DNA from: Rhodocyclaceae bacterium
Lineage (GTDB): Bacteria > Pseudomonadota > Gammaproteobacteria > Burkholderiales > Rhodocyclaceae
Length of the DNA stretch: 64,000 nucleotides
Assembly: GCA_023150275.1 (NCBI GenBank)
Contig: JAKLLG010000002.1
Coordinates: forward strand, 12,511-76,510
Direction of reading: 5' to 3'
Part shown: positions 1-64,000 of the stretch, piece by piece
Layout: every line of letters starts with the position of its first letter
How positions within the stretch are numbered: the first letter of the stretch is position 1
The notes under the pieces: generated by a model
The model's database searches: none
What the model was told of the DNA's origin: nothing
What the model saw: the letters and a program-made list of their open reading frames with translations, nothing else
Position numbers and translations under genes: made by a program

Positions 1-187
1 CGCTGCACAGGCCCGTTCGCTGTTCGCCCGCGGCGTCGCTGCCGTCTTCTCCGATCGTCTCGATCTGCTCGCCTGAAACAACTGCTTACGAAGTGTTACC
101 GCCACGCGCTTGGATGGTCCGTGCGGTCTGGCTAATCTGCACTCACGCTAAATGTTCAGCCAGACCCACCACCTCAAGGAGATCAAA

Positions 188-547
188 ATGAAAGCTCGCA
201 AACTCATCGCTGCCCTCGTTCTCGTCGCTCCCGCGCTCGCTTTTGCGCAAACCGGTTCGACGACCCGTATCGACCAGCGCCAGGCCAATCAGGACGCCCG
301 CATCGATCAGGGTGTGCAGTCGGGAGCGCTGACCCAGAAAGAGGCGGCTCGCCTCGATCAGGGCCAGACCCACGTGCAGAACATGGAAACCAAGGCGCTG
401 TCCGATGGCAAGATGACCGGCAAGGAGCGGGCGCGCATCGAGCATGCCCAGGATCAGCAAAGCCAGCGCATCTACCGCCAGAAGCACGACCGCCAGCACG
501 ATTTCAATCATGACGGGCGGAAGGATCGTCCGGCGCGTCGCCACTGA
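188..547 (+). CDS. hypothetical secreted protein with internal RIDQ/RLDQ-like repeats
   Basis: ATG at 188 is preceded by AGGAG 8 nt upstream. The N-terminal signal peptide is MKARKLIAALVLVAPALAFA. The protein is Gln/Arg/Asp-rich and repetitive, with no recognisable catalytic motif. Confidence 0.55.
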   Translation: MKARKLIAALVLVAPALAFAQTGSTTRIDQRQANQDARIDQGVQSGALTQKEAARLDQGQTHVQNMETKALSDGKMTGKERARIEHAQDQQSQRIYRQKHDRQHDFNHDGRKDRPARRH

Positions 548-567
548 TCCGCGTTTCCATCACGCAA

Positions 568-608
568 GGGCCCGCCCCGCTGGCAACAGCGCGGCGGGCC
601 TTGTTTTT
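568..608 (+). terminator. rho-independent terminator
   Basis: GC-rich hairpin gggcccgcc...ggcgggcc followed by ttgttttt, immediately after the stop at 547. Confidence 0.6.
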
Positions 609-670
609 CCGGTAAAATCGCCGCTTTGCATACTGCCGCCCACGACGGGCGATTGAATGGGCTACTGCCA

Positions 671-3304
671 ATGAAAAGCGCCGAAATCCGCCAAGCCTTC
701 CTCAAGTTCTTCGAATCCAAGGGCCACCAGATCGTGGCTTCTTCGTCGCTGGTGCCGCACGAGGACCCGACGCTACTGTTCACCAACGCCGGCATGAACC
801 AGTTCAAGGACGTCTTCCTCGGCTTCGACAAGCGCCCCTACAACCGCGCCACCACCTCGCAGAAGTGCGTGCGCGCCGGCGGCAAGCACAACGATCTGGA
901 AAACGTCGGCTACACCGCTCGCCACCACACTTTCTTCGAGATGCTCGGCAACTTCTCGTTCGGCGACTACTTCAAGCGCGACGCGATCAAGTACGCCTGG
1001 GAACTGCTGGTCGATGTCTACAAGCTGCCGAAGGAACGGCTGATGGTCACGGTCTATGCCGAGGACGACGAGGCCTTCGACATCTGGACCAGGGAAGTCG
1101 GCGTGCCGGTCGACAAGGTCGTGCGCATCGGCGACAACAAGGGTGCGCGCTACGCCTCCGACAACTTCTGGATGATGGGCGATACGGGCCCCTGCGGCCC
1201 CTGCACTGAAATCTTCTACGACCACGGCGAGCACATCCCCGGCGGTCCCCCGGGCTCGCCGGATGAAGACGGCGACCGCTTCATCGAGATCTGGAACAAC
1301 GTCTTCATGCAGTTCAACCGCGACGAGGCCGGCGTCATGCACCCGCTGCCGAAGCCCTCGGTCGATACCGGCATGGGCCTCGAGCGCATCGCCGCCGTGC
1401 TGCAGCACGTGCATGCCAACTACGAGATCGACCTCTTCCAGAACCTGATCAAGGCCGCCGTCCGCGAAACGAATTCGAAGGATGCCGACGGTCCCTCGCT
1501 GCGCGTGCTCGCCGACCACATCCGCGCCTGCTCCTTCCTGATTGCCGATGGCGTTATCCCCGGCAACGAGGGGCGCGGCTTCGTCCTGCGCCGCATCATC
1601 CGCCGCGCCATCCGCCACGGCTGGAAGCTCGGCGTGCGCCAGCCCTTCTTCCACAAGATGGTGCCGGATCTCGTCGCCGAGATGGGCGAGGCCTATCCGG
1701 AGCTGAAGTCCGAGCAGTCGCGCGTCATGGACATGCTCAAGCTGGAAGAGGAGCGCTTCTTCGCCACCATCGACCACGGCATGGCCATCCTCGACGGCGA
1801 ACTGGCCGAGATGGCGAAGACCGGCACGAGTGGTGGAAAAAGCGTGTTCAACGGCGAGACCGCCTTCAAGCTGCACGATACCTACGGCTTCCCGCTCGAC
1901 CTCACCGCCGACATCTGCCGCGAGCATGAGATCAAGGTCGATTCCGCCGCCTTCGATGCCGCCATGGCGCGGCAGAAGGAACAGGCTCGTGCCGCCGGCA
2001 AGTTCAAGATGGCGGCGCAGCTCGAATACGAAGGCCCCAACACCACCTTCCACGGCTACGAGTCGCTCGAAGCCAAGGGCAACGTGCTGGCGCTCTACAA
2101 GGACGGCGTCGCCGTCAATGAACTGAACGAAGGCGAGATGGGCGTCGTCGTCCTCGACGAGACCCCGTTCTACGCCGAATCCGGCGGCCAGGTCGGCGAC
2201 CGCGGCGCACTGCAGTCGGTGCACGGCATCTTCGCGGTGGAAGACACGCTCAAGGTGCAGGCCGCCGTCTTCGGCCACCACGGCGTCGTCCGCACCGGCA
2301 AGATCAGCGTCGGCAACGGCGTCGCCGCCAAGGTCGACATCGCCGCCCGTGCCCGCACCACCCGCCACCACTCGGCCACGCACCTGATGCACAAGGCGCT
2401 GCGCGAAGTGCTCGGCGGCCACGTGCAGCAGAAGGGCTCGCAGGTTGATCCGGAGAAGACCCGCTTCGACTTCGTGCACAACCAGCCGATGACCGAAGCC
2501 GAGATCCGCAAGGTGGAAGCCATCGTCAACGCCGAGATCCTCGCCAATGCCGCCACCGAGGCGCGCGTGATGAAGATCGAGGATGCGCAGAAGTCCGGCG
2601 CGATGATGCTCTTCGGCGAGAAGTATGGCGACGAAGTGCGCGTGATCGGCATCGGCTCGTCGAAGGAACTGTGCGGCGGCACCCACGTCGCGCGCAGCGG
2701 CGACATCGGCCTGCTCAAGATCGTCGGCGAGAGCGGCGTTGCCGCCGGCGTGCGCCGCGTCGAGGCCGTCTGCGGCGATGTCGCACTGGCTTGGCTCGAC
2801 GCGCAGCAGGACACGCTCGCCGCCGTCACCGGCGCGCTCAAGGCGCAGCCGCAGGAAGTCGTCGCCAAGGTCGGCCAGATGGTCGATCAGGTGAAGGCGC
2901 TGGAAAAGGAACTGGCGCGCCTCAAGTCGAAGCTCGCCTCCAGCCAGGGCGACGACCTCGCCGCGCAGGCGGCCGACGTCAAGGGCATCAAGGTGCTGGC
3001 CGCGGTGCTCGAAGGCGCCGATGTCGCCACGCTGCGCGAGACGATGGACAAGCTGAAGGACAAGCTCAAGACCGCTGCCATCGTGCTGGCGGCTGTCGAT
3101 GGCGACAAGGTCAGCCTGATCGCCGGCGTCACCGCCGACACCACCGGCAAGCTCAAGGCTGGCGAACTGGTCAATGCCGTCGCCCAGCAGGTCGGCGGCA
3201 AGGGCGGTGGCCGCCCCGACATGGCGCAGGCCGGCGGTACCAACCCGGCCGCGTTGCCGGCGGCGCTGGCCTCGGTCAAGGCCTGGGTCGAAGGCCGCGT
3301 CTGA
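671..3304 (+). CDS. alaS: alanine--tRNA ligase
   Basis: The ORF begins [31 protein letters not shown] and the class II aaRS motifs are present, plus the C-terminal editing/DHHA1 region, with ~878 aa in total. An upstream in-frame GTG/ATG exists at 626. Confidence 0.95.
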
Positions 3305-3624
3305 TGCGGATTCTTCCTGCACTGATGCTGCTGGCGGTGACGGGGGCCCCCGCCGCGATCGCCGCAACCGCCGTCCCCGAACTCGACCGCACGCCCGTCG
3401 CCGCGACCACGGCGCAGGGCGATGCCGTGCGCCTCTACCCGAACGGCCGCTGGGAGTTCGTCGATGCCGCCAGGGCGGCGAAGGCGAAGGAAGTCGCTGC
3501 CGCCTACCCCGAGAACAATACCCGCCCGGTCGACGCGCAGGGTGGCGCCTTCGGCGTCGGCCGCACCGTCATGCCCGGCGACAAGGACTACAACCGCGGC
3601 TCACTCTCCGGCAAGGGGCGATGA
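3304..3624 (+). CDS. hypothetical secreted protein
   Basis: The ATG overlaps the alaS stop (ATGA). Signal peptide is [21 protein letters not shown]. 106 aa. Confidence 0.5.
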   Translation: MRILPALMLLAVTGAPAAIAATAVPELDRTPVAATTAQGDAVRLYPNGRWEFVDAARAAKAKEVAAAYPENNTRPVDAQGGAFGVGRTVMPGDKDYNRGSLSGKGR

Positions 3625-4034
3625 GCCGCGGCATCCTGGGCCTGCTGCTTCTCCTCTGCGCTTCTCCGGCGCCCGCCTCCGACGCGCTGTTCCTCTCCGA
3701 TTCGAAACGCGTCGGCAACGCGAAGATGGACATCGTCGTCGCCGAAATCGAGCGCCGCCCGCGCGTCTCGATACTCGATGTCCGCATCCAGGCCATCGGC
3801 TCCTCGGTCGGCTCGTCCTTCTTCCTCCTCTGCAGCATCCGCGACCTCGCCCGCCAGCGCGGCAATTTCCGCTACATCAGCAAGATCGAAGGCAACCGGC
3901 GCATGCTGATCGGCTTCCTGCAGCATGCCGGCGAGCCGGCCGCGAATCTGGGACAGGAGTTCGCAGCGGCCGGCGTTGTCGCCACGGAGATCGATCTGGA
4001 GCAGTTCGCGCCGATTTGCGACCGGATGCAGTAA
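3621..4034 (+). CDS. hypothetical secreted/lipo-protein
   Basis: ATGA overlap with the previous ORF. Signal peptide is MSRGILGLLLLLCASPAPA. 137 aa. Confidence 0.5.
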   Translation: MSRGILGLLLLLCASPAPASDALFLSDSKRVGNAKMDIVVAEIERRPRVSILDVRIQAIGSSVGSSFFLLCSIRDLARQRGNFRYISKIEGNRRMLIGFLQHAGEPAANLGQEFAAAGVVATEIDLEQFAPICDRMQ

Positions 4035-4128
4035 GCACGCTATTGATTTGGCATGGTTCGTTGACGGATACTGCGGGGCAGCAACCGGCCAGAAGCCGAC
4101 ATCTAACCAACAGAAATTTTACTTTGTG

Positions 4129-4530
4129 ATGATTGCTCGCCTTGCTATTACGGGATTGAGTTGGGCACTGTGTTACCCAGCTCTTTTGTTTTATCTGTCC
4201 GTAGTGGGCGGTATCGCTATGGTTGCAGCAGGCGCCGGACCTTTTCCCAGAAGTGCCTCAACATCCTCGAGTCTTGGCTACCTTGAATACTCCATTCCAT
4301 TTGGCGTCATAGCTTGGATTTTGCTAGGGGCGATGAACATGGCGTGGCTTATGGAAAAACGACTTGGAAAGGCCATCCCAGTCATAGCGACGATCTGCGC
4401 GTTTTTTGGAGCAATACCCTTTGGGCCTTTAAGCCTGTTTGCTCTTCCTGGCGCTTTATTGGCTGCGTATTTGTGTTGGTGGCACTCAACGAAAGTGTCG
4501 GTTGCGCCATCAGTCCAGCAGGCCGCTTAG
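4129..4530 (+). CDS. hypothetical small integral membrane protein (about 4 TM segments) in a low-GC patch
   Basis: The ORF lies in a ~50% GC segment (4040-4530) flanked by ~67% GC DNA. It has hydrophobic stretches LAITGLSWALCYPALLFYLSVVGGIAMVAAGA, IPFGVIAWILLGAMNMAWL and VIATICAFFGAIPFGPLSLFALPGALLAAYL. Start could be ATG 4129 or GTG 4126. Confidence 0.5.
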   Translation: MIARLAITGLSWALCYPALLFYLSVVGGIAMVAAGAGPFPRSASTSSSLGYLEYSIPFGVIAWILLGAMNMAWLMEKRLGKAIPVIATICAFFGAIPFGPLSLFALPGALLAAYLCWWHSTKVSVAPSVQQAA

Positions 4531-4626
4531 GGTCGAAACGAGCCTCCCGCGACCTCAAGTTCGGCAGCCCGTCGAACCCGGTGATGCGCCGGGTATCCCG
4601 GAATGTCCAGCCAGCAGCGCCCCGGC

Positions 4627-5745
4627 TCAGTCCGATAGCGCTGCCTCCACCGCCTGAAAGGCACCGCCCTGTGCCTGTGCCACCGCGGCGCAGGTCACTT
4701 TCCCGGCATGCACATTCAGCCCGGCCCGCAGATGTGGGTCGTCGGTGCAGGCCTGTCGCCAGCCCTTGTTTGCCAGCGCCAGCACGAAGGGCAGGGTGGC
4801 GTTGTTGAGTGCGAAGGTCGAGGTGCGCGGCACGGCGCCGGGCATGTTGGCGACGCAGTAGTGCACGATGCCGTCGACGACGTAAGTCGGGTCGGCATGC
4901 GTCGTCGGCCGCGAGGTTTCGAAACAGCCGCCCTGGTCGATGGCGACATCGACGAGTACGGCGCCCGGTCGCAGTGCGGCGAGATGCGCCCGGCGCACCA
5001 GTTTCGGTGCAGCGGCGCCGGGAACGAGGACGGCTCCGATCACGAGGTCGGCCGTGAGCAGTTGTGATTCGATGGCGTCCTGCGAGGCGGCGAGCGTTTT
5101 CAGGCGTGCGCCGAAGCGTTCCTCCAGCGCGCGCAGGCGCGGAATCGAGCGGTCGATGAGGGTGACGTCGGCGCCGAGGCCGATCGCCATCTGCGCCGCG
5201 TTGCTGCCGACCACGCCGCCGCCGAGGATGAGGACCTTGCCGGGCGGTACGCCGGGCACGCCGCCGAGCAGCACGCCGCGACCGCCGTTGGGCTTCTGCA
5301 GTGCGACGGCGCCGACCTGCACCGCCATGCGACCGGCGACTTCGCTCATCGGTGCGAGCAGCGGCAGCCCGCCGGCGGCATCGGTGATGGTTTCGTAGGC
5401 GATCGCGGTGCAGCCGGAGGCGACGAGGCGCCTTGTCTGCTCCGGATCGGGGGCGAGGTGCAGGTAGGTGAACAGGATCTGGCCGGCGCGCAGCTGCACG
5501 ATTTCCGCTGCCTGCGGTTCCTTGACCTTGACGATCATTTCGGCGGCGGCAAATACCGCTGCGGCAGCGGCAGCGATTTCCGCACCAGCCGCGCGGTAGT
5601 CGTCGTCGCTGCAGCCGATGCCGCTTCCCGCCTGCGTCTCGACGAGTACGCGGTGGCCGTGGTACGCCAGTTCGCGAACGCTGCCCGGTGTCAGGCCGAC
5701 GCGGAACTCGTTGTTCTTGATTTCTTTCGGAACGCCGATCAGCAT
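4627..5745 (-). CDS. ald: alanine dehydrogenase
   Basis: Starts [20 protein letters not shown]. Rossmann motif [14 protein letters not shown] is present. 372 aa. The ATG at 5745 was verified on the minus strand; the longer upstream extension in the ORF track is unlikely. Confidence 0.9.
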
Positions 5746-5814
5746 GGTGCTCTCCCTGCCAGGGTCTCGATTCGACTCGATGAAAAATATCTTACCCATT
5801 TTTGCAAAGGCCGC

Positions 5815-6312
5815 ATGAGTTACGTGCAGAGCTTTGCGCCCCTTGTTCCGGCCGGTGCGCGCCTGCTGATCCTCGGCAGCATGCCGGGCGCGGCCTCGCT
5901 GGCGGCGGGGCAGTACTACGCCCATCCGCGCAATGCGTTCTGGCCGATCCTCGCGGCCCTCTGCCATTTCCCGGCGGATGCGCCGTATGCCGCGCGTGTC
6001 GCGGCGCTACAGGCGGCGGGCGTGGCGGTGTGGGATGTGCTGCAATCCTGCGTGCGCCCCGGCAGCCTCGATACGGCGATCGAGCGGGGGTCGGAGGTGC
6101 CGAACGACCTTGTCGGCCTGCTCGTGCGCCATCCCGGAATTGGCCGTATCTGCTTCAACGGCGGCACGGCCGAGGCGGCGTTTCGTCGCCATGTGCCGGC
6201 GGCGGCCGTCGCCGGGCGGCAGTTGCTGCGCCTGCCCTCGACCAGCCCGGCCAACGCCTCGTGGTCGTTCGAACGTAAACTGGCGGCCTGGAAAGCGGCC
6301 TTCGAGGAGTGA
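5815..6312 (+). CDS. uracil-DNA glycosylase superfamily protein (hypoxanthine/DNA-deoxyinosine glycosylase-like)
   Basis: Starts [43 protein letters not shown], which is typical of family 6 UDG-like enzymes. 165 aa. Confidence 0.6.
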
Positions 6313-6314
6313 GG

Positions 6315-7343
6315 ATGGAACAGCAATTCGCCAGCGACAACTACGCCGGCATCTGCCCGGAGGCGCTTGCGGCGCTGACGGCGGCGAACGCCGGCCATGC
6401 CCCGGCCTACGGCGAGGACGAGTGGACGCGGCGCGTCTCGGATCGCCTGCGCGCGCTGTTCGAGACCGACTGTGACGTCTACTTCGCCTTCAACGGCACG
6501 GCCGCCAATTCGCTGGCGCTGGCCTCGCTGTGCCAGAGCTACCACAGCGTGATCTGCCACGAGCTGGCGCACGTCGATACCGACGAATGCGGCGGCCCGG
6601 AGTTCTTCTCCAACGGTTCCAAGCTGCTGCCGGCCAAAGGCGAGGGCGGCAAGCTGACGCCGGCGGCGGTCGAGGAGGTGATCGCGCGGCGCAGCGACAT
6701 CCACTACCCGAAGTCGCGCGTGGTGACGCTGACGCAGGCGACCGAAGTCGGCACGGTCTATCGGCCGGCGGAGGTCGCCGCCATCGCCGAACTGGCGCAT
6801 GCGCGCGGCCTGCGCGTGCACATGGATGGCGCCCGCTTCGCCAACGCTGTCGCGTCGCTCGATGTCTCGCCGGCCAAGCTGACCTGGCGCGCCGGTGTCG
6901 ACGTGCTCTGCTTCGGCGGTACCAAGATGGGCTTGCCCGCCGGCGAGGCGGTGGTCTTCTTCGACCGTGGGCTCGCGGAGGATTTCGCGTATCGCTGCAA
7001 GCAGGCCGGGCAGCTGGCGTCGAAGATGCGGTTCCTGTCGGCACCCTGGCTGGGGATGCTGGAGGGCGACGTCTGGCTGCGCCACGCGCGCCACGCCAAT
7101 GCGATGGCGCGGCGCTTGGCGGACGGGCTGGCGACGCTCCCCGGCGCGAAGCTGCTCTTTCCGGTCGAGGCCAACGGTGTCTTCGCCGCCTTGCCGGCAG
7201 TGGCGATCGACGGCCTGCGGGCGCGCGGCTGGCGCTTCTACACCTTCATCGGCGCCGGCGGGGCGCGCTTCATGTGCGCCTGGGATACGACGCCGGAACG
7301 CGTCGATGCGCTGCTCGCCGATCTGCGGGAACTCATGTCATGA
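6315..7343 (+). CDS. ltaE: low-specificity L-threonine aldolase
   Basis: Starts MEQQFASDNYAGICPEA. Carries a beta-eliminating lyase/threonine aldolase signature including the PLP-lysine region FGGTKMG. Confidence 0.85.
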   Translation: MEQQFASDNYAGICPEALAALTAANAGHAPAYGEDEWTRRVSDRLRALFETDCDVYFAFNGTAANSLALASLCQSYHSVICHELAHVDTDECGGPEFFSNGSKLLPAKGEGGKLTPAAVEEVIARRSDIHYPKSRVVTLTQATEVGTVYRPAEVAAIAELAHARGLRVHMDGARFANAVASLDVSPAKLTWRAGVDVLCFGGTKMGLPAGEAVVFFDRGLAEDFAYRCKQAGQLASKMRFLSAPWLGMLEGDVWLRHARHANAMARRLADGLATLPGAKLLFPVEANGVFAALPAVAIDGLRARGWRFYTFIGAGGARFMCAWDTTPERVDALLADLRELMS

Positions 7344-7822
7344 AATCACCACGCTTCTGCAGCGCCTGCGGCGCACCGCTCGCCCCGACGCCGCTGGCCG
7401 GCCGCCTGCGGCTCGCCTGCAGCGCGCCCTGCGGCCATGTTGAATGGGGCAATCCGCTGCCGGTGGTGGCGGCGCTCGTCGAGCGCGAGGGCATGATCGT
7501 GCTGGCACGCAACCATGCCTGGCAGCCCGGCGTCTTCGGGCTGGTGACGGGCTTCCTCGAAGCGGGCGAGTCGCCGGAGGCGGCCGTGGCGCGCGAGGTG
7601 AAGGAAGAACTGGCGCTCGATGCCTCGGCGCTGGCGCTGATCGGCGTCTATCCCTTCGAGCGCAAGAACGAGGTCATCATCGCCTACCACGTGCAGGCTG
7701 GCGGCGAGATCGTGCTCAACGAGGAACTGGCGGAATTCCGGCTGGTCGCGCCGGAGAAGCTGCGCCCGTGGGATTTCGGAACCGGGCTGGCGGTGCGCGA
7801 CTGGCTGGCGCGGCGTTGCTGA
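7340..7822 (+). CDS. NUDIX hydrolase with N-terminal zinc ribbon (NADH pyrophosphatase-like)
   Basis: ATGA overlap with ltaE. CSACG...C..PCGHVEW zinc ribbon is followed by the Nudix box GFLEAGESPEAAVAREVKEELAL. Confidence 0.8.
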   Translation: MKSPRFCSACGAPLAPTPLAGRLRLACSAPCGHVEWGNPLPVVAALVEREGMIVLARNHAWQPGVFGLVTGFLEAGESPEAAVAREVKEELALDASALALIGVYPFERKNEVIIAYHVQAGGEIVLNEELAEFRLVAPEKLRPWDFGTGLAVRDWLARRC

Positions 7823-7879
7823 CGATCAGCGGCGTCGCGTTTCAAACAGCCGGGTGAGCCGCTCAGGGAGGCTGGCAGT

Positions 7880-9139
7880 TCAGCCAGCCGCCCCGACATC
7901 GGCGTGAATCCACGCCAGCCCTTCGGTGAGCGCGGCAGTGAGTGCGGCCCGCGTCAGTGGCGGCGTGTCGGCGAGGATGCGGTCGCAGGCTTCCCAGTCG
8001 CTGCGGTCGAGCAGTTCGATCAGGTCGAGCAGGCTGCCGAGCTTGCCATCGCGGTGCTGCAGTGCTTGCTGTATCTCGGGCGTGACGGCGATCTGTTCGA
8101 TGATTTCGTCGATCGGCAGGCCGAGGGCGATCGGCATCAGCGACATGATGCCGCAGAGGAATGCCTGATCGCCGAGCGTGCGTTCCGTCGGGGCGATACG
8201 CACCGCAAGGAGTTCCATCAGTCGTCCACGCAGCGCGGCGAGCTGCAGCAGCGGATTGCGCTCGGGCGAGTGGCCGTATTCCGGCGAGGCCATCAAGAGC
8301 AGCTGCAGCCAGCGCAGGAGCTGCCGGCGACCGAGCACGTTAACGGCGTGACGCAGCGATTCCACCTTGCGGCCAAGGCCGAAGCCAACCGAATTGACAA
8401 GGCGCAGCAGATTGACGGCGAGCCCCGGTTCGCGCTTGAAGCTGTCTTCGAGTTCGTCCACCTCGGCATCGCGCGCGATCATGTTGATCAGGCGGATCAC
8501 GCCCAGCTGCGAGGATGAGAGCCGCCGGCCGCTGACGATGCGCGGCTCGGCGAAGTAGTAGCCCTGGAAGAGGTGGAAACCGAGCGCGCGGCAGCGCTCC
8601 ATCTGCTCGCGCGTTTCCACCTTCTCGGCCAGCAGCTTGAGCGGCAGCCGGGCAAGGCCGCCGGCGAGCTGCGGCAACGCCTGCCCGCCGCTGGAAGCGT
8701 CGATCTTGACGATGCTGACCAGCGGCAGGAGCAGGGCGGCGCGCTCGTCGAGGCCCGTGTAGCGGGACAGGGCCATTGTGTAGCCGCGATCGCGCAGCGC
8801 ACGGCAGCGCGCCAGCAGCGCCTCGTCGGGGAAGCTGGTGAAATCGAGTTCGAGCACGACGCCGGCGGGCGGCAGCAACTCGACCGCGTCGTCGAGGATG
8901 AACTGTTCGTCGGTGTTGATGAAGGCCTTGTGCGCGCCGAGCGCGGCACTGAGGCCGAGTTCGGCATAGGCCGAGCAGACGACGTCGGCAGTGGCGGCAA
9001 GGCGGTTTTCCGGAGCTTCGCCCTCAACGTGCGTGGGCGTGCGGAAGAAGAGTTCGTAGCCGACGAGCAGATGCTTCTGATCGAGGATCGGCTGCCGGCT
9101 GATCAGGATTTCTCTCAGTGTGCGGGCGAGGTCGTTCAT
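7880..9139 (-). CDS. EAL + HDOD domain signalling protein (EAL motif degenerate, YELFFR)
   Basis: N-terminal RQPILDQKHLLVGYELFFR is the EAL-domain signature with substitution. The C-terminal HDOD-like region is LRLVNSVGFG...LGRRQLLRW. Confidence 0.8.
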   Translation of the reverse strand: MNDLARTLREILISRQPILDQKHLLVGYELFFRTPTHVEGEAPENRLAATADVVCSAYAELGLSAALGAHKAFINTDEQFILDDAVELLPPAGVVLELDFTSFPDEALLARCRALRDRGYTMALSRYTGLDERAALLLPLVSIVKIDASSGGQALPQLAGGLARLPLKLLAEKVETREQMERCRALGFHLFQGYYFAEPRIVSGRRLSSSQLGVIRLINMIARDAEVDELEDSFKREPGLAVNLLRLVNSVGFGLGRKVESLRHAVNVLGRRQLLRWLQLLLMASPEYGHSPERNPLLQLAALRGRLMELLAVRIAPTERTLGDQAFLCGIMSLMPIALGLPIDEIIEQIAVTPEIQQALQHRDGKLGSLLDLIELLDRSDWEACDRILADTPPLTRAALTAALTEGLAWIHADVGAAG

Positions 9140-9143
9140 GTGT

Positions 9144-10457
9144 TCAGTTGTCGTTGTCGCAGCCGATGCTATTGGCCCACGCGAGCGCTCCCGTCAGCGC
9201 GCTGTTGAACACGGCGGCGTTGAGTCCATCAAGCCCCGCGAGCAGCTCCTCGATGCGTTCCTCGTCGGCGGCCTCGCCTGCCTCGGCAAGCTGCAGCAGT
9301 GCGCCGAGGCGACCTTCCCGTGTTTCACCGAGAGCCTGCGCCATGGTCGGTGCCACCGGAAGCTGGGCGAGAATGTCTTCGATGCGCTGGCCGAGCAGCG
9401 CCGGCATCAACGACATGATGCCGGTCATGAAGGCCTGGTCGGCGAGTTCGGCGGGGCGCCCGCGCAGTTTGTCGGCAAGCAGCTCCATCAAGCGACCGCG
9501 CGTGGCAGCGAGTTGCAGCAGCGGGCTGGTGCTGCCGCCCTGTGGATTGGCGAACATCAGCAGCTGCAGCCAGCGCTGCAGCTGACGGCGGCCGAGAACG
9601 GTGATGGCATGGCGCAGCGAGGTGATGCGTGTGCGCACGCCGGCGGCCACCGAGTTGGTCAAACGCAGCAGGTTCACGGTGAGGCCGGGTTCCTGCTTGA
9701 ACACTTTTTCCAGCTCGACGGTATCGGCGTCCTCCATGAGCAGGGCGGTGAGCCGTAGCAACGCAAGTTGCGAATGGTCGAGTTTCTTGCCGGCAATGAT
9801 CGTCGGGCGCGCGAAGTAGTAGCCTTGGAAAAGATCGAAGCCGAGCGCACGGCAGGTTTCCATCTGTTCGCGCGATTCGACCTTTTCGGCGAGCAGGCGG
9901 GCACCGGCTTCCTTGACGCGCGCGACGATGGCCGGCAGCTGATCCGTGCCGGTGGCCAGAACATCCACCTTGACGACATCGGCCAGCGCGAGCAGTGCAG
10001 TGTGCTGATCGAGATGCGCAACGTCGTCGAGGGCGATCTGGTAGCCCTTGTGCTTGAGCGCCTCGACGCGAGCAATCACTTCGGCGTCCGGCTGGATCGA
10101 TTCGAGCAACTCCAGCGTGACGGCATCGCGCGGGAGCAGTTCGACGAGATCGCTGAACAGGAACTCGCGATCGACGTTGATGAAGGCGCGGTACGGCCCC
10201 AGCGCATCGCCCACCGCCAGCTGCGCAAAGGCATTGGTGACAACCGTCGCCGTGGCCTGCACCTCGTTGGCGATGGCGGCGGCATTGGTCCGGCTGGAGC
10301 GGAAGAGCAGCTCGTAGGCGAGCAGTTCGTTGCTGCCATCGAGAATGGGCTGCCGTCCGAGGAAGATGTCTCCGGCGTGGTCGGTCACGGCCTGTGGTCC
10401 TCCGACGTTGATGCGCGGGTCAGAACGGAAGCGCCAGACCCGGCCGCGCTGCGGCAA
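9144..10457 (-). CDS. EAL + HDOD domain signalling protein, tandem paralog (YELLFR)
   Basis: Same architecture as 7880-9139 and ~50% identical by eye. The ATG at 10457 overlaps algC by 38 nt. An in-frame GTG at 10388 (VTDHAGDIFLGRQPILD) is an alternative start. Confidence 0.75.
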   Translation of the reverse strand: MPQRGRVWRFRSDPRINVGGPQAVTDHAGDIFLGRQPILDGSNELLAYELLFRSSRTNAAAIANEVQATATVVTNAFAQLAVGDALGPYRAFINVDREFLFSDLVELLPRDAVTLELLESIQPDAEVIARVEALKHKGYQIALDDVAHLDQHTALLALADVVKVDVLATGTDQLPAIVARVKEAGARLLAEKVESREQMETCRALGFDLFQGYYFARPTIIAGKKLDHSQLALLRLTALLMEDADTVELEKVFKQEPGLTVNLLRLTNSVAAGVRTRITSLRHAITVLGRRQLQRWLQLLMFANPQGGSTSPLLQLAATRGRLMELLADKLRGRPAELADQAFMTGIMSLMPALLGQRIEDILAQLPVAPTMAQALGETREGRLGALLQLAEAGEAADEERIEELLAGLDGLNAAVFNSALTGALAWANSIGCDNDN

Positions 10458-11799
10458 GCACGCGCCGGAAATCCGTCTGGATGCGCGCCAGCGCCGCCGG
10501 GTTGTCGGCCTCGAAGCGGAGCACGACGACTGGCGTGGTGTTGGACGGGCGGGCCAGTCCGAAGCCGTCCGGGTATTCGACGCGCAGGCCGTCGATGGTG
10601 ATCACCTCTTGCGCGCCGTCGAAGCGGGCGCTCGCCTTCAGATCGTCGAGCAGCTTGAACGGCTCGCCCTCGGCCATCTTGATGTTGAGTTCCGGCGTAC
10701 TGCTGGCGTTCGGCAACGCCTTCAGCACCGCGCTCGGATCAGCCGCACGGGCAAGGATTTCGAGCAGGCGGGCGCCGGTGTAGAGGCCGTCGTCGAAGCC
10801 GTACCAGCGCTCCTTGAAGAAGACGTGGCCGCTCATCTCGCCGGCCAGCGGGGCGCCGGTTTCCTTCAGCTTCTTCTTGATCAGCGCGTGGCCGGTTTGC
10901 CACATGGTCGGCTTGCCGCCGCGTTCGCGGATGAACGGCGCGAGCAGGCGGGTGCATTTCACGTCGTAGATGATCTCGCCGCCCGGCACGCGCGAGAGCA
11001 CGTCGGCGGCAAAGAGCATCAGCTGGCGGTCGGGGAAGATGATCTCGCCGTCCTTGGTGACGACGCCGAGGCGGTCGCCGTCACCATCAAAAGCAAGGCC
11101 GATCTCGGCTTCGGTTTCCTTCAGCGCGCGGATCACGTCCTGCAGGTTCTCCGGCTTCGAGGGATCGGGGTGGTGGTTCGGGAAATTGCCGTCGACCTCG
11201 CAATAGAGTTCGACCAGCTCGCAGCCGAGCTTTTTGAACAGCGCCGGGGCGATGCCGCCGGCGACGCCGTTGCCGCAGTCCATGACGATCTTCATCGGCC
11301 GCGCGAGCTTCACATCGCCGACGATCTTCGCGACGTAGGCGTCACGAATGTCGGCGCTACGGATGGTGCCAGCGCCGCTGAGCAGGTTGCCGGCCTCGAT
11401 GCGCGCCTTCAGCTGCTGGATCGCATCAAGCGCCAGCGTCTCGCCGGCGATGACCATCTTCAGGCCGTTGTAGTCCGGCGGGTTGTGGCTGCCGGTGACC
11501 GAGACGCAGCTGTGGCAGCCGAGTTCGTAGGCGGCGAAGTAGGTCAGCGGCGTCGGCACGCAGCCGACATCGATGGCATCGACGCCGGCCGAAACGATGC
11601 CCTGCATCAGCGCGCCGGCGAGCTCGGGGCCGGAGAGCCGGCCGTCACGGCCGACGGCGATGGCCGTCTGATTGCGCTCGCGGGCGAGCGAGCCAAGGGC
11701 CTGGCCAACGGCACGGCAGACCTCGGCGGTGAGGGATTTGCCGACGATGCCGCGGATGTCGTAGGCCTTGAAGATTTCGGGGGGGAGGGTAATCGCCAT
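10420..11799 (-). CDS. algC: phosphomannomutase/phosphoglucomutase
   Basis: Carries the PGM/PMM active-site TGSHNPPDYNG, the Mg site DGDGDR, and a C-terminal GEMSGH loop. Confidence 0.9.
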   Translation of the reverse strand: MAITLPPEIFKAYDIRGIVGKSLTAEVCRAVGQALGSLARERNQTAIAVGRDGRLSGPELAGALMQGIVSAGVDAIDVGCVPTPLTYFAAYELGCHSCVSVTGSHNPPDYNGLKMVIAGETLALDAIQQLKARIEAGNLLSGAGTIRSADIRDAYVAKIVGDVKLARPMKIVMDCGNGVAGGIAPALFKKLGCELVELYCEVDGNFPNHHPDPSKPENLQDVIRALKETEAEIGLAFDGDGDRLGVVTKDGEIIFPDRQLMLFAADVLSRVPGGEIIYDVKCTRLLAPFIRERGGKPTMWQTGHALIKKKLKETGAPLAGEMSGHVFFKERWYGFDDGLYTGARLLEILARAADPSAVLKALPNASSTPELNIKMAEGEPFKLLDDLKASARFDGAQEVITIDGLRVEYPDGFGLARPSNTTPVVVLRFEADNPAALARIQTDFRRVLAAARPGLALPF

Positions 11800-11809
11800 G
11801 ATTGTTTGT

Positions 11810-12781
11810 TCAGGGTTCGTGTTCGAAAAAATGCAGCAGCCGCTGCGGTAGCCAGTCGAGCCGCCCGGGAAAACTGCCGGTGACGAAGCCGACGTGGCCG
11901 CCTTCGTGCGGCTGATCGAGCGTTACTTTAGCCGATATTTGCGTGTCATTGGGCAATGCGTGCGCTGGCAGGAACGGATCGTTCCTTGCGTTGAGCACCA
12001 GCGTCGGGATGCGGATGCCCCGCAGCAGGGGCTTCGCCGAGGCGCGCCGCCAGTAGTCGTCGGCGCCGAGGTAACCGTGCAGCGGGGCGGTGACGACGTC
12101 GTCGAACTCGTACAGGTTGCGCGCGCGACGCATGCGCGACCCATCGAAGATACCGGGAAACTGTTTCAGTTTTTCGGCAGCCCCGGCTTTCAGCGTGGCA
12201 AGGAAGTGCTGCGTGTAGACGTGGTTGAAGCCGCGCGCGAGATGGTGGCCGCAGGCAGAGAGGTCGAGCGGTGCGGAAACGGCTGCCGCTGCCTGCACGA
12301 TGTCGACGGCGTGGAATTCCCGCTCACCCAGCCATTTGAGCAGCGCGTTGCCGCCAAGAGAAACGCCGACGGCGTGCAGGACGCGTTTGGGAAACTGGCG
12401 GCGCAGGCGGCGCAGGATCCAGTCGATTTCGTTGGAGTCGCCCGAGTGATAGGCCCGTGGCTGGCGGTTCGATTCGCCCGAGCAGCCGCGGAAGTGGGCG
12501 ACCACGCCGCCGACGCCGCGGCCGAGTGCAGCCTGCATCAGGGCGCATGCGTAATGGCTGTGCGAACTGCCTTCGAGGCCATGGAAGAGAATCAGCAGGG
12601 GCGCTGCCGGGTCGCTGTCGACCCAATCGAGATCGATGAAGTCAGCGTCGGGGGTTTCCCAGCGTTCGCGCCGGTAGGCCGGCAGGTCGGGCTTGATCAG
12701 CAGCGGATAGATGGTCTGCGCGTGTCCGCCGGGCAGCCATTTCGGTGCCCGGTAGGGCGGGAATGGCGATGGCGGCGCCAT
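11810..12781 (-). CDS. alpha/beta hydrolase, YheT family
   Basis: Contains HGLEGSSHSHY and the nucleophile elbow GVSLGGN. ATG at 12781; the track's TTG at 12784 is unlikely. Confidence 0.75.
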   Translation of the reverse strand: MAPPSPFPPYRAPKWLPGGHAQTIYPLLIKPDLPAYRRERWETPDADFIDLDWVDSDPAAPLLILFHGLEGSSHSHYACALMQAALGRGVGGVVAHFRGCSGESNRQPRAYHSGDSNEIDWILRRLRRQFPKRVLHAVGVSLGGNALLKWLGEREFHAVDIVQAAAAVSAPLDLSACGHHLARGFNHVYTQHFLATLKAGAAEKLKQFPGIFDGSRMRRARNLYEFDDVVTAPLHGYLGADDYWRRASAKPLLRGIRIPTLVLNARNDPFLPAHALPNDTQISAKVTLDQPHEGGHVGFVTGSFPGRLDWLPQRLLHFFEHEP

Positions 12782-13212
12782 CAATGCAGCGTGTGCGTGG
12801 TGCTGGTGCTCTCGCTCGTTGGCGCTTCGCTGGCGGTCGACGAGTGGTGGCAGAGCAGGCGCCAGCCGTTGGCGCCGCGAATGAAAACGTTGGTGGCGTG
12901 CATCGGCCCGTGCGGGGTCGGGTCGTCGCCGAGGTAGAGGGTCTCGACGACGTTATGCACCGCCATCAGCGCGCTGTTCCAGCACAGCTGGTGGCTGACG
13001 CGCACGCGCAGGCGGGCGCCATTGGCAAACACATGACGCCAGCTTTCGCGCACCGCGGCGAGCCCGATCAGGCGTTGACCAGCCGGATGCACGCAGGCGA
13101 CTTCCTCGTCGTCCGCCCACACCGCCATCATCGCTTCCAGATCGGCGCGCTCGATCGCGTCGTAAAAGGCCGTTTCGGCATCTTCCGGGGTGGCGTACAG
13201 GTTGGCGCTCAT
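12781..13212 (-). CDS. NTF2-like (SnoaL/DUF4440-type) protein
   Basis: Starts MSANLYATPEDAETAFYDAIERADLEAMMAVWADDEEV, a typical NTF2-fold opening. The 5' extension in the track is rejected. Confidence 0.6.
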   Translation of the reverse strand: MSANLYATPEDAETAFYDAIERADLEAMMAVWADDEEVACVHPAGQRLIGLAAVRESWRHVFANGARLRVRVSHQLCWNSALMAVHNVVETLYLGDDPTPHGPMHATNVFIRGANGWRLLCHHSSTASEAPTSESTSTTHTLH

Positions 13213-14201
13213 CGCAGGCATTCCTCCAACACGCGTTGCGGATCGAGTTTTTCCAGGCAGTCGAGATGCCCGAGGGGGCATTCGCGCTTGAAGCATGGGC
13301 TGCAGTCTAGCTGCAGGCTGACCACTTTAGCCAGCGGCGAGAGCGGCGGCGTAAAACCCGGTGACGATGAGCCGTACAACGCCGTCAGGGGCCGGCCGAT
13401 GGCGGCGGCAACGTGCATCAGTCCGGAATCATTGCAGACGACGAAGTCGGCGAGGGCAATCAGGTCGATGGCCTGATCGAGCGAGGTTTTGCCGCAGAGG
13501 TTGGTGGCCGGCCCCTGGGCGGCGATTTCGTCGCCGACCGGCGCATCCTTGGGCGAGCCGAGTGACCACACGGTATAGCCGCGGGCGGCGAGCGCCTGCG
13601 CCAGCGCAGCGAAGTGCCGGGTTGGCCAGCGTTTGGCGGGGCCGTATTCGGCACCGGGGCAGAAGACCGCCAGTTTTTGTGGGCGCGCCAGCGCAAGCGC
13701 GGCGAGCGTTGCCTGCTGCTGCGCCGGGTTGGAGGCGAGCTTCGGCAGTGGCAGTGGGCGCGGCAACGCAGCGCCGAGCGGCTCGGCGAGCTGTGCGAAA
13801 CGCTCCGCCATCTGCGGCAGCACCGCCTTGTCGAGCACGTGGCGCCGATTGATCAGGCCGACGCGCGATTCGCCGGTGAAGCCGATGCGCTCGGGAATGC
13901 CGGCCATGAAGGGAATGAGGGCCGACTTCAGCGAGTTGGGCAGCACATAGACGCGATCGAACTTCATCGCCGCGAGTTGGCGCGCCAGCCGCCAGCGGGC
14001 TTTCAGCGAGAGCTGCCCGTGGCCGAAGGGGCTGTCGATGACGCCGGCGATCTCGGGCATGCGCGCGAGTACCGGCGCTACCCAGCGCGGTGCCAGCGCA
14101 TGCAGTTCAATGCCCGGATGACGTTCGTGCAGGCGCACGAACAGGGGGTGAGCCATCACGGTGTCGCCGATCCACGAGGGGGCGACGATCAGGGCTTTCA
14201 T
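13209..14201 (-). CDS. waaF: ADP-heptose--LPS heptosyltransferase II
   Basis: Starts MKALIVAPSWIGDTVMAHPLF with GT9 family motifs. ATG at 14201 verified. Confidence 0.85.
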   Translation of the reverse strand: MKALIVAPSWIGDTVMAHPLFVRLHERHPGIELHALAPRWVAPVLARMPEIAGVIDSPFGHGQLSLKARWRLARQLAAMKFDRVYVLPNSLKSALIPFMAGIPERIGFTGESRVGLINRRHVLDKAVLPQMAERFAQLAEPLGAALPRPLPLPKLASNPAQQQATLAALALARPQKLAVFCPGAEYGPAKRWPTRHFAALAQALAARGYTVWSLGSPKDAPVGDEIAAQGPATNLCGKTSLDQAIDLIALADFVVCNDSGLMHVAAAIGRPLTALYGSSSPGFTPPLSPLAKVVSLQLDCSPCFKRECPLGHLDCLEKLDPQRVLEECLR

Positions 14202-14256
14202 CGGCGGGGGTGGGGCGCAATGACGACGGCGCCGCGAGCGGCGCCGTCCTGTCGGG

Positions 14257-14451
14257 TCAGTGGTGACCCTTGGGGAGTTCGCCCTTGAATACGAAGTGGG
14301 CGCTGCAATACGGGCAGGTGACTTCGCCGGTCTTGGTGACGTCGAGGAATACGCGAGGATGGCGCGCCCACAGCGGTGCATCCGGCTGCGGACAGTGCAG
14401 CGGCAGATCGTGGGCGGTGACTTCAACGGTGGTCTGCTTGTTATCGGACAT
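14257..14451 (-). CDS. small zinc-finger protein (conserved ilvE-waaF linker gene)
   Basis: 64 aa. HCPQP...CPYCSAHF forms a Cys/His zinc-binding pair. Confidence 0.6.
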   Translation of the reverse strand: MSDNKQTTVEVTAHDLPLHCPQPDAPLWARHPRVFLDVTKTGEVTCPYCSAHFVFKGELPKGHH

Positions 14452-14482
14452 TTCTGTCTCTCCCTCTGCTATCTCAAGGATC

Positions 14483-15403
14483 TCAAACGTAGGCCAGCCA
14501 GTCGGCGTAGTCGGGCAGGCGGCCATTCACCAGATCGAAGAAGCGGGCCTGCAGCTTCGTCGTGATCGGGCCGCGCTTGCCTTCGCCGATGACGCGGTTG
14601 TCGAGCTCGCGGATCGGCGTGACTTCGGCGGCGGTGCCGGTGAAGAAGGCTTCGTCGGCGATGTAGATGTCGTCGCGCGTGATCGGCTTGGAGACAACCT
14701 GATAACCGAGGTCGCCAGCGAGCTTCATCACCGTTTCGCGGGTGATGCCGCAGAGGCCGGAAGTGATCTGCGGTTCGTAGATGACGCCATTCTTGACGAC
14801 GAAGAGGTTCTCGCCGGCGCCTTCGGCGACGAAGCCCATGGTGTCGAGCAGCAGTGCTTCATCGTAGCCGTCCTGCGTCGCTTCGAGGTTGGCGAGGATC
14901 GAGTTGGCGTAGGTGGTGGCGACCTTGGCGCGCGGCATCGTCACGTTGACGTGATGGCGGGCGAAGGACGCGGTCTTGACGCGGATGCCCTTCTCCAGGC
15001 CTTCCTCGCCGAGGTAGGCGCCCCAAGGCCAGGCGGCGATGGCAACATGCACCTGGGCGCCGCGCGGCGAGACGCCCATCTTTTCCGAGCCGTAGAAGGC
15101 GATCGGGCGCAGGTAGCAGGATTCGAGCTTGTTCGCACGCACGACTTCCTTCTGCGCTTCCGCCAGCTGCTCGCGGCTGTACGGGATTTTCATCATGTAG
15201 ATGTGCGCCGAGTTGAACAGGCGGTCGGTGTGCTCCTTGAGACGGAAGATCGCGGTGCCCTTGTCGGTCTTGTACGCGCGGACGCCTTCGAAGACGGATA
15301 GGCCGTAGTGCAGCGAGTGGGTCAGCACGTGCGTGGTCGCCTCGCGCCAGGGCACCAGTTTGCCATCCATCCAGATGAAGCCGTCGCGGTCGGACATCGA
15401 CAT
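14483..15403 (-). CDS. ilvE: branched-chain amino acid aminotransferase
   Basis: Starts MSMSDRDGFIWMDGKLVPWREATTHVLTHSLHYG with class IV aminotransferase motifs. Confidence 0.95.
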   Translation of the reverse strand: MSMSDRDGFIWMDGKLVPWREATTHVLTHSLHYGLSVFEGVRAYKTDKGTAIFRLKEHTDRLFNSAHIYMMKIPYSREQLAEAQKEVVRANKLESCYLRPIAFYGSEKMGVSPRGAQVHVAIAAWPWGAYLGEEGLEKGIRVKTASFARHHVNVTMPRAKVATTYANSILANLEATQDGYDEALLLDTMGFVAEGAGENLFVVKNGVIYEPQITSGLCGITRETVMKLAGDLGYQVVSKPITRDDIYIADEAFFTGTAAEVTPIRELDNRVIGEGKRGPITTKLQARFFDLVNGRLPDYADWLAYV

Positions 15404-15598
15404 GATTTTGTCTCCTGTAGCAGTAGCCAGTGTTCGTTCGGGAAAGACGGGATTTTAGCCGATTTCTCGGTCAAGGACTGCCGCCGCCTGTGCTTCGGCC
15501 GGGTTGGCGGTGCCTGTGACGGCGGCTCGCAAGCCACGCTGCCGTGGCAGGGCGTACCTGTCGGCACGTGCCGGAGGGTAGCCCCCGCGCGGCGCCGC

Positions 15599-17122
15599 CT
15601 AGGCGCGCGGCAGGCTCACGGTGATCGTGGTCCGGTCGTCGCTGTCATCGACATCGAGCGCGATACTGCCGTTCTGCGCCTCGGCGAGGAGTCTCGCGGA
15701 GTAGGTGCCGACGCCGCTGCCGCCGGCCTTGCCGTGGGTGACGAACTTGTCGAAGAAGTGGTCACGAATCTCCTGCGCTACGGCGCCGCGATTGGTGATT
15801 GCAATGCGCAGCGGATCACTGTCGGCAACGGTGATGCTGACTTCGCCACCGGTCGGCGAGGCTTCGCAGGCGTTGCGCACGAGGTTGTGGAACAGCGAGT
15901 GGCAGAGCAGCGCGTCGCCCGTTGCGTTGCTGCCGGTCGACGTATAGCGAACGGTGATTTCCTTCTCGCGATGCGCGGCTTGCGCCAGTTCGGCGATCCG
16001 CTTCAGGATGCCGTCCAGCCCGACCGGCTTTGCGTCGAGCCGGTAGGCGCCGGTTTCGATCTTGTAGATTTCGGCGGACAGGTTGAGCATGTCGAGCACG
16101 CGCAGGGCAGACTCTTCAATGGCGCGCATCCTGTCATCCAGCTCTTCGCGCGGAACTGCATCCTGTTCGCGGATCGACTGGGCGAGGCCGACGATTCCCG
16201 CCAGCGGGCCGCGCAAGTCATGGCGGGTGATGCGCTCGACGTCCTCGCGCAGGCGTGCGGTTTCGATCATCGCGTCGTAGTCGGCCTGCAGGCCCTTGCG
16301 CAGCGAGACATAGCGCAGGAAATTGCGCACGCGCGGCTTCAGAATGTTCGGATCCACCGGCTTGTTGACGAAGTCAACGGCGCCGAGTTCGAGGCCGCGC
16401 ACGCGGGCATCGTTGCCATCCATCGCAGTCACGAAAATGACCGGGATCGCCTCGGCGGCGGGGTGCTGGCGCATGCGGGTGGCGACTTCGAAGCCGTCCA
16501 TGCCCGGCATCATCACGTCGAGCAGGACGAGATCGGGCGGATCGTCCGAGCAGCAGATCTGCAGCGCCTTCTCGCCGTTGTTGGCGACACGCACCGTGTA
16601 GTCGTCCTTGAACATCTGCGAGAGCAGGAAGAGATTATCCGGCGTGTCATCGACGATCAGCAATGTTGGCGTACCGGGTTTGCCGCGCGGCTTGACCGGC
16701 GCGTTCGCGGGCGCGCTGGCGGAAGTCTCGCCCCGGTGCCCGGCCTCCCGGCGAAAGGCCCGTTCGATGCGGGTGGCGAGAACGTCCGGGGCGTAGGGCT
16801 TCACCAGCAGATCCGTGACCCCGGCCGCGATCGCCTTGGCGACGCGTTCGCGCTCGGTCTCCGCCGTTACCAGAATGAAGGGGAGTGCACGCAGCCGCGG
16901 TTGTCCGCGGAGCGCGGTCAACAGTTCGAGACCGTTCATCTCCGGCATGTTCCAGTCCGAGAGAATCAGGTCGACATGCTGTTTGGCAATGATGCGCAGC
17001 GCTTCGGCGCCGTTGGTTGCCGTCAGTACCTGCTTCGGTCTGAAGCGATCCAGCTGCGAAACGATGACGCGGCGCATGGTGTCGATGTCATCGACGACGA
17101 GAACGGTCTTGTTGGTCAGCAT
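15599..17122 (-). CDS. hybrid sensor histidine kinase with two N-terminal receiver domains (REC-REC-HisKA-HATPase)
   Basis: Two receiver motifs are present, LVVDDIDTMR...DLILSDWNMPEMNG and LLIVDDTPDN...DLVLLDVMMPGMDG. Followed by the H-box ITRHDLRGPL and an ATPase region. Confidence 0.85.
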   Translation of the reverse strand: MLTNKTVLVVDDIDTMRRVIVSQLDRFRPKQVLTATNGAEALRIIAKQHVDLILSDWNMPEMNGLELLTALRGQPRLRALPFILVTAETERERVAKAIAAGVTDLLVKPYAPDVLATRIERAFRREAGHRGETSASAPANAPVKPRGKPGTPTLLIVDDTPDNLFLLSQMFKDDYTVRVANNGEKALQICCSDDPPDLVLLDVMMPGMDGFEVATRMRQHPAAEAIPVIFVTAMDGNDARVRGLELGAVDFVNKPVDPNILKPRVRNFLRYVSLRKGLQADYDAMIETARLREDVERITRHDLRGPLAGIVGLAQSIREQDAVPREELDDRMRAIEESALRVLDMLNLSAEIYKIETGAYRLDAKPVGLDGILKRIAELAQAAHREKEITVRYTSTGSNATGDALLCHSLFHNLVRNACEASPTGGEVSITVADSDPLRIAITNRGAVAQEIRDHFFDKFVTHGKAGGSGVGTYSARLLAEAQNGSIALDVDDSDDRTTITVSLPRA

Positions 17123-17161
17123 TCGAGGTTCAGGGCGTGTGAAGATCGCGTAGGTCGGGTG

Positions 17162-18316
17162 TCAGGGGGTTTCGGGCAAGGCGTCCTGGAACTGAACGCG
17201 CTTGCGCGCCAGATCGTCGTCGCTGTCGGGGAAACGGGTGCCGATGGCGGCGAATTTCGCCTCCAGCGAGATGAATGCGTCGACCACGTCGGGGTCGAAC
17301 TGGCTGGCGCGGCCTTCAAGGATGATCGCGACGGCGCGTGCGTGTGGCATGCCTTCCTTGTACACCCGGCGACTGACGAGTGCGTCGTAAACATCCGCGA
17401 GAGCCATCAGGCGGGCACTGACCGGAATCTGCTCGCCGCTGAGGCCGGAAGGGTAGCCGCGGCCATCCCAGCGCTCGTGGTGCGACAGCGCGATTTCCTT
17501 GGCGATGCGCAGGAAGCCGACGTCCGCCTGCAGCGCGGTTTCGGCGTGATCGATCGCGTCGTGCCCGAGACGGGCATGACGCTGCATGATGGCGAACTCG
17601 TCGGCAGTCAGTTGCCCGGGTTTGAGAAGGATGCGATCCGGGATGCCGACCTTGCCGATATCGTGCAGCGGCGCCGAGCGGAAGATCAGGTCGATCGACT
17701 GGGCATCGAGGAAGGCGGCAAAACGCGGGTGTTCGCGCAGGGCGTTGGCAAGCAGGCGAACGTAATGCTGGGTGCGCAGGATGTGGTTGCCGGTATCGGT
17801 ATCGCGGGTTTCCGCCAGCGACGCCATGGCCATGATCGTCACATCCTGGATCATCGCGATTTCGTGAGTGCGGCGGGTCACTTCGCTTTCGAGATAGGCG
17901 GCCTTGTCGCGCAGGAAATCTGCCGAAGCCTTGAGCGTGAGGTGCGTGCGCACGCGCGCCATCACGATCGACGGGCTGATCGGCTTGGCGATGTAGTCGA
18001 CCGCACCGAGTTCGAGGCCGCGACGCTCGTCATCCGCTTCGGTTCTGGCTGTCAGGAAGATAACGGGGATCTCCCGGGTTGCGGGGTTTTCCTTGAGCCG
18101 ACGCAGTACTTCGTATCCATCGATCTCCGGCATCATGACGTCGAGCAGGATGAGATCGGGCGGATTTTCTGCGGCCAGGCGCAGCGCCCGCTCACCGCCA
18201 TTGGCGACGCGCACGGTGTAGTCGTTGCGCAGCAACGCACTCATCAGCGCAAGGTTCTCCGGCGTATCGTCGACGACCAGGATCGTTGGCTTGGTCGCAG
18301 TGTTCTGGGTATTCAT
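17162..18316 (-). CDS. response regulator with HD-GYP c-di-GMP phosphodiesterase domain (RpfG-like)
   Basis: Receiver domain [30 protein letters not shown] residues [10 protein letters not shown] and [13 protein letters not shown] are present. Confidence 0.9.
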
Positions 18317-21300
18317 CGGACAGTTTCCTCGTTTCCCGCAATCGAATCGCGCGCACCTTCCAGCAGCGACAGCGCGGTTTCGAAGTCGAAACCGTTGATT
18401 GCCGAGCGAATCTGCGCGTAGTTCTCACCGAGCGCGGCAGCGAGCGCCGCATCGTTGTCGCTGATCAGGTCGGCGGCCGTGGAGTCCCCATAGGCCAGCA
18501 GCTCGGCAAGCTGGCTGCAAAGTGCCTCGACTGCGGCAGTATCCATCGGTGGTGCTGCGCGGGCTGCCGCTGGCGCTGCCGTCAGTTCCGCCAGGCCTGC
18601 CATCACCTGCTCCAGGGCGGCGCTGGTTTTCTTGAGCAGTTCCTCGATCTCGGCCGCCGAAGCGCCGTGTTCGCATGCGTCTTCCAGTACTGCCGCTGCC
18701 GCCTGCAGATCCTTGGCGCCGACGGTACCGGAGGAACCCTTCAAGGTGTGTGCGAGCCGCATCGGTGCCGACGCATCGGTGCCTTGCTGGGCGGCGCGGA
18801 AGGCTTCCATGAACCCGGACTGGCTGTCACGGAAGGTGAGCAGCAGATTCCGGTAGAAGCGCTTGTCGTTCATTGTCACCTTGAGGCCAGCCTGCTGATC
18901 GATGCCGGGAAGCGGTGGCAGATCGGGGGCGTCTTCGCCGGCAGCGGGGGCGCTGCTCGCTGGCGGCCGTGCCGGTTGCGCGGGGCTGATCCAGCGCGCC
19001 ATCGTTGCGAACATTTCATCGACGATCAGCGGCTTTGCGATATGGTCGTTCATGCCGGCGGCGATCGCCTTTTCGCGGTCGCCCGCCATTGCGTTTGCGG
19101 TCATCGCGATGATCGGCAGCGAGGATACTGCCGGCCGCGCGCGAATGGCGCGCGTTGCCTCGTAGCCATCCATCACCGGCATCTGGCAATCCATCAGGAT
19201 ACCGTCGAAGGCTGCGTCTCCGTCGAGGATGTCGAGCGCCAGCTGTCCGTTGCCGGCAATGACGAGTTCGATACCGGCACGGGAGAGCAGCTCGACGGCG
19301 AGTTCCTGATTCATTTCGTTGTCTTCGACCAGCAGAATGCGCGCACCGGCAAGCCTGGCCTGGGCCTGATCGACCGTTGGCGCACGCGTCTCTTTGTTAT
19401 GTTCGAGCGGTTGCAGTCCGAGGGCCTCGCCGATGGCATTCTGCAGCGTGCTGACCAGCACCGGTTTGGTGAGCACTGAATGCACCATTACGCCGCTGTG
19501 TTCGGCGGCACGCATCGCATCATCGCGCCCGTAGGCGGTGACCATGATGGCTGCCGGTGTGTCGATGCGATGTTCCGACTGCAACACGTGAAGCGTTTCG
19601 ATCCCGTCCATGTCGGCCATCTTCCAGTCGATCATGATCAGGTTGAACGGGAACCCGGTGTCGCGCGCGGCGACGATGGCGGCAAGCGCCGCGGCGCCGC
19701 CGGCTGCTTCGCTGACGTTGGCTCCCAGCGTGGCGACCAGTGTGCGAGCGATCTCGCGGGCATGCTCGTTGTCGTCGACCACAAGAATGCGCAGGCCGCG
19801 CAGGGTCTCGGCGGTCACCGTATGGCGTGCCGGCATCACGTCCGGCGTGGCGTAGGTGATCGTGAAATGGAAGGTCGAGCCCTTGCCTTGTTCGCTTTCG
19901 ACCCAGATCCGTCCGCCCATCAGTTCGACCAGACGTTTCGATATGACGAGGCCAAGGCCGGTGCCGCCGTACTTCCGGGTTGTGGAACTGTCGGCCTGGG
20001 TAAAGGACTGGAAGAGCTTGCCGCATTGTTCCTGCGTCAGACCGATGCCGGAGTCGCGAACCGAAAAATGCAGGCTCCCGTTTTCGCGGCGTACTCCGAT
20101 GACAATTTCGCCGGATTCGGTGAATTTCACCGCATTGTTGCCGAGATTGGTGAGCACCTGGCCGAGCCGCAACGGGTCACCGACAAGTCCCCCCGGAATA
20201 TCCGGGGCAATGTCGAAAAGCAGTTCCAGGCCCTTTTCCTCTGCCTTGATGCCGATCAGGTTGGCGAGGTTGTCCATCACGTCGTCGAGGCGGAAAGGGG
20301 TTTTTTCGACCGCCATCATGCCGGCTTCGATCTTCGAGAAATCGAGGATGTCGTTGATGATGCCGAGCAGGTTGACGGCCGAACGGTTTACTTTCTCGAC
20401 GTAGTTGCGCTGCCGTGGATCGAGCTCGGTTTCCAGGGCCAGATGGGACATGCCGATGATTGCATTCATCGGTGTGCGGATTTCGTGACTCATGTTGGCG
20501 AGGAAGTCGCTCTTTGCGCGCGCCGCTTCCTCGGCGGCGAGGCGCGCCGTCTGCATGGCCTGCTCGGCCGCCTTGCGCTCGGCGATGTCCTCGAAGATCC
20601 AGATGGTCACCCATTGATGGCCCGCCATCTGGATGCCGCGCGCCGAGACGCGCGCCAGCGCGAGGCTGCCGTCCTTGCGTGCGAAGTTCCACTCGACGGC
20701 GGCATCCTTGCCGGTCGCCAGCATCGGCCCGACCAGAGCACCGAACTCGCGATATTTTTCTTCCGACGGCTGGATGATTGATCCCGGGCTGCCAACCAGC
20801 TCTTCCTGCGCATATCCAAGAAAATCGCCGATGCTTTTGTTGGCGCGCAGAATTACGCCGTCGGCGGTATAGATGATGCCGTTTGGCGCGTTGTCGAAAA
20901 CCATCCGCTGTTCTGCGACGAGCGCGTTCAATTCGTGCTCGCGCTTCTCCAGTTCGATGCGGGCACGGCGCCTCTCGGTGACGTCGTCGAGCGTGAATTG
21001 CATCAGACGGCGCCCACGGAAATCGAAGGCGATCAGATGCACCTCCGCATCCCATGTCTCCCCGTTCGGTCGCTGATGTTGCCACTCGAAACGGGCGTGA
21101 CCGCCCTTGAGCGTGCTGCGCACCAGTTCCTGTCCGGCGGTCTTGCTGTCGCGGCCGTCATACTGGGTCGGCGCGGAGAAGTCGAGCGGGGTCTTGCCGA
21201 GCACGTCGGCGCGCGTTCCGACACCATACATGCGGACGGCCGCCGGGTTGCAGTCCACGAAGCCGGCCTTCGGGTCGAGGATGACGATCGGCCGCGAGGA

Positions 21301-23028
21301 TTCCTGGAACAGCATCTTGTTGTAGGCTTCGCTCTCCCGGAGAGTGGCCTCGGCGAACTTGCGTTCGGTGATGTCCTGATGGATGCCGATCACACGCAAG
21401 GCGCGACCATTCCCGTCCCGTTCGACGGCATTGCCGATATCGAGAATCCACTTCCAGTCGAAGGTCGCCGAGCGCATCCGGTACTCGATCCGATAGCTGG
21501 CTTCTCCGCTCGTCAGGAAGTGCTGCCGTGCCTCTTCGGCACGGTAGCGGTCGAGCGGATGTACGAGATCATTCCAGCAATCCAGATAGGTCGGGTAGTT
21601 CCTTTCGAGATCGGCCTTGGCGTAGCCGAGCATGCGCGCCCAGATCTCGTTGATCGTCGAGCCGATGATCCCGGTGTCGGGTGCGATGTTCCAGTCGTAA
21701 AGCCCGAGGTTTGCGCCTTCCATCGCGAGGTTGAGGCGCTCTTCGTTGCGCGCGATGCGCTGTTCGGTGCGCTCACGCTCGGTGATGTCGTAGAACCACG
21801 TCACCAGGAAGCGCCCGTCGGCGAAATCCTGCAGGACCGATGAGAGCAGAACGGTGAGCGGTTCGCCGTCTGTCGTTACAATGTTCGCCTGATATTCGAA
21901 GATCGAGCCTTCCCGGCGCAGTCGCTCGATGAATTTCACCCGATCTTCCGGGTTGCGCCAGTTGTCCTTCGCGACATGGCGGCTGATCTGGTCCGGCGGG
22001 ATATGCAGCAACTCCGCAAGGCGCCGGTTGGAGAACACCGACGCGCCTTCCTCCGTGCTGATTGTGACGCCGGCCGGGCTGTTTTCCAGCACCTGGCGCA
22101 GGCGTTCCTCGCTCTTGCGCATCTCGGTTTCGAGACGCTTGCGCTCGGTGATATCCTCGAAGATCCAGATTGCGGCCTGCTCGTATCCGGGCAGGTGTAC
22201 GCCCTGACCCGTGACGAGCGCTACAAAACGTGTTCCATCCTTGCGCGGGAACTCCCACTCGATGCTGCTCTTTTCTCCGGCGCGCAGCGCCGGCCCCGCC
22301 TGCTCGGCGTAGGCGTGGTATGACGCTTCGCTGTGGAAGACAGCATCGGCTGCGTGCCGACCAAGCAACTCATCGATCGAGCAGCCAAGTTCTTCTGCGA
22401 GCCGGCGGTTGGCGCGCACGATGATGCCGTTTGCGGAATAGAGAATTCCGGTCGGGGCGTTCTCGATGATGATCTGCTGCTCTTCGAGCAGCTTCCCGAT
22501 TTCCGCCTGCTGGGCAGCGATCTTGTCGGCGGCGCGTCGTTTTTCGGAAACGTCGTCGATCGTGAAGCGCAGCAGCTTGCGCCCGCCGCAATCGAAGGCC
22601 ATCAGATTGACTTCGGCATCCCAGATTTCGCCGTTGGCCCGCGCCGCCCGCCAGAGGAAGGACGATATGCCGTTCTGCAGCACCGAGCGCGCAATTTCCT
22701 GGCCAGCGGTAGCGCTGTCCGATCCGTCGTATTGCGTCGGTGCGGAGAAGTCGAACGGCGAGTGTCCCAGCGCCTCCTCTCGACTGCTCAGCCCGTAGAC
22801 GCGCACCGCAGCTTCGTTGCAGTCGATGACGCCGACAGCAGGATCGATGATCGTGATCGGAATCGGTGAGTTGCGATCGACCTTGCTGTTGTACTGAGCG
22901 CTGTCCTGCAGCGCCTGCTCGGCCGCCCCCCGAGCCTGCTCGCTCGCGGCGAGGCGCTCCGCAAGCAGGCGGTTCTCCCTTTCCAGCACATCCAGACGGG
23001 AACGCAATGTGGCTACTGCGTCGTCCAT
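18313..23028 (-). CDS. 1571-aa multi-PAS hybrid histidine kinase (coiled coil, at least 5 PAS, HisKA-HATPase, REC-REC, HPt)
   Basis: H-box [12 protein letters not shown]-box GTGLGL, two receiver motifs ([20 protein letters not shown]) and a C-terminal HPt [12 protein letters not shown]. Strong SD GGAGGAG upstream. The stop overlaps the start of the HD-GYP regulator. Confidence 0.9.
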
Positions 23029-23191
23029 GACTCCTCCCTGGTAACGCCGCGCTTGATGTTTCGCGTGCGGTACTGCCGCGGGGCCGGCTTTCTGCGAACG
23101 GCGCCCGCTTGATGACGGGCGATTATACCGCCGCCGGATGGCCTGTGCTTAGGGAGTAGAATACGATTCGTGTCACATTGAGTTCTGTCAT

Positions 23192-23662
23192 ATGAGCAGT
23201 CAAACGAGCATGGTTCTTCCCTGGAAACCCAACGTCACCGTTGCCGCGATCATCGAAAGCGAAGGTCGCTTTCTCCTTGTCGAAGAAGAGACCGAAGATG
23301 GCTTGCGTTTCAATCAACCGGCTGGTCACCTTGAGTGTCGTGAGGCGCTGGTCGATGCGGTCGTGCGCGAGGCGCTGGAGGAGACGGGCTACCATTTTGT
23401 GCCGCGTTTTCTTGTGGGGATCTACAGCTGGCGCAATGAGGTGCGCGATGTCACGTATCTCCGCTTCGCCTTTGGCGGCGATGTCACCGGACATGAGCCT
23501 GGGCGCCCGCTCGACGACGGCATCGTGGCGGCGCGCTGGCTGACGCCCGACGAGATTCGTGCCTCGGCCGACCGCCATCGCAGCCCGCTGATCGTGCGCG
23601 GTATCGATGACTGGCTTGCCGGCCGGCGCTATCCCCTGGAATTGCTGACGCATTACGGATGA
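23192..23662 (+). CDS. NUDIX hydrolase
   Basis: Nudix box GHLECREALVDAVVREALEETG. 156 aa. Confidence 0.8.
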   Translation: MSSQTSMVLPWKPNVTVAAIIESEGRFLLVEEETEDGLRFNQPAGHLECREALVDAVVREALEETGYHFVPRFLVGIYSWRNEVRDVTYLRFAFGGDVTGHEPGRPLDDGIVAARWLTPDEIRASADRHRSPLIVRGIDDWLAGRRYPLELLTHYG

Positions 23663-24240
23663 TGCGCGGTGTTTTGCTGGTGTGCTGCGCGCTGTGGAGT
23701 AGTGTGTCTGCCGCGCAGGCCTCGCTCGAAATCTGCTTCAATTACGGGTGTCAGAACACCGCGCGCATCAGCTATTCGCGCAAGCAGCTGGCGCAGGTGC
23801 GTGACTTGCTGGATGACGCTGTCGATGCTGCGCACGAGCGCGAACTGGTCGCCGTTGTCGTGGGCCGCATGCTGGGATGGGCGGGCTTGCAGTCACCGAT
23901 CCACGCTGACCGTGGCGGCAATCTGGCCGATGACGGCGTGGACGGCCGGATGGATTGCATCGATCATTCGACAACGACGACGCGCCTGCTCAAACTGATC
24001 GAGCGTCGCGGCTGGTTGCGCTGGCATCGTGTGCGCGATCCGGAAATGCGTAACCGGTTGCTTATTTTCGATCACTGGACGGCGGTCATCGAGGAATCGC
24101 CGAGAGCGCCGTACCGTGATGTGTATCCGCTGTCGCATGCGCGCTATGCAGTGGACAGCTGGTTTTTCGATAATGGCGAGCCCGCGGTGATCATGCCGCT
24201 GGATGCCTGGATGGATTGGGAGGGACCCCGTGTCGAGTGA
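23659..24240 (+). CDS. hypothetical secreted protein
   Basis: ATGA-coupled to the NUDIX gene. Signal peptide [21 protein letters not shown]. Cys pair CFNYGC. Confidence 0.5.
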
Positions 24241-25351
24241 GAACAATACCGTCGTCGTCGGCCTGTCAGGCGGCGTCGATTCGTCGGTGGCGGCTTTGTT
24301 GTTGAAGCAGCAGGGCTGGAGGGTAATCGGCCTGTTCATGAAGAACTGGGAGGACGACGATACTGACGAGTACTGTTCGTCACGCCAGGATCTGGTCGAC
24401 GTGATGAGCGTTGCCGATCGTATCGGCATCGATGTCGAGGTGGTGAATTTCGCGAAGGAATACAAGGAGCGCGTCTTTGCCGAGTTCCTCAAGGAGTATC
24501 AGGCCGGACGAACACCGAATCCCGACGTGCTGTGCAATTCGGAAATCAAGTTCCGTGCCTTCCTCGATCATGCCTTGAAGATGGGCGCATCAAAGATTGC
24601 CACCGGGCACTACGCCGGCGTGCGCGAAGTGCCGTCGCCAGGCGGCGTTGGCGTCGAATACCAGTTGCTGAAGGCGGAGGACGGCACCAAGGATCAAAGC
24701 TACTTTCTGCATCGCCTGAACCAGGCGCAGCTATCCAGAACGATATTCCCGCTTGCTCAGGTGTACAAACGCGATGTGCGTCGCATTGCCGAAGAAGCTG
24801 GACTGCACGTCGCCGCGAAGAAGGATTCGACTGGCATCTGCTTCATCGGCGAGCGCCCCTTCAAGGAGTTTCTGATGCGCTATCTGCCGCCGCGAAAGGG
24901 CGAGATTCGCGAACTCGACTCCGGGCGCGCGCTTGGCGAACACGATGGCATGACTTATCACACGATCGGCCAGCGCAAGGGGCTACTGATCGGCGGAGTC
25001 AAGGGCGGAAAAGGGGCCGAGAGCGGCGAGCACGACGCCTGGTTCGTTGCGCAGAAGGATGTGGAGAAGAACATTCTCTATGTCGTGCAGGGCCACGATC
25101 ACCCGGCGCTGCAGCGGGAATCCCTGCTGGCTGCCGATCTGTCGTGGGTATCCGGCCGTGCGCCGCACACGCACTGGGTCTATTGTGCGAAGACGCGCTA
25201 CCGGCAGGAAGACGCGGCCTGCGAAGTGGAGCGCGTCGACGCCGACAACTGCGAGATCCGTTTCGCTGCGCCGCAGTGGGCGGTGACGCCGGGCCAGTCG
25301 GTCGTGCTCTACGAATCCCGGGTCTGCCTCGGTGGGGGCGTGATCCAGTAA
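24203..25351 (+). CDS. mnmA: tRNA 2-thiouridine(34) synthase
   Basis: PP-loop [12 protein letters not shown]. Conserved MnmA C-terminal region. Alternative GTG start at 24230. Confidence 0.9.
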
Positions 25352-25361
25352 GTGCGCCTGT

Positions 25362-25772
25362 TCACGAAAGACCGACCAGGAAACTCGTGAACAGCACCTC
25401 GCGGACTCCCCGCGTGTCGAACAGCTCGTTCAGGTCGGCGCGAATCCGCTCCTGAAGCGCCAGCTTTCCCTCTGGCGTCAGCAGTTGCGCTGCGGCGAAA
25501 TCGGAAAAACTGCGCGTCACCGCAGCTTTTGCGCGCGATTTTCGTTCGCCGATCTTCTCTTCGACCTTGCGGTTGGCAACTTCGAGCACGACGTTTGCGA
25601 TCACCAGGCGTTTGTCGCCGGCGTGGCCTCTCACTTCGCCGATATCGACGAATACAGGTGCGCGAGTGGTCGGCTGTTCGCTGCTTGCCCGAAAATAAAA
25701 AAATGCAATGCTGGCGATGATCAGGGCCAGCAGGGTCAGTGCCCAGTAAAGAGCGGTGTTTTCGCGCTTCAT
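25362..25772 (-). CDS. FliL-like membrane protein (orphan)
   Basis: N-terminal TM helix with a FliL-like C-terminus (...LNELFDTRGVREVLFTSFLVG). No flagellar genes nearby. Confidence 0.45.
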   Translation of the reverse strand: MKRENTALYWALTLLALIIASIAFFYFRASSEQPTTRAPVFVDIGEVRGHAGDKRLVIANVVLEVANRKVEEKIGERKSRAKAAVTRSFSDFAAAQLLTPEGKLALQERIRADLNELFDTRGVREVLFTSFLVGLS

Positions 25773-26087
25773 GCAGGTCTCCGCGGCGAGTCGTAGGCTT
25801 TCGGGTTAGCTTTCGGTATGAATACGATGTCCGACAGCGTTCGCAGAGAATGACGGCGGGTCGTGGCGACCCGTTGTGCAACCCGGCTACCCTTGCCGCC
25901 TGCATCTGCAGGCAACCCTCGGGCCCGTGGCTTTGCGTCCCGGAATCTCTTCCGGTTTGCCATTGGACAGCGGCATATTAACGCAATCGCCTTTCTCGCG
26001 CATGCCGCAGAAGATTTTGGCGGCCCGGAGATGAAAACGCCGCCTCGCGGGCGGCGCTTTGCTGCACAGGCACGCTACAGCAATATC

Positions 26088-26696
26088 TCAGGCCTGCGGT
26101 ACCGTCTCGGCAAACGAGGGGCGCTGCATCAGCTTCTCGTACAGACGCGAGAGATTGGGGTGGGTTTCCTGCCACTCGATATCCGGGAAGCGGAAGGCGA
26201 GATAGCCGAGCGCACTACCTACTGCGATGTCGGCGAGCGAGAAATGCGTGCCCATGCAATGCGGGTTCTCGCCCAGCTCTTCGGCCATGAATTCCAGGCT
26301 TTTCGCGACTTTGTCGCGCTGACGAGCGATCCATGTCTTGTCCTGCAGCTTTGCCGGGCGTTTGCCTTCCAGAAAAGCGGTGGACGCAGCATCGCAAATG
26401 CCGTCACCGAGTGCCTCCCAGCGCTTGACCAGGATGCGCTCGCGATTCGGCGCCGGCATCAGCTTGTTGTTGGGGGTGACGTTATCCAGATACTCGACAA
26501 TCACGCGCGAATCGAACAGTACGGTGTCATCGTCGAGCACCAGTACGGGAATCTTGCCGAGCGGATTCAGGTCCGGGACACCGCTGGCGGCATCCCAGGG
26601 GGAGTCTAGTTCGAAGTCGTACTCGATCTTCTTTTCAGCCAGCACGACGCGGGCCTTGCGCACGTAGGGACTGGTCAGGGAGCCGATCAGTTTCAT
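26088..26696 (-). CDS. glutathione S-transferase
   Basis: MKLIGSLTSPYVRKARVVL thioredoxin-like N-domain and a GST C-domain. Confidence 0.8.
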   Translation of the reverse strand: MKLIGSLTSPYVRKARVVLAEKKIEYDFELDSPWDAASGVPDLNPLGKIPVLVLDDDTVLFDSRVIVEYLDNVTPNNKLMPAPNRERILVKRWEALGDGICDAASTAFLEGKRPAKLQDKTWIARQRDKVAKSLEFMAEELGENPHCMGTHFSLADIAVGSALGYLAFRFPDIEWQETHPNLSRLYEKLMQRPSFAETVPQA

Positions 26697-26793
26697 CTAA
26701 TTCTCGAATCGAGTGGTGAAGCATTGGGGACGCGAATTATATCATCGGCCCGCTGCACGGTTTGCGGCACTATTTCACGCGGCGGTAAAATAG

Positions 26794-28188
<1,395 letters not shown>

Positions 28189-28197
28189 GGAGCGAAC

Positions 28198-28518
28198 GTG
28201 TCACAGTTTCAAGCCAACCTGAAAAAGATGCCCGGCATCTCGCACCTCGAAGCGCTGAACCTGCTCGATGCCGACGGTAGCGTCGTCGCGACGATCGAGA
28301 ACAAGGCCGGCAGCCAGGGCTCGCTGTCGCTGTACAACCACCTCGGCCAAACCTACGGTGCGATCACGCCGGACGCCGCGAGGAAAGGCCTCGAACTCTA
28401 CGCCGAGCACACCGAGGATGCGCGCCTGCATCCGGGCAAACACCCGAACATCGACCGGCTGTTCGAAATTGCCGAGAAAAAGACCACGCTGCGCGTAAAG
28501 CACGTCTTCGCGGTTTGA
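28198..28518 (+). CDS. small conserved protein downstream of purB (DUF2322-like assignment tentative)
   Basis: GTG start with GAGGAG 8 nt upstream. 106 aa. Its 5' region is partially duplicated at 40138-40209. Confidence 0.55.
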   Translation: MSQFQANLKKMPGISHLEALNLLDADGSVVATIENKAGSQGSLSLYNHLGQTYGAITPDAARKGLELYAEHTEDARLHPGKHPNIDRLFEIAEKKTTLRVKHVFAV

Positions 28519-28530
28519 TCCACCGAACGC

Positions 28531-28580
28531 AAAGCGCCCCGATCCGGCAACGGATCGGGGCGCTTTGCTTTGCTGTCTTT
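28531..28580 (+). terminator. rho-independent terminator
   Basis: aaagcgccccgatccg-gcaa-cggatcggggcgcttt hairpin followed by a T-rich tract. Confidence 0.7.
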
Positions 28581-28638
28581 CCTGAGCGCGTGTTGGGCGG
28601 TTGCTGTCCAGCGGTTCGGAAAAATCTGCGGCAGCCAT

Positions 28639-28682
28639 CGACATAATATGTCTTGACATATTATGTCGTCTCTCCTATAAAT
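28639..28682 (+). promoter_or_regulatory. sigma70-type promoter (-35 TTGACA, 17-bp spacer, -10 TATAAA) embedded in a perfect 12-bp inverted repeat (putative operator)
   Basis: The inverted repeat is cgacataatatg-tcttga-catattatgtcg. -35 TTGACA lies at 28654-28659 and -10 TATAAA at 28677-28682. ATG at 28731 has a GAGGAG RBS. Confidence 0.6.
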
Positions 28683-28730
28683 ACGGCATCGCGATGTCAT
28701 TGCGATATTGCCCGAGGAGACTTGCCAAGA

Positions 28731-29146
28731 TGAACCATGTGCAAAAACAGATCGAAGGTCTGGATGCGCTCGTCAGCAGCCGTTTGGGCGGCGTGTCGAC
28801 GTCGATGCAGCCGGTGCCTGGTGACATGCCGGTGATCCAGATCGTGGTCGACGGTTACGAGTCGCTGCCCATCTATCTGACTTTTTCAGACGCCCAGTGC
28901 CTGTGTATCTGCTACCTGTGGACGGAAGACGAGGTGGTTGCCGAGCGGCGCGGGGCGCTGATGGAGGCGCTGCTCGATCTCAATATTTCCGTTCCCTTGT
29001 CGTCCTTCGGGCGCATTGGTCGTCACTATGTGTTGTTTGGCGCGCTGGCGCGCGATTCTGCCGTCACTGACATTGCCCAGGACGTGGTGGCATTGCTCGA
29101 CAACGCGGTGGATGCGCTCGACGCGTTTGCCGATTACCTGCGCTGA
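28731..29146 (+). CDS. YjfI-like protein (DUF2170)
   Basis: 139 aa. ...PIYLTFSDAQCLCICYLWTEDEVV... matches the YjfI family by recollection. First gene of the operon. Confidence 0.55.
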
Positions 29147-29170
29147 TACGAACGAACCAAGGAGATCTGT

Positions 29171-29888
29171 CATGAGTTCCGTCTTTACCAAAATGCTTAC
29201 CCTGGTGCGCGGCAGCGCCCGCGAAATCGGCGAAAGCGTCGTCGATGCCAATGCCACGCGCATCTACGAACAGGAAGTGCATGAAGCACGCAATGCCGTA
29301 GCAACCGCCAAGCAGGAACTGACCGTGGTGATGGCCAAGGCCACGCAGACCGCCCGGGAAATCGAGCGCCTGAAGAAGGAAATTACGCGCTACGAGCAGC
29401 TGGCGGTCGAAGCGCTCGGCAAGCAGGAGGAAGCGCTGGCCGAAGAAGTGGCCGGCAAGGTCGGCGAGCTGGAGGCCGAGCTTGACGAGCAGACCAGGGC
29501 GCATGCCGACTTTACGGTGAACGTCGCCAATCTCAAGGATCTGATCCGCAATGCCGAGGCGCGGCTGCGCGAACATGATCGCGAGCTGGCCGTCGCCAGG
29601 ACGACCGAGAGCGTCTATAAGGCGACCATGACCATTTCCGGCGCCGTAGGCGCCAGCGGCTCGAAGCTGATGAGCGCCAAGGAATCGCTTGAGCGCATCA
29701 AACAGCGGCATGCCGATATGGCCGATCGCATGGCGGCCGCCGACGAGCTTGATCAGGAATTCGGCCATCGCGCGCTGGACAAGAAGCTGGCGGCGGCAGG
29801 CATCGGCGATACCAGCGATCGCAAGGCGCAGGCGCTTTCCCGTATTCGCCAGCAGCATGCAGCCAGGGCCGGCAAGGAAGGCACATGA
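29171..29888 (+). CDS. PspA/IM30 (ESCRT-III-like) family protein, YjfJ-like
   Basis: 239 aa and all-helical. MSSVFTKMLTLVRGSAREIGESVVDANATRIYEQEVHEARNAV... is a typical PspA/IM30 N-terminus. RBS AAGGAGA. Confidence 0.8.
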
Positions 29889-30226
29889 CCGAGGGCAAGC
29901 GTCCGCCGCGCTGGCAGAGTTCGGATCGGGCGATCCGTGCCGTGCAGATCGCGTTCGACGTAGAGGCGGCGGTGCTCAATGCCGTTCGCGCCGCCGCCTT
30001 CAACAATGATCTGTCGACCTCGGATCAGCTGCGTCTGGTGCTCGGGCTGGAGGTGATCCGCAAACCCAAGCGACCGCGCCTGACTGTGTCGCTGTCGCCG
30101 GAGGACTATGCGGTTCTTGGCAAGCGCTACGGAGTCGATCCGGAAAATACCCTGGCAATCAAGGAAAAGGCGTTGGCCGACTTGATCGCATTTGCGCAGC
30201 AAAGCACAATGGCCCGCTCAGACTGA
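29885..30226 (+). CDS. putative DNA-binding protein with two ribbon-helix-helix-like segments
   Basis: ATGA-coupled to pspA. RPRLTVSLSPEDYAVLGKRYGVDPENTLAIKEKALADLI looks like CopG/Arc RHH. The N-terminal half has a similar beta-alpha-alpha pattern. Confidence 0.45.
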   Translation: MTEGKRPPRWQSSDRAIRAVQIAFDVEAAVLNAVRAAAFNNDLSTSDQLRLVLGLEVIRKPKRPRLTVSLSPEDYAVLGKRYGVDPENTLAIKEKALADLIAFAQQSTMARSD

Positions 30227-30268
30227 AGTGCCAATCGCATAAAAACAAACCGACTCCGGGGAGGTGTC

Positions 30269-30919
30269 ATGCAGGGCTTGTTCGCTATCGTCACCAGCTG
30301 GCCAACGGCGATCTACACCGTATTGCTTGGTGTCGTCGTTCTCTACTGGGTTCTCGCGCTGGTCGGGCTGGTCGACTTCGAGCACGGCGGCCTGGATCTG
30401 GATGGACACCATGACATAGGGGTTCATGCCGACGGCGATCATCTTTCGACCATCGCCAGCTACGTGGTCGCATTCGGTCTGCACGGCGTGCCCTTCTCGG
30501 TGGTGATCAGCCTGCTGACGCTGATCGCCTGGGTCTGTGCCGGTCTGCTTGCCCAGTACCTGCTGCCGTGGGTGCCAACCCAGACATTGCGTGCGCTGGC
30601 CGGTCTTGGGATGCTGGTTTTCGCCATGGTGCCCGCAATTGTGCTGACCGCCTGGGTGGTCAAACCGATGCGCGGTTTGTTCGTACAGCATGCCGCACGT
30701 TCCAACCGGAGTCTCGTCGGACTCTACTGCCGGGTGACGACGCTCAACGTCAGCGAGCGCTTCGGGCAGGCCGAAGCCAGCGACGGCAACGGCAGCTTCA
30801 ACATCCGTGTTCGTGCCGAGGAGCCCAATGCCCTCACCAAGGGCTCGCGCGCGCTGATTATCGATTACGACGAGAGCAGCCAGCGCTACCGCGTGGAAGC
30901 TGCCGACGAGAACGCTTAA
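30269..30919 (+). CDS. YqiJ/NfeD-like inner-membrane protein (DUF1449, OB-fold C-terminus)
   Basis: An N-terminal TM bundle is followed by a soluble C-terminal domain. Sits directly upstream of the flotillin, as in E. coli yqiJK. RBS GGGGAGG. Confidence 0.6.
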   Translation: MQGLFAIVTSWPTAIYTVLLGVVVLYWVLALVGLVDFEHGGLDLDGHHDIGVHADGDHLSTIASYVVAFGLHGVPFSVVISLLTLIAWVCAGLLAQYLLPWVPTQTLRALAGLGMLVFAMVPAIVLTAWVVKPMRGLFVQHAARSNRSLVGLYCRVTTLNVSERFGQAEASDGNGSFNIRVRAEEPNALTKGSRALIIDYDESSQRYRVEAADENA

Positions 30920-30949
30920 CAAAACGAAAACTTACCGAAAGGGAAAGCA

Positions 30950-33052
30950 ATGGAACTGATCATCACCGCCATCGGCATCTTGGCCCTGTTCATATTCGGC
31001 CTGTTTGCCCTGTTTGCGAAGTTCTACTACAAGGTCGAGCAGGGGCATGCCATGATCGTCAACAACCTGCGGGCCGAACCCGAGGTGACCTTCACCGGCG
31101 GCATGGTTTACCCGATCATCCACAAGATGGAAATGATGGATATCTCCATCAAGACCATCGTCATCAAGCGGACCGGCAACGAGGGTTTGATCTGCAAGGA
31201 CAACATCCGCGCCGACATCGAGGTGACCTTCTTCGTTCACGTGAACAAGACGGCCAGCGACGTGCTCAAGGTGGCGCAGACGATCGGCTGTGCCCGCGCC
31301 TCCTGCCAGGAAACGCTGGAAGAACTGTTCGCCGCCAAGTTTTCCGAAGCGCTGAAGACCGCCGGCAAATCGATGAACTTCGAGGATCTCTATCAGGCTC
31401 GCGATCAGTTTCGCGACGAGATCATCCGCCAGATCGGCGACAACCTCTCCGGCTATGTGCTCGAAGACGCTGCCATCGACTACCTGGAACAGACACCGCT
31501 CGACAAGCTGGATCCCAACAACATTCTCGACGCCCAGGGCATCCGCAAGATCACCGAACTGACTGCCGTCGAGCATATCCAGACCAATCAATGGCAACGC
31601 GACGAACAGGCAAAGATCAAGAAAAAGGACGTTGAAACCCAGGAGACGATCTACGAACTCGAACGCCAGCAGGCCGAGGCGCAGGCCCGACAAGTGCGTG
31701 AGATTGCCGCTGTTCAGGCACGTGAACAGGCGGAGGCGCAGCGTGTGCAGGCAGAGGAAAGGGCCAAGGCCGAGTTGGCCAGGCTCAACGCCGACCAGCT
31801 GATTGCCGTACAACAGGAAAACGTGCAGCGCGAGAAGGAAGTCGCCGAGAACAACCGCAAGCGCGCGGTCGCCATCGAGGAAGAGCGTGTCACCCGCGCC
31901 CGCCAGCTGGAAATCGTCGATCGCGAAAAGGAAGTTACGCTGCAGACCATCGACAAGGACAAGGCCGTCGAAGTGCAGAAGAAGGCCATCGCCGACGTTA
32001 TCCGCGAGCGCGTCATCGTCGAACGCACGGTGGCCGAGCAGGAAGAGGCGATCAAGGAGGTTCGCGTGGTGTCCGAAGCCGACCGCACCCGCAAATCGGC
32101 GGTCATCGAAGCCGAGGGCAAGGCGGAGCACGATCTGGTGCTGGCGGTGAAAGCCGCCGAGGCGGACGAGCGCCGCGCTCGCCATCTGGCCACGCAGGAA
32201 CTGACGCTGGCCGAAGCCAAACTGAAGGTTGCGGAGAAAGAAGCGGAAGCGAAGAAACGCGAAGCCGAGGGAATCGAAGCCTTCACCGCAGCTCCCGGCC
32301 TCGCTCAGGCCAAGGTACAACTGGCGGCTGCCGATGCGACCGAAAAAACCGGCCTGGTCGAAGCCAAGGTCAAGATTGCCGATGCCGAAGCGACGGCCAG
32401 GTTCGGCGCCGCCGAAGCGGAAGCGCTGCGCCTCAAGCTGGAAGCCGAAGCCCAGGGCAAACAGCAACTCGGTCTTGCCGACGTGCATGTGAAGTCGGCC
32501 GACGCCGACGCCGTCAGCAAGCAGGGGCACGCCGAAGCGGAGGCCGTGGAAGCCAGGATGCAGGCCGAGGCGCGTGGCCTCAAGGAGAAATTCGACGCGA
32601 TGCGCGCGATGGCGCCGGAGACCCGGGCGCACGAGGAATACCGCATGCGTTTGCAGAATGCCCACGTCGAAACCCTCAAGGGCATCGAAGCGCAGAAGGA
32701 TATCGCGGCCGAACAGGCGACGGTGCTGTCGACCGCGCTGGGCAACGCCAAGATCGACATCGTCGGTGGCCAGGGCGACTACTTCGAGCGCTTCGTCAAT
32801 GCGCTTGCGGTGGGCAAGGGCATCGATGGCGCGATCGCCAAGAGCGAGACCCTGCAGATTGCACTGAAGGATCATCTGACCGGCGAGCGTGATCTGGTCG
32901 GGGATCTGCAAGGGCTGGTCGGCGCACTGGGTTCTTCTTCCTCCGAGCTGCAACATCTGAGCGTCAGCGCGATGATGGCGAAAGTCATGCAGGAAGGTTC
33001 GGAGGATCAGCGCTCGGCCCTGCAGAACCTGCTCGCTAGCCTGCGCAAGTAA
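30950..33052 (+). CDS. flotillin family protein (SPFH/band-7 domain, YqiK-like), 700 aa
   Basis: N-terminal TM segment and an SPFH domain, then a long Ala/Glu/Lys-rich coiled coil (EAEAQRVQAEERAKAE...). Confidence 0.85.
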   Translation: MELIITAIGILALFIFGLFALFAKFYYKVEQGHAMIVNNLRAEPEVTFTGGMVYPIIHKMEMMDISIKTIVIKRTGNEGLICKDNIRADIEVTFFVHVNKTASDVLKVAQTIGCARASCQETLEELFAAKFSEALKTAGKSMNFEDLYQARDQFRDEIIRQIGDNLSGYVLEDAAIDYLEQTPLDKLDPNNILDAQGIRKITELTAVEHIQTNQWQRDEQAKIKKKDVETQETIYELERQQAEAQARQVREIAAVQAREQAEAQRVQAEERAKAELARLNADQLIAVQQENVQREKEVAENNRKRAVAIEEERVTRARQLEIVDREKEVTLQTIDKDKAVEVQKKAIADVIRERVIVERTVAEQEEAIKEVRVVSEADRTRKSAVIEAEGKAEHDLVLAVKAAEADERRARHLATQELTLAEAKLKVAEKEAEAKKREAEGIEAFTAAPGLAQAKVQLAAADATEKTGLVEAKVKIADAEATARFGAAEAEALRLKLEAEAQGKQQLGLADVHVKSADADAVSKQGHAEAEAVEARMQAEARGLKEKFDAMRAMAPETRAHEEYRMRLQNAHVETLKGIEAQKDIAAEQATVLSTALGNAKIDIVGGQGDYFERFVNALAVGKGIDGAIAKSETLQIALKDHLTGERDLVGDLQGLVGALGSSSSELQHLSVSAMMAKVMQEGSEDQRSALQNLLASLRK

Positions 33053-33631
33053 ATGGCCCGCGAACCCGAACTGCAGTGCTATTGCGGCCCGCGGCAGACG
33101 CTGGCCGTGACGGAGGAGGGCGGTCTGCGCCAGTGGCGCTGCCGGCGCTGCGGCGGCCGACGTTTCCTGCTCGCCGACTTTCGCCGGTGGCGCGAGCAGG
33201 GTGGTGCGCAGCAGCTTGCAGTCGGGTTGCCGGCTGCGGCGACGGAATACCACGAAACCCCATCTTCTCGCCTGTGCCAAAGCTGCGGGCTGATCATGGC
33301 GCGTTACCGGGTGGCCAGCGATCTGGCGTTCCACATTGACCGTTGCGCACCTTGTCAGTCGGTCTGGCTCGATGGCTGCGAGTGGGAAATCCTTGCCAGC
33401 CAGCAGTGGCTGGCACAACTCGACGAGATCATGTCAGATCGCTGGCAGAAACGTCTGCAGCAAAGCGAGGCCGACGCGCGGCGCGAGCAGACCCTGCGCG
33501 TCCGCTTTGGCGATGCCGAGTACGAGCGGTTGCGTGAAATCAGCCGCTGGCTCGCGCAGCAGGCGAAGCGACGGGAAATGCTGGCCTTTCTGAACGCCGA
33601 ACCCTCTGCCGGTGCGGAGCGCCTCCGATGA
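33053..33631 (+). CDS. protein with two zf-TFIIB-type zinc ribbons and a C-terminal coiled coil
   Basis: CYCGP...WRCRRCGGRRFLLADF and CQSCGL...IDRCAPCQSVWLDGCEWEIL both match the CxxC...CxxCxGxWxDxxE pattern. Confidence 0.6.
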   Translation: MAREPELQCYCGPRQTLAVTEEGGLRQWRCRRCGGRRFLLADFRRWREQGGAQQLAVGLPAAATEYHETPSSRLCQSCGLIMARYRVASDLAFHIDRCAPCQSVWLDGCEWEILASQQWLAQLDEIMSDRWQKRLQQSEADARREQTLRVRFGDAEYERLREISRWLAQQAKRREMLAFLNAEPSAGAERLR

Positions 33632-34605
33632 TCGTTCCGCAATACTGGGCCGAAGCCCGCATCCAGGAGCGCCGCGGAAACAGGCAGCTGACCGTGCGCC
33701 GCTTCGGCTGGTCCGAGCATAGCCAGGACGAAGCGCAGGCCAACGCCGAGGCGCGCGTGCGCACCGCGTTCGAGCGTATCGTCTCTGGTGAGAAGCTGCC
33801 CAGACACGAGCCGAAGGTCGCCTACAACGGCGCCGATGGCGTGCCTATCCGCGAAGAAGTACTGGCGCGCCATGGCGATGTCGTGATTACCCGGAATGCC
33901 TACGGCGCGAGTTGCCTCAATACACCGGACGTGCTGTTCGCCGATATCGATTTGCCCGCAACTTCCGCGGCGTCGCGGAAGTTGCTTGTCCATTTTGTCC
34001 TGCCCGGAATGGCGGCAATGGCCGGTTGGCTGACGCATTCGTGGCTTGTCTTTGCGCTGCTCGCCGTGGCGGCAACCGTTTTCGCCGGCACGGTCGCGAA
34101 GCGGCTAGACAGAAATCGCGGGCAACGCATGGAAACCGCCGGGTGTGCGGCCCGCCAGCGTGTCGCAGATTTCGTTGCGGCGCATCCTGACTGGCACGTG
34201 CGGCTCTACCAGACCCCGGCCGGTCTTCGTGCTCTGGTCATGCATCGTACTTTCGATGCCGACGAGCCCGCCGCGCAGGAGTTTTTTCGGGCACTGCACA
34301 GCGATCCGGTCTACGTGCGCATGTGCCGCAACCAGAAATGCTTCCGTGCCCGCGTCAGTCCCAAACCCTGGCGCGTCGGCATGATCCGGCATATCCGGCC
34401 GCGTCCCGGCGTGTGGCCGGTCAGGACCGAGCATCTGGCCCTGCGCCGGGAATGGATTGCCGAGTATGAAAACCGGGCCAGGAGCCACGCTTCCTGCCGC
34501 CTCATTGCAACTCTTGGTTCGCCGACGGTAGACCCCAAGGCGTTCGCCGTACAAACCCTGCATGACGAGTTGAGTCAGGCCGCTTCGTCACTGCCTCTTG
34601 CCTGA
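33628..34605 (+). CDS. hypothetical protein (325 aa, central hydrophobic segment)
   Basis: ATGA-coupled. One or two TM helices (LLVHFVLPGMAAMAGWLTHSWLVFALLAVAATVFAG). No recognisable motif. Confidence 0.5.
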   Translation: MIVPQYWAEARIQERRGNRQLTVRRFGWSEHSQDEAQANAEARVRTAFERIVSGEKLPRHEPKVAYNGADGVPIREEVLARHGDVVITRNAYGASCLNTPDVLFADIDLPATSAASRKLLVHFVLPGMAAMAGWLTHSWLVFALLAVAATVFAGTVAKRLDRNRGQRMETAGCAARQRVADFVAAHPDWHVRLYQTPAGLRALVMHRTFDADEPAAQEFFRALHSDPVYVRMCRNQKCFRARVSPKPWRVGMIRHIRPRPGVWPVRTEHLALRREWIAEYENRARSHASCRLIATLGSPTVDPKAFAVQTLHDELSQAASSLPLA

Positions 34606-34610
34606 ATGCC

Positions 34611-37600
34611 ATGAGCCAAACCGAAAACCCCGATGCCGTAGATGCCGCCGTTGCCGAAGGCGGCAGTTACGAACTGCTGAAAAAGCGCCTGCAGCTGCAG
34701 GGCGATGCGCTGGCCGGAAAGATCAGGCGGCTGAACGAGGATCGTCTGGCCGCGTTCGGCCGTTCCGACCTGCGTCTGCTCAGTCGCTTGCGCGCACGCA
34801 CCGAGAACAACTGTGTGGCGCGCGACATCGTCCGCGTCGGTGATCTGCTGGTCTTCGGCTACAACGTCTTCATGGGGCTGCGTCAGGAGATTCGCGCGGC
34901 CGACGTGTTCAGCCTGTATCGCCTCGGCGAAGGTGCCGGCAGTGAAGAACTGGAGCCGGTTGCGCTGGAAGGCAGTTTTCTCGCCGACCCGCGTTTCACC
35001 CTCGATTTCCGCGAGCTCTACACCTATTACAAGCAGGCCAGCCTGACGCAATTGCGGGTGCATCAGCACAAGCTGCTGGCTGCGTTCCAGATCGGGCCGC
35101 AACTGACCGACCTGCGCGTCTTCCGGTGGTCGATCGAGGCCGATGGCGGCCTCAAGTACATCGACAATCGCGGCGAACGCGACATCGCCCTGCCGGCCGC
35201 GCACGATTTTGAATGGTCGGTGAGCCGGCGCGAAGACCACGTCACCGGCAAGCATCCGCATGTGAATATCCTCGACACCATTTTTGTCGAGACCATCGGC
35301 GGCGATCTCACCGTCAAGATAGAGAACAATACCGAGAGCGGACTCGGCATCTACAGCGAGCCGGTGGAAGACAAGAACCAGTCGCTGGTCGATGCCGAGA
35401 TCTACCACGCCCGCCTGGGTTCGCTGATCCTGCTGCGCATCAAGCCCTACCGCGAAAGCGAATATCGCTACCTGGTCTACAACCACCGTACCCAGCATGT
35501 CGTTCGCATCGATGCCATCGGCCCCTCGTGCGTGCAGTTGCCGGAAGACCACGGCATCATTTTCCCGGGCGGTTACTACCTGCAATCCGGCGAATACAAG
35601 CGCTTCGATCTGCCGGCCGAGGCCATCGCCGGACTGCGCTTCAAGCGCATGCTGCGCTCGCCCAACGGCGAGGATGTGCTCTACGTGTTCTACCAGCCGG
35701 GCGGCGGGCAGTACGGCTTGTTTACCTACAACCTGATCGAAAAACGTCTGGGTACGCCGGTGCTTTCGAATGGCTACGCCCGCTTCGACGACGGCCGCAT
35801 GCTGGTCTTCCAGAGCGACGGCAGCGACCCCGTCCGCCTGCACCCGATGCAGTTGTGGCAAACCCCCTTCGTCAGCGACGACCATGCCGAGCGCCATGTC
35901 GATCGGCAGAGCTTCTTTGGCCGCATCGGCAACGCCGAGCTGGTGCGGGGTATCGCCGAATCGATGGAGATCAGCCGCGCCGTCGGCGAGCAGGCGCCGA
36001 CCCGCGTCGTCTACGAAGATATGCTCCGCCTTTGCGGGCGGGTACTGGACGGCTATTTCTGGCTGGACAGCGACGAGGCCGGCCACGCCGACGCCGATCT
36101 GCGCGCCATCGCCGGCACCGCACGGGCGGCGCTGGACGAGTTCGACAAGGTGGCGGCGATCCGGCGCGAGGCCTCGCGCCTTCTGGCCCAGGCCGAAGGC
36201 GAACAGCACGGCCTGCTGACCGACATCGCCGCCAGGCTCTGGCAACATCCGGACGATTTCGTTGCCATGCTCGACCGCCTGCGCCTGCAGCGCGGCCGCC
36301 TGCTCGGGCTGCGCGAACAGCGCTACATCGACCTTGCCCGAATCGAGGCTCTGGATCAGCAACTCGGCGAGGAGCAGAAGCGGGTCGGCGAAAAGACCCT
36401 TGTCTTCCTGCTCACCGACAAGGCATTCCAGCCCTACCAGGCGGCGCTAGCGGCCTGCGCCACGGCGATCGCCGCCGCCGCCACGACCGGCCAGCTCGAC
36501 GAACAGGGCAAGGGTCTGGAACAGACTGCGCATGCGCTCGACCTGCTCAACGACCTGGTCGCCAACCTGCCCGGCGGCGACGCGACCTCGCGGACCGCCA
36601 TCCTCGAACAGATTTCCGCGGTCTATGCCGAAACCAATCGCCTGCGTGCTGAGGTTCGCAACCGGCGCAAACAACTGGCCACCACCGAACTGGCCTCGGA
36701 ATTCGGCGCCCAGTTCAGGCTGCTCGGGCAGTCGGTGGAAAGCGCGCTGGAGCGCGTCGATACCCCGGAGCAATGCGACGACGCGCTGACCCGGCTGCTC
36801 GCGCAACTGGAAGAACTGGAAGGCCGTTTTGGCGAACAGGAGCAATTCGCCGCCGATCTCGACGAGAAGCGCGAATCGATCTACGAAGCGCTCACTGCGA
36901 AGAAGCAGCAACTGCTGGAAGTCCGTCAGCGCCGTACGCAGATCCTGCTCGATTCCGGTCAGCGCATTCTGGCCGGCGTACCGCGCCGCGTGCAGCAGTT
37001 TACGGTGCTCGACGAAGTCCATGCCTATTTTGCCGGCGACCCTCTGCTCGCCAAATGCCGCAGCATTTGCGACGAACTGCGCGGCATCGGGGCGCAGGTG
37101 CAGGCCGACGATCTCGACACTCGCCTCAAGACCGCCCGCGATCAGGCGCTGCGGGCGGTGCGCGATCGTTCCGAACTGCTCGCCGACGACGGCAACACCA
37201 TCCGCCTCGGCCGTCACGCCTTCACCGTCGGGCGCCAGGCGCTCGAACTGACGCTGGCGCCGAGCGGCGATGGCCTGGCCTACCACCTGACCGGTACCGA
37301 CTACCTGGTGCCCTTCGTGCATGACGAAGCGCAGCGCCTGCAGCCCTATTGGACGATGGCGCTGGTTTCCGAATCGCCGGCCTTCTATCGCGCCGAGTAT
37401 CTGGCCGGGGAAGTGCTGCTGGCGAGCCAGCGCGGCGAAATCGCCGCTTCGTTCGAGGCTCTGCAGGCCTTGTGCCTTGCCGCCGAAGGCGAGCGCGACG
37501 GCTTGCTCGCAGTCGTCCGCGATTTCTCGGCGAGCCGCTATCAGGAGGGCTACCAGAAAGGGGTGCATGACCACGACGCCGCAGCCATTCTCGCCGCACT

Positions 37601-39887
37601 GGTGCCGATGCAGGCGCACGCGGGGCGGCTGGCCTTCAGCCCGCGCGCCCGGGCTCTCGCCGCGCTCTACTGGCTGCAGGGCGTGCCGGCCATCGAGCGG
37701 CCGGGGCTGCAGCGGCAGGCAGCGAGTGCCGGCCAGATCCATGCGTTGTTCGGTGCCGGCCGCGTTCGCGAAGCGCTGGTCGTTCGCTGGCAGCCGGCCA
37801 TTGCCCGCTTTGCCGAGCGGGAGCAATTGCTGGCGCTATGGCAGACGGGTCCGGTGCTGGTCGATGAAGCGGCCGCTTATCTGGCCGAGGAGCTTGCCAG
37901 CGGCGGCGAATGGGTCGCCAGTGGCGCCGCACTGGATCTTGCAGAGGCCTTCACCCGCCATCTCGAACGGGCAAATCACCTGGGACGCTGGCGCGAGCAA
38001 TTGGCCGACTGTGTGCCGCTGGAATGCTGGCAACTGGCCCGCGACTGGGTCGAGAGCTACTGCGCCGCAGCTGCGCCGGAGGCAGCGGCGTGGAGCGACG
38101 AAGCAGCCGCCACCCTGGTGCTGGAATTGCCGCGGCAACGCCACAACGCCGGCTTGAGCGTGACGGTCGGCGGGTTGCGCGGCGAACACCCGCGCGTCGT
38201 CAATGGAGAACTGGCGCTCAATCTCAACGATTTCCATCTGCGGGCGCGTACCCACCGGCAGGAGATCGTTCCCGGGGTTCTGCGCTGGCACGCCTTGCGC
38301 CAGGAACTGGTGGCGAGCGAAAAGGCGCGCCTGAGCCTTGAACAGTTCCAGGCCAAACCGCTCTCCAGTTTCGTGCGCAATCACCTGATCGATGAGGTCT
38401 ATCTGCCGCTGGTCGGCGACAACCTCGCCAAGCAGATCGGTGCCGCCGGCGACAGCAAGCGCACCGACCGCATGGGCATGCTGCTGCTGATTTCGCCGCC
38501 GGGCTATGGCAAGACGACGTTGATGGAATACATCGCCGACCGTCTGGGCCTGATATTCGTGCGCATCAACTGCCCGGCGCTGGGCCACGACGTCGTCTCG
38601 CTCGACCCCGACAAGGCGCCGCACAGCGGCGCCCGGCAGGAACTGGAGAAGCTGAACCTCGGCCTGGCGATGGGCAACAACGTCATGCTGTACCTCGACG
38701 ATATCCAGCACACTCACCCGGAGTTCCTGCAGAAGTTCATCGCGCTGTGCGACGGAACCCGCCGCATCGAGGGCGTCTGGCAGGGGCGGCCTCGCAGCTA
38801 CGATCTGCGCGGCAAGCGCTTTGCGGTGGTGATGGCCGGCAATCCGTATACCGAATCGGGCGAGGCTTTCAGGATTCCCGACATGCTTGCCAACCGCGCC
38901 GACATCTACAACCTCGGCGACGTACTCTCCGGCCGCGAAGCGGCCTTCGCGCTTTCCTACATCGAGAACAGCCTGACCGCCAACCCGGCGCTGATGCCGC
39001 TGGCGACGCGCGATCCCAAGGATATCGACCGTCTGGTCAAGCTGGCACAGGGGCACGACATCCCGGCCAGCGAGTTTGCACACGGCTACAGCGCGGCCGA
39101 ACTGAGCGAGCTGACCGCCATCCTGCAACGCCTGTTCACCGTTCGCGACGTGCTGCTCAAGGTCAACCTCGCCTACATCCAGTCCGCCGCGCAAGAAGAC
39201 GACTACCGTACCGAACCGCCGTTCAAGCTGCAGGGCAGCTATCGCAACATGGCCAAGCTCGCGGCCAAGGTCACCGCGATCATGGATCCGCAGGAGCTGG
39301 ACAACCTGCTGCGCGACCACTACCGCGGCGAAGCGCAGACCCTGACCACCGGCGCCGAGGAGAATCTGCTCAAGCTGGCGATGCTGATCGGCACGCCGAC
39401 GGCCGATGAAACGCGGCGTTGGCAGGCGATCTGCGAGGACTACCGCCGCTTCAAGAAACTCGGCGGCGCCGAGAGCGACGGCGCCACGCGGGTCGCCAAC
39501 CTGCTCGCCGACATCGGGGTGACTCTGGATGGGCTGAGGCAGCAACTTGCGAGTCCTGTACCGGGAACTCCCGATTGGCCTGCGGAGCTAGGGTCGCTAC
39601 GCAACACCATTGCTGCGATCAAACCCCAGGTGACAGTCGATGTCGCCGAGTCGCCGGCAATCGCCGCCATCGTTGACCGCCTGGCAGAGACCTACGAAAA
39701 GGGGATTGCGCCGCTGGTCAATGCGACCTATCACAAACTCAAGCTCGATCATGACATGTGGGAACGTCTGCGCGACATGGCGAAGGACATCAAGCGCCTG
39801 GACGCAGCGCTTGAACAAGCCGATTCACCAAAACCCGCGCCCAAGCCGCGCAAAACCGGAGGCAGCCATGAGCAAGGAAAGTCGTGA
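34611..39887 (+). CDS. 1758-aa multidomain protein with C-terminal AAA+ (AAA_5/MoxR/McrB-like) ATPase domain
   Basis: Walker A LLISPPGYGKTTL (nt ~38490-38520). Walker B NVMLYLDDIQH. Sensor/arginine region VVMAGNPYTESGEAFRIPDMLANRADIY. Precedes these with a beta-rich N-terminal domain and an ~800-aa helical region. Confidence 0.8.
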   Translation: MSQTENPDAVDAAVAEGGSYELLKKRLQLQGDALAGKIRRLNEDRLAAFGRSDLRLLSRLRARTENNCVARDIVRVGDLLVFGYNVFMGLRQEIRAADVFSLYRLGEGAGSEELEPVALEGSFLADPRFTLDFRELYTYYKQASLTQLRVHQHKLLAAFQIGPQLTDLRVFRWSIEADGGLKYIDNRGERDIALPAAHDFEWSVSRREDHVTGKHPHVNILDTIFVETIGGDLTVKIENNTESGLGIYSEPVEDKNQSLVDAEIYHARLGSLILLRIKPYRESEYRYLVYNHRTQHVVRIDAIGPSCVQLPEDHGIIFPGGYYLQSGEYKRFDLPAEAIAGLRFKRMLRSPNGEDVLYVFYQPGGGQYGLFTYNLIEKRLGTPVLSNGYARFDDGRMLVFQSDGSDPVRLHPMQLWQTPFVSDDHAERHVDRQSFFGRIGNAELVRGIAESMEISRAVGEQAPTRVVYEDMLRLCGRVLDGYFWLDSDEAGHADADLRAIAGTARAALDEFDKVAAIRREASRLLAQAEGEQHGLLTDIAARLWQHPDDFVAMLDRLRLQRGRLLGLREQRYIDLARIEALDQQLGEEQKRVGEKTLVFLLTDKAFQPYQAALAACATAIAAAATTGQLDEQGKGLEQTAHALDLLNDLVANLPGGDATSRTAILEQISAVYAETNRLRAEVRNRRKQLATTELASEFGAQFRLLGQSVESALERVDTPEQCDDALTRLLAQLEELEGRFGEQEQFAADLDEKRESIYEALTAKKQQLLEVRQRRTQILLDSGQRILAGVPRRVQQFTVLDEVHAYFAGDPLLAKCRSICDELRGIGAQVQADDLDTRLKTARDQALRAVRDRSELLADDGNTIRLGRHAFTVGRQALELTLAPSGDGLAYHLTGTDYLVPFVHDEAQRLQPYWTMALVSESPAFYRAEYLAGEVLLASQRGEIAASFEALQALCLAAEGERDGLLAVVRDFSASRYQEGYQKGVHDHDAAAILAALVPMQAHAGRLAFSPRARALAALYWLQGVPAIERPGLQRQAASAGQIHALFGAGRVREALVVRWQPAIARFAEREQLLALWQTGPVLVDEAAAYLAEELASGGEWVASGAALDLAEAFTRHLERANHLGRWREQLADCVPLECWQLARDWVESYCAAAAPEAAAWSDEAAATLVLELPRQRHNAGLSVTVGGLRGEHPRVVNGELALNLNDFHLRARTHRQEIVPGVLRWHALRQELVASEKARLSLEQFQAKPLSSFVRNHLIDEVYLPLVGDNLAKQIGAAGDSKRTDRMGMLLLISPPGYGKTTLMEYIADRLGLIFVRINCPALGHDVVSLDPDKAPHSGARQELEKLNLGLAMGNNVMLYLDDIQHTHPEFLQKFIALCDGTRRIEGVWQGRPRSYDLRGKRFAVVMAGNPYTESGEAFRIPDMLANRADIYNLGDVLSGREAAFALSYIENSLTANPALMPLATRDPKDIDRLVKLAQGHDIPASEFAHGYSAAELSELTAILQRLFTVRDVLLKVNLAYIQSAAQEDDYRTEPPFKLQGSYRNMAKLAAKVTAIMDPQELDNLLRDHYRGEAQTLTTGAEENLLKLAMLIGTPTADETRRWQAICEDYRRFKKLGGAESDGATRVANLLADIGVTLDGLRQQLASPVPGTPDWPAELGSLRNTIAAIKPQVTVDVAESPAIAAIVDRLAETYEKGIAPLVNATYHKLKLDHDMWERLRDMAKDIKRLDAALEQADSPKPAPKPRKTGGSHEQGKS

Positions 39888-40104
39888 TTATCTGGAAATG
39901 AGCTTTCGCTCCATTCAGTGTTTCACTGACGATGGAAGATTGATGCCGGAAGAACTGCAACGCATTGCCGACATCGCCTTGCGCGACGGCGTGGTCGATG
40001 CGAACGAAAAGCGCGTGCTGGCGAGCATCATCGGCAAGCTGACGAAGGAGGAACTGACGCCTTCCATGCAGACTAAGCTAACCGAACTTGCGAAGTACAT
40101 TTGA
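39868..40104 (+). CDS. small TerB-like domain protein
   Basis: ATG with GGAGG RBS. Overlaps the giant gene's 3' end by 20 nt. TDDGRLMPEELQRIADIALRDGVVDANEKRVLASII matches the TerB acidic-repeat pattern (DG.vd..E...L..I). Confidence 0.55.
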   Translation: MSKESRDYLEMSFRSIQCFTDDGRLMPEELQRIADIALRDGVVDANEKRVLASIIGKLTKEELTPSMQTKLTELAKYI

Positions 40105-40137
40105 GCGCGTTTCCGTGTACCGGAAATCGACCGCAGG

Positions 40138-40209
40138 TGGATGGCGGGTTGAAAAGAAGCCCGACATCTCGCACCTCGAAGCGCTAAATCAGCTCGATAC
40201 CGAGGGTAA
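40138..40209 (+). pseudogene. diverged partial duplicate of the 5' end of the purB-downstream gene (28219-28290)
   Basis: ~80% nucleotide identity over ~70 nt (…catctcgcacctcgaagcgct…ctcgat.ccga.ggta…). The encoded KKPDISHLEALNQLDTEGNVA corresponds to KKMPGISHLEALNLLDADGSVVA. Confidence 0.5.
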
Positions 40210-40439
40210 TGTAGCCATTTCAGCCCATCGTCTGCCGCTGTCAGCAGTTCGCCAACTTGCCGGTGTAGCGCTATTTCATTCCAAACGTTTGCTATGGCCG
40301 GTAAGCCAAGGTAAGCCGAAGTTCGAGAGCCGCCTCCTTGTTAATGCTAAATGCATTTTCCAAGGGGTGGTTGCGGAAAGGGGGGCGTTCTCATGGGCTG
40401 CCGAGTGCATACCATCAGGCTTTTTGTTGGAACCTTACC

Positions 40440-40472
40440 GTGCAAATTCTCCAAATAAGTGATAATTTGCAC
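40440..40472 (+). promoter_or_regulatory. inverted repeat GTGCAAATT-N15-AATTTGCAC abutting the start of the DUF4143 ATPase gene
   Basis: Perfect 9-bp arms in an AT-rich (~45% GC) patch at 40290-40474. Ends 2 nt before the ATG at 40475. Confidence 0.45.
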
Positions 40473-40474
40473 GG

Positions 40475-41656
40475 ATGAATCCTCGTTCAGCACAATCCGA
40501 TCTCGCCCGATTGCTATCGGAATTTCCGGCTGTCGTTCTGCTGGGGCCGCGTCAGGCTGGCAAGACGACGCTGGCGCTCGCCGAAGCCGGGCGGCGCGGC
40601 GACGCTCTGTATCTCGACCTTGAGCTGCCGTCGGCGCAGCGCCAGCTCGACGATCCCGAGGCCTTTCTGCTGGCGCATCCAAAGCGCTTGGTCATTCTTG
40701 ATGAGGTGCAGCGCATTCCGGAACTGTTCGCCATCCTGCGCGGTGTCATCGACCTGCGTCGGCGGGCGGGCGAGGCCGCCGGCCAGTTCCTGCTGCTCGG
40801 CTCCGCTTCCGGGGTGTTGCTGCAGCAGGCCAGCGAAAGCCTGGCTGGCCGGGTGGCGCAACTTGAACTGACGCCGTTTCAGGCGCGGGAAGTGATCGCG
40901 CCGGAAAGCGACGACATGCTCCGCTCGCTCAACGCGCTTTGGGTGCGGGGCGGTTTTCCGCTGGCCTGGCTGGCCGGCGACGATGCTGCCAGCCTGCGCT
41001 GGCGCGAGGCTTTCATTGCCACTTATCTGGAGCGGGACATCCCGGCGCTCGGCCCGCGCATTCCCGCGACGACCTTGCGCCGGTTGTGGACGATGCTGGC
41101 GCACGCGCAGGGCGGCCTGCTCAACCAGTCGCAACTGGCGGCCTCGCTGGCCGTCAGCGGGCAGACGGTGGCGCGCTACATCGATCTGCTCTGCGATCTG
41201 ATGCTCGTGCGCCGCCTGCCGGCCTGGCACGGCAATGTCGGCAAGCGGCTGGTGCGTGCGCCCAAGGTGTACGTGCGCGACAGCGGCCTCGTTCATGCCT
41301 TGCTCGGCCTTGCCGATCTGGACGCGATACTGTCGCACCCGGTTGCCGGTGCCAGTTGGGAGGGCTTCGTCGTCGAGCAGTTGCTGGCTGCGGCGCCGGA
41401 GGCGGAAGCGAGTTTCTATCGCACCTCGCACGGTGCCGAAGCCGATCTGGTGTTGACGTTGCGAAACGGGGATGTCTGGGTGGTCGAGATCAAGCGTTCC
41501 TCGGCGCCCACGGTGTCGAAGGGGTTTCATCTGGCGGCGGTCGATGTCGGCGCCAGCCGCAAGCTGCTGGTGGCGCCGGTGGCGAGCACCTATCCGCTGC
41601 GCGAGGGGATCGAGGTAATGAATCCGCTGGCGGCGGCGAAGTTGCTCGCCGGGTAA
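40475..41656 (+). CDS. AAA+ ATPase with C-terminal DUF4143 (COG1373 family)
   Basis: Walker A GPRQAGKTTL and Walker B LVILDEVQ. The C-terminal GASWEGFVVEQL is typical of the DUF4143 family. Confidence 0.75.
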   Translation: MNPRSAQSDLARLLSEFPAVVLLGPRQAGKTTLALAEAGRRGDALYLDLELPSAQRQLDDPEAFLLAHPKRLVILDEVQRIPELFAILRGVIDLRRRAGEAAGQFLLLGSASGVLLQQASESLAGRVAQLELTPFQAREVIAPESDDMLRSLNALWVRGGFPLAWLAGDDAASLRWREAFIATYLERDIPALGPRIPATTLRRLWTMLAHAQGGLLNQSQLAASLAVSGQTVARYIDLLCDLMLVRRLPAWHGNVGKRLVRAPKVYVRDSGLVHALLGLADLDAILSHPVAGASWEGFVVEQLLAAAPEAEASFYRTSHGAEADLVLTLRNGDVWVVEIKRSSAPTVSKGFHLAAVDVGASRKLLVAPVASTYPLREGIEVMNPLAAAKLLAG

Positions 41657-41681
41657 GCGCGTTTGCTCGGGGGCGTGCGGC

Positions 41682-42989
41682 TTATACCGCCCGCTTGTCA
41701 ATCACCCGCCGCGCCTTGCCCTCCGGCCTGGGCAGATGTCCCGGATCGAGAATGCTGACGCGCGTGGTGACGCCGAGCCAGCCCTTGATCTCGTGCTGCA
41801 GCCCCTTTGCCGCGTTCTGCTTCATCTCGGTGCTGGCATGCGCAAATTCCGGCTTCACTTCGACCAGTACTTCCATCTGGTCGAGCGGACCTTCGCGGTA
41901 GACCTCCAGCAGGTAGTGGCCGGAGAGTTGCGGCTGCTTGAGGATCAGTTCCTCGATGTGGCCGGGGAAGAGGTTCACGCCGCGGATGATCAACATGTCG
42001 TCGGAGCGGCCGGTAATCTTGCTCATGCGCCGGAACGAGCGCGCAGTGGGCGGCAGCAGGCGGGCGAGGTCGCGCGTGCGGTAGCGGATGACCGGCAGCG
42101 CTTCCTTGGTCAGCGAGGTGAACACCAGTTCGCCGAGTTCGCCGTCGGGCAGCACTTCGCCGGTTTCGGGGTGGATGATCTCGGGGTAGAAGTGGTCTTC
42201 CCAGATTACCGGGCCGTCTTTCGCTTCGATGCATTCGCAGGCGACGCCGGGGCCGATCACTTCCGAGAGGCCGTAGAGATCCATCGCGTCGATGCCGAGT
42301 CGCGTCTGGATCTCGCTACGCATGCCTTCGCCCCACGGTTCGGCGCCGAAGCAGCCGATGCGCAGGCTGCAGGCGGCGGGGTCCATGCCTTGGCGCACGA
42401 ATTCGTCGGCGATGTTGAGTGCGTAGGAGGGCGTGGCGACGATCATCGTCGGCTTGAAGTCGCGAATCAACTGAACTTGCTTGGCGGTCTGGCCGCCGCC
42501 CATCGGGATGACCGTGCAGCCGAGGCGTTCGGCGCCGTAATGGACACCGAAGCCGCCGGTGAACAGGCCGTAGGCGTGAGCGATCTGTACGATGTCGTCG
42601 GGGCCGGCGCCAGCCGCGTGCAGTGAGCGCGCCATCAGATTGGCCCACATGTCGATGTCGTTCTTCGTATAGCCGACTACCGTCTGCTTGCCGGTGGTGC
42701 CGGAGGAGGCGTGGATGCGTACGATATCCCGCATCGGCACGGCGAGCATGCCGTAAGGGTAGTTGTTGCGCAGATCCTGCTTGTTGGTGAACGGAAAGCG
42801 GGCCAGATCGGCGAGACTCTTCAACTCGTCCGGATGAACACCCGCGGCATCGAATTTCTCCCTGTAGGTCGCAACGTTGGCATAGGCATGGGCAAGCGTT
42901 GTTTTCATCCGCGCGAGCTGCAGCGCTGCAATTTCATCGCGGCTGGCACGTTCGATCGGTTCAAACAGGGAGCTGGTTTGGGCAGACAT
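41682..42989 (-). CDS. paaK: phenylacetate--CoA ligase
   Basis: Near-collinear match to E. coli PaaK from memory (PIERASRDEIAALQ..., SSGTTGKQTVVGYT, IRYRTRDL). ATG at 42989; the GTG at 43001 gives a 4-aa extension. Confidence 0.85.
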   Translation of the reverse strand: MSAQTSSLFEPIERASRDEIAALQLARMKTTLAHAYANVATYREKFDAAGVHPDELKSLADLARFPFTNKQDLRNNYPYGMLAVPMRDIVRIHASSGTTGKQTVVGYTKNDIDMWANLMARSLHAAGAGPDDIVQIAHAYGLFTGGFGVHYGAERLGCTVIPMGGGQTAKQVQLIRDFKPTMIVATPSYALNIADEFVRQGMDPAACSLRIGCFGAEPWGEGMRSEIQTRLGIDAMDLYGLSEVIGPGVACECIEAKDGPVIWEDHFYPEIIHPETGEVLPDGELGELVFTSLTKEALPVIRYRTRDLARLLPPTARSFRRMSKITGRSDDMLIIRGVNLFPGHIEELILKQPQLSGHYLLEVYREGPLDQMEVLVEVKPEFAHASTEMKQNAAKGLQHEIKGWLGVTTRVSILDPGHLPRPEGKARRVIDKRAV

Positions 42990-43190
42990 TGGCGCATTCA
43001 CGGGGCAATCAAGCGGCTGATGCTAATGGCGAGTTTACTGGTGTCGATATGAGATGGATCAATTTCCGGTCTATCAGGAAACGGCAGACCTACTGGCCAG
43101 CGCTGCCGTTCGCGACGGGGCGGGAGCGCGATTATGAGCGGCGCGCTACCGCGAGCGGCATTTCTGATGATTATTACGGTACGCGAATCT

Positions 43191-45422
43191 TCAGCTGTTG
43201 TCGTGCAGCCATTTTCCGATATCGTCGGCACCCATCGGGCGCGCAAAGTAGTAGCCCTGTGCTTCGTGGCAGCCGAGGGCGCGCAGCAACTCGAGCTGCC
43301 GGACATCCTCCACGCCTTCGGCGATCAGCGCCATGTTCAGCTTGTGTCCGAGCGCAATGATCATCTCGGTGATACGCGCGCCTTCCTCGCCATTGCCGAT
43401 ATTGGCGACGAAGGAGCGGTCGATCTTGAGGCGATCGATCGGCAGGCGGTCGAGGTATGAAAGCGAGGAGAAGCCGGTTCCGAAATCGTCGATGGCGATG
43501 GTGACGCCGAGTGCCTTCAGCGCCTGCAGCTTGACTTCGACTTCGGCGGCGTTGGCCATGGCCACGGATTCGGTGATTTCGAGTTCGACCCGTGCCGCGG
43601 GAACACCGGTTTCGCGGATGGCAGCAGCAACGCTGTCGATGAAATCCTCGGCCTGGAACTGCACGACGGAGACGTTGATCGCCATGCGTAGTCCCTGCCA
43701 TCCGGCCTCCGCTAAACGATGCAGCGTGCGCAGGGCCGAACGCATGATCCAGCGCCCCATGCCGTTGATCAGTCCGGATTGCTCGGCCAGCGGGATGAAG
43801 CGGTCTGGCGGAATGAAATCGCCTTTGTCGTCGCGCCAGCGCATCAAGGCCTCGAAGCCGAGCGGCTTGCCAGTCTGCGCATCCACTTGCGGTTGATAGG
43901 CGACGAAAAGTCGCTCGTGCTGGAATGCGGCATGCAGGCTGTGCAGCAGATGCGTTCGTTCGCGGGTTTCCAGGCCGATTTCTTCGGTGTAGACCGCATC
44001 TCGTCCGGGACCTTCGGTGCGCGCGAGCTTGACGGCGAGGCTCGCGTTCTTGATTGCATCATTGCCGCTGCGTACTTCTGCGAGGTGCGCGAAGCCCATG
44101 CTTATCGAGAGCTGGTGAAGCACTTCATCGTCGATGAGCAGCGGTTCGGAGAGCAGGGGCCGCAGCTTCTCCGGCCGTACGGCCCAGGAGAGTCCGAGTA
44201 CGCCAAAGGTGTCGCCAGAGATGCGGGCAATGCGGCACGATTCTCCGAGCGCGCCGTCGAGCCGCTGGGCAACGCCGCGCAGCACGGCATCGCCATAGCC
44301 ATGGCCGAAGGTTTCGTTGGTTTCGGCGAACTGGTCGATGTCGATGAGGCCGACGGTATAGCCTGCTGTCGTTCCGGTCTGGATGTGTTCATCGATGGCC
44401 TCGATGAAGGCGGTACGTGTCGGCAGTCTGACCAGTCGATCGAGGTAGGCCTGATCGTGCAGGCGGGCCAGCAGGCGGGTGTTTTCGGCACAGACTGCGA
44501 TATTCGAGCAGAACACCTGCAGCAGGTGCTGGTCGATTTCCGAGAGCAGTGCAGGCGAATCAATGAAGGCCGCGAAATGGTTGCCGCTGCGTGCGGGGAA
44601 GAAAAGCGCGACGGCGTCGTTTTCTATCAGGTTGGTCTTTTGCGACAGGCAGCGGCACAGGGCCCCGCGAACGCGCTCGCTGTCGATTTCCTCAAGCTTT
44701 CGCTGGACCAGCCCGGCGAAGCGGCCGGCCGCCGCCACGACGACGATGATCGGTTCACGGCCTTCCTTTCCTTCGCTGTCGGTGGGTTGTTCTTGTGCGC
44801 AGACCAGCCCCTCGGCGCCGACGCCGAGCAGCGCCGCAATCTGGGTAATGATGCCGGCTGCGAAGGCCTGCAGGCCGTTCTCGGCAACCAGCCGTCCGCT
44901 CGCGGCGACGATCAGTTCGAGGCCGCGCCGGCTCGCATCAAGTTTGCATATCTGATCGTAGGAGCGGATTGCCGCCGTGACCGAGGTGTAGAGCCGCGTC
45001 CGTGTGAGCTCGTTCTTGGTCTTGTAGTCGTTGATGTCGTAGTCGCGGATGGCCGACAGCTCGGGGGCATAGCCCGGCTGGCCGGTGCGCAGGATGATGC
45101 GCGGCGTAGTCAGCTGCATATGCTTGCGGATATGCTCGACGAGGCGTAGCCCTGCATCCTCGCTTTCCATGACCACATCGAGGAGGATGACCGCAATGTT
45201 GTCTTCCTGCGCCAGCAGCGATTCTGCCTCGCGGGCCGAGTAGGCATGCAGGAAGATGAGCGGATGTCCGAGGATCTCCAGCCCCTGCAGTGCGAACGTC
45301 GTCGCCTGGTGCACGTCTTCATCGTCATCGACGATGAGGATCTTGCGGGTGTGGACCGCAACCGCAGTGAGCGGCGATTCGCGCTCGTCCGCGAAGGTCA
45401 GGAGATCGTCATCGCTTTGCAT
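43191..45422 (-). CDS. response regulator REC-(GAF-like)-GGDEF(degenerate SGDTF)-EAL
   Basis: Receiver ILIVDDDEDVH...ILLDVVME. RISGDTFGV replaces RxGGDEF. The EAL domain has GFEALMRW and DDFGTGFSSLSYL intact. Confidence 0.85.
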   Translation of the reverse strand: MQSDDDLLTFADERESPLTAVAVHTRKILIVDDDEDVHQATTFALQGLEILGHPLIFLHAYSAREAESLLAQEDNIAVILLDVVMESEDAGLRLVEHIRKHMQLTTPRIILRTGQPGYAPELSAIRDYDINDYKTKNELTRTRLYTSVTAAIRSYDQICKLDASRRGLELIVAASGRLVAENGLQAFAAGIITQIAALLGVGAEGLVCAQEQPTDSEGKEGREPIIVVVAAAGRFAGLVQRKLEEIDSERVRGALCRCLSQKTNLIENDAVALFFPARSGNHFAAFIDSPALLSEIDQHLLQVFCSNIAVCAENTRLLARLHDQAYLDRLVRLPTRTAFIEAIDEHIQTGTTAGYTVGLIDIDQFAETNETFGHGYGDAVLRGVAQRLDGALGESCRIARISGDTFGVLGLSWAVRPEKLRPLLSEPLLIDDEVLHQLSISMGFAHLAEVRSGNDAIKNASLAVKLARTEGPGRDAVYTEEIGLETRERTHLLHSLHAAFQHERLFVAYQPQVDAQTGKPLGFEALMRWRDDKGDFIPPDRFIPLAEQSGLINGMGRWIMRSALRTLHRLAEAGWQGLRMAINVSVVQFQAEDFIDSVAAAIRETGVPAARVELEITESVAMANAAEVEVKLQALKALGVTIAIDDFGTGFSSLSYLDRLPIDRLKIDRSFVANIGNGEEGARITEMIIALGHKLNMALIAEGVEDVRQLELLRALGCHEAQGYYFARPMGADDIGKWLHDNS

Positions 45423-45503
45423 GGCAGTCTGGAGTTCCGCCCGGGATCGATGTTCGCAAGCCTACAGAATAGGCGAGTCGCAAAACCGATGCAACGAGAA
45501 TGG

Positions 45504-46205
45504 CTACCAGGCCGGGGTCGAACTCGGCGGCGGTGGCGGAGGGGCTGGCAGCCAGATGCCGGATGCGCCCCAGGCAGCGCCTGTCCCGATGATCGCGGCA
45601 GCGATGAAGGCGACGATGCCGCCCCCGCTGGCCGGGCGCCCGGCGTGCTCCTTCCAGCCGGTCAGCATTGGCTTCACCAGATTGTCCTTTTTCACGCGGG
45701 CATAGAAGACAATCGCCGCGACATGCAGCACGATCAGGGCGATCAACAGATTCGTCATCAGCTTGTGCAGGCCGGTCGCCCGGTCCGAGAGCGTCTTGCC
45801 GACAAGTTCGAAGAGCGGGCCGCGGAAGGCGATGTCATCGTTGCCGATGAGGCCGGTCGCGAGTTGCAGCACGATGAGCCCGAGTAGTCCGAAAACCGAC
45901 AGCGCACCGAGCGGGTTGTGTCCCGGTGTGGACCACTCGCCTCGCAGGTAGGCACGCAGTCGATACGGCGTCGGGAAAAAACTCGCGAAGCGGGCATAGG
46001 TGGAGCCGGCAAAGCCCCAGACGATCCGGAATGCGATCAGCGCGACCAGCGCCAGCCCGATGCGGCCGTGCCAGTCGATCAGGTTGCCGCCAACCTTGCC
46101 GGTGACGATCATGGCCGCGATCAGAAGCACGAGCACCCAATGGAAGATTCGGGTGGGCAGGTCCCAGACCCGGATACGGGGATGTGTCAAAGTTGTGTCC
46201 TCCAC
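45504..46205 (-). CDS. cytochrome b561 / Ni-Fe hydrogenase b-type cytochrome family protein
   Basis: Four TM helices with conserved His residues (RIFHWVLVLL, HKLMTNLLIALIVLHV). GTG start. Confidence 0.7.
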   Translation of the reverse strand: MEDTTLTHPRIRVWDLPTRIFHWVLVLLIAAMIVTGKVGGNLIDWHGRIGLALVALIAFRIVWGFAGSTYARFASFFPTPYRLRAYLRGEWSTPGHNPLGALSVFGLLGLIVLQLATGLIGNDDIAFRGPLFELVGKTLSDRATGLHKLMTNLLIALIVLHVAAIVFYARVKKDNLVKPMLTGWKEHAGRPASGGGIVAFIAAAIIGTGAAWGASGIWLPAPPPPPPSSTPAW

Positions 46206-46268
46206 AAAGCAAAAGGCGGGAAGGTTGCCCTTGCCCGCCTCGTTTCGACCGAACCTGCCTGCAGGGGT

Positions 46269-47216
46269 TCAGACCACCGCACCATCCTCGTTCGCACCTT
46301 CGACCTGCTTCTTCGCGGGCTTGATGAATTGTTCGCGCGAAACGCCCAGCCACATGACCAGCGGCGAGGCTACCAGCACCGACGAATAGATGCCGAAGCA
46401 GATGCCGATGGTCAATGCCAGCGAGAAATAGTAGAGCGTCTCGCCGCCGAAGATCAGCATCGACAACACCATCAACTGCGTCGAACCGTGGGTGATGATC
46501 GTCCGGCTGATCGTGCTGGTGATGGCGTGATCGAGCACCTGCGGCGTGGAGAGGCCGCGCACCTTCCTGAAGGTTTCGCGCACGCGGTCGAAGACGACTA
46601 CCGATTCGTTCACCGAATAGCCGAGCACCGCGAGCACCGCGGCCAGCACCGACAGCGAGAACTCCCACTGGAAGAAGGCGAAGAAACCGAGAATGATGAT
46701 CACGTCGTGCAGGTTGGCGATGATCGCCGACACCGAGAAGCGCCATTCGAAGCGGAAGGCCAGGTAGATCATGATGCCGAGCACGACCACCAGCAGCGCC
46801 AGCGCGCCGTTCTCGGCAAGTTCCTTGCCCACCTGCGGGCCGACGAATTCCACGCGCTGCAGCGTCGCGCCGGGGGCGCCCTCGCTCAGCGCCGTCATCA
46901 CCGATTCGCCCATGCGCGCGGTGTTCTGCTCGGCCTTCAGCGGCAGGCGGATGAGCACGTCACGCGAGGAGCCGAAATTCTGCACCGCGAAATCGCTGTA
47001 GCCGGCCTTGCCGAGCGCACCGCGCACCTTTTCAAGCTCGGCGGCCTGCTGGTAGCTGACTTCCACCAGCGTGCCGCCAGTGAATTCCACCGAAAGGTGC
47101 AGACCGCGCGTGGCGAGGAAAAACACCGCGAGCAGGAAGGTGATCAAGGAGATGATGTTGAACTTCAGCGCATGGCGCATGAAGGGGATGTCTTTTCTGA
47201 TGCGGAAGAATTCCAT
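46269..47216 (-). CDS. secF: protein translocase subunit SecF
   Basis: MEFFRIRKDIPFMRHALKFNIISLITFLLAVFF. Conserved SecF. Confidence 0.9.
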   Translation of the reverse strand: MEFFRIRKDIPFMRHALKFNIISLITFLLAVFFLATRGLHLSVEFTGGTLVEVSYQQAAELEKVRGALGKAGYSDFAVQNFGSSRDVLIRLPLKAEQNTARMGESVMTALSEGAPGATLQRVEFVGPQVGKELAENGALALLVVVLGIMIYLAFRFEWRFSVSAIIANLHDVIIILGFFAFFQWEFSLSVLAAVLAVLGYSVNESVVVFDRVRETFRKVRGLSTPQVLDHAITSTISRTIITHGSTQLMVLSMLIFGGETLYYFSLALTIGICFGIYSSVLVASPLVMWLGVSREQFIKPAKKQVEGANEDGAVV

Positions 47217-47229
47217 GACGTGTTTCCCC

Positions 47230-49098
47230 TTACTTGCCTGCCTGGACCGCCGGTTTCCAGATCTGTCCGATCGACAGGCTGGTGACCTTCTTGCGGCGGC
47301 CGTAGATGAGATTGACGAGGGCACGCGAAACGACGACCGACGAGAAGATCGAGGTCAGGATGCCAAGGCAGTGCACCACCGCGAAACCGCGCACCGGGCC
47401 AGAACCGAAGACCAGCAGCGCGAGGCCGGCGATCAGCGTGGTGATGTTCGAGTCGAGAATGGTGTCGAAGGCGCGTTCGTAGCCGGCCGCAATCGCTGCC
47501 TGCGGCGTGGCGCCGTTACGCAGTTCCTCGCGGATGCGCTCGTTGATGAGCACGTTGGCGTCGATCGCCATGCCCAGCGTCAGCGCGATGGCCGCGATGC
47601 CGGGCAGGGTCAGCGTGGCCTGCAGGAGTGACAGCAGCGCCACGAGGAAGAGCAGGTTGGCGGCGAGCGCGGTGACCGAAATGGCGCCGAAGAGCAGGTA
47701 ATAGGCGATCATGAACACGGCAATTGCCGCGAAGCCCCACAGCGTCGAATCGAAACCCTTCTTGATGTTCTCTGCGCCGAGCGACGGGCCGATGGTGCGT
47801 TCCTCGATGATCTCCATCGGTGCGGCGAGACTGCCGGCGCGCAGCAGCAGTGCGGTGTCATTGGCTTCCACCGTGCTCATGCGGCCGGAGATCTGCACGC
47901 GGCCACCGCCGATTTCGGCGCGGATCACCGGTGCGGTGACGACTTCGCCCTTGCCTTTTTCGATCAGCAGGATGGCCATGCGCTTGCCGACGTTTTCGCG
48001 CGTGACATCCTTGAAGATGCGGGCGCCGGCGGAATCGAGGGTGAGGTGCACCGCTGGTTCCTGCGTCTGATTGTCGAAGCCGGGTTGCGCGTCGGTGAGA
48101 CGGTCGCCGGTCAGCACCACCTGCTTCTTGACCAGCAAGGGGGCGCCGCCACGCTCGACGTAGAGCTCGGTACCGAACGGTACCTGGCCGGCCTGAGCGG
48201 CCTCCAGTGCGCCCGGCGTATCGTCCACCATGCGCACTTCCAGCGTTGCGGTGCGGCCGAGGATGTCCTTGGCCTTGGCGGTGTCCTGCACGCCCGGGAG
48301 CTGCACCACGATACGGTCGGCGCCCTGTTGCTGGATCACCGGCTCGGCGACGCCAAGCTCGTTGATGCGGTTGTGCAGCGTGGTGATGTTCTGCTTCAGC
48401 GCGAATTCCTGGATGCGCTTGATCGCTTCCGGCTTCAGGGTGGCGACGATGCGCAGATCGCTGCCGTCGCCCTGATCGGTCAGCTGCAGATCCTGCTGGT
48501 TGTCGGCGAGCGCGTTGCGCCCCTTGTCGCGCGTATCGGCCTCGCGGAAACGGATCGTGATGCGGTCGCCGTCGCGGCTGATGCCGGCATGGCGCACGTT
48601 CTTGTCGCGGAAGAGGCTGCGCAGATCGGCAGCCGTCGAATCCAGCCGCTTGGTGAGCGCGCCCTTCATATCCACCTGCAGCAGGAAATGCACGCCGCCG
48701 CGCAGGTCGAGGCCGAGGTACATCGGCAGGGCACCCATGCCCGTCAGCCACTTCGGCGAGGCCGAGAGCAGGTTCAGTGCAACCACGTACTGCGGATCCT
48801 GCGGATCGGGGTTGAACTGCTTTTCGAGCACATCCTTCGCCTTCAGCTGCGTGTCGGTATCCTTCAGGCGAACCTTGACGCCGTTCGTGTCGAGAAAGAT
48901 GCCGTCATGAACGACGCCCGCTGACTTGAGCGTGGTTTCTGCGCGGTCCAGCGTCTTCGTGTCGACCTTGATCGTCGCCTTCACGCTGGAGACCTGAACG
49001 GCCGGAGACTCGCCGAAGAAATTCGGAAGCGTGTAGATGAAGCCGATCACCAGTGCGACGGCGACAGTGATGTACTTCCAGAGGGGATATCGGTTCAT
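47230..49098 (-). CDS. secD: protein translocase subunit SecD
   Basis: MNRYPLWKYITVAVALVIGFIYTLPNFFGE. Conserved SecD. Confidence 0.9.
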   Translation of the reverse strand: MNRYPLWKYITVAVALVIGFIYTLPNFFGESPAVQVSSVKATIKVDTKTLDRAETTLKSAGVVHDGIFLDTNGVKVRLKDTDTQLKAKDVLEKQFNPDPQDPQYVVALNLLSASPKWLTGMGALPMYLGLDLRGGVHFLLQVDMKGALTKRLDSTAADLRSLFRDKNVRHAGISRDGDRITIRFREADTRDKGRNALADNQQDLQLTDQGDGSDLRIVATLKPEAIKRIQEFALKQNITTLHNRINELGVAEPVIQQQGADRIVVQLPGVQDTAKAKDILGRTATLEVRMVDDTPGALEAAQAGQVPFGTELYVERGGAPLLVKKQVVLTGDRLTDAQPGFDNQTQEPAVHLTLDSAGARIFKDVTRENVGKRMAILLIEKGKGEVVTAPVIRAEIGGGRVQISGRMSTVEANDTALLLRAGSLAAPMEIIEERTIGPSLGAENIKKGFDSTLWGFAAIAVFMIAYYLLFGAISVTALAANLLFLVALLSLLQATLTLPGIAAIALTLGMAIDANVLINERIREELRNGATPQAAIAAGYERAFDTILDSNITTLIAGLALLVFGSGPVRGFAVVHCLGILTSIFSSVVVSRALVNLIYGRRKKVTSLSIGQIWKPAVQAGK

Positions 49099-49159
49099 GC
49101 CTGTGCGGATGCCAGAGATGCAGGGGAGGAGCGGACGATGGTGTCCGCCCCGGAGAGGG

Positions 49160-49492
49160 TCAGCCGTTTGCCTTGAGGGTGCCCTTGGGCAGGACCAGCG
49201 CGATCGCCGGTTTCTGCACCTGCACTTCAACGCCCTCGGCGATATCGACGGTTACATAATTCTCGCCGATCTTGGTGACACGGCCGGCGATGCCGCCGCC
49301 GGTGACGACTTCGTCACCCTTGCCGAGCGCGTCGAGCATGGCCTGGTGTTCCTTGGCCTTTTTCTGCTGCGGGCGGATCATCAGGAACCACAGCACGACA
49401 AACATCAGGATGATGGGCAGCAGGCTCATCAGGCTGCCGCCCGGTTCGCCGGCACCAGCAGCGGCTTGCGCATATGCGGAACTAATCAGCAC
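49160..49492 (-). CDS. yajC: preprotein translocase subunit YajC
   Basis: GTG start. LWFLMIRPQQKKAKEHQAMLDALGKGDEVVTGGGIAGRV matches YajC. Confidence 0.85.
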   Translation of the reverse strand: MLISSAYAQAAAGAGEPGGSLMSLLPIILMFVVLWFLMIRPQQKKAKEHQAMLDALGKGDEVVTGGGIAGRVTKIGENYVTVDIAEGVEVQVQKPAIALVLPKGTLKANG

Positions 49493-49557
49493 GGGGTGTC
49501 TCCTCGTTCATTCGGTTCGGTTTTTCAAAGCGGGCAATTGTACCATCATGCGTTGGC

Positions 49558-51707
<2,150 letters not shown>

Positions 51708-51823
51708 GCGGGCGAGGTGTGCGGCGTCTGGACGGCGAGTAAAAGGGTGTGCCCCGGCTTGTTACGGGCGCGTGAATCGGGGATAATCCGCGCTCCTTCG
51801 GCTTGCGTCTCACGCAGGCCCTG

Positions 51824-51908
51824 GCCGAGATGGCGGAATCGGTAGACGCAGCGGATTCAAAATCCGCCGCCGAAAGGCGTGAGGGTTCGAGTCCCTCTCT
51901 CGGCACCA
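51824..51908 (+). tRNA. tRNA-Leu (anticodon CAA)
   Basis: Acceptor stem gccgaga/tctcggc. Anticodon loop ttCAAaa. Long variable arm. T-arm gaggg-ttcgagt-ccctc. Discriminator A followed by CCA. Confidence 0.85.
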
Positions 51909-51993
51909 TGGCAGCACGGCAGAAAAAGCGCGCGCAAGTATATCACCCATGCCCATTTCGCCCGGTCCCGCTGCACGCCCCTCTGAAGAATTC

Positions 51994-52899
51994 ATGGAGA
52001 AACCATCTCCCTTGGGCGTCTGGTGGCTTGCCGTGCGCCCCCGCACACTCTCCGTGTCGGTTGCTCCCGTGCTGGTGGGATCGGCGCTCGCCCATGCCGA
52101 GCAGGGCGATTTTCTCCTCTGGCCGGCACTGGTGGCCGCGCTCGCCGCGATGCTGATCCAGATTGGCACCAATCTGCATAACGACGTCGCCGATTTCGAG
52201 CGTGGTGCCGATCCTCCCGACCGCCTCGGGCCACCGCGGGCGACGGCGATGGGCTGGCTGCCGGCACGCACGGTTCGCCGGGCGGCCTGGATTTCCTTTG
52301 CCCTGGCCTTTGCGCTCGGCATCCTGCTCGTCCTGCGCGGCGGCTGGCCGATCGTCGCCGTCGGCCTCGCGTCACTGCTCGCCGGCTGGGCCTATACCAA
52401 CGGACCGCGGCCGATCGCTTACGGCGCGCTGGGCGAGGGTTTCGTGATTTTCTTCTTCGGGGGCGCGGCGGTCGGCGGGAGCTACTACCTGCAGACGCTG
52501 TCCCTGTCGCCGGCAGCGTTGCTCGCTGCCTTGCAGGTCGGTCTGCTCGGCGCGGCGGTGATCAGCGTGAACAACACCCGCGATCTCGCGACCGATGCGC
52601 GCGTGGGCAAGAACACGCTGGCGGTGCGTGTCGGGCGGTGTGTGATGAATCGAATTTACGCAGCGGAGGTGTTGCTGCCGTACCTGCTGCTGCCGTTGCT
52701 CGCGGCGCTTCTTGAGCACAGCGCTGTGTCCGCGTGGTTCTTCGCCTTGCCGTGCGTTTCAGTCGGCTGGGCGCTCTCGCTCTGCAGGCGCTTCCGGACC
52801 CTGCCTGCCGGGCCCGGTTTCAACGATCTGCTTGCCGCCACGGCGCAGCTGCAGGCCGCCTATGCGGCGCTGCTTGCCCTGGCGCTGATCATGGCTTGA
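51994..52899 (+). CDS. UbiA-family prenyltransferase (MenA-like 1,4-dihydroxy-2-naphthoate octaprenyltransferase)
   Basis: NLHNDVADFERGAD matches the N-D-x-x-D-x-x-x-G-x-D prenyltransferase motif. Multi-TM protein. Alternative ATG at 51949. Confidence 0.65.
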   Translation: MEKPSPLGVWWLAVRPRTLSVSVAPVLVGSALAHAEQGDFLLWPALVAALAAMLIQIGTNLHNDVADFERGADPPDRLGPPRATAMGWLPARTVRRAAWISFALAFALGILLVLRGGWPIVAVGLASLLAGWAYTNGPRPIAYGALGEGFVIFFFGGAAVGGSYYLQTLSLSPAALLAALQVGLLGAAVISVNNTRDLATDARVGKNTLAVRVGRCVMNRIYAAEVLLPYLLLPLLAALLEHSAVSAWFFALPCVSVGWALSLCRRFRTLPAGPGFNDLLAATAQLQAAYAALLALALIMA

Positions 52900-53653
52900 A
52901 CCAGGCAAGCTTCGACTGCAGCGTGACGACGGTACCGATGATGATCAGCGCCGGCGGCCGGATGTCGAGCCTGTCGATCTCGCTGGCCAGTGTCGCCAGC
53001 GTCGCGGTGAGCACCCGCTGTCGCCGTGAGGTGCCGTGCTGCACGACGGCGGCCGGGTAATCCTCCGGCAGGCCGTTGTCCATCAACTGTTTGCAGATCT
53101 CTCCGGCGCCGCCGATGCCCATGTAGAAGACGACGGTCTGGTGCGGACGCGAAAGCGCCTTCCAGTCGAGATTGACGCTGCCATCCTTGAGGTGTCCCGT
53201 GGCGAAGACGCAAATCTGCGCGTGGTCACGATGCGTCAGCGGGATGCCGGCGTAGGAGCCGCATCCGGAGGCGGCGGTGACGCCGGGGACAACCTCGAAT
53301 GGCACGCCGTGCTCGGCCAGCGTTTCGATTTCCTCGCCGCCGCGACCGAAGATGAACGGATCGCCGCCCTTCAGGCGCACGACGCGTTTGCCCTGCTTTG
53401 CCAGCCGCACCAGCAGGACGTTGATTTCCTCCTGCGGTAACGCGTGGTTCGATGCCTCCTTGCCGGCATAAATCTTTTCGGCATCCGGGCGCGCAAGATC
53501 GAGCACGCCCTCGGCCCCAAGGTGGTCGTAGACGATGACGTCGGCCTCGCGTACCAGGCGGGCTGCCTTTAGCGTCATCAGTTCGGGGTCGCCGGGGCCG
53601 CTTCCGACAAGATAAACGGTGCCCGGCTGGGTGCTTGCGCGAGGAGGAATCAT
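52889..53653 (-). CDS. cobA: uroporphyrinogen-III C-methyltransferase (SUMT; NirE-like in the nir context)
   Basis: VYLVGSGPGDPELMTLKA and VVRLKGGDPFIFGRGGEE motifs. Divergent from nirS. Confidence 0.85.
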   Translation of the reverse strand: MIPPRASTQPGTVYLVGSGPGDPELMTLKAARLVREADVIVYDHLGAEGVLDLARPDAEKIYAGKEASNHALPQEEINVLLVRLAKQGKRVVRLKGGDPFIFGRGGEEIETLAEHGVPFEVVPGVTAASGCGSYAGIPLTHRDHAQICVFATGHLKDGSVNLDWKALSRPHQTVVFYMGIGGAGEICKQLMDNGLPEDYPAAVVQHGTSRRQRVLTATLATLASEIDRLDIRPPALIIIGTVVTLQSKLAWFKP

Positions 53654-53778
53654 GGAAAAATCTGTGCTGTTGTGAGGTAATGCTGCGTCGCCGGAATGCC
53701 CGGAGGCGCAAGGATATACGGGCCAGTGTGGTTTGTTCAACCGATGGCGAACTTTAGTAATAACCTTGCTCGTAATAG

Positions 53779-53792
53779 TTGATTTGGGTCAA
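53779..53792 (+). promoter_or_regulatory. FNR/DNR/NnrR-type box TTGAT-N4-GTCAA upstream of nirS
   Basis: ttgatttgggtcaa lies ~92 bp upstream of the nirS ATG in the divergent nirE-nirS intergenic region. Confidence 0.6.
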
Positions 53793-53883
53793 AGATCGGC
53801 ATTTCCAAACGGAGCACATTAGCGAGCAGCGTTGAGTCCAGTTACGACCGTTCGCGCCGCTTATCAATAACAGGAGAGGATGT

Positions 53884-55560
53884 ATGAAGAAATTGATTCG
53901 TAACACCCTGATGCTCGCAGCTCTGCCGCTGGCTGTTTCCGCTGCCTTCGCCGCACCGGCCAAGAAGGAAGCCGCTGCTCCGGCGCCGGCTGCTGCCGCA
54001 GGCCCGAGCCTCTCGGCCGAGGACAAGGCTGCTGCTGGCAAGACCTACTTCGAGCGTTGCGCCGGCTGCCACGGCATGCTGCGCAAGGGTGCCACCGGCA
54101 AGAACCTTGAGCCGGCCAACACCGCCAAGCTCGGCACTTCCCGTCTGGAGAAGGTGCTCTCCTACGGTACGGAAGGCGGCATGCCGAACTTCGACGACAT
54201 CCTGTCGAAGAAGGAAATCTCGAACCTGGCCCAGTACCTGCAGATGCCGGCCGAAGCGCCGCCCGAGTATGGCCTGAAGCAGATGAAGGCCGACTGGAAG
54301 CTCCTGATCCCGCAGAAGGATCGTCCGACCAAGAAGATGAACAACATCAACATCGAGAACATCTTCTCGGTGACCCTGCGTGACTCGGGTGAAGTTGCTC
54401 TGATCGACGGCGACACCAAGCAGATCTGGGGCATCGTCAAGACCGGCTACGCTGTTCACATCTCGCGCGTTTCGGCATCCGGCCGCTACATGCACGTCAT
54501 CGGCCGCGACGGTCGCTATGACCTGATCGACATGTGGACCGAGAAGCCGACCACCGTTGCCACGATGAAGTCGGGCTACGAGGCGCGCTCGATCGATACG
54601 TCGAAGTACAAGGGCTATGAGGACAAGTACGCCATCGTCGGCGCCTACTGGCCGCCCCACTACGCAATTCTGGATGGCGAAACGCTTGAGCCGCTGAAGA
54701 TCGTTTCGACCCGTGGCCAGACCGTTGATGGCGAGTACCACCCCGAGCCGCGCGTTGCCTCCATCGTAGCCTCGCACGATAAGCCCGAGTGGGTCGTCAA
54801 CGTCAAGGAAACCGGCATGATTCGCCTGGTTGACTACTCCGACCTCAACAACCTGAAGGAAACGACGCTCAATTCGGCCAAGTTCCTGCACGACGGTGGC
54901 TGGGATTCGTCGAAGCGCTACTTCCTGGTTGCCGCCAACGCCTCGAACAAGATCGCTGTGGCTGACACCAAGACCGGCAAGCTGGCCGCCCTGGTTGATA
55001 CCGCCAAGATCCCGCACCCGGGCCGCGGCGCGAACATCGACCATCCCAAGTACGGCAAGGTCTGGGCGACCTCTCACCTTGGTGCCGACGTGATCACCTT
55101 CATCGGTACCGATCCGGAAGGCAACAAGGACTACGCCTGGAAGGTCGTTCAGACGGTGAAGAACCATGGCGCCAACTCGCTGTTCGTCAAGTCGCATCCG
55201 AAGTCCAAGAACATCTGGGCTGACGCGCCGCTGAACCCGGATCCGAAGCTGGCTGGTTCGGTCACGGTGTACACCATTGCTGACCTCGGCAATCCCGATC
55301 CGAAGCCGGAAGTGATCGACGTTGCCGCGATGGCCAACCTTGGCAAGACCAAGGGCCTGCAGCGCGTGGTGCATGGCGAGTACAACAAGGATGGCGATGA
55401 GATCTGGTTCTCGGTGTGGACCGGCAACAAGACCGAGCCGTCCGCGATCGTTGTTCTCGATGACAAGACGCGCAAGCTGAAGACCGTCATCAAGGACAAG
55501 CGCCTCGTGACGCCGACCGGCAAGTTCAACGTCTACAACACCCAGCACGACGTTTATTGA
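53884..55560 (+). CDS. nirS: cytochrome cd1 nitrite reductase
   Basis: Signal peptide, heme c motif CAGCHG, and a d1 beta-propeller domain. Strong RBS AGGAGAGGA. Lysine-rich codon usage, consistent with high expression. Confidence 0.95.
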   Translation: MKKLIRNTLMLAALPLAVSAAFAAPAKKEAAAPAPAAAAGPSLSAEDKAAAGKTYFERCAGCHGMLRKGATGKNLEPANTAKLGTSRLEKVLSYGTEGGMPNFDDILSKKEISNLAQYLQMPAEAPPEYGLKQMKADWKLLIPQKDRPTKKMNNINIENIFSVTLRDSGEVALIDGDTKQIWGIVKTGYAVHISRVSASGRYMHVIGRDGRYDLIDMWTEKPTTVATMKSGYEARSIDTSKYKGYEDKYAIVGAYWPPHYAILDGETLEPLKIVSTRGQTVDGEYHPEPRVASIVASHDKPEWVVNVKETGMIRLVDYSDLNNLKETTLNSAKFLHDGGWDSSKRYFLVAANASNKIAVADTKTGKLAALVDTAKIPHPGRGANIDHPKYGKVWATSHLGADVITFIGTDPEGNKDYAWKVVQTVKNHGANSLFVKSHPKSKNIWADAPLNPDPKLAGSVTVYTIADLGNPDPKPEVIDVAAMANLGKTKGLQRVVHGEYNKDGDEIWFSVWTGNKTEPSAIVVLDDKTRKLKTVIKDKRLVTPTGKFNVYNTQHDVY

Positions 55561-55592
55561 TCGGCTGAGTTCTGTAGCGTTACTGCAGGGCA

Positions 55593-55624
55593 AAACCGGG
55601 GGCTTCGGCCCCCGGTTTTTTTCT
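55593..55624 (+). terminator. rho-independent terminator after nirS
   Basis: aaaccgggggc-ttcg-gcccccggtttttttct. Confidence 0.8.
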
Positions 55625-55687
55625 GGGAACGCCTTTCCTGTCGTGGCGGTCGAACCGAGACCTTAGTGTTTGTGAAAGGAGCTTGTC

Positions 55688-56002
55688 ATGCGTCGAGTGC
55701 TCGTCGCCATCGCCTTGGCCACTCTTTCGATCAGTGTCGCCAGTGCTGCTGACATCGAGGTGCGTATCGAGAAAATGAAGTTCGTGCCGGACGAGACAAG
55801 GATCAAGAAAGGCGACTCCATCGTTTGGAAAAGCCATGAGAAGCGCGGCTACCATACGGTTTGGTTCAAGGACGAGGGTTATCCGGAATCGGAGCCGATG
55901 TTTCCCGACGAAAGCTGGAAAAGGAAGTTCGACAAGCCTGGCACCTACGTCTATATCTGCGGCCCGCACCCCGAGATGGTTGGTCGCGTGATCGTTGAAT
56001 GA
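55688..56002 (+). CDS. amicyanin-like cupredoxin (type 1 blue copper protein)
   Basis: Signal peptide. GDSIVWKSHEKRGYHTVWF (first His ligand) and YICGPHPEMVGRVIV (Cys-x-x-His-x-x-Met copper site, as in amicyanin CTPHPFM). Confidence 0.75.
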   Translation: MRRVLVAIALATLSISVASAADIEVRIEKMKFVPDETRIKKGDSIVWKSHEKRGYHTVWFKDEGYPESEPMFPDESWKRKFDKPGTYVYICGPHPEMVGRVIVE

Positions 56003-56010
56003 GGGATTGA

Positions 56011-56337
56011 ATGCCTTATCGTTTTTTTCTTGCCGTGACCCTGTTTGCCTCATCTGCCGTCGCTGCTGCGTCCGAGCCTCCGCCCGAGCGCCAGCGCGAA
56101 CTGGTGCGCATGGTGCGTCAGGACTGCGGTTCCTGCCACGGCATGACGCTCAACGGCGGTCTCGGCCCGGCGCTGACTGCAAGCGCGCTGAAAGAGCGCG
56201 GCATGCCCCACGAGGTGCTGGTCGCCACTATTGTCGGCGGCCGCCCGGGTACCCCGATGCCACCCTGGCATCGTTTCTTGAGCGAACCTGAAGCCGAATG
56301 GATCGTGGATAAGCTGATCGAAGGGTTCCCGGAATAG
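56011..56337 (+). CDS. nirC: cytochrome c55X (NirC-like mono-heme c-type cytochrome)
   Basis: Signal peptide. CGSCHG heme-binding motif. 108 aa. Sits in the position of nirC. Confidence 0.8.
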   Translation: MPYRFFLAVTLFASSAVAAASEPPPERQRELVRMVRQDCGSCHGMTLNGGLGPALTASALKERGMPHEVLVATIVGGRPGTPMPPWHRFLSEPEAEWIVDKLIEGFPE

Positions 56338-56355
56338 TTTCGCCGCCTTGCTTCG

Positions 56356-58704
56356 TCAGAAGCTGATGTTCAAGCCAACGTTCAACGAGCGCGCACGGCC
56401 TGGAACGCTCATGCCCCATGGGATGCCGTTGATCGTCATCGAATTGCCCTGGCCTACGTACGCACCGCCGAGTGGCAGGTAGTACATGACATTCATGGCG
56501 TTTTCGAGCGCGAGGTCGAGACGCAGGTTCTTCCATTCATAGCTGCTACGGAGATTCAGCAGGGTGTAATCCGGTGTTTTGACTTCGTTGCGTACGCGCG
56601 AAACATAGGTTTTGTCATCCACGTATTGCACTTCCGCCGTGTTGGTCCATCCACCCAGACGGTGGACGAGGGCGAGCTTCGTGTTCCTCGGCATCATGTG
56701 GTAGAGGTTGTCGCCAGTCGTCCGGTTCTTGCCACGAACGTAGCTGAACATTGCAGCGCCGGTGAAACTTCCCACTCCCTCCATGCTGCCAAGCAGGCGT
56801 TCCGCGGAAAGATCCAAGCCGTATAGCCGCGCCGTCTGATTGATGTACTGCAGTTTTACATAGCGGTCCGTCGTCGTTACGTTGCTCGCGGTGCACTGCG
56901 TATTCATTCCCGGCGTGCAGCGCTGTGCGTCGATATACTGCTTCACGTGCGTTACGTATCCGGTCAGCTTGAAATTCCATTCCTTTCTTTCGTTGTCATG
57001 CCAGTCTGCACCCACGCTTGCCGTATGCGCGATTTCCGGTTTGAGATTGACATTGCCAATGTATGCGTTGCCGTCCCCGACAAAATTGTTCATCAGCGCC
57101 GTCATCGTCGAGTAGGTCCACGTGTAGCGTTCGTAAAGATTGGGTGACCGCGTTTTGCGCGCGAGACCGATTTCGTAAGTTTCCATCGCACTTGGCGTAA
57201 AGCGGGCAAGGGCGGTCGCGTCCAAGTGACGGTCATCGTGTTTGCGATCGCTGGCGTTGAAGGCGCGGGCATCACCCAGGTAGCTGTTGCTGTAGCCCTG
57301 GACCGTTCCTGCTTCCGACACCACCTTGCCACCGCGAACGCCGAGCAGCGTGAGCCATTGCTTGCTCCACTGTGTTTCCAACTCGGCAAATATTCCGTAG
57401 CGATTCCGTGTGCCGTTGCGGATGTTCCAGAACGGCTTGCAGCACATCGAGACGCCAGCGTTGATCGGCGGCCACCAATCGTCAAGGCGATATTTCTGGA
57501 AATCTAATCCGATGCGCAGCAAATCCGCCTCGCCGAGCGCGATGCTCCCTTTCAGCAAGCCGCCGTCCGTCGTGGCATCGGCGTCCATCGGCATCATCAT
57601 TCCGTCGTAGCGCTCGGGGAGATAGTCCATATGGTGGCGGAGCGATTGATGGAAGTACTGGGTTTCAAGTTCTCCCCACTCGAACTGACCGGTATAGCGA
57701 AGCGTCTTGATTCGGTTGACGTTTGACGGCTCGCTCTTGTCTACCTCGAAGGCCAGGGGATCAGACGGATCGGGCGCAGAGCTGTGCACCATGTCCATGC
57801 GCTGGTTCGGAAATCCCTCGAAGTCGATTTTCTGCTCGCCAAGCTTCACCTCGACAAGGTGATTGCCTCCCAGGCGCAGCGCCAGTGAACCTTCCCGGTT
57901 CAGCGAACCGCCGTACTCCGTTGCAGCAACTTCGTTTGCAGCGACCAAATGCCCGCCACTTTGTTTGCTCCATGGTCCGGGGAGCTTGAAATCGGACGCT
58001 GCGCGGTAATTCTCAGAGCGCGATATCGACTGCGAGTAAGAGAAATTGATCCATACGCCAGCCAGAGTGGCGCCAAAATTGGTCCCGCGGCCGTTGCCGT
58101 TGCTCCGCATGAATCCGCCGAGTTGTCCTTCCAGCAGGGGGTCTTCGCCTGCCTTTGCGAACTTCGGCGGTGCCGAACGTACCTGAATCGTGCTCCCGAT
58201 GCTGTCCCCGCCGACACTCACCGGCGTTATTCCGGCGAACACCTCGATGCTTGCGATCTTGCTTGGATCGACGAAGGATAGCGCCGGGTTCATGTGATTC
58301 GGACAGGCCGTCATCAGATCCATGCCATCAATGGTGGTGCGCAGGCGATCATCGGCCAGTCCGCGAATCACCGGCAGGCTGGAAATTCCTCCCGCACCGT
58401 AGGTGCTGGCGCCGGGAATGTCTTCCAGCAAGCGTGCGCTGTCACTCGTGTTCGTCCGCTGCGATTTGAGGGTGCGCAGATCCAGACGAGCGCCGCCGGC
58501 AGGGGTGTCGACAAGGCGAGAGTCTTCAATTTCGATTTCTGTCAGCGTGGTGCTATCGTCGGCTCCAGATGCGGATTGCGCCAGCACCGGTACTGGCAGG
58601 ATGGCGATAAGGCTCGCCAGCAGCCTGTGTCGAAATCGTGAGTTCAAGATCGTTCTCTTGTGAACGCGAAAAGGGCGGCAGTGGCCTTCGCCTCCGCCGC
58701 CCAT
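56356..58704 (-). CDS. TonB-dependent outer-membrane receptor
   Basis: Terminal Phe (…NVGLNISF). Plug and barrel motifs. Start uncertain. ATG 58704 has an SD; TTG 58647 would give MNSRFRHRLLASLIAILPVPVLA-QS; track ATG is at 59007. Confidence 0.8.
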   Translation of the reverse strand: MGGGGEGHCRPFRVHKRTILNSRFRHRLLASLIAILPVPVLAQSASGADDSTTLTEIEIEDSRLVDTPAGGARLDLRTLKSQRTNTSDSARLLEDIPGASTYGAGGISSLPVIRGLADDRLRTTIDGMDLMTACPNHMNPALSFVDPSKIASIEVFAGITPVSVGGDSIGSTIQVRSAPPKFAKAGEDPLLEGQLGGFMRSNGNGRGTNFGATLAGVWINFSYSQSISRSENYRAASDFKLPGPWSKQSGGHLVAANEVAATEYGGSLNREGSLALRLGGNHLVEVKLGEQKIDFEGFPNQRMDMVHSSAPDPSDPLAFEVDKSEPSNVNRIKTLRYTGQFEWGELETQYFHQSLRHHMDYLPERYDGMMMPMDADATTDGGLLKGSIALGEADLLRIGLDFQKYRLDDWWPPINAGVSMCCKPFWNIRNGTRNRYGIFAELETQWSKQWLTLLGVRGGKVVSEAGTVQGYSNSYLGDARAFNASDRKHDDRHLDATALARFTPSAMETYEIGLARKTRSPNLYERYTWTYSTMTALMNNFVGDGNAYIGNVNLKPEIAHTASVGADWHDNERKEWNFKLTGYVTHVKQYIDAQRCTPGMNTQCTASNVTTTDRYVKLQYINQTARLYGLDLSAERLLGSMEGVGSFTGAAMFSYVRGKNRTTGDNLYHMMPRNTKLALVHRLGGWTNTAEVQYVDDKTYVSRVRNEVKTPDYTLLNLRSSYEWKNLRLDLALENAMNVMYYLPLGGAYVGQGNSMTINGIPWGMSVPGRARSLNVGLNISF

Positions 58705-58739
58705 GCCGGCCATCCTCGGGGTGGCCGGTCTATCAATGA

Positions 58740-59525
58740 CTACTGGATTTTCCGGCGCCGACGCGCGACAGAACCCATCAATCCCAGGCCGGCCAGAAGC
58801 ATGGCGTAGGTTTCCGGCTCCGGAACTGCCGCAACCTGCGCGGTGATCACCTGCGAGAGCGGGTAACCGCTCATCGTGCCCGCCGCGCCATAGACATGCT
58901 GCGACGTTGCCGTCATGCAGACGGCGCCCATCATTCCGCCGGGGGCGCAATCGGCGTAGGCGGTCGACGCGAGACCGCGACTGCCGCTTCCCAATGCCTC
59001 GTTCCACGAGAGCGCCAGAGGATTGCTGGCGTTATTGGCGGCGCTCAGGTTGTCCGGAACGAAGATCAGCGCGTAGGAGTTCTGAATGGAGGCCGGATAG
59101 TTCTTCATCTTCGGGCCGCCGGCAAAAATGCCGCCGTTATCAATGCCGTCAGCCGGTGTCCATGTGTCGCCGAGGAACGTGGCCGTGCTCGGCTTGGCAA
59201 AGGTTGCCGCGAAAGTGCCGTGCAACGCGCTGTCGTACCACGACACGAGCTGATAGGTCAGCGATACCAGCGTTTGATCATAGTACGGAGCCGTGCCGCC
59301 GGCGGGCCAGGTGCCGGTCATCGACTCGGTCAGAGAGCCTTGCAGACCGGTGATTGTGTGCGTCACATCGTCGTAGCTGAACGAGCCGGTGAATATCGTA
59401 TTCTTTGGTTGCGTGTCAGGTTCGAACCAGGTCGTGATCACATCGTAGTTGCTGACCCCGGCGTGAGCCGCTGGGGCGCCGGCAAGCAGAGCCAGTGCGG
59501 CCAAGGCTGTTGCTGTTTTGTTCAT
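58740..59525 (-). CDS. PEP-CTERM sorting-domain secreted protein
   Basis: Signal peptide. C-terminal VPEPETYAMLLAGLGLMGSVARRRRK. Confidence 0.8.
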   Translation of the reverse strand: MNKTATALAALALLAGAPAAHAGVSNYDVITTWFEPDTQPKNTIFTGSFSYDDVTHTITGLQGSLTESMTGTWPAGGTAPYYDQTLVSLTYQLVSWYDSALHGTFAATFAKPSTATFLGDTWTPADGIDNGGIFAGGPKMKNYPASIQNSYALIFVPDNLSAANNASNPLALSWNEALGSGSRGLASTAYADCAPGGMMGAVCMTATSQHVYGAAGTMSGYPLSQVITAQVAAVPEPETYAMLLAGLGLMGSVARRRRKIQ

Positions 59526-59560
59526 GGCAGGTGTTCTCCGGTTGGTGATTCAGATTCCGT

Positions 59561-60412
59561 TCAGGACTGGCGACGGCGACGGGCAACCGTGCCCATTAGT
59601 CCGAGGCCGGCGAGCAGCATGGCGTAGGTTTCGGGTTCCGGAACCGGTGCTGCCCAGGTCCAGGTTTCGATCGTGTTCTTGCCAGCGGCGGCGGCCACTT
59701 CGTTGCCGTAGATGTCGCCGATATAGACGTTGTATGTGGCGGAGAAGGTCTTTCCCCAGCCATTCGTGGCGTTCAGATCCACGGCATAGATGTTGTGATC
59801 CATCATGTAGTCCCACTGCCATTTCGTGGAACTTCCCGCGGTGCCGAAGAGCCCGGTATATCCGCCAGCCAAAGGATCGACGGTCGTGGTGTTGTTGGCG
59901 TTCACGCCGTACTTGCCGACGGCCTTGTAGGTTTCCAGGCCAGCGCTCTGCGACAGCACTTCGATCCAGATGCTTGCACCGGCACCGTAAGTGGTCTCGA
60001 TCGAGGACTTCAGCGTTGCGGGTGCCGTACCCGAGCCGCCCCACCAGCCGAACTCCCGACTGAACGCCTTGTTCTGCAGCACCGCCCAGGGTTGCGAGGG
60101 GTCCCACTGAGCGAACGTCGTTGCCGCCAGATTCGGGTTGCCAGTGCTCAATACGCCAAGGGTCAGCGGTAGCGGGTTGGACGAGAAACAGCCCGAGCTC
60201 CAGCCAGGGCAGCGCGGGGTGAAGGTGTCCTGATTCGGCATCTGCAACGCGCCGTTCGCGTCGAGAGAAATCTGGGACATGACCATCGGCATCCAGGTCG
60301 GCGGGTTGGTGTCGTACGCGCTGGCAACGCCGGCATGGCCTGCCAGCGCAAGTGCTACGGCTGACGCAGCGAGCGAGGGTCGCAGGTGTGTGTTGATGAA
60401 CGAATGATTCAT
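59561..60412 (-). CDS. PEP-CTERM sorting-domain secreted protein (paralog)
   Basis: Signal peptide MNHSFINTHLRPSLAASAVALALAGHAGVASA. C-terminal VPEPETYAMLLAGLGLMGTVARRRRQS. Confidence 0.8.
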   Translation of the reverse strand: MNHSFINTHLRPSLAASAVALALAGHAGVASAYDTNPPTWMPMVMSQISLDANGALQMPNQDTFTPRCPGWSSGCFSSNPLPLTLGVLSTGNPNLAATTFAQWDPSQPWAVLQNKAFSREFGWWGGSGTAPATLKSSIETTYGAGASIWIEVLSQSAGLETYKAVGKYGVNANNTTTVDPLAGGYTGLFGTAGSSTKWQWDYMMDHNIYAVDLNATNGWGKTFSATYNVYIGDIYGNEVAAAAGKNTIETWTWAAPVPEPETYAMLLAGLGLMGTVARRRRQS

Positions 60413-60736
60413 GAGCTTGCTCCGACGATGTGATGGTGATCCTGTGGGCGCGAAATGAGCGAGTGTCTGTACCGGGTGGCTGGTTACCAGGCGCGCAATT
60501 TCGTGCATGAACGGTGGCGGAAGTTACGCGCGTTGCGAGCGTCGTGGAATGGTTCATTTGTCCCATTTTTGGGTTCCGGACACGCGCTGCGGCGATATGT
60601 CGCATGGATTCCGGCGGGTGTGCGGCAGATAATTCGCGCCGACGCAGCATGTGTCGGGCGACGAACTTTCCATTCCGGAATGCCCCTCGTTTCAACGCCC
60701 CGATCTCATCGTTGCAGCCCCGATAAAGTTATCCGA

Positions 60737-61528
60737 ATGCAAGAGAAGAGCCTGCTGGGCGCCATCCGCCGAGCGCAGCAGTTGCAGACACATCGCGATT
60801 TATTTCTGTGGCTGCAGCAAGATCTGCGGGAATACCTGCCGCACGAAATCCTCGTTGCTGCCTGGGGAGATTTTCCCGCCAATCGCATCAGCCTCGATGT
60901 GGTGTCGTCGCTCCCCGATGTGCGGACGACGGAATCGACTTGCGCGATGCTGAAGCCCGTGATGCATCGACTATTCGAGGCGTGGTGCGAGCGCGAACAG
61001 GTTTCCTTCGCGATCCCCCTGATCGAGTTTGGTTCGTGCGTGATGTCGGGTCCGGCCGTCGATCTGTTGCGCGGCATGAGCGGCGTTGTGTGCCACGGCA
61101 TCAAGGATGAGCGTGGCCAGCTGATTTCCCTTTATGCGGCAATCGGAAGTGGCACCAGCAGTCGGGCAGGTGCGATCGAGGCCATGGAATTTCTGCTCCC
61201 TTCGATCGATGCAGCATTCAGGCAGATCGCCTTGCTCCCCATTCAGCGCGACGAGGTGCCGGATAGTTCCGTGTTCAGCACCACGTCGATGAATGCGATG
61301 CAGGTGCCGCGGGCCGAGCGTACGGCAGCTGACGTCAATCTTTCCGGCCGTGAGCACGAAATCATGCAATGGGTGAGCGTTGGCAAGACCAACATCGAAA
61401 TCGGCAAGATCCTCGCCATCAGCCCGCGTACCGTGCGCAACCACCTGCAGAGCGTTTTTCGCAAGCTGGACGTGATGAACCGGGCACAGGCGGTGTTCGA
61501 GCTGGAGCAACTTCGCGCTGGCGATTGA
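60737..61528 (+). CDS. LuxR-family transcriptional regulator (EpsA-like, PEP-CTERM-associated)
   Basis: C-terminal GerE/LuxR HTH LSGREHEIMQWVSVGKTNIEIGKILAISPRTVRNHLQSVFRKL. Adjacent to the PEP-CTERM genes. Confidence 0.7.
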   Translation: MQEKSLLGAIRRAQQLQTHRDLFLWLQQDLREYLPHEILVAAWGDFPANRISLDVVSSLPDVRTTESTCAMLKPVMHRLFEAWCEREQVSFAIPLIEFGSCVMSGPAVDLLRGMSGVVCHGIKDERGQLISLYAAIGSGTSSRAGAIEAMEFLLPSIDAAFRQIALLPIQRDEVPDSSVFSTTSMNAMQVPRAERTAADVNLSGREHEIMQWVSVGKTNIEIGKILAISPRTVRNHLQSVFRKLDVMNRAQAVFELEQLRAGD

Positions 61529-61638
61529 TGCCGGAAAGACGTTTGCTTCATGGCTGTTCGCCGGCAAGCTGCGGCGATATGTCGCAGCGGGAATGCACGG
61601 CGAATCTATAAAATCGCGACCTTCGTTTCGTTGCCGTG

Positions 61639-62142
61639 ATGTCGTTGTCGCCGATGACCCGTATTCTGCTGTTAATTCTCCTCGTGTTCGCGGTGCCTTC
61701 CGCGCGTTCGGAACATGCAGCCTCTTCAAGTCCGCGCGCATTTGTCCCCGGCTCGTACCAGAAGATCCTTGCCGACCATCGTGGAAAGCCGTTCATTCTC
61801 AGCTTCTGGTCGGTTTCCTGCACGCACTGCCCGGCTGAATTGCGCGCGCTCGCTGAACTGAAGCGGCGTTTCCCCCGGCTCGAACTCGTGGTGGTGGCAA
61901 CCGATTCACCCGAGGAAGGCGCCGAGGCAGCACGCATGGCGCGCGAGTACGGGCTGGCATCGGTGCCGCAGTGGATCTTCGCATCGGAAATGCCGGAGCG
62001 CTTGCGCTTCGAAATCGATCGTGGCTGGTATGGCGAATTGCCGCGTACCTATTTCTTCGATCGAAACCACAAGGTCGAGGCCGTGTCCGGCCTGGTTCCG
62101 GAAGCGCGGCTGCAGCGCTGGGCGCAGGAGCAACTGCGATGA
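61639..62142 (+). CDS. TlpA-like thiol:disulfide oxidoreductase (thioredoxin fold, CxxC)
   Basis: Signal peptide. FWSVSCTHCPAEL redoxin motif. Confidence 0.75.
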   Translation: MSLSPMTRILLLILLVFAVPSARSEHAASSSPRAFVPGSYQKILADHRGKPFILSFWSVSCTHCPAELRALAELKRRFPRLELVVVATDSPEEGAEAARMAREYGLASVPQWIFASEMPERLRFEIDRGWYGELPRTYFFDRNHKVEAVSGLVPEARLQRWAQEQLR

Positions 62143-62801
62143 CGGAAGCCGCTACGCATTTCTATGCGCCCGTCGAAATGCCCGAGACGAGCGGCGCGCG
62201 TCGCACGCTCTCGTTAGTCGGTATCGCGCTACTGCACGTCGCACTCATCGCGCTGATCGGTATTGCTGCAACGCGCCCTGAAATACAGGAGCCTGTCCGC
62301 GCGCTTGCCGTCCGTCTGCTCGAAACCACGCCGCCCGCCCCGCCCAGTATCGAGCCGCCGAAACCGCTGCCACAACAGGCTGCGCCAAAGAAAGTGCTGA
62401 AGCCGCCGCCGGTGCTCGCGGCCAATCGCTCTACCGACGCGCCTGCCGCATTCGCTGTTGCGCCGCAGCCTGAACCGGTCGCCGCGCAGGTCGTCCTGGC
62501 CCCCGCGCCTGTGCCGGTCACCGCTGCCCGCTTCGACGCCGACTACCTGCAGAATCCGAAGCCCGTTTACCCGCCGATGTCCCGCCGGCTCAACGAGGAA
62601 GGCAAGGTCATCCTGCGCGTGAAGGTCAGCCGTGACGGTCACCCGCTGGCTGTCGAGATCAAGCAGTCGAGCGGCTACCCTCGACTCGACGAGGCGGCGA
62701 GGAACGCCGTCGAACGCTGGCGCTTCGTGCCGGCCCGGCAGGGCGATCAGGCGATCGAAGCCGCGGTGCTGGTGCCGCTGAATTTCACATTGAACAGTTG
62801 A
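62139..62801 (+). CDS. tonB: energy transducer TonB
   Basis: ATGA overlap. Pro-rich spacer (PPAPPSIEPPKPLP) and a C-terminal TonB domain (YPPMSRRLNEEGKVILRVKVSRDGHP). Confidence 0.85.
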   Translation: MTEAATHFYAPVEMPETSGARRTLSLVGIALLHVALIALIGIAATRPEIQEPVRALAVRLLETTPPAPPSIEPPKPLPQQAAPKKVLKPPPVLAANRSTDAPAAFAVAPQPEPVAAQVVLAPAPVPVTAARFDADYLQNPKPVYPPMSRRLNEEGKVILRVKVSRDGHPLAVEIKQSSGYPRLDEAARNAVERWRFVPARQGDQAIEAAVLVPLNFTLNS

Positions 62802-62814
62802 ACGAGGAATAGAC

Positions 62815-63549
62815 ATGCGAATGGAAATGGGATTGGCGCAGTTCTGGGCACAAGGCGACGCAGTCACGCATTTCGTGGCGATCCTGCTCCTCGGGCTGTC
62901 GCTCGCCAGTTGGTACGTGATGGCCGGCAAGATCCACGGTGTCTGGCAGGCCCGCCGCTGCCACCTGCGCGCGCAGAACGCTTTCTGGGGCGCGGAATCG
63001 CTGCCGGCCGCCATCGAAGCGATCCGCAGCGAGGACAAGACCGGCATCCTTGCCGGGCTTGCCATCGCCGGCGCCAACGCCGCCGAACTGCACCGCCAGC
63101 ATGCCGCGCGCGGCATCGGCGCCGGCGTCTCGGCGAGCGAGTTCGTCACGCGCGCGGTCAGGAGCCAGATCGTCGAATCGCAGGCGAAGATCGAGTCGGG
63201 CCTCACCTTCCTCGCCTCGGTCGGCTCCACCGCGCCGTTCATCGGCCTCTTCGGCACCGTCTGGGGTATCTACCATGCGCTGGTCGGCCTCTCCGGCGCC
63301 ACACAGGTGGTGCTCGACAAGGTTGCCGGCCCGGTCGGCGAGGCGCTGATCATGACTGCCGCCGGCCTCTTCGTGGCGATTCCGGCTGTGCTCGCCTACA
63401 ACGCCTTCACGCGAGCCAACCGGCTGACGCTGGCGCGCCTGGACGGCTTTGCGCACGACCTGCACGCCTACCTCACCACCGGTCTGCGCGGCCGCCCCGG
63501 CGACAAGCTCGTCGACCTCGCCGCAGTGCGCGGCGCGAAGAGCGCGTAA
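62815..63549 (+). CDS. exbB: MotA/TolQ/ExbB proton channel
   Basis: LASVGSTAPFIGLFGTVWGI motif. Confidence 0.85.
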   Translation: MRMEMGLAQFWAQGDAVTHFVAILLLGLSLASWYVMAGKIHGVWQARRCHLRAQNAFWGAESLPAAIEAIRSEDKTGILAGLAIAGANAAELHRQHAARGIGAGVSASEFVTRAVRSQIVESQAKIESGLTFLASVGSTAPFIGLFGTVWGIYHALVGLSGATQVVLDKVAGPVGEALIMTAAGLFVAIPAVLAYNAFTRANRLTLARLDGFAHDLHAYLTTGLRGRPGDKLVDLAAVRGAKSA

Positions 63550-63558
63550 GGAGCCGCC

Positions 63559-63981
63559 ATGTCCTTCGGTTCCTTCGACAGCGGCGGCATGACGCAGCCG
63601 ATGGCCGAGATCAACACCACGCCGCTCGTCGACGTGATGCTCGTGCTGCTGGTCATCTTCATCATTACCGCGCCGCTCTTCCATCAGGCGGTGCCGGTCG
63701 ATCTGCCCAAGGTCGATTCGACGAAGCTGGATGACAAGCCGCGCGTCGTGGCCGTTGCCATCGATGGCGAGGGTGATGTGTATGTCGACAGTGAGCGCAT
63801 CGATCGCAACGAAGTGCACGCGCTGGAGGCGCGCTTCGAGTCGCTGGTCGCCGCTGGCGGCGAGCCGGAGCTGCATCTGCGCGCCGATCGCGGCACGCGC
63901 TACGAGCGCGTCACCGAAGTGCTGGCGGCGGCACAGAAGGCGGGACTGGTGAAGATCGCGTTCGTGACGGAAAAAAAATAG
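63559..63981 (+). CDS. exbD: biopolymer transport protein ExbD/TolR
   Basis: INTTPLVDVMLVLLVIFIITAP motif. RBS AAGGAG. Confidence 0.85.
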   Translation: MSFGSFDSGGMTQPMAEINTTPLVDVMLVLLVIFIITAPLFHQAVPVDLPKVDSTKLDDKPRVVAVAIDGEGDVYVDSERIDRNEVHALEARFESLVAAGGEPELHLRADRGTRYERVTEVLAAAQKAGLVKIAFVTEKK

Positions 63982-64000
63982 CAATCCATTGAATGTCGCC

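Follow-up and report, generated by a model that had tools for sequence, protein, structure and literature searches.

A 44-nt feature at positions 28639-28682 of the 64,000-nucleotide stretch of Rhodocyclaceae DNA analysed here (the window) combines a near-consensus sigma-70 promoter with a perfect inverted repeat. The feature has a G+C content of 32%, against 63.5% for the window. This raises the question of what the repeat does at the promoter and which protein, if any, recognizes it. The reading we favor, and consider reasonably probable, is that a strong sigma-70 promoter carries its -35 element inside a protein-binding site, and that a predicted ribbon-helix-helix (RHH) protein encoded in the same operon represses its own transcription by occluding that element.

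A sigma-70 promoter with two palindromic boxes

The promoter consists of TTGACA at 28653-28658 (-35 hexamer, + strand, 6/6 consensus positions), a 17-bp spacer and TATAAA at 28676-28681 (-10 hexamer, + strand, 5/6). It has the TTGACA and TATAAT-like hexamers and the 16-18 bp separation that define a sigma-70 promoter, and hexamers and spacing are kept over 139 distinct promoters. The initial annotation had singled it out as near-consensus, and this was borne out: at 11/12 positions it is the sole match of at least 11/12 to TTGACA-N16-18-TATAAT on both strands of the 64-kb window, with 0.06 expected in Markov-1 random sequence. These figures come from our own scan with a random-sequence control, which replaced a standard promoter scan that omitted this promoter because its rule demands T at position 6 of the -10 hexamer. 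Judging from the position of the -10 hexamer, transcription is predicted to start at 28685-28689 (+ strand), giving a 5' UTR of ~42 nt, and a Shine-Dalgarno sequence, GAGGAG, lies at 28714-28719 (+ strand), 10 nt 5' of the ATG at 28730.

Examination of the -35 region revealed the inverted repeat CGACATAATATGTC / GACATATTATGTCG (28639-28652 and 28655-28668). The perfect complementarity first described for this 30-bp palindrome holds at 100%, but the arms are 14 nt long around a 2-nt centre (TT) and not 12 nt around 6 nt. A Markov-1 random window is expected to contain 0.01 perfect inverted repeats with such arms (14 nt or longer, separated by no more than 8 nt). The -35 hexamer had also been placed at the centre of the palindrome, which proved incorrect, as it takes up the 2-nt centre and runs 4 nt into the right-hand box. 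The same stretch is at once a direct repeat of a 13-bp unit, GACATAATATGTC (28640-28652) and GACATATTATGTC (28655-28667), 15 bp start to start. Since each unit is itself palindromic (GACAT-N3-ATGTC), the 30-bp inverted repeat amounts to two adjacent palindromic boxes, and is better read as two tandem 13-bp boxes. The distal box lies at about -52 to -40 from the predicted start, while the proximal box shares its first 4 nt with the end of the -35 hexamer and its other 9 nt with the start of the spacer. Counted between half-site centres, the distance is 8 bp inside each box and 7 bp from one box to the next. A search of the 64-kb window with up to 3 mismatches found no box beyond these two copies, so no regulon member is visible within 64 kb.

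On the 5' side of the promoter are purB (26812-28188) and a DUF2322 gene (28198-28518). Because a strong intrinsic terminator hairpin (28529-28568, + strand, 18-bp stem, T-rich tail) closes the purB-DUF2322 unit, the promoter stands alone and is shielded from read-through. An Rfam scan of 28100-29100 gave only sub-threshold matches, all on this hairpin, and an RNA element at the feature was rejected on that ground. The match to the sbcD RNA (28425-28571; 25.8 bits against a gathering score of 40) takes in the last part of the DUF2322 gene as well as the terminator, and probably reflects just the terminator hairpin.

On the 3' side is a tight run of eight + strand genes. Gene 1 (28730-29146) encodes a CesT/Tir-like protein of the DUF2170/YjfI family (Pfam PF09938, 3.5e-27) with a sub-threshold match to the NCBIfam BacA model; its family is related to the Pseudomonas aeruginosa BacA family (PMC10948618, PMC11237479). 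It is followed by a PspA/IM30-family gene of the YjfJ type (gene 2, 29172-29888; PF04012, 1e-32) and by the gene for a 113-aa predicted single-chain tandem RHH protein, the candidate repressor (gene 3, 29885-30226). The pspA stop and RHH start overlap (ATGA, 29885-29888), which suggests translational coupling of the two genes in the window genome; the overlap is not conserved, with 10-100 nt between the two genes in other loci. Gene 4 (30269-30919) encodes a 216-aa predicted membrane protein that has no Pfam match and is kept in orthologous loci; going by position and conservation only, it is a putative YqiJ/YuaF-type protein. Gene 5 (30950-33052) encodes a 700-aa SPFH/Band-7 flotillin-like protein (PF01145) with 63-80% identity in orthologous loci, gene 6 (33053-33631) a 192-aa protein with a weak zinc-ribbon match, and gene 7 (33628-34605) a 325-aa protein with no family match. 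The last gene (gene 8, 34611-39887) encodes a 1758-aa DUF3686/DUF7902/AAA+ ATPase (Pfam DUF3686, AAA), probably the AAA+ protein of the CesT/Tir-PspA operon class. This class, described as CesT/Tir-PspA with band-7/flotillin, YqiJ and AAA+, is known from comparative genomics (Ravi et al. 2024, PMC11237479), and Pfam finds DUF2170, PspA_IM30, Band_7, DUF3686 and AAA in the present operon.

Conservation of the box at orthologous promoters

Homologues of the 113-aa protein were collected, 24 were aligned, and the alignment was used to fetch 80 loci from one-genome-per-species contigs, covering Rhodocyclales, Burkholderiales, Neisseriales and one Lysobacterales genome. Because these loci were selected through the RHH protein and not through DNA, their upstream DNA is an unbiased sample. 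Gene order is conserved across the 80 loci, and 76 of 78 usable upstream regions contain at least one box with no more than 1 mismatch. A single box was found in 38 of the 78 regions and two boxes 15 bp apart, as in the window, in 34; other arrangements were spacings of 24 bp (two regions) and 31 bp (one) and a set of three boxes (one), and in one locus (L053) the second box lies downstream of the -10 hexamer. Of the two boxless exceptions, L057 has an assembly gap, and in L010, which has the RHH gene, the available upstream sequence ends after 209 nt. The universal box is always fused to the -35 hexamer (TTGACAT-N3-ATGTC), with a TAnAnT -10 element eight nt later and a 17-bp spacer. Exact boxes in the 887 kb of fetched flanking DNA all fall within 200 nt upstream of a DUF2170 start (96/96, with 0.3 expected from base composition).

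The position profile built from 139 distinct promoters separates the conserved positions from the free ones. The two T residues that precede the box are kept at 99% and 96%, the -10 hexamer is kept at T1 (80%), A2 (83%) and T6 (86%), and the 17-bp spacer occurs in 122 of 145 promoters. The N3, the flanks and the spacer positions are near random. Site picking inflates the box columns of this profile, and the unbiased figure is that of the protein-selected loci, 72 of 77 of which have an exact box. In double operators the N3 is mostly AAW in the distal box and mostly WTT in the proximal box, so the whole 28 bp shares one dyad about the central TT. This symmetry exceeds what each box needs. In single-box promoters (Variovorax and others) the N3 is mostly GTT.

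Metagenome contigs were scanned from the DNA side for the bare double-box pattern GACATNNNATGTCNNGACATNNNATGTC, which yielded 107 stretches. Seventy are directly upstream of a DUF2170 gene, and the TT centre is always in the orientation of that gene. Many of the 70 belong to a divergent, lower-GC clade with DUF2170 and RHH proteins that are 35-48% and 40-50% identical, respectively, to those of the window. The operon of this clade encodes DUF2170, PspA, a 231-aa protein without a Pfam match, RHH and a K+ channel; in two examples (L083:8883-12284 and L190) the RHH gene lies between those for the 231-aa protein and the K+ channel (Ion_trans_2 + RCK). A K+ channel also occurs in this operon class in Enterobacter, without an RHH gene. 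Three more stretches are upstream of a membrane-protein/flotillin pair (L101, L127, L176). On the low-GC contig L101 the genes form two separate units, each behind its own double box: DUF2170-PspA-RHH, with boxes 18 bp apart (4682-4712), and the membrane-protein/flotillin pair (7095-7122). Four stretches with W spacers lie in other contexts and three are too near a contig end to judge. The remaining ~27 of the 107, with non-W spacers, were rejected as unrelated microsatellite-like or other repeats on low-GC contigs. Of the ~80 W-spacer double boxes, 73 are thus located at units of the DUF2170/PspA/flotillin system. The same scan of viral contigs gave no match, and there is hence no sign of a phage origin.

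Across ~150 beta- and gammaproteobacterial genome and metagenome sequences, the box is conserved beyond the core promoter elements and is specific to this promoter (76/78 orthologous regions, 96/96 exact boxes, 70/107 metagenome stretches). The comparison strongly supports the reading of 28639-28668 as a deeply conserved transcription-factor operator. The operator reading is supported because the ATGTC half lies in the spacer, for which no sigma-70 element is known, because the 13-mer is repeated upstream in half of the promoters, and because the flanks are unconserved. The proposal that the -35 region has the layout of a repressor operator is thereby strengthened, as the fusion of box and -35 hexamer at 76 of 78 orthologous promoters recurs in the divergent clade. 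The idea that the palindrome itself is the operator fared less well: the recognition unit appears to be the 13-bp box, as half of the orthologues have a single one.

The 113-residue protein as the candidate binder

Pfam and NCBIfam gave no match for the 113-aa protein of the window, which is thus not placed in a curated RHH family. FitA-like_RHH was matched below threshold by 4 of 24 homologues (E up to 10) at residues 25-53, the best with 24.9 bits against a cut-off of 27, and a profile search with the RHH alignment against PDB sequences returned nothing at E up to 10. A first AF2 model, based on 24 sequences, was all-helical and had no significant Foldseek match in the PDB. It was superseded by a model based on 118 sequences (mean pLDDT 82), the outcome having depended on alignment depth. 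This second model has a helix at residues 8-18, a strand at 20-22 and helices at 28-40 and 45-52, and, in the C-terminal part, a strand at 68-70 and helices at 72-82 and 89-112. It is consistent with two beta-alpha-alpha repeats in one chain, and we regard the protein as a probable, though not certain, single-chain tandem RHH. In 124 distinct sequences, down to 40% identity, hardly any variation was seen in the predicted ribbon segments AVQVAF and KRPRLT or in the helix B N-cap (S-x-S-D), a constancy that appears to parallel that of the GACAT/ATGTC half-sites. The N-terminal helix that precedes the first repeat (residues 8-18, 29906-29938) contains an invariant R9-W10 and a near-invariant P7, and could be a partner-binding or oligomerization element.

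The location of the gene is that of a regulator encoded in its own operon, third in order and 1.2 kb downstream of the operator-bearing promoter. RHH is encoded on the same strand in 31 of 31 pattern-found metagenome loci that extend 2.5 kb or more downstream, and its gene is present in every box-bearing operon with enough sequence to check. It is the only predicted DNA-binding fold of which this is true. The zinc-ribbon protein encoded by gene 6 was rejected as a general binder, since tblastn found the gene in only ~50 of the 80 genome loci.

Relatives without the RHH gene provide the corresponding control. The DUF2170-PspA dyad is present in the yjfIJKLMC operon of E. coli K-12, where an RHH gene and an upstream box are both absent; the 20 kb around the operon contain no box with up to 1 mismatch. 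The yjfIJ loci of Citrobacter and Enterobacter likewise have neither the RHH gene nor a box (up to 1 mismatch). Operator and RHH gene are thus jointly present in beta- and gammaproteobacterial operons of two architectures and jointly absent in three genera of one family. This control is narrow, because a search with E. coli YjfI gave Enterobacteriaceae only; a DUF2170 homologue search for RHH-less relatives gave close orthologues for all of the best 120 matches, and tblastn of DUF2170 against plasmids found no match. Taken together, the 118-sequence fold prediction, the presence of the gene wherever the box was found and the absence of both in enterobacteria point indirectly to the RHH protein as the likely binder, in line with its nomination by the initial annotation.

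The strongest competing explanation is that the boxes are bound by an unlinked regulator and not by the RHH protein of the operon, which we consider unlikely. RHH, DUF2170 and PspA always occur together in box-bearing operons, so co-occurrence does not separate the RHH protein from the other two, and its fold is a moderate-confidence prediction. In addition, four of the W-spacer double boxes precede unrelated membrane-protein genes, and their contigs lack an RHH gene over 4-14 kb. These are perfect double boxes at L105:7130-7157, L173:4772-4799 and L109:7938-7965 and a set of three boxes at L104:1842-1900, and downstream of them are genes for two RDD-family membrane proteins and a YgaP-like transmembrane protein and, in one case, a small Cys/Trp-rich ORF with a lipoprotein gene after it. 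They may be extra members of the regulon. Against an unlinked regulator, every exact box in the 887 kb of flanking DNA is located at this promoter, 73 of ~80 W-spacer double boxes in the metagenomes are at units of this operon system, and the box is lost together with the RHH gene in the enterobacterial yjfIJ operons. The predicted ribbon residues are, moreover, as invariant as the half-sites. Helix-turn-helix dimers typically have half-sites that are wider apart, and centres separated by 8 bp would be unusually close for such a protein.

Proposed autorepression and its relation to known systems

Autorepression by the RHH protein would use the 13-bp palindromic box GACAT-N3-ATGTC as its recognition unit. 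The 5-bp halves flank a non-conserved, W-rich N3, which argues for one recognition module per half-site and not for one central ribbon. The 113-aa tandem RHH protein, as the most likely binder, would form one two-stranded beta-ribbon per chain and read one half-site with it. Two chains would then occupy a box, with the packing of MetJ given the 8 bp between half-site centres, and four would fill the double operator. On the proximal box the protein would cover positions 3-6 of the -35 hexamer along with the first 9 nt of the spacer, and so would exclude sigma region 4. The second box, 15 bp upstream here and in about half of the orthologues, is where the alpha-CTD or an UP element would sit, and its occupation would exclude the alpha-CTD. 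The eight-gene operon would be held down by its own product and strongly expressed once the repressor is released, a sign of regulation that we infer from the position of the boxes.

It is also conceivable that the RHH protein binds the boxes and activates transcription, or both represses and activates, though this seems to us improbable. Activation is known for some RHH proteins, among them AmrZ and TraY, and in some orthologues the second box lies elsewhere (at 24 or 31 bp, or downstream of the -10 hexamer in L053). However, steric repressors typically bind where the universal box lies, over the -35 hexamer, and no activator should be needed at a promoter with an 11/12 match, an optimal 17-bp spacer and conserved -35 and -10 hexamers. 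That no dedicated protein is involved, and that the AT-rich stretch and perfect palindrome are an intrinsic promoter or UP-like element, a DNA cruciform or an RNA hairpin, is very improbable: 38 of 78 orthologous promoters carry a single box and hence no long hairpin, it is the bases that are conserved (GACAT/ATGTC invariant, N3 free) and not pairing with compensatory changes, the ATGTC half occupies a part of the spacer in which we know of no sigma-70 promoter element, and the palindrome has no Rfam family match and lies upstream of the predicted start, behind a strong terminator.

Beyond autorepression by the RHH protein, we can offer a tentative extension that has some chance of being correct. 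The tandem RHH protein and its boxes may constitute an undescribed, self-contained and partner-switched circuit of the YjfI/YjfJ (bac-type) PspA systems in beta- and gammaproteobacteria. The RHH protein would leave the DNA by partner switching: on membrane stress, PspA or the CesT-like DUF2170 protein would capture or release it, perhaps by contacting the invariant N-terminal R9-W10 helix; the link to membrane stress through either protein is speculation. The circuit could serve a small envelope regulon, which in some organisms would also include the separate membrane-protein/flotillin unit and the RDD-family and YgaP-like proteins. If true, this would be an RHH/sigma-70 counterpart of PspA-PspF and PspA-ClgR.

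Among characterized RHH repressors, the closest parallel is CopG (RepA) of plasmid pMV158, a 45-aa homodimer of the copy-control operon with its operator at the Pcr promoter. Like the system proposed here, CopG is encoded in the operon it controls and has a 13-bp (pseudo)symmetric target that overlaps the -35 element, on which RHH units are placed side by side. The window protein differs in being a 113-aa single chain with two predicted RHH repeats, encoded in a chromosomal PspA/flotillin operon, and its box is unrelated in sequence. Two RHH repeats per polypeptide, forming one beta-ribbon, are found in TraY of the F plasmid, a relaxosome/oriT accessory protein, and in AvtR, a viral regulator from an archaeal lipothrixvirus. 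This likeness is limited to the predicted fold, as neither has detectable sequence similarity to the window protein and their DNA sites differ. For Arc and Mnt of phage P22 and MetJ of E. coli, all of them homodimeric RHH repressors, the operators likewise overlap parts of the core promoter. The 8-bp boxes that MetJ occupies side by side in arrays come near the 8-7-8 bp half-site spacing of the double operator. Unlike the window RHH protein, for which no ligand is known or predicted, MetJ needs S-adenosylmethionine as co-repressor.

Other PspA systems are regulated by PspF with sigma-54 (E. coli), LiaFSR (Bacillus) or ClgR (Mycobacterium). These resemble the present operon in that a pspA-family operon has its own regulator, and differ from it in that a predicted tandem RHH protein and a sigma-70 promoter are found here. 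ClgR, too, is encoded within the pspA operon (PMC10948618, PMC11237479). The P. aeruginosa bacABCDEF operon belongs to a homologous class: it has the same order at its start, DUF2170 then PspA, and also encodes flotillin and an AAA+ ATPase. The published work on bac proposes a sigma-54 site, solely from sequence analysis, and a negative role for BacA, and describes neither an RHH gene nor an operator (PMC10948618). Ravi et al. mention an RHH gene in a second operon group only, at its end, and report no operator (PMC11237479). The divergent architecture has the DUF2170-PspA dyad in common with that group; as its 231-aa protein lacks a Pfam match, we leave its class unassigned.

In the searchable literature we found neither this operator nor its box sequence described, nor this RHH family named as its binder, and a full-text search for box variants gave only unrelated eukaryotic primer sequences. 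The device itself, an RHH autorepressor acting on a core promoter element in the manner of CopG, Arc and Mnt, would be ordinary; what sets it apart in the aligned promoters is how well it appears to be conserved. RHH regulators are known mostly from plasmids, phages and toxin-antitoxin modules, and the protein described here adds a chromosomal single-chain tandem RHH candidate with an unusually invariant site. Its operator sits on an uncharacterized envelope-stress system. YjfI/YjfJ (bac-type) PspA-flotillin operons are widespread, and have been tied to biofilm formation and virulence in P. aeruginosa (PMC10948618) and to heat tolerance in E. coli (PMC12492005). A defined operator and a candidate repressor provide a reporter for inducers and a genetic derepression switch, and the box is a motif for regulon mapping in any genome that carries the RHH gene.

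Several other repeats were noted in the course of the analysis. A separate repeat family on contigs of 23-36% G+C (L081, L115, L133 and L139, GACATGTAATGTCGTGACATACGATGTC; also L135 and L185) matches the double-box pattern by chance. This family, which has nothing to do with the operator, has conserved flanks (..ataaaaatctatcgt / ataagggtgtaaatcc..). Within the window, a perfect inverted repeat with 12-nt arms, GCAACTTCCGCG gcgt CGCGGAAGTTGC, lies at 33958-33985 inside the 325-aa ORF (33628-34605). Another with 12-nt arms, at 55592-55619, is followed by TTTT and looks like a terminator.

Follow-up and report, generated by a model that had tools for sequence, protein, structure and literature searches.

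Here we report that a 1758-aa AAA+ ATPase of a Rhodocyclaceae bacterium, encoded in a 64,000-nt stretch of DNA (contig JAKLLG010000002.1; hereafter the window), belongs to a known protein family whose constant genomic partners are flotillin and an NfeD-like membrane protein, rather than PspA. Because the ATPase gene is almost always located 3' of a flotillin gene, its product most likely remodels the flotillin membrane scaffold under membrane stress, as judged from gene order and protein sequence. The window gene adds a member to this family and no new principle. The features of the operon and the domains of the ATPase are as follows:

28529..28681, + strand, 5' boundary of the operon (sequence, terminator scan)
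28733..29146, + strand, DUF2170 (YjfI / CesT-Tir-like chaperone), equivalent of BacA (Pfam PF09938, E=3.4e-27)
29172..29888, + strand, PspA/IM30 (ESCRT-III-like), equivalent of BacB (Pfam PF04012, E=2e-32)
29885..30226, + strand, 113-aa accessory protein (homologue in 10/59 loci, always near PspA and NfeD)
30269..30919, + strand, YqiJ/YuaF-type short NfeD-like membrane protein, 216 aa, with ~3 TM segments and a C-terminal soluble domain (TM prediction)
30950..33052, + strand, flotillin/SPFH, 700 aa, with one N-terminal TM anchor (Pfam Band_7, TM prediction)
33053..33631, + strand, 192-aa zinc-ribbon accessory protein between the flotillin and ATPase genes (weak Zn_ribbon_TFIIB match)
33628..34605, + strand, 325-aa membrane-associated protein (no family match)
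34611..39887, + strand, ATPase CDS, 1758 aa, DUF3686/DUF7902/AAA+, BacE-family 'DNA repair ATPase' (ORF, Pfam, homologues)
34710..36059, + strand, DUF3686 domain of the ATPase (aa 34-483), comprising an N-terminal helix (aa 7-49) and a beta-propeller-like part (aa 55-417, ~27 strands) (Pfam, AF2)
36060..37178, + strand, helical rod (entire rod aa 435-856) of spectrin-like helical-bundle repeats, containing DUF7902
37188..38333, + strand, middle domain, aa 860-1241 (AF2, pLDDT mostly >90)
38382..39290, + strand, single AAA+ module, aa 1258-1560 (motifs, AAA_5, AF2)
39291..39884, + strand, C-terminal helical extension (conserved to ~aa 1650) and variable, low-confidence basic tail (AF2, conservation)
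39868..40104, + strand, 78-aa small protein with two D-G...E motifs, weakly TerB/EF-hand-like (GGAGG 7 nt before ATG)

The ATPase ORF starts with an ATG at 34611, 5 nt behind the stop of the upstream gene, and ends with a TGA at 39885-39887; the product has 1758 aa. It is a genuine gene and no chance ORF: homologues with 98% down to ~30% identity cover its full length. The protein shares 98% identity with metagenomic proteins and 81% with the nearest named MAG protein, and is by sequence a betaproteobacterial (Rhodocyclaceae-like) member of the family. Sequence-based prediction found neither a TM segment (maximum 19-residue Kyte-Doolittle window of 1.4) nor a signal peptide; the ATPase is soluble and cytoplasmic. 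It closes a co-directional, tightly packed cluster as the last large gene, and the genes of PspA (PF04012) and flotillin (Band_7) are located upstream on the same strand, both in line with the preliminary description of this DNA.

The terminator scan called a strong hairpin at 28529-28568, 3' of a DUF2322 gene. A promoter-like site, TTGACA (28653-58)-17 nt-TATAAA (28676-81), was read by eye and is overlapped by a perfect 13-bp inverted repeat, GACATAATATGTC-TT-GACATATTATGTC, at 28640-28667, so that the operon appears to have a sigma70-like promoter with a palindromic operator. The site was not called by the sigma70 scan because of the strict sixth-base rule of the latter, and no sigma54 promoter like that proposed for bacA was seen by eye upstream of 28733. 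The DUF2170 protein matches PDB 8q8o ('DUF2170 family protein') with E=3.8e-7, an entry that we take to be the crystal structure of Pseudomonas aeruginosa BacA reported in PMC10948618. The equivalent of the NfeD-like protein, PA14_16160, has been called 'short NfeD' (PMC13086221). The bulk of the flotillin would be cytoplasmic because of its single N-terminal anchor and the positive-inside rule, the latter reasoned and not computed.

The 113-aa protein has no Pfam match and may be a local regulator because it contains two ribbon-helix-helix-like motifs (by eye). A homologue of the 192-aa zinc-ribbon protein is located directly 5' of the ATPase gene in 5/59 loci, and a remnant is left in loci L001 and L002. 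The 325-aa protein has no family match in Pfam, NCBIfam or PADLOC and is absent from 80/80 metagenomic loci; its gene has shrunk to a 40-codon ORF in 98%-identical relatives, with just the last 27 codons detectable, and the protein is by this comparison lineage-specific and dispensable. The 78-codon ORF, preceded by a GGAGG Shine-Dalgarno sequence, overlaps the last 20 nt of the ATPase gene, as had been noted earlier. Its former label as TerB-like fared less well: the window copy does not match Pfam TerB (PF05099) at E<=10, PF05099 matches 3/5 aligned homologues below threshold (best E 0.0028), one homologue matches DUF533, and EF-hand models are equally weak. Homologues of this small protein (41-66% identity) occur at differing positions in four other ATPase operons. 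A gene for a DUF4143/AAA_14 ATPase is located just downstream in the window, and the operon is flanked by housekeeping genes, mnmA, purB and secD among them.

AlphaFold2 (AF2) models of the ATPase (mean pLDDT 87.8 and 88.3) bear out the three-part layout proposed earlier (beta-rich N-terminus, helical part, C-terminal AAA domain), with ~27 strands in aa 55-417 and an all-helical rod at aa 435-856. The claim that the middle ~800 aa are helical holds for the rod but not for small beta units at aa 862-902 and 1175-1204. Pfam PF12458 (DUF3686) matches with E=5.2e-194 (645 bits, profile positions 2-448 of 448), and DUF7902 (PF25472; E=5.7e-24) is located within the rod (aa 604-688, nt 36420-36674). 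In the model, aa 55-417 are beta-propeller-like; Foldseek searches with the beta domain returned WD40, Kelch, prolyl-oligopeptidase and clathrin terminal-domain propellers with E 1e-6 to 1e-3 and low TM-scores. In the middle domain, a beta-hairpin unit (862-902) precedes a helical domain (927-1170), after which come another beta unit (1175-1204) and a long helix that serves as connector (1205-1241); this domain is the least conserved structured part of the protein (column identity 0.26-0.46).

The motifs of the AAA+ module are located where they had been read: Walker A PPGYGKTT at aa 1296-1303 (nt 38496-38519), Walker B MLYLDD at aa 1359-1364 (nt 38685-38702), and AGNPY (sensor-1 N1411) to the Arg finger R1429 (nt 38835-38897), with a pre-sensor-1 beta-hairpin at aa 1385-1398. 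The ATPase is predicted to be catalytically competent and strongly constrained, because Walker A, Walker B, sensor-1 and the Arg finger (K1301, D1363, D1364, N1411, R1429) are invariant in 33 diverse homologues (32-55% identity to the window protein) and conservation peaks in the AAA+ core (column identity 0.71-0.78, versus ~0.45 elsewhere). The earlier designation as AAA_5-like was correct: Pfam AAA_5 matches aa 1291-1414 with 26.2 bits (cut-off 22). The nearest solved folds are those of the MoxR ATPases CbbQ and NorQ, dynein and midasin, which together with the AAA_5 match above threshold places the module by fold in the MoxR branch (AAA+ clade 7). Pfam AAA_3 (MoxR) did not match at E<=0.01, a PDB sequence search with the whole ATPase gave no match, and the AF2 model has no clear helix-2 insert hairpin, tentatively, as the stretch from beta2 to alpha2 has no predicted strands. 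The features of Vps4 and the classical clade (N-terminal MIT, full-length PF00004, second region of homology) were not found in this combination. In the PDB, an AAA+ profile matched only the P-loop stretch of classical AAA proteins such as NVL, Rix7 and p97, which is not diagnostic.

The protein had been described as not belonging to a standard annotated family, which was incorrect. Its domains are DUF3686, DUF7902 and AAA in Pfam, and NCBI lists it as 'DNA repair ATPase' in hundreds of genomes; the domain order of these PF12458-PF25472-AAA proteins (NCBI PGAP) matches that of the window protein from end to end, with no structural difference. More than 5,800 homologues were found in Proteobacteria, Bacteroidota, Actinomycetota, Deinococcota and Planctomycetota, and members range from 1550 to 2036 aa; rare versions of 1040 aa have no AAA+ domain and do not adjoin flotillin. 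None of 2.9 million viral contigs scanned contained a copy. The family is not a trait of mobile elements, since just 13 of 72,556 plasmid records contain it, most of them megaplasmids, chromids or mislabelled chromosomes. No paper turned up in literature searches on DUF3686 or on the combined NCBI product names, nor any report of physical interaction, ATPase activity or mutant phenotype for any family member.

The architecture has, moreover, been published by Ravi et al. (mSystems 2024; PMC11237479), who named it 'beta-propeller + coiled-coil + AAA ATPase' and located it in CesT/Tir-PspA-YqiJ/YuaF-Band7/flotillin operons; their study, based on comparative genomics only and with Dokdonia donghaensis as example organism, independently predicted a role in sub-membrane dynamics. 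Architecture and neighbourhood are identical to those in the window, and a Flavobacterium locus (L011) is arranged alike. To this the present analysis adds the partner counts, a fold of MoxR/dynein type and the finding that the 'coiled coil' is spectrin-like.

Synteny was counted in the 59 of 80 metagenomic loci that had enough upstream DNA. A flotillin gene is located directly upstream on the same strand in 56/59 loci (95%) and an NfeD/YqiJ-like gene upstream in 54/59 (92%), as in the window, where the NfeD-like gene (30269-30919) and the flotillin gene (30950-33052) precede the ATPase. Flotillin is also directly upstream in L001, L003-6, L009-11, L013, L094 and L095, and the NfeD-flotillin-ATPase triad recurs in a Rhodocyclaceae MAG, Eleftheria, Pseudomonas indica, Flavobacterium litorale, Streptomyces and plasmid pQBR103. 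The ATPase-linked flotillins are homologous across phyla (29-80% identity) and have 647-766 aa in the loci inspected. Three loci (L024, L064, L070) have no upstream flotillin, and no alternative SPFH partner was found in them on inspection. PspA is present in only 23/59 loci (39%), DUF2170/CesT in 22/59, and a TerB-like gene in 3/80. The earlier description stressed PspA and TerB, whereas these counts single out flotillin and NfeD as the obligate partners; PspA is best read as an optional add-on to a flotillin-NfeD-ATPase module. What follows the ATPase gene differs between loci: PLD in 9, rhomboid in 7 and TelA in 2.

As judged from published PCR primers matched on Pseudomonas homologues, bacE of P. 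aeruginosa (PA3728 / PA14_16190) belongs to the same family, again contrary to the view of an unannotated protein. On the homologues, the PA14 junction primers map, with one mismatch, to the 3' end of the flotillin gene and to the site coding for TENNCIA (codons 64-69); the published 21-nt primer apparently has one extra base as printed, and encodes TENNCIA when one A is removed. A search of genome contigs with this primer for the P. aeruginosa locus gave only two unrelated chance matches (L007, L008), which have no homology. The bacABCDEF operon ('biofilm-associated cluster') shares with the window the order DUF2170 (BacA), PspA (BacB), short NfeD (BacC), flotillin PaFlo3 (BacD) and ATPase (BacE). 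P. indica has the identical six-gene bac layout, with an ATPase 51% identical to the window protein. The window operon differs in lacking the terminal HKD/PLD gene (BacF position in P. indica), in having four extra small genes (113, 192, 325 and 78 aa), and in its apparent sigma70-like promoter with palindromic operator, whereas a sigma54 site has been proposed for bacA. The genes bacA-F are transcribed as one unit (RT-PCR), and in a bacA mutant the proteins BacB to BacF are all increased 6- to 13-fold (PMC10948618). Phage infection induces PA3728-PA3732 (PMC12041424), and a paFlo3 (flotillin) mutant of P. aeruginosa has mild phenotypes only (PMC13086221).

We give about even chances to the reading that the ATPase is a soluble mechano-enzyme of the MoxR/dynein/midasin branch that consumes energy as a subunit of a flotillin (SPFH)-NfeD scaffold module. 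The single AAA+ module would form a ring, probably with six subunits like those of CbbQ and NorQ, and each subunit would carry an arm of ~1250 residues consisting of the middle domain, the spectrin-like rod and a terminal beta-propeller. Propeller and rod would bind directly to the membrane-anchored flotillin oligomer, at its cytoplasmic coiled coil or its C-terminal part, or else to clients that flotillin holds. ATP hydrolysis, relayed along the arm, would cause the flotillin-NfeD assembly to be opened, taken apart, moved or reloaded where the membrane is under stress, the direction of remodelling being either assembly or disassembly. In the ~40% of operons that add PspA and a CesT-like chaperone, including that of the window, scaffold remodelling would be coupled to PspA-mediated membrane repair. 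Synteny, the shared compartment, the intact ATPase, the expression of bac and the prediction of Ravi et al. (2024) speak for a scaffold remodeller. The three of 59 loci without flotillin, the 1040-aa versions without AAA+ domain away from flotillin, the mild paFlo3 phenotypes and the lack of a VWA/MIDAS partner of the MoxR kind count against it. Many flotillin-NfeD pairs, such as E. coli yqiJK and B. subtilis yuaFG, exist without such an ATPase, which is thus not needed for basic flotillin function. A bolder version, which we consider possible but doubtful, is a dedicated motor for flotillin 'uncoating' or reloading, in which a hexameric MoxR/dynein-type ring with six propeller-tipped spectrin-like arms grips the cytoplasmic flotillin-NfeD dome and opens or disassembles it mechanically. 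As an ATP-driven remodeller of an SPFH microdomain scaffold it would be the first of its kind known. The arm of propeller and helical rod would parallel, in bacteria, the architecture of eukaryotic membrane coats, and PspA would be drawn to the membrane lesion so exposed.

Two other readings were considered as well. As an analogue of Vps4 the ATPase would disassemble or recycle polymers of PspA, the bacterial ESCRT-III, with flotillin as a mere membrane recruiter. PspA polymers need remodelling, and the window operon and ~39% of loci encode both PspA and a CesT-like chaperone. The ESCRT-III/Vps4 analogy for PspA-associated AAA+ proteins was drawn by Ravi et al. (PMC11237479); the likeness lies in an AAA+ gene sharing an operon with a member of the ESCRT-III superfamily, and a disassembly role is plausible, yet we consider this account unlikely. 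The closest folds, CbbQ and NorQ, are maturation or activation chaperones, and the ATPase might accordingly serve cofactor insertion, maturation or extraction of a client membrane complex corralled by flotillin rather than act on flotillin itself. SPFH cages do enclose clients, such as FtsH in HflK/C, and the varied downstream genes (PLD, rhomboid, TelA) could be clients or co-factors. However, a VWA/MIDAS adaptor, the usual partner of MoxR ATPases, is present in none of the inspected operons (no VWA family was found among the window operon proteins by Pfam or in the annotated neighbourhoods of the homologues examined), and no conserved candidate client gene beyond flotillin and NfeD was found across the loci, which makes such a chaperone decidedly unlikely.

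Two readings remain. An anti-phage or abortive-infection module, in which the ATPase would sense infection and cause membrane or nucleic-acid damage via partners such as the HKD/PLD protein, could claim the phage induction of PA3728-PA3732, the HKD/PLD gene 3' of the ATPase in some operons and the DUF4143/AAA_14 ATPase just downstream in the window. Yet phage induction equally fits a generic envelope-stress response, the PLD gene is missing from the window and most loci, the flanks are housekeeping genes, and viral contigs lack the gene, as do all but the 13 plasmid records. Neither the ATPase nor its operon partners match a defence system in PADLOC-DB v2, where the best matches are mad8 (E=6e-5, confined to 28 P-loop residues) and coiled-coil noise from LmuB/JetC, and we regard a defence role as improbable. 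Of the earlier suggestion of an 'ATP-driven remodeller or effector', the remodeller is still the best reading and the effector is not upheld. That the protein truly serves DNA repair, as its database name implies, is very improbable. The sole basis of this reading consists of labels (Pfam DUF3686 'ATPase involved in DNA repair', NCBI and JGI names) and weak LmuB/SMC-like and RuvB P-loop matches. The former lie on the helical rod (aa 564-854), the latter (NCBIfam, 19 bits versus a cut-off of 282) on the P-loop only; nuclease, helicase and DNA-binding domains are absent, the neighbours encode membrane proteins in 95% of loci, and no paper in the literature searched mentions DUF3686. An SMC/Rad50/RecN-type protein was also rejected: Walker A and B are 60 residues apart in one AAA+ domain C-terminal to the rod, the LmuB/SMC matches are sub-threshold, and the gene context consists of membrane proteins. 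The preliminary description would have yielded to a confident HMM match to a characterised repair ATPase; the HMM match obtained is a confident one, yet to a DUF family, and 'DNA repair' is nominal only, no experimental or contextual basis for the name having been found.

To our knowledge, no energy-consuming factor is known for the assembly, opening or recycling of bacterial flotillin (SPFH) scaffolds, and the ATPase family is the obvious candidate. Its members are spread over five or more bacterial phyla and include one in the pathogen P. aeruginosa, whose operon is linked to biofilm, virulence and phage response. The analysis leaves the label 'DNA repair ATPase' unsupported and identifies flotillin and NfeD as the constant partners; because bacE/PA3728 gives the family a genetically tractable model, the scaffold-remodeller hypothesis is directly testable.

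Among known systems, the MoxR proteins (CbbQ, NorQ, RavA) and the dynein/midasin modules (AAA_5, AAA+ clade 7) share only 15-17% sequence identity with the ATPase. MoxR proteins have ~300-500 aa and a VWA/MIDAS partner, whereas the window ATPase has 1758 aa, a 1250-aa N-terminal arm and no VWA protein. In HflK/C-FtsH and in prohibitin with the m-AAA protease, an SPFH scaffold is likewise coupled in function to an AAA+ machine at the inner membrane. FtsH is a membrane-embedded AAA+ protease of the classical clade inside a periplasm-facing cage; the window ATPase, in contrast, is soluble, without protease domain and of another AAA+ clade, and its partner would be a cytoplasm-facing flotillin.

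The ATPase gene starts 5 nt past the stop of the gene before it, and its 3' end is overlapped, as had been noted at the outset, by a small gene: a 78-codon ORF (39868-40104) with a GGAGG Shine-Dalgarno sequence 7 nt upstream shares the final 20 nt. Homologues cover the full length of the protein from 98% down to ~30% identity, so chance does not account for the ORF: the ATPase gene is conserved. The protein was modelled with AlphaFold2 as two pieces, using alignments of 110 sequences, with a mean pLDDT of 87.8 for residues 1-900 and of 88.3 (pTM 0.75) for residues 860-1758.

Features of the ATPase (window 34611-39887, + strand, 1758 aa, ATG at 34611, stop at 39885-39887); positions are residues
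7-49, N-terminal helix (AlphaFold2)
34-483, DUF3686, PF12458 (Pfam, E=5e-194)
55-417, ~27 beta strands (AlphaFold2)
435-856, all-helical rod (AlphaFold2)
604-688, DUF7902, PF25472 (Pfam, E=6e-24)
862-902, small beta unit (AlphaFold2)
927-1170, helical domain (AlphaFold2)
1175-1204, second beta unit (AlphaFold2)
1205-1241, long helix (AlphaFold2)
1258-1560, AAA+ alpha/beta domain and lid (AlphaFold2)
1288-1381, AAA_22 (Pfam, E=1.7e-08)
1291-1332, AAA (Pfam, E=2.9e-06)
1291-1414, AAA_5 (Pfam, E=9e-06; 26.2 bits against a 22-bit cut-off)
1296-1303, Walker A, PPGYGKTT
1359-1364, Walker B, MLYLDD
1385-1398, beta-hairpin between alpha3 and beta4, the pre-sensor-1 hairpin (AlphaFold2)
1411, sensor-1 Asn in AGNPY
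1429, arginine finger
1561-1758, helical C-terminal extension with a basic tail of low confidence at its end (AlphaFold2)

The ORF and all motifs quoted in the preliminary description are present, and Walker A, Walker B, AGNPY/sensor-1 and the arginine finger do not vary across 33 aligned homologues whose identity to the window protein is just 32-55%. The AAA+ core is the most conserved part (column identity 0.71-0.78), the propeller is intermediate (~0.45-0.55), and conservation is lowest in aa 1000-1250 and the tail. By fold, the AAA+ module can be assigned with confidence to the MoxR/dynein branch, as can the 'coiled coil' to spectrin-like repeats. The beta domain matched WD40, Kelch, prolyl-oligopeptidase and clathrin terminal-domain propellers in the PDB (Foldseek, E 1e-6 to 1e-3) at low TM-scores (<=0.3); we read the modelled domain as a divergent beta-propeller, its strand count being about right for seven blades. 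Transmembrane prediction over the whole protein found no hydrophobic segment, which places the ATPase in the cytoplasm.

The gene belongs to a cluster that follows a separate unit closed by a terminator.

The cluster and its upstream neighbours in the window
24203-25351, +, mnmA, upstream of the cluster
26812-28188, +, purB, upstream of the cluster
after purB, +, DUF2322 gene, last before the terminator
28529-28568, terminator with 18-bp stem (scan call)
28733-29146, +, DUF2170, first cluster gene
29172-29888, +, PspA
29885-30226, +, 113-aa protein
30269-30919, +, YqiJ/NfeD-like protein, 3 TM
30950-33052, +, flotillin, 700 aa, single N-terminal anchor
33053-33631, +, zinc-ribbon protein, 192 aa
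33628-34605, +, membrane protein, 325 aa
34611-39887, +, ATPase
39868-40104, +, 78-aa protein

The cluster is flanked by chromosomal genes of ordinary kinds (sensor kinases, a paaK-like ligase, a GGDEF-EAL protein, secD) and the GC content is unremarkable; neither shows signs of an island. An AAA_14 + DUF4143 ATPase gene (40475-41656) lies directly downstream across a 370-nt gap, in which no terminator was called, and is probably unrelated to the operon.

Just 5' of the DUF2170 gene, within 28640-28681, a perfect 13-bp inverted repeat (GACATAATATGTC-TT-GACATATTATGTC) overlaps a promoter-like site (TTGACA-17 nt-TATAAA) and resembles an operator to which a dimeric repressor would bind; upstream of this gene, no -24/-12 element for sigma54 of the kind proposed for P. 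aeruginosa bacA was seen. The 113-aa protein matched no family; its two ribbon-helix-helix-like segments, recognized by eye, make it a candidate regulator for the palindrome, and homologues usually lie between PspA and NfeD. The 325-aa membrane protein is lineage-specific and dispensable, since it is absent from all 80 metagenomic loci and in relatives with 98% identity (L003-L005) its gene has shrunk to an ORF of 40 codons. The last 27 codons alone are detectable there; the ORF still overlaps the preceding gene by 4 nt and ends 5 nt short of the ATPase start. In the abbreviated operon of a Rhodocyclaceae MAG, a zinc-ribbon gene remnant (aa 150-184, 69% identity; L001 9861-9965, L002 685-789) follows the flotillin gene and precedes the ATPase gene, which suggests recent loss of accessory genes. 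The acidic 78-aa protein, with the motif DDG+LDxxEL...RDGvvDxxE.RVL, recurs in a few ATPase operons (L010 5331-5570, L055, L087, L088), where it precedes the ATPase, neighbours PspA or follows PLD; its weak TerB, DUF533 and EF-hand-like signals suggest that it may bind a cation. Tellurite-resistance-type genes (TelA, TerD) near some distant ATPase operons (L013 13001-14221; L043, L051, L080; L095 16128-16661) echo this TerB-like gene.

Constant partners were sought with the window operon proteins and partners from other loci in 80 metagenomic loci carrying ATPase relatives.

Neighbours of ATPase relatives; upstream counts are from the 59 loci that extend 3 kb or more beyond the ATPase start, same strand required
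Flotillin homologue, upstream, 56/59 (95%), end usually 80-300 nt before the ATPase start
NfeD/YqiJ-like gene, upstream, 54/59 (92%)
PspA, upstream, 23/59 (39%)
DUF2170/CesT, upstream, 22/59 (37%)
113-aa protein, upstream, 10/59
Zinc-ribbon protein, upstream, 5/59
PLD gene, downstream, 9/80
Rhomboid, downstream, 7/80
TelA, downstream, 2/80
78-aa protein, position varies, 3/80

Together with individual genomes, these counts define NfeD-flotillin-ATPase as the core, with PspA and a CesT-like chaperone as a frequent add-on. Co-occurrence with flotillin, PspA and TerB had been suggested for profiling; it is near-constant for flotillin, frequent but far from constant for PspA and rare for the TerB-like protein. 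The Rhodocyclaceae MAG and Streptomyces have just small protein-flotillin-ATPase, Eleftheria adds PLD, Flavobacterium has CesT-PspA-NfeD-flotillin-586 aa-ATPase and a distant lineage NfeD-flotillin-ATPase-TelA; the flotillins are homologous across the compared loci (29-80% identity). On the P. fluorescens megaplasmid pQBR103 (L094, NC_009444.1 85-98 kb) the module is fused to yjfKLMC-like genes, downstream of PspA-rhomboid-DUF2491-DUF350-DUF1190-glutathionylspermidine synthase. This string unites the two classes of PspA operon that Ravi et al. distinguish (PMC11237479).

The earlier idea of an ATP-driven remodeller stands in general terms: the ATPase is a cytoplasmic AAA+ protein of the MoxR/dynein/midasin type, catalytically intact as judged from its residues, with a long arm modelled as a spectrin-like rod and terminal propeller, and its gene is hardly ever found apart from that of a membrane-anchored flotillin, the bulk of which would lie in the cytoplasm. 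By analogy with CbbQ and NorQ, which are hexamers, the AAA+ modules may assemble as a ring. Propeller and rod would bind the flotillin oligomer or a client held by it, and ATP-driven ring movements passing through the arm could open, disassemble, move or reload the flotillin-NfeD assembly at a stressed membrane, which PspA, where present, would repair. We give remodelling of a flotillin-NfeD scaffold about an even chance of being correct; in P. aeruginosa the ATPase is co-expressed with flotillin, NfeD and PspA (PMC10948618).

A Vps4-like engine acting on PspA is unlikely, as PspA is missing from ~61% of the operons, the ATPase lacks an MIT domain and Vps4 is the poorer structural match. Slightly less probable still is MoxR-style maturation of a client complex within flotillin domains, for which neither a VWA partner nor a conserved client gene was found. 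That the operon is an anti-phage module seems improbable given the absence of a PADLOC match, the housekeeping flanks, the lack of copies in viral contigs and the presence of a relative in just 13 of 72,556 plasmids. A true DNA repair ATPase is very improbable: LmuB/SMC-like matches are confined to aa 564-854 and the RuvB score is 19 bits, far below its cut-off of 282. We reject the 'DNA repair' label; its source seems to be the Pfam description together with noise from coiled-coil and P-loop matches.

The preliminary description erred in considering the architecture not a standard annotated family, as DUF3686, DUF7902 and AAA are in Pfam, over 5,800 entries in protein databases match the ATPase at E<=1e-5, and names exist ('DNA repair ATPase' at NCBI; 'ATPase involved in DNA repair' or 'MoxR-like ATPase' at JGI). 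The N-terminal 500 residues alone retrieve 726 clusters (50% identity), of which 253 have E<=1e-30. Full-length members measure 1550-2036 aa, and the family has representatives in Beta- and Gammaproteobacteria, Bacteroidota (Flavobacterium, Sphingobacterium, Hymenobacter), Actinomycetota (Streptomyces, Nonomuraea), Deinococcus and Planctomycetota; the nearest named relative is that of the Rhodocyclaceae MAG (81% identity), and metagenomic proteins reach 98%. Rare 1040-aa versions (P0425/P0426; L012 8001-11123) have DUF3686 and DUF7902 without the AAA+ domain; they do not adjoin a flotillin, and the genes around them in a large Bacteroidota-like genome are of the Por-secretion-tail type. Ravi et al. 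list the architecture as 'Betapropeller+Coiled-coil+AAA-ATPase' in a supplementary table, place it in CesT/Tir-PspA-YqiJ/YuaF-Band7/flotillin operons, some of which have an HKD/PLD hydrolase as well, and noted that abbreviated operons lack PspA (PMC11237479). The window gene is thus a further member of a known, biochemically uncharacterised family and will not surprise a specialist; the family as a whole is a good open problem. This study adds the flotillin/NfeD constancy counts, the AAA+ and rod folds, the rejection of the 'DNA repair' label and the mapping of bacE to the family.

The window DUF2170 protein matches PDB 8q8o (E=3.8e-7), an entry titled just 'DUF2170 family protein', which is presumably the crystal structure of P. 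aeruginosa BacA that PMC10948618 describes. The genes bacA-bacF (PA14_16140-16200, PA3732-PA3727) are co-transcribed, and mutation of bacA increases the BacB to BacF proteins, all of them 6- to 13-fold (PMC10948618). PA14_16160 encodes a short NfeD and PA14_16180 the SPFH protein PaFlo3 (PMC13086221); PA3728 (bacE, PA14_16190) is entered as 'ATPase' (PMC8190622), and PA3728-PA3732 belong to a set of 17 genes that were induced in every phage-infected sample of P. aeruginosa (PMC12041424). We assigned bacE by matching published RT-PCR primers (PMC10948618) to the Pseudomonas homologues. The forward primer of the PA14_16180/90 junction has one mismatch to the flotillin genes of two Pseudomonas loci (L009, L010), ~165 nt before the stop. 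In the supplementary primer table, the reverse primer PA14_16180/90_R has 21 nt (GCGATGCAGTTGTTTTTCGGT), against 20 nt for all others (PMC10948618); minus one T, it encodes in frame, with one mismatch, the family motif TENNCIA (ATPase codons 64-69), so the printed primer probably has one extra base. Judged from both primer matches, BacE is a member of the window ATPase family. Computational descriptions of the family, its architecture and its operon already exist, and P. aeruginosa is the host in which an orthologous operon is being studied; Pseudomonas indica has the six genes DUF2170-PspA-213 aa-680 aa flotillin-1748 aa ATPase-PLDc_2, with an ATPase 51% identical to that of the window.

Follow-up and report, generated by a model that had tools for sequence, protein, structure and literature searches.

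A small, distantly TerB-like protein encoded at the end of a PspA/flotillin/AAA+ membrane-stress operon, a probable optional accessory

The 64,000-nt stretch of Rhodocyclaceae DNA analysed here (the window) carries a nine-gene operon whose last cistron, as the original prediction held, is a small stand-alone gene. Its 78-aa product is read here, with somewhat better than even confidence, as a distant TerB-like protein that serves as a facultative accessory of a sub-membrane stress or remodelling operon, acting as an adaptor or regulator at the flotillin and AAA+ module. The ORF (39868..40104, + strand) encodes MSKESRDYLEMSFRSIQCFTDDGRLMPEELQRIADIALRDGVVDANEKRVLASIIGKLTKEELTPSMQTKLTELAKYI, a predicted cytosolic protein of four helices and a distant relative of TerB. 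The exact protein is present in GenBank as MCK6404884.1, a “hypothetical protein” from a Rhodocyclaceae metagenome-assembled genome (MAG).

The start codon, an ATG at 39868, follows a GGAGG ribosome-binding site (39858..39862, + strand) with a 5-nt spacer, and the TGA of the preceding 1758-aa giant gene occupies 39885-39887, giving a 20-nt overlap; these coordinates and this geometry are as originally described. The 20-nt overlap recurs in locus L082, while L083-85, L008, L009 and L013 have shorter ones of 4 to 8 nt. Because the ribosome-binding site and the start codon both fall within the final codons of the giant gene, translation of the small ORF is probably coupled to translation of the giant ATPase, and the earlier claim of a tie between the two genes holds to the extent that their position suggests such coupling. 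A short ORF that matches no curated family model and begins inside the 3' end of a long gene could have arisen by chance or from a wrongly called start, and so be no gene at all. That reading is scarcely credible, being refuted already by the homologue set, by its spread over 307 clusters at 50% identity (profile search, 1.8 billion representatives) and by an excess of synonymous substitutions. About 209 homologues were found at E <= 0.01, nearly all of 78-83 aa and with a common N-terminal start; across the 66 codons compared with the L082 orthologue, 21 differences are synonymous only and 9 change the amino acid. The strong ribosome-binding site and the confident helical model argue in the same direction, and these comparisons establish the ORF as a real gene under purifying selection. 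A longer ORF in the same frame, starting at 39640 (154 aa), was considered and rejected because no homologue carries the extension.

All genes of the operon lie on the + strand. The gene upstream ends in a strong terminator (28529-28568), which is followed by a probable promoter and operator, read from the sequence at 28639..28681, in which a 14-bp inverted repeat with perfectly matched arms (28639-28668) overlaps a TTGACA element (28653-58) that is separated by a 17-nt spacer from TATAAA (28676-81). The first gene encodes a DUF2170 protein (28730..29146; YjfI-like, a CesT/Tir-type chaperone; PF09938, 7.8e-27) and the second a 238-aa PspA/IM30 family protein of the YjfJ type (29172..29888; PF04012, 2e-32) that is also present in L082. 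Next comes p113 (29885..30226, 113 aa), which overlaps the PspA stop codon by 4 nt and is kept only in betaproteobacterial versions of the operon. A 216-aa YqiJ/YuaF-like membrane protein (30269..30919) with 3-4 transmembrane segments and a C-terminal soluble domain precedes a 700-aa YqiK-type flotillin (30950..33052), which has an N-terminal transmembrane segment (residues 1-29), an SPFH/Band-7 domain (Band_7, 7.5e-11) and a long coiled coil. The 192-aa Zn-ribbon protein that follows (33053..33631) has a weak match to Zn_ribbon_TFIIB (8.5e-4); its homologues occur in about 30 loci and always adjoin the giant gene in the other loci. The seventh gene, u325 (33628..34605, 325 aa), encodes one hydrophobic segment, has no family match and is lineage-specific, being found in the window and L082 only. 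The giant AAA+ gene and the small ORF complete the order. The operon is flanked by housekeeping genes, for example mnmA and purB. A scan found no intrinsic terminator 3' of the small gene, where a weak 6-bp hairpin (40110-40126) can be seen by eye, so the 3' end of the operon is placed by synteny only.

The giant protein (34611..39887, + strand) consists of an N-terminal DUF3686 region (5e-194), DUF7902 (5.7e-24), a coiled coil with a weak SMC-like match, and an AAA+ core matched by AAA_22, AAA and AAA_5, with the Walker A motif SPPGYGKTT at about residue 1296. The N-terminal part of such ATPases has been described as beta-propeller repeats (Ravi et al. 2024, PMC11237479); in the window this part corresponds to Pfam DUF3686. 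Between loci the AAA core shows 66-85% identity, and sequence searches found no relative of the giant protein in the PDB. Its GenBank name, “DNA repair ATPase”, gains no support from context because the surrounding genes form a membrane-stress operon. Literature searches on DUF3686, PF12458, TerB with SPFH/flotillin/AAA+, and “DNA repair ATPase” with flotillin returned nothing relevant. It had been asked whether in other genomes the small domain is fused to the C-terminus of the giant; no such fusion was found among the 150 best representatives or, at E <= 10, in the giant-length ORFs (>=1000 aa) of the 80 loci collected through the small protein. Mutual information across 102 full-length giants likewise gave no residues or segments that robustly track the small gene: the signal is diffuse and follows phylogeny, and a slight excess of top-scoring columns at 1683-1737 fails across clades.

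The small gene is linked to the operon, yet it is optional, and the linkage is one-sided. From the side of the small gene, the conservation that had been asked of orthologous loci is clear: the ORF is kept in the nearest of them, and of the 80 loci retrieved with the small protein, 53 have the YqiJ-like, flotillin and giant genes together on the same strand. From the side of the ATPase the expectation fails, with the small gene in only 4 of 52 complete operons, and since so few have the gene, its product cannot be a core subunit. Within the operon the gene occupies one of three alternative sites (after PspA, between the flotillin and the giant or Zn-ribbon gene, or last), with gaps of -20 to about 100 nt around it, and which site it takes follows the phylogeny of its product. 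In L083-85 the small gene is present and PspA is not encoded in cis, so the small gene goes with the flotillin and ATPase module.

The remaining 27 loci have no operon within 10 kb of the small gene (19 of them with full flanks), and their contexts are diverse, with no common conserved alternative partner except in Marinobacter, where the gene clusters with VasX_N proteins. The protein could accordingly be imagined as an independent stress protein hitch-hiking beside the operon, tied to it neither physically nor by regulation, and the many operons that do without the gene are consistent with this. Such independence is nonetheless rather improbable. The gene is always on the same strand and tightly packed when it lies in the operon, whichever of the three positions it takes; its stop/start overlaps with the giant gene are kept across a clade; and an operon with about one copy per genome at most would be a chance neighbour in far fewer than 53 of 80 loci.

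The family consists of stand-alone proteins of about 80 aa from Beta- and Gammaproteobacteria, for which neither Pfam nor NCBIfam holds a model, and it therefore deserves one of its own. Uliginosibacterium and Metapseudomonas otitidis are among the bacteria that have the gene. The family is essentially absent from plasmids and phages, where four distant matches on Vibrio megaplasmids and one phage fragment were found. The small protein is predicted to be soluble, with a mass of 9 kDa and four helices (residues 3-22, 27-38, 45-57 and 65-77 in an AF2 model with a pLDDT of 78), and a hydrophobicity scan found no hydrophobic segment. Its invariant charged residues are R6, D7, E10, D22, D40, D44, E47 and R49. 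Several of these belong to a DG...E motif that occurs twice, 18 residues apart (D22-G23...E29 and D40-G41...E47), in the settings F19-x-D-D22-G23...E29-L30 and A37-L-R-D40-G41-V-V-D44-x-N-E47-x-R-V-L51. D40, E47, A37 and L51 are kept in >=90% of 116 aligned family sequences.

Members of the TerB family carry two copies per domain of a helix-A-x-x-D-G-x-h-x-x-x-E-x-x-h-L-helix motif, which is also seen in DjlA and in the PDB structure 2OU3. The original prediction saw the TerB hallmark in the small protein. What stands of this claim is the pair of TerB-type DG...E motifs and a family signal below threshold; the window protein itself has no match to Pfam PF05099 (118 positions; gathering cut-off 24.4 bits) at E <= 1, an outcome that the prediction had itself named as refuting. 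No homologue reaches that cut-off either, while 31 of 39 homologues have TerB as their highest-ranking family below threshold (best E 4.5e-4). Consensus sequences of the family score 16.5 and 20.1 bits against PF05099, below the 24.4-bit cut-off, and E. coli DjlA itself scores 34.9 bits. Profile alignment with hhalign matched the small family to the TerB domain of E. coli DjlA with a probability of 68% (P 5e-5), the best match pairing IALRDGVVDANEKRVLASI of the small family with AAFADGSLHPNERAVLYVI of DjlA. Against a DjlA alignment the probability was 46-64% (P 6e-5 to 2e-4), with a profile that is shallow because the DjlA homologue search gave mostly fragments and close relatives. As controls, 200 column shuffles gave a score of >=33 in 1-2 cases, and reversing the alignment gave 9-10. 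A bridge is offered by a larger protein, P0264, whose residues 550-611 are matched by the small-family profile (E 3.2e-9) and which is also Pfam-positive for TerB (35.7 bits for the whole protein, above the cut-off; best stretch 547-592). Even DjlA finds the TerB-like structure 2OU3 only at E = 1.4, through the same motif.

The differences from TerB are nonetheless considerable. The small protein has 78 aa where the PF05099 model has 118 positions, its two motifs stand 18 residues apart with one helix in common, an atypical arrangement, and unlike TerB/DjlA proteins it comes without a transmembrane segment, a J-domain or Ter partners. Fold searches returned generic helical repeats alone and are non-specific. 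In UniProt some homologues already bear the name “TerB” or “DjlA N-terminal domain-containing”. The data point, with partial support, to a compact family that is distantly related to the TerB/DjlA-N superfamily. The label “TerB” rests on one common motif and implies neither tellurite resistance nor defence.

A divalent-cation site has been proposed for TerB domains, and the small protein is possibly metal-binding. A more specific proposal is that it senses Ca2+ or another divalent cation through EF-hand-like loops and turns on PspA, flotillin and AAA+ when ions leak through a damaged membrane. The two helix-DG-loop-helix motifs with their invariant D and E residues would suit such a sensor, and several family members have EF-hand matches below threshold (EF-hand_5, best 1.4e-5; EF-hand_1, 2.3e-4). 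Every one of these scores is under the Pfam cut-offs, however, and searches of the PDB with small-family profiles gave only non-significant matches (E >= 0.08), mostly to EF-hand proteins at E 0.08-1. EF-hands come in pairs, each with a loop of 12 residues in which positions 1, 3 and 5 supply oxygen ligands, position 6 is Gly and position 12 is Glu. In the small family, positions 5, 6, 8 and 12 fit and positions 1 and 3 are non-acidic (in loop 1, C/A/L and T/A/S respectively; in loop 2, I and L), and both loops use the one helix between them, unlike an EF-hand pair. Absence of the gene from most operons would also be odd for an essential trigger. A cation sensor of this kind is therefore unlikely.

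The idea owes part of its appeal to the PspA protein encoded in the operon and to an analogy: at wounds in eukaryotic membranes, ALG-2 recruits ESCRT-III and Vps4. The literature places PspA in the ESCRT-III class, and PspA/Snf7 with an AAA+ ATPase has been likened to the Snf7-Vps4 pair (Ravi et al., PMC11237479). By this analogy, the acidic DG-loop protein would be a Ca2+-type sensor that recruits or activates ESCRT-III-like PspA, flotillin and the giant AAA+ protein, a bacterial counterpart of ALG-2-triggered ESCRT-III/Vps4 repair. This fuller version is a shade less likely again; were the sensor reading true, the small gene would be a dedicated damage trigger that the operon acquired in the lineages carrying it.

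The operon had also been thought to recall Ter-linked stress and defence neighbourhoods. A small ORF in a Ter- or Shango-type stress or anti-phage module would encode a TerB protein that senses envelope perturbation for an ATPase effector, and both the TerB-like motif and the adjoining large P-loop ATPase are in keeping with this. The next gene downstream (40475-41656) moreover matches the PADLOC candidate PDC-S01 (3.7e-89), but it lies 370 nt away and has a homologue in none of the 80 loci. PADLOC gives the operon members no match above P-loop-level noise and none to Shango or Ter; TerC, TerD, TerA, a helicase or a nuclease were not found among the operon genes, nor was any Ter or Shango partner in the scanned flanks. 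The likeness to Shango (SngA, a TerB protein; SngB, an ATPase; SngC, a helicase) and to terZABCDE is that a TerB-type protein is encoded beside an ATPase, whereas the window lacks the helicase, TerC and TerD, and the ATPase family and context are different. The actual partners (PspA/YjfJ, YqiJ-like, flotillin) are membrane-stress proteins joined to an AAA+ gene, the flanks are housekeeping genes, and plasmids and phages are nearly devoid of the family. A Ter or defence role is very unlikely, and judged by its gene content the operon is not a tellurite-resistance or phage-defence system.

On the preferred reading, that of an accessory, the operon would be a sub-membrane stress response or remodelling system with the small protein as its last cistron in the window. 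The protein would dock beneath the membrane on the flotillin and AAA+ module, its presumed partner, as an adaptor or regulator, and its invariant charged residues may form the partner interface or a putative divalent-cation site. PspA/flotillin/AAA+ operons of this type are widespread and mechanistically unexplored, and functional information comes from the phenotypes of the Pseudomonas aeruginosa bac cluster. What is new is the small protein itself, highly conserved and recruited into the operon at three different positions, depending on the clade. It offers an experimental handle: at 9 kDa, soluble and with charged residues that are invariant, it lends itself to purification, mutagenesis and bait experiments, and the optional gene defines natural plus/minus variants of the system for comparison.

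The bac cluster (bacABCDEF, “biofilm-associated cluster”, PA14_16140-16200; PMC10948618) is the only experimentally studied version of the operon that literature searches found; its phenotypes concern biofilm, rhamnolipid secretion and virulence (PMC10948618). BacA is a DUF2170 protein and BacB is PspA. RT-PCR primers from PMC10948618, mapped on related Pseudomonas loci, identify bacC as YqiJ-like, bacD as flotillin and bacE (PA14_16190) as the giant ATPase; bacF is probably PLD-like, since the gene after the giant in L071 has an HKD motif. PA14 probably lacks the small gene: the amplicon spanning bacD and bacE measures 557 bp, and a small gene between the two would bring it to about 800 bp. 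The bac promoter has been proposed to be sigma-54-dependent (PMC10948618), whereas the promoter in the window is sigma-70-like with a palindrome, and no sigma-54 match was found in its region.

In E. coli, yqiJ-yqiK encodes an NfeD-like membrane protein and a flotillin. The window flotillin is a clear homologue of YqiK (BLASTP, 2e-35), and the upstream membrane proteins share the same architecture, with a weak, colinear BLASTP match to YqiJ (E 0.003); the E. coli pair stands alone, without an adjacent PspA, giant ATPase or small TerB-like gene. The closest description is the operon that Ravi et al. (mSystems 2024; PMC11237479, section 19, Table S3) defined from genome comparisons, comprising CesT/Tir (DUF2170/YjfI), PspA (YjfJ family), YqiJ/YuaF, a TM-Band-7-flotillin and a beta-propeller/coiled-coil AAA+ ATPase. 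All five components are present in the window in identical order, with the DUF2170 and PspA dyad, the YqiJ-like gene (whose position fits this operon type) beside the TM/Band-7 flotillin, and the large AAA+ protein. A PLD (HKD) gene occurs in some proteobacterial versions (PMC11237479), and L083 has such a gene, as does L071, where it lies downstream of the giant. The term “TerB” is absent from the text and one supplementary file of PMC11237479, and its description of the operon names no such small component; to that description the window adds p113, u325 and the optional small gene.

The small ORF on the forward strand at 39868-40104 is a real gene. Its ATG lies at 39868 and its stop codon at 40102-40104, giving a 78-aa product. 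Both the start and a GGAGG ribosome-binding site (39858-39862) fall within the last codons of the giant AAA+ ATPase gene (34611-39887, 1758 aa), whose TGA at 39885-39887 creates a 20-nt overlap; the original prediction, made from the sequence alone, was right in its coordinates and its description. A search of 5.8 billion proteins returned 209 homologues at E <= 0.01, nearly all of 78-83 aa and with the common N-terminus M-x-x-E-S-R-D-Y-L-E. When 1.8 billion cluster representatives were searched exhaustively with an HMM, 307 clusters matched at E <= 0.001 (117 at E <= 1e-10); these are almost without exception stand-alone proteins of 75-90 aa. A longer in-frame ORF starting at 39640 was rejected, since no homologue supports the extension. 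Across an alignment of 39 sequences (51-84% identity), 17 residues are invariant (R6, D7, Y8, L9, E10, F19, D22, G23, L30, A37, D40, D44, E47, R49, V50, L51 and I54). Compared with L082, the closest orthologous locus, 66 codons include 21 with synonymous differences only and 9 with amino-acid-changing differences. The analysis shows that the protein is soluble and helical, that purifying selection acts on it and that its gene lies inside an operon. An identical protein from a Rhodocyclaceae metagenome-assembled genome is in GenBank as MCK6404884.1, 'hypothetical protein'.

The original prediction had seen the giant gene and missed the start of the operon, 11 kb upstream. The operon comprises nine genes, preceded by a strong terminator at 28529-28568 and then by a sigma-70-like promoter: a DUF2170/YjfI-like gene (28730-29146), PspA/IM30 (29172-29888), p113 (29885-30226), a YqiJ-like membrane protein with 3-4 TM segments (30269-30919), a YqiK-type flotillin (30950-33052), a Zn-ribbon protein (33053-33631), u325 (33628-34605), the giant (DUF3686, DUF7902, a coiled coil and AAA+) and, last, the small gene. 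The promoter is near-consensus and lies ~50 nt upstream of the first gene; at 28639-28681, a perfect 14-bp inverted repeat, CGACATAATATGTC-TT-GACATATTATGTCG, overlaps the TTGACA, which is followed by a 17-nt spacer and TATAAA. Judged by its sequence, the repeat is likely an operator for a dedicated repressor. The p113 start and the PspA stop share 4 nt (ATGA); p113 has no family match and is conserved in betaproteobacterial versions of the operon only. It is a candidate regulator because of its size, its position and the palindromic operator. The 325-aa u325, between the Zn-ribbon and giant genes, has one hydrophobic segment (~residues 134-159) and no match in Pfam, NCBIfam or PADLOC. Among 160 related loci, a homologue was found in L082 only, and u325 joined the operon as a lineage-specific member. 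MCK6404883.1, the neighbour of MCK6404884.1, bears the name 'DNA repair ATPase'. This GenBank name of the giant derives from the Pfam description of DUF3686 and is probably misleading, because the context (PspA, flotillin, YqiJ-like) gives no pointer to DNA repair.

The small protein had been called TerB-like, recalling Ter-linked stress/defence neighbourhoods. The defence framing was unsupported, as PADLOC matched none of the operon's proteins to a defence system. The TerB identity survives as a distant, sub-threshold likeness in one motif at the family level, and is not recovered for the window protein itself, which has no match to Pfam PF05099 at E <= 1 and so fails the check proposed with the original prediction. 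NCBIfam returned nothing for the small protein, and PADLOC gave one weak match only (PDC-S48, E 0.012), to neither a Shango nor a Ter model. Among its homologues, TerB is the commonest Pfam family (31 of 39, with a sub-threshold best E of 4.5e-4), and 11 of the 39 match DUF533, which is related to TerB. Family consensus sequences score 16.5 and 20.1 bits against PF05099, below the cut-off of 24.4 bits. The N-terminal domain of E. coli DjlA is a bona fide PF05099 member (34.9 bits), and hhalign of the small family against DjlA paired IALRDGVVDANEKRVLASI with AAFADGSLHPNERAVLYVI (P 5e-5, probability 68%); against a 15-sequence DjlA alignment, P was 6e-5 to 2e-4. As a control, the columns of the DjlA alignment were shuffled 200 times; 1-2 of these shuffles attained the real score, with a figure of 9-10 for the reversed alignment. 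The small-family profile also matched residues 550-611 of a larger protein, the 1336-aa TPR protein P0264, at E 3.2e-9; the Pfam TerB model scores this protein at 35.7 bits, above its cut-off, and matches it best over residues 547-592. Even the DjlA profile matches 2OU3, a TerB-like protein of solved structure, no better than E = 1.4 and via the same motif, indicating that recognised superfamily members are joined by little beyond it. The names that UniProt assigns automatically to some of the homologues ('Tellurite resistance protein TerB', 'Co-chaperone DjlA N-terminal domain-containing protein') stem from this weak likeness too. On our reading, the small protein is a divergent TerB-superfamily relative of compact size. 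The small family has no existing model and merits its own.

EF-hand models match the family weakly, and EF-hand membership fails because loop positions 1 and 3 lack ligands and the loops share the intervening helix. Divalent-cation binding has been proposed for TerB domains, and by analogy the acidic DG loops of the small protein may be putative sites for it. A further analogy, in which the small protein, like eukaryotic ALG-2, would sense cations and thereby trigger membrane repair of the PspA type (ESCRT-III-like), is improbable.

The expected conservation of the small gene at orthologous loci held when loci were anchored on the small protein and not when they were anchored on the ATPase. 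In 53 of 80 small-protein-anchored loci from Beta- and Gammaproteobacteria, YqiJ-like, flotillin and giant genes lie within 10 kb, without exception on the same strand; adding the close relatives L082-85 brings the count to 57/84. Carriers of the small gene include Metapseudomonas otitidis, Aquipseudomonas alcaligenes and Uliginosibacterium. The small gene occupies one of three alternative sites (after PspA; between flotillin and the giant or Zn-ribbon gene; or last), with gaps to its neighbours of -20 to about 100 nt, and its position follows the small-protein phylogeny. In the clade of the window (L082, L083-85, L008, L009 and L013), it is always last and overlaps the giant's stop by 4-20 nt. 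L083-85 have the small gene without PspA in cis, so its association is with the module of flotillin and ATPase. The reverse survey retrieved 80 metagenomic loci, and only 4 of 52 complete ATPase-anchored operons with adequate flanks carry the small gene; in the ATPase tree, small-gene-bearing operons fall into patchy clades. A fusion of the small domain to the giant protein, another suggested check, was found neither among the 150 best representatives nor among the giant-length (>=1000 aa) ORFs of the 80 metagenomic loci at E <= 10. The surveys thus mark the small protein as a facultative accessory and not a core subunit. Helix 1 (R6-D7-Y8-L9-E10...F13...S15-I16...F19), family-specific and invariant, looks like a partner interface. 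In the proposed mechanism, translation of the small protein would be coupled to that of the ATPase, and the product would dock on the module that flotillin and the ATPase form. Among 102 full-length giants, scanning by mutual information for residues or segments tracking the small gene gave nothing that holds across clades.

The remaining 27 of the 80 loci have no operon nearby, 19 of them with full flanks, and no common neighbours were found among them. 'Lone' small genes occur in Marinobacter (L038 2074-13206, L040 and L074 4190-11138, with two copies each in L038 and L040), in clusters that also encode several proteins of unknown function and proteins of 1147-1176 aa with VasX_N, the N-terminal part of a membrane toxin of type VI secretion; here the family may have a second setting, one related to membrane damage. 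Plasmids and phages are essentially free of the family. A relative of the small protein (43% identical, E 7e-7) lies at 262-471 of DQ115811.1, an unannotated fragment of 1.9 kb that was deposited under the name of cyanophage AS-1. The next same-strand gene in the window (40475-41656), 370 nt past the small gene, encodes an AAA_14 + DUF4143 ATPase matching the PADLOC candidate defence family PDC-S01 (3.7e-89); such a gene beside the operon is conserved in none of the 80 genome loci examined (L001-L080). In L082, a Na+/Ca2+ exchanger family protein (PF01699; 10286-11218, opposite strand) directly follows the small ORF; this was seen once and may be coincidental.

Ravi et al. (mSystems 2024, PMC11237479) described the same operon type from comparative genomics, with a PLD hydrolase added in some Proteobacteria. 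Their operon description has no small component, and 'TerB' is absent from the main text and one supplementary file. The only experimentally studied relative found in the literature searched is P. aeruginosa bacABCDEF (PMC10948618), which was studied with biofilm and rhamnolipid assays. A sigma-54 site was proposed for the bac promoter (PMC10948618), unlike the window, where 28639-28681 contains none. Mapping the RT-PCR primers of PMC10948618 onto related Pseudomonas loci identifies bacC as the YqiJ-like gene, bacD as the flotillin gene and bacE (PA14_16190) as the giant ATPase. The bacD-bacE amplicon is 557 bp in PA14 (PMC10948618), whereas ~800 bp is expected for small-gene-bearing species, from which we infer that PA14 lacks the small gene. 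PLD/HKD-family genes accompany the operon in the Pseudomonas locus L071 (15518-16264, after the giant) and in L083 (1077-1769, before the YqiJ-like gene), and are probably the counterpart of bacF, which is itself probably PLD-like because the L071 gene following the giant bears an HKD motif. The operon is thus already known, concerned with membrane stress and mechanistically uncharacterised, and the small protein is a new variant of the TerB-like kind, serving as an optional member of it.

What the first reader, a model, noticed from the sequence alone, without database searches (positions are those of the whole stretch)
40138..40209. Diverged direct repeat of the purB-downstream gene's 5' end marks the distal edge of the operon block
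About 70 nt at 40138-40209 are ~80% identical to 28219-28290 and encode the same peptide segment (ISHLEALN.LD..G.V.A). Duplicated gene fragments flanking an insertion suggest island integration by recombination at this gene. The fragment sits in a 124-codon ORF (40088-40462) that runs into an AT-rich tail and is probably non-functional.
Basis: seen in the sequence. Interest (0 to 1): 0.6.

Follow-up and report, generated by a model that had tools for sequence, protein, structure and literature searches.

The report
Leftover gene fragment at recombination junction
A decayed 21-24-codon copy of the start of a small conserved gene (DUF2322) sits exactly where an imported stress-response operon meets the next imported gene, so it is an ordinary recombination scar in a highly variable chromosome spot, not a working gene or a classical integration site.

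Summary
The repeat is real. Window 40152-40208 matches 28223-28279 at 50/57 nt (BLAST E 2.5e-15), offset 11,929.

It is a relic of codons ~9-31 of the DUF2322 gene that follows purB. Homology stops sharply on both sides. Its changes hit residues invariant in 120 homologues and fall as often on codon position 2 as on position 3. The 124-codon ORF around it is frame-broken in other strains and has no real homologues.

The block between the copies, a DUF2170-PspA-flotillin-DUF3686 ATPase operon, is an insertion:
- Relatives have purB-DUF2322 followed by cyt c'/cyt b561/secF or by paaK.
- The operon occurs elsewhere in unrelated contexts, with the same left edge (28638).
- In a 94%-identical operon copy, homology to the window ends at 40149, exactly where the fragment begins.

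The simple "duplicated target of island integration" model fails:
- There is no recombinase.
- The left copy lies inside an intact gene, 360 nt before the operon border.
- The right copy is not followed by the rest of the gene.
- The insert relative to the nearest empty site runs on to 41679 and includes a DUF4143/PDC-S01 ATPase.

Most likely this is a scar of an illegitimate (HFIR-like) join at a hypervariable locus, truncated later. It is ordinary and of low interest.

The parts
26812..28188 (+). purB (adenylosuccinate lyase), the conserved left flank
   Evidence: Pfam Lyase_1 + ASL_C. 87% aa identity to purB of relative L102.
28198..28518 (+). Intact DUF2322 gene (copy A), 106 aa
   Evidence: Pfam PF10084, E 3.6e-40, full length. 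Follows purB in every relative for which the upstream gene could be identified.
28223..28279 (+). Repeat copy A (codons 9-27 of DUF2322)
   Evidence: the repeat finder D17; BLAST.
28529..28568 (+). Intrinsic terminator of DUF2322 (18-pair stem plus T-rich tail)
   Evidence: Terminator scan.
28638..28729 (+). Left edge of the operon module. It holds two palindromic 13-mers (GACATAATATGTC / GACATATTATGTC) overlapping a TTGACA-N17-TATAAA promoter-like site.
   Evidence: Homology to the operon copies in L112 and L113 (different genomic context) starts at 28638/28639. The motif was read from the sequence.
28730..40104 (+). Nine-gene operon. DUF2170 28730-29146; PspA/IM30 29172-29888; p113 29885-30226; p216 30269-30919; SPFH/flotillin 30950-33052; p192 33053-33631; p325 33628-34605; DUF3686 AAA ATPase 34611-39887; p78 39868-40104.
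   Evidence: Pfam. Conserved gene order in 80 genome loci. Absent at this site in relatives.
40105..40149 (+). 45-nt tail after the operon, shared with relative L109. Homology to L109 ends at 40149.
   Evidence: blastn and alignment.
40150..40212 (+). Copy B: relic of DUF2322 codons ~9-30 (pseudogene fragment)
   Evidence: Present only in conspecific contigs.
40088..40462 (+). 124-codon ORF containing B; not a gene
   Evidence: Frame broken by a 1-nt (G-run 40380-40385) and a 10-nt (40300-40309) indel in otherwise identical conspecific contigs. No Pfam hit. Only a repeat-protein artefact hit among 1.8 billion proteins. Not annotated in the MAG.
40213..40436 (.). Orphan non-coding stretch, GC 0.53, no match to anything fetched
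   Evidence: blastn against all 193 loci; composition.
40437..41679 (+). DUF4143/AAA_14 ATPase module (gene 40475-41656), with a conserved upstream inverted repeat CCGTGCAAATT..AATTTGCACGG. It is a PADLOC candidate defence gene, PDC-S01.
   Evidence: Pfam. PADLOC E 3.7e-89. 80 metagenome homologue loci in unrelated contexts, with upstream homology only from ~40437.
41682..43001 (-). paaK (phenylacetate-CoA ligase). Homology to the empty-site relative L106 resumes at 41680.
   Evidence: NCBIfam TIGR02155; blastn L106.
43191..45422 (-). Response-regulator-GGDEF-EAL gene
   Evidence: ORF. 77% nt / 75% aa identity to the gene that directly follows the operon in L109.
45504..47216 (-). cyt b561 (45504-46205) and secF (46272-47216). 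This is where conserved synteny resumes (secD, yajC, tgt, queA follow to 51707).
   Evidence: tblastn with L102 genes.

Best explanation
Copy B (40150-40212) is a dead remnant of a second DUF2322 copy. It is a scar left at an illegitimate recombination join, and it has no present function.

The stretch between DUF2322 and secF is a hypervariable, mosaic locus in this Rhodocyclaceae clade. In the window it holds at least two cargo modules that also occur elsewhere in unrelated contexts:
- the DUF2170-PspA-flotillin-DUF3686 operon (28638-40104, plus a 45-nt tail);
- a DUF4143/PDC-S01 ATPase (40437-41679).

The most likely history has two steps.
1. DNA was exchanged between an operon-bearing lineage (like L109: operon-tail-GGDEF/EAL-secF) and a paaK-bearing lineage (like L106: DUF2322-spacer-paaK). 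One crossover was in homologous flanking genes. The other was an illegitimate join that fused the end of the operon tail (40149) to about codon 9 of a DUF2322 copy. This is homology-facilitated illegitimate recombination or an equivalent event. It left an intact DUF2322 (A) in front of the operon and a start-less, promoter-less copy behind it.
2. The redundant copy was later cut off after codon ~31 by a second event that brought or left the orphan stretch and the DUF4143 module. It has since decayed neutrally.

Shown:
- B is a DUF2322 fragment.
- It has sharp breakpoints on both sides.
- It decays neutrally.
- It coincides with the L109 homology breakpoint.
- Both neighbouring modules are mobile.
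- Relatives carry empty sites.

Inferred:
- The HFIR-type mechanism.
- The direction of transfer.
- The order of the two events.
For: B is a DUF2322 fragment:
- It matches profile positions 8-31 only.
- The match has BLAST E 2.5e-15.
- Identity drops to 18-20% immediately outside it.

Neutral decay:
- Eight B-specific changes lie in 63 nt. They include K9E, M/L11K, G13D, L22Q and V30A at positions that are invariant or nearly so in 120 homologues.
- A-B differences by codon position are 1/5/5. Functional orthologue pairs give 3/1/36 and 4/4/31.
- The surrounding ORF is frame-shifted in conspecific contigs.
- The ORF has no homologues.

B is not a fresh copy of A:
- B keeps GAG..AAT at codons 26 and 28, as L106 and L107 do, where A has the derived GAC..AGC.
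- B also shares the clade-specific E18 and L20 with A.

Junction:
- L109-L111 are 93.8% identical to the window through p78 and the tail, up to 40149. They then diverge.
- After the divergence they continue with GGDEF-EAL (77% nt) and secF (89%). They have no B, DUF4143, paaK or cyt b561.

Mobility of the modules:
- None of 80 genome loci with the operon has DUF2322 or purB nearby.
- In L112/L108 and L113 the operon follows an SSF transporter gene, and in L108 a Na/Ca exchanger gene lies downstream. Homology to the window starts at 28638/9.
- None of 80 DUF4143 loci has DUF2322.

Empty sites:
- L106 has DUF2322, 690 unrelated nt, then the paaK 3' end. Homology to the window spans 28140-28521 and resumes at 41680.
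- The P0003 contig and P. limicola have DUF2322-secF. Others have DUF2322-cyt c'-cyt b561-secF.

Partial copy: it is seen only in the window's own species.

Mechanism precedent: HFIR has been proposed to leave orphaned gene pieces behind newly inserted modules (PMC5361080; PMC3240628).
Against: - No intermediate genome was found, neither one with operon-tail-full second DUF2322 nor one with a DUF2322 truncated by the orphan/DUF4143 segment.
L109 as the 'ancestral' state is therefore an assumption.
- Microhomology at the join is only about 2 nt (..GGTG|C.. in L109..CCTG|A.. in A..GTTG|A.. in the window). This is weak evidence either way.
- The scenario needs two events: the join, then a later truncation.
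- The identity pattern between the window and L109 (operon 94%, secF 89%, GGDEF-EAL 77%) fits transfer in either direction. It could also reflect different evolutionary rates.
- An in-situ tandem duplication followed by deletion predicts the same final sequence.
Confidence: 0.5

Rival explanations
1. In-situ tandem duplication. A segment running from DUF2322 codon ~9 to the end of the operon tail was duplicated head-to-tail. Almost all of the second copy was then deleted, from codon ~32 onward. This left B right after the first operon copy. The orphan stretch and DUF4143 arrived separately.
For: - The tail|codon-9 junction is what a tandem-duplication join looks like.
- Once its private changes are removed, B is closest to A. 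It shows 3 differences in 63 nt to A, against 6 to L107 and 8-9 to L106 (hand count on the codon listing).
- The 3 changes on the A branch and 8 on the B branch fit a constrained copy beside a neutral copy of the same age.
Against: - It needs a duplication of about 12 kb, then a large deletion, then an unrelated insertion, all at the same spot.
- It does not by itself explain why homology to L109 stops exactly at the start of B, unless the later deletion also removed the sequence that followed the operon.
- It does not explain the much lower identity of the GGDEF-EAL gene to L109 (77% against 94% for the operon).
Confidence: 0.22
2. The two copies are the duplicated attachment or target sequence of an island (the operon) that integrated by site-specific or Campbell-type recombination within DUF2322.
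For: - Direct repeats bracket the operon.
- The operon is absent from this site in relatives and is found elsewhere with constant ends.
- The two copies share a 21-nt identical core.
Against: - No integrase, recombinase or transposase domain is present in any ORF from 28.5 to 45.5 kb. No tRNA is nearby.
- The left repeat lies 360 nt inside the flank. An intact gene 3' part and a terminator separate it from the module border at 28638.
- Campbell or site-specific integration predicts that the right copy continues into the gene's 3' part. Instead, identity falls to 18%.
- L109 carries the same operon end without any DUF2322 fragment.
- The operon copies in L112/L108 and L113 have no DUF2322-like sequence at either end.
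- The repeats are 12% diverged, with changes on both branches.
Confidence: 0.1
3. B, or the ORF 40088-40462, is functional. It might be a small protein, a leader or regulatory element for the DUF4143 gene, or a structured 3' UTR of the operon.
For: - No terminator was detected between p78 and B, so B is probably transcribed with the operon.
- The 381-nt region folds better than shuffles (z = -4.0).
- B is 100% conserved among conspecific contigs.
Against: - The conspecific contigs are nearly identical everywhere, so this conservation is uninformative. The only differences in the region are frame-breaking indels.
- There is no Rfam match and no Pfam match. No real homologue was found.
- The folding signal comes largely from hairpins outside B, namely 40110-40128 and the DUF4143 upstream inverted repeat at 40440-40472.
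- B is absent from the nearest operon-bearing relative.
- The replacements are at invariant DUF2322 residues.
Confidence: 0.03

Closest known systems
Orphaned gene fragments left by homology-facilitated illegitimate recombination (HFIR). Examples are displaced effector 3' ends and orphan immunity genes in Vibrio cholerae T6SS clusters and in Rhs/CDI loci (Kirchberger et al. 2017, PMC5361080). HFIR itself was described in Acinetobacter, S. pneumoniae and P. stutzeri (references 41, 42 and 47 therein) and in E. coli conjugation (PMC3240628).
   Same: - A new module sits next to a conserved anchor gene.
- A piece of a conserved gene is pushed to the far side of the module.
- No mobile-element machinery is present.
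- The locus is mosaic among close relatives.
   Different: - Here the relic is the 5' part of the anchor gene, truncated on both sides, rather than a 3' end plus an immunity gene.
- The cargo is a stress-response operon and a candidate defence gene, not toxin modules.
- The mechanism is inferred from sequence only.
att-site duplications flanking integrase-borne genomic islands and prophages, for example a duplicated tRNA 3' end (established knowledge).
   Same: Direct repeats derived from a chromosomal gene bracket horizontally acquired DNA.
   Different: - There is no integrase.
- The repeats are diverged, not near-identical.
- The left repeat is not at the island border.
- The gene part duplicated is the 5' region, and it is not reconstituted on the right side.
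Remnants of tandem duplications (duplication followed by partial deletion), a common source of short pseudogene fragments in bacterial genomes (established knowledge).
   Same: A short, same-orientation partial copy lies a few kb downstream of the parent gene and decays neutrally.
   Different: The sequence after the fragment is unrelated to what follows the parent. Comparison with relatives points to exchange between lineages.

Membership tests
DUF2322 (PF10084) gene family | Full-length match to the ~99-106-residue profile | tested here: not met
   Copy B matches profile positions 8-31 only, at 9.1 bits. Copy A matches 1-106. B is a fragment of a family member, not a member gene.
DUF2322 (PF10084) gene family | Conservation of invariant residues (K9, P12, G13, S15, H16, L22, D24, ...) | tested here: not met
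   B has K9E, G13D, L22Q and V30A, states absent from 120 homologues. A-B differences by codon position are 1/5/5.
Integrase-mediated genomic island with att repeats | Tyrosine or serine recombinase (or transposase) encoded in the island | tested here: not met
   Pfam and NCBIfam scans of the main ORFs from 28.7 to 43.0 kb found no recombinase domain.
Integrase-mediated genomic island with att repeats | Direct repeats located exactly at both island borders | tested here: not met
   The right repeat abuts the operon tail. The left repeat (28223-28279) lies 360 nt before the module border at 28638.
Integrase-mediated genomic island with att repeats | Target gene reconstituted at one junction, so that the displaced copy continues into native flank | tested here: not met
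   After codon ~31 of B, identity to DUF2322 falls to 18%. No profile match lies beyond position 31.
Integrase-mediated genomic island with att repeats | Integration next to a tRNA or tmRNA gene (frequent, not obligatory) | tested here: not met
   The only tRNA in the window is tRNA-Leu at 51824-51908.
Transposon target-site duplication | Short (2-15 bp) identical direct repeats next to terminal inverted repeats, plus a transposase | tested here: not met
   The repeat is about 60 nt and 12% diverged. There is no transposase. No terminal inverted repeat pair of the operon was reported.
HFIR / illegitimate-recombination scar | The fragment boundary coincides with a homology breakpoint between related genomes | tested here: met
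   Window-L109 homology ends at 40149 and B homology begins at 40149-40152.
HFIR / illegitimate-recombination scar | Conserved anchor genes flank a segment that differs among close relatives | tested here: met
   purB-DUF2322 on the left and secF-secD-yajC-tgt-queA on the right are syntenic in relatives. The content between them differs in L102, L103, L105, L106, L107, L109 and the window.
HFIR / illegitimate-recombination scar | Microhomology (3-10 nt) at the illegitimate join | tested here: inconclusive
   Only about 2 nt (TG) are shared at the join among L109, copy A and the window.
HFIR / illegitimate-recombination scar | Direct demonstration of the event (donor and recipient genomes, or an experiment) | not testable with these tools
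   Context look-ups were exhausted. No intermediate genome was recovered.

The most novel reading that the evidence does not exclude
The DUF2170-PspA-flotillin-DUF3686 operon is a recombinase-less mobile cassette with fixed ends, from the palindromic promoter at 28638 to the tail end at 40149. It is moved by a host-encoded site-specific activity. On this reading the conserved 21-nt core in the DUF2322 5' region (CATCTCGCACCTCGAAGCGCT) is a recognised recombination site, and B would be a true attachment-site remnant of a new kind of mobile unit.
Probability: 0.05. Interest if true: 0.5.

Novelty: new member of a known kind. Interest (0 to 1): 0.18.

Why it matters
The fragment has little importance in itself. 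It is one more pseudogene scar of the kind that recombination leaves in variable chromosome regions.

Its use is as a marker:
- It pins one junction to within about 2 nt in a mosaic locus between purB-DUF2322 and secF in Azospira/Proximibacter-like Rhodocyclaceae.
- It indicates that the 11.5-kb PspA-flotillin-DUF3686 operon and a candidate defence ATPase (PDC-S01) arrived as separate modules without mobile-element genes.
- It gives a rough relative age. Neutral divergence on the B branch is about 13%, against 31-37% four-fold-site divergence between sister lineages.

It also warns annotators that the 124-codon ORF is not a gene.

Tried and rejected
- **Chance similarity:** rejected (E 2.5e-15; shuffles reach at most 32/57).
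- **A real ORF at 40088-40462:** rejected. There is no Pfam hit. Frame-breaking indels occur in conspecific contigs. The only hit among 1.8 billion representatives is a 710-aa tandem-repeat protein matched in 9 weak stretches, which is an artefact. The ORF is not annotated in the MAG.
- **A structured RNA:** no Rfam match at E <= 1. The folding z-score of -4 stems mainly from hairpins outside B.
- **Residual DUF2322 homology beyond codon 31 or before codon 8:** none was found, by DNA alignment or by profile search of the six-frame translation.
- **A full-length second copy or another partial copy in relatives:** a profile search of all 193 fetched loci found partial copies only in the window's own species.
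- **DUF2322 or purB next to the operon elsewhere:** 0 of 80 genome loci.
- **DUF2322 next to DUF4143 ATPase homologues:** 0 of 80 metagenome loci.
- **Origin of the orphan stretch 40213-40436 and of the spacers at 28519-28640, 43002-43190 and 45423-45503:** no match outside the species.
- **Relic of the cyt c' gene that follows DUF2322 in several relatives:** no tblastn hit in the window.
- **Integrase or tRNA as island hallmarks:** none found.
- **Literature on DUF2322 and DUF3686:** no papers in the library.
- **One script comparison (purB window vs L107) was mis-registered** and is disregarded.

Full report
**1. The observation**

The repeat is real. The repeat finder lists 28223-28279 and 40152-40208 as a two-copy direct family: 57 nt, 88% identical, spacing 11,929.
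- BLAST gives E = 2.5e-15 for this pair.
- The 57-mer scores 50/57, while 200 block shuffles of the window never exceed 32/57.
- Extended as far as similarity goes, the repeat is 40149-40212 vs 28220-28283 (53/64, 83%), with a 21-nt identical core.
- In the 60 nt on either side identity is 18-20%, so the homology has sharp ends.

**2. What the two copies are**

The left copy lies in a 106-codon gene at 28198-28518, directly after purB (26812-28188). The gene is a full-length DUF2322 (PF10084, E 3.6e-40) and ends in a strong terminator (28529-28568).

I built a profile from 120 homologues and searched the six-frame translation of the whole window. It finds that gene, plus one more match: frame +1, 40148-40219, profile positions 8-31 only. 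Copy B is therefore about 24 codons of the 5' part of a DUF2322 gene. It has no start codon of its own and none of the remaining 75 codons.

**3. B is dead**

Residue evidence:
- Over the 23 residues compared, B shares the clade-specific states E18 and L20 with A. Only 8 and 14 of the 120 homologues have these.
- B also carries K9E, M/L11K, G13D, L22Q and V30A at positions that are invariant or nearly so in those homologues.

Codon-position evidence:
- A-B differences are spread 1/5/5 over codon positions 1/2/3.
- The functional orthologue pairs A-L106 and A-L107 give 3/1/36 and 4/4/31.

Evidence on the surrounding ORF (40088-40462, TTG start overlapping the stop of the preceding gene):
- It has no Pfam match.
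- Seven contigs of the same species from other samples, compared here, are otherwise 100% identical in this stretch. One carries a 10-nt deletion (40300-40309, one unit of a ggtaagccra tandem repeat). Three carry an extra G in the run at 40380-40385. Both changes break the frame.
- A full HMMER pass over 1.84 billion representative proteins returns one hit. It is a 710-aa tandem-repeat protein matched in nine weak stretches, which I regard as an artefact.
- The window comes from a Rhodocyclaceae MAG. Its annotation runs from MCK6404884 (p78) straight to MCK6404885 (DUF4143 ATPase), with nothing called in between.
- No Rfam family matches at E <= 1.

**4. What lies between and beyond the copies**

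Between the copies is a nine-gene operon on the + strand (Pfam):

| Gene | Coordinates |
|---|---|
| DUF2170 | 28730-29146 |
| PspA/IM30 | 29172-29888 |
| p113 | 29885-30226 |
| p216 | 30269-30919 |
| SPFH/flotillin (700 aa) | 30950-33052 |
| p192 | 33053-33631 |
| p325 | 33628-34605 |
| DUF3686/DUF7902/AAA ATPase (1758 aa) | 34611-39887 |
| p78 (TerB-like by source names) | 39868-40104 |

After B come:
- 224 nt of lower-GC orphan sequence;
- a DUF4143/AAA_14 ATPase (40475-41656), which matches the PADLOC candidate defence family PDC-S01 at E 3.7e-89;
- paaK on the minus strand (41682-43001);
- a response-regulator-GGDEF-EAL gene (43191-45422, -);
- cyt b561 (45504-46205, -);
- secF, secD, yajC, tgt and queA (46272-51707, -).

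**5. Comparison with relatives: empty sites**

DUF2322 homologues of 78-96% identity come from Propionivibrio, Azospira, Proximibacter-like and unnamed Rhodocyclaceae. Wherever the upstream gene could be identified, the gene follows purB. The downstream content varies:
- P. limicola, and the contig of P0003 (90% identical protein): DUF2322 then secF(-).
- L096-L102: DUF2322, cyt c', cyt b561(-), secF(-).
- L103: the same, with an extra PAS-GGDEF-EAL gene.
- L107 (91% nt identity): unrelated sequence right after the stop codon.
- L106 (protein 96%, DNA 86%): DUF2322, 690 nt of unrelated AT-rich sequence, then the 3' end of paaK.

For L106, homology to the window covers 28140-28521 and resumes at 41680. 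Relative to the nearest empty site, the window's insert is therefore 28522-41679. It contains the operon, B, the orphan stretch and the DUF4143 gene. The fragment marks the distal edge of the operon, but not of the inserted DNA.

**6. The operon and the ATPase are independent, portable modules**

The operon:
- A scan of one genome per species found the operon, in the same gene order, in Beta- and Gammaproteobacteria (at most 68% identity of the large ATPase). None of the best 80 loci, which were the ones examined, has DUF2322 or purB within 10 kb.
- Closer copies (82-88% nt) lie on a 20.8-kb contig (L108/L112) and on L113. There the operon follows an SSF transporter gene, and in L108 a Na/Ca exchanger gene lies downstream.
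- Homology to the window starts at 28638/28639 in both. That point is a pair of palindromic 13-mers overlapping a TTGACA-N17-TATAAA promoter-like site. In L108, homology ends at the p78 stop.

The DUF4143 ATPase:
- Its homologues in 80 metagenome loci (up to 85% aa identity) never sit near DUF2322.
- Upstream homology reaches only to ~40437, a conserved inverted repeat.

**7. The key junction**

Three contigs, L109-L111, have p78 at 96% aa identity and the operon 3' end at 93.8% nt identity.
- They match the window through p78 and a further 45 nt, up to 40149, and then diverge.
- They continue with 110 unrelated nt, a GGDEF-EAL gene (77% nt, 75% aa to the window's) and secF (89%).
- They have no B, DUF4143, paaK or cyt b561.

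B homology starts at 40149-40152. The fragment therefore begins, to within about 2 nt, exactly where two operon-bearing lineages stop being collinear. A profile search of all 193 fetched loci finds the partial DUF2322 copy only in contigs of the window's own species.

**8. Age and source of B**

Polarising the A-B differences with L106, L107 and more distant orthologues:
- Eight changes fall on the B branch.
- Three fall on the A branch: codon 26 GAG>GAC and codon 28 AAT>AGC.
- B keeps the state seen in the nearest relatives at those codons.

With its private changes removed, B is closest to A. It shows 3 differences in 63 nt, against 6 to L107 and 8-9 to L106 (my count from the listing). B therefore derives either from an early version of A or from a very close sister lineage. 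It is not a recent copy.

The B branch is about 13% diverged. Four-fold-site divergence between A and L106/L107 is 31-37%. That makes B roughly two-thirds as old as those lineage splits. This estimate is very rough, since it rests on 63 nt.

**9. Mechanism**

A classical island-integration model is not supported:
- No recombinase or transposase domain occurs in the ORFs scanned across the region.
- No tRNA lies nearby.
- The left repeat lies inside an intact gene, 360 nt before the module border. The gene's 3' two-thirds and its terminator lie in between.
- The right repeat does not continue into the gene's 3' part, as Campbell or site-specific integration predicts.
- Other copies of the operon have no DUF2322-like sequence at their ends.

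The explanation I favour (about 0.5) is a one-sided homologous plus illegitimate join, that is, homology-facilitated illegitimate recombination or an equivalent. It would have occurred between an operon-bearing lineage (L109-like) and a paaK-bearing lineage (L106-like). It fused the operon tail to about codon 9 of a DUF2322 copy. The redundant start-less copy was later truncated after codon ~31, in the event associated with the orphan stretch and the DUF4143 module.

HFIR is documented as a route by which non-homologous DNA enters next to a homologous anchor. It has been proposed to explain orphaned gene pieces behind newly inserted modules in T6SS and Rhs loci (PMC5361080; PMC3240628).

What remains unsettled:
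- The direction of transfer cannot be decided from the data I could fetch.
- Microhomology at the join is only about 2 nt.
- An in-situ tandem duplication followed by deletion (about 0.2) gives the same end product.

That B is a non-functional scar, rather than an att site or a gene, I hold at about 0.9.

**10. Verdict**

The operon is acquired, the fragment marks its distal edge, and the ORF is non-functional. But the fragment is not the duplicated target of an island integration, and the acquired DNA extends past it.
- The feature is an ordinary pseudogene relic at a recombination junction in a hypervariable locus. Interest is low (0.18).

Noticed in passing
window 28638-28700: Two perfect palindromic 13-mers (GACATAATATGTC, TT, GACATATTATGTC) overlap a TTGACA-N17-TATAAA promoter-like site upstream of the DUF2170-PspA operon. 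Homology to operon copies in other genomic contexts (L112, L113) begins exactly here, so this likely operator/promoter travels with the operon.
   Followed up: partly
window 33628-34605: Operon gene p325 has no Pfam or NCBIfam match and no tblastn hit in any of the 80 genome loci that carry the operon. It is present only in the closest copies (for example a 315-aa gene in L108/L112). It is a lineage-specific addition to a widespread PspA-flotillin-DUF3686 operon.
   Followed up: partly
window 40437-41679: The DUF4143/AAA_14 ATPase matches the PADLOC candidate single-gene defence family PDC-S01 (E 3.7e-89). It has a conserved upstream inverted repeat (CCGTGCAAATT..AATTTGCACGG, ~40440-40472) shared with homologues in unrelated metagenome contexts.
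   Followed up: partly
window 40300-40309 and 40380-40385: The only differences among otherwise identical conspecific contigs in this region are two indels. One is a 10-nt deletion of one unit of a ggtaagccra tandem repeat (L011). The other is a +1 G in a G6 run (L007, L014, L015).
   Followed up: yes
protein P0065 (ENA contig of 1251 nt, not fetched): A DUF2322 homologue that is 95% identical to copy A over about 88 residues but ends in 21 unrelated residues (..NIDRLIDIEAGRLAPLTVRLQPAAAA). This may be another rearrangement breakpoint inside this gene in a close relative.
   Followed up: no
window 28278 (nt 81 of the DUF2322 gene): A synonymous polymorphism at codon 27. It is GGT in the window, L002 and L005, and GGC in L001, L003 and L004, as in L106 and L107. 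Copy B has GGT. It could be coincidence or a micro gene-conversion from B to A.
   Followed up: no
L103 2398-4647; L109 1107-3326; window 43191-45422: Different GGDEF-EAL signalling genes occupy the DUF2322-secF interval in different relatives. Their position relative to cyt b561 varies, and identity between the window and L109 versions is only 77% nt. The whole interval is a recombination hot spot.
   Followed up: partly
window 8093-8635 vs 9363-9896 (and weaker 43243-43328, 44823-44885): Several repeat families (D1, D3, D8, D12) with spacing of 1261-1270 nt indicate two tandem paralogous genes at about 8-10 kb. They are distantly related to part of the GGDEF-EAL gene at 43-45 kb.
   Followed up: no
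window 58753-58826 and 59571-59644: An 81%-identical 74-nt repeat. Its reverse complement reads as VPEPETYAMLLAGLGLMGSVARRR, a PEP-CTERM-like sorting signal. This suggests two neighbouring PEP-CTERM proteins on the minus strand (read from the sequence only).
   Followed up: no
window 16485-19652: Repeat families D2 and D11 show 2-4 related copies spaced about 0.4-1.6 kb apart. This is consistent with a cluster of paralogous response-regulator-type genes.
   Followed up: no
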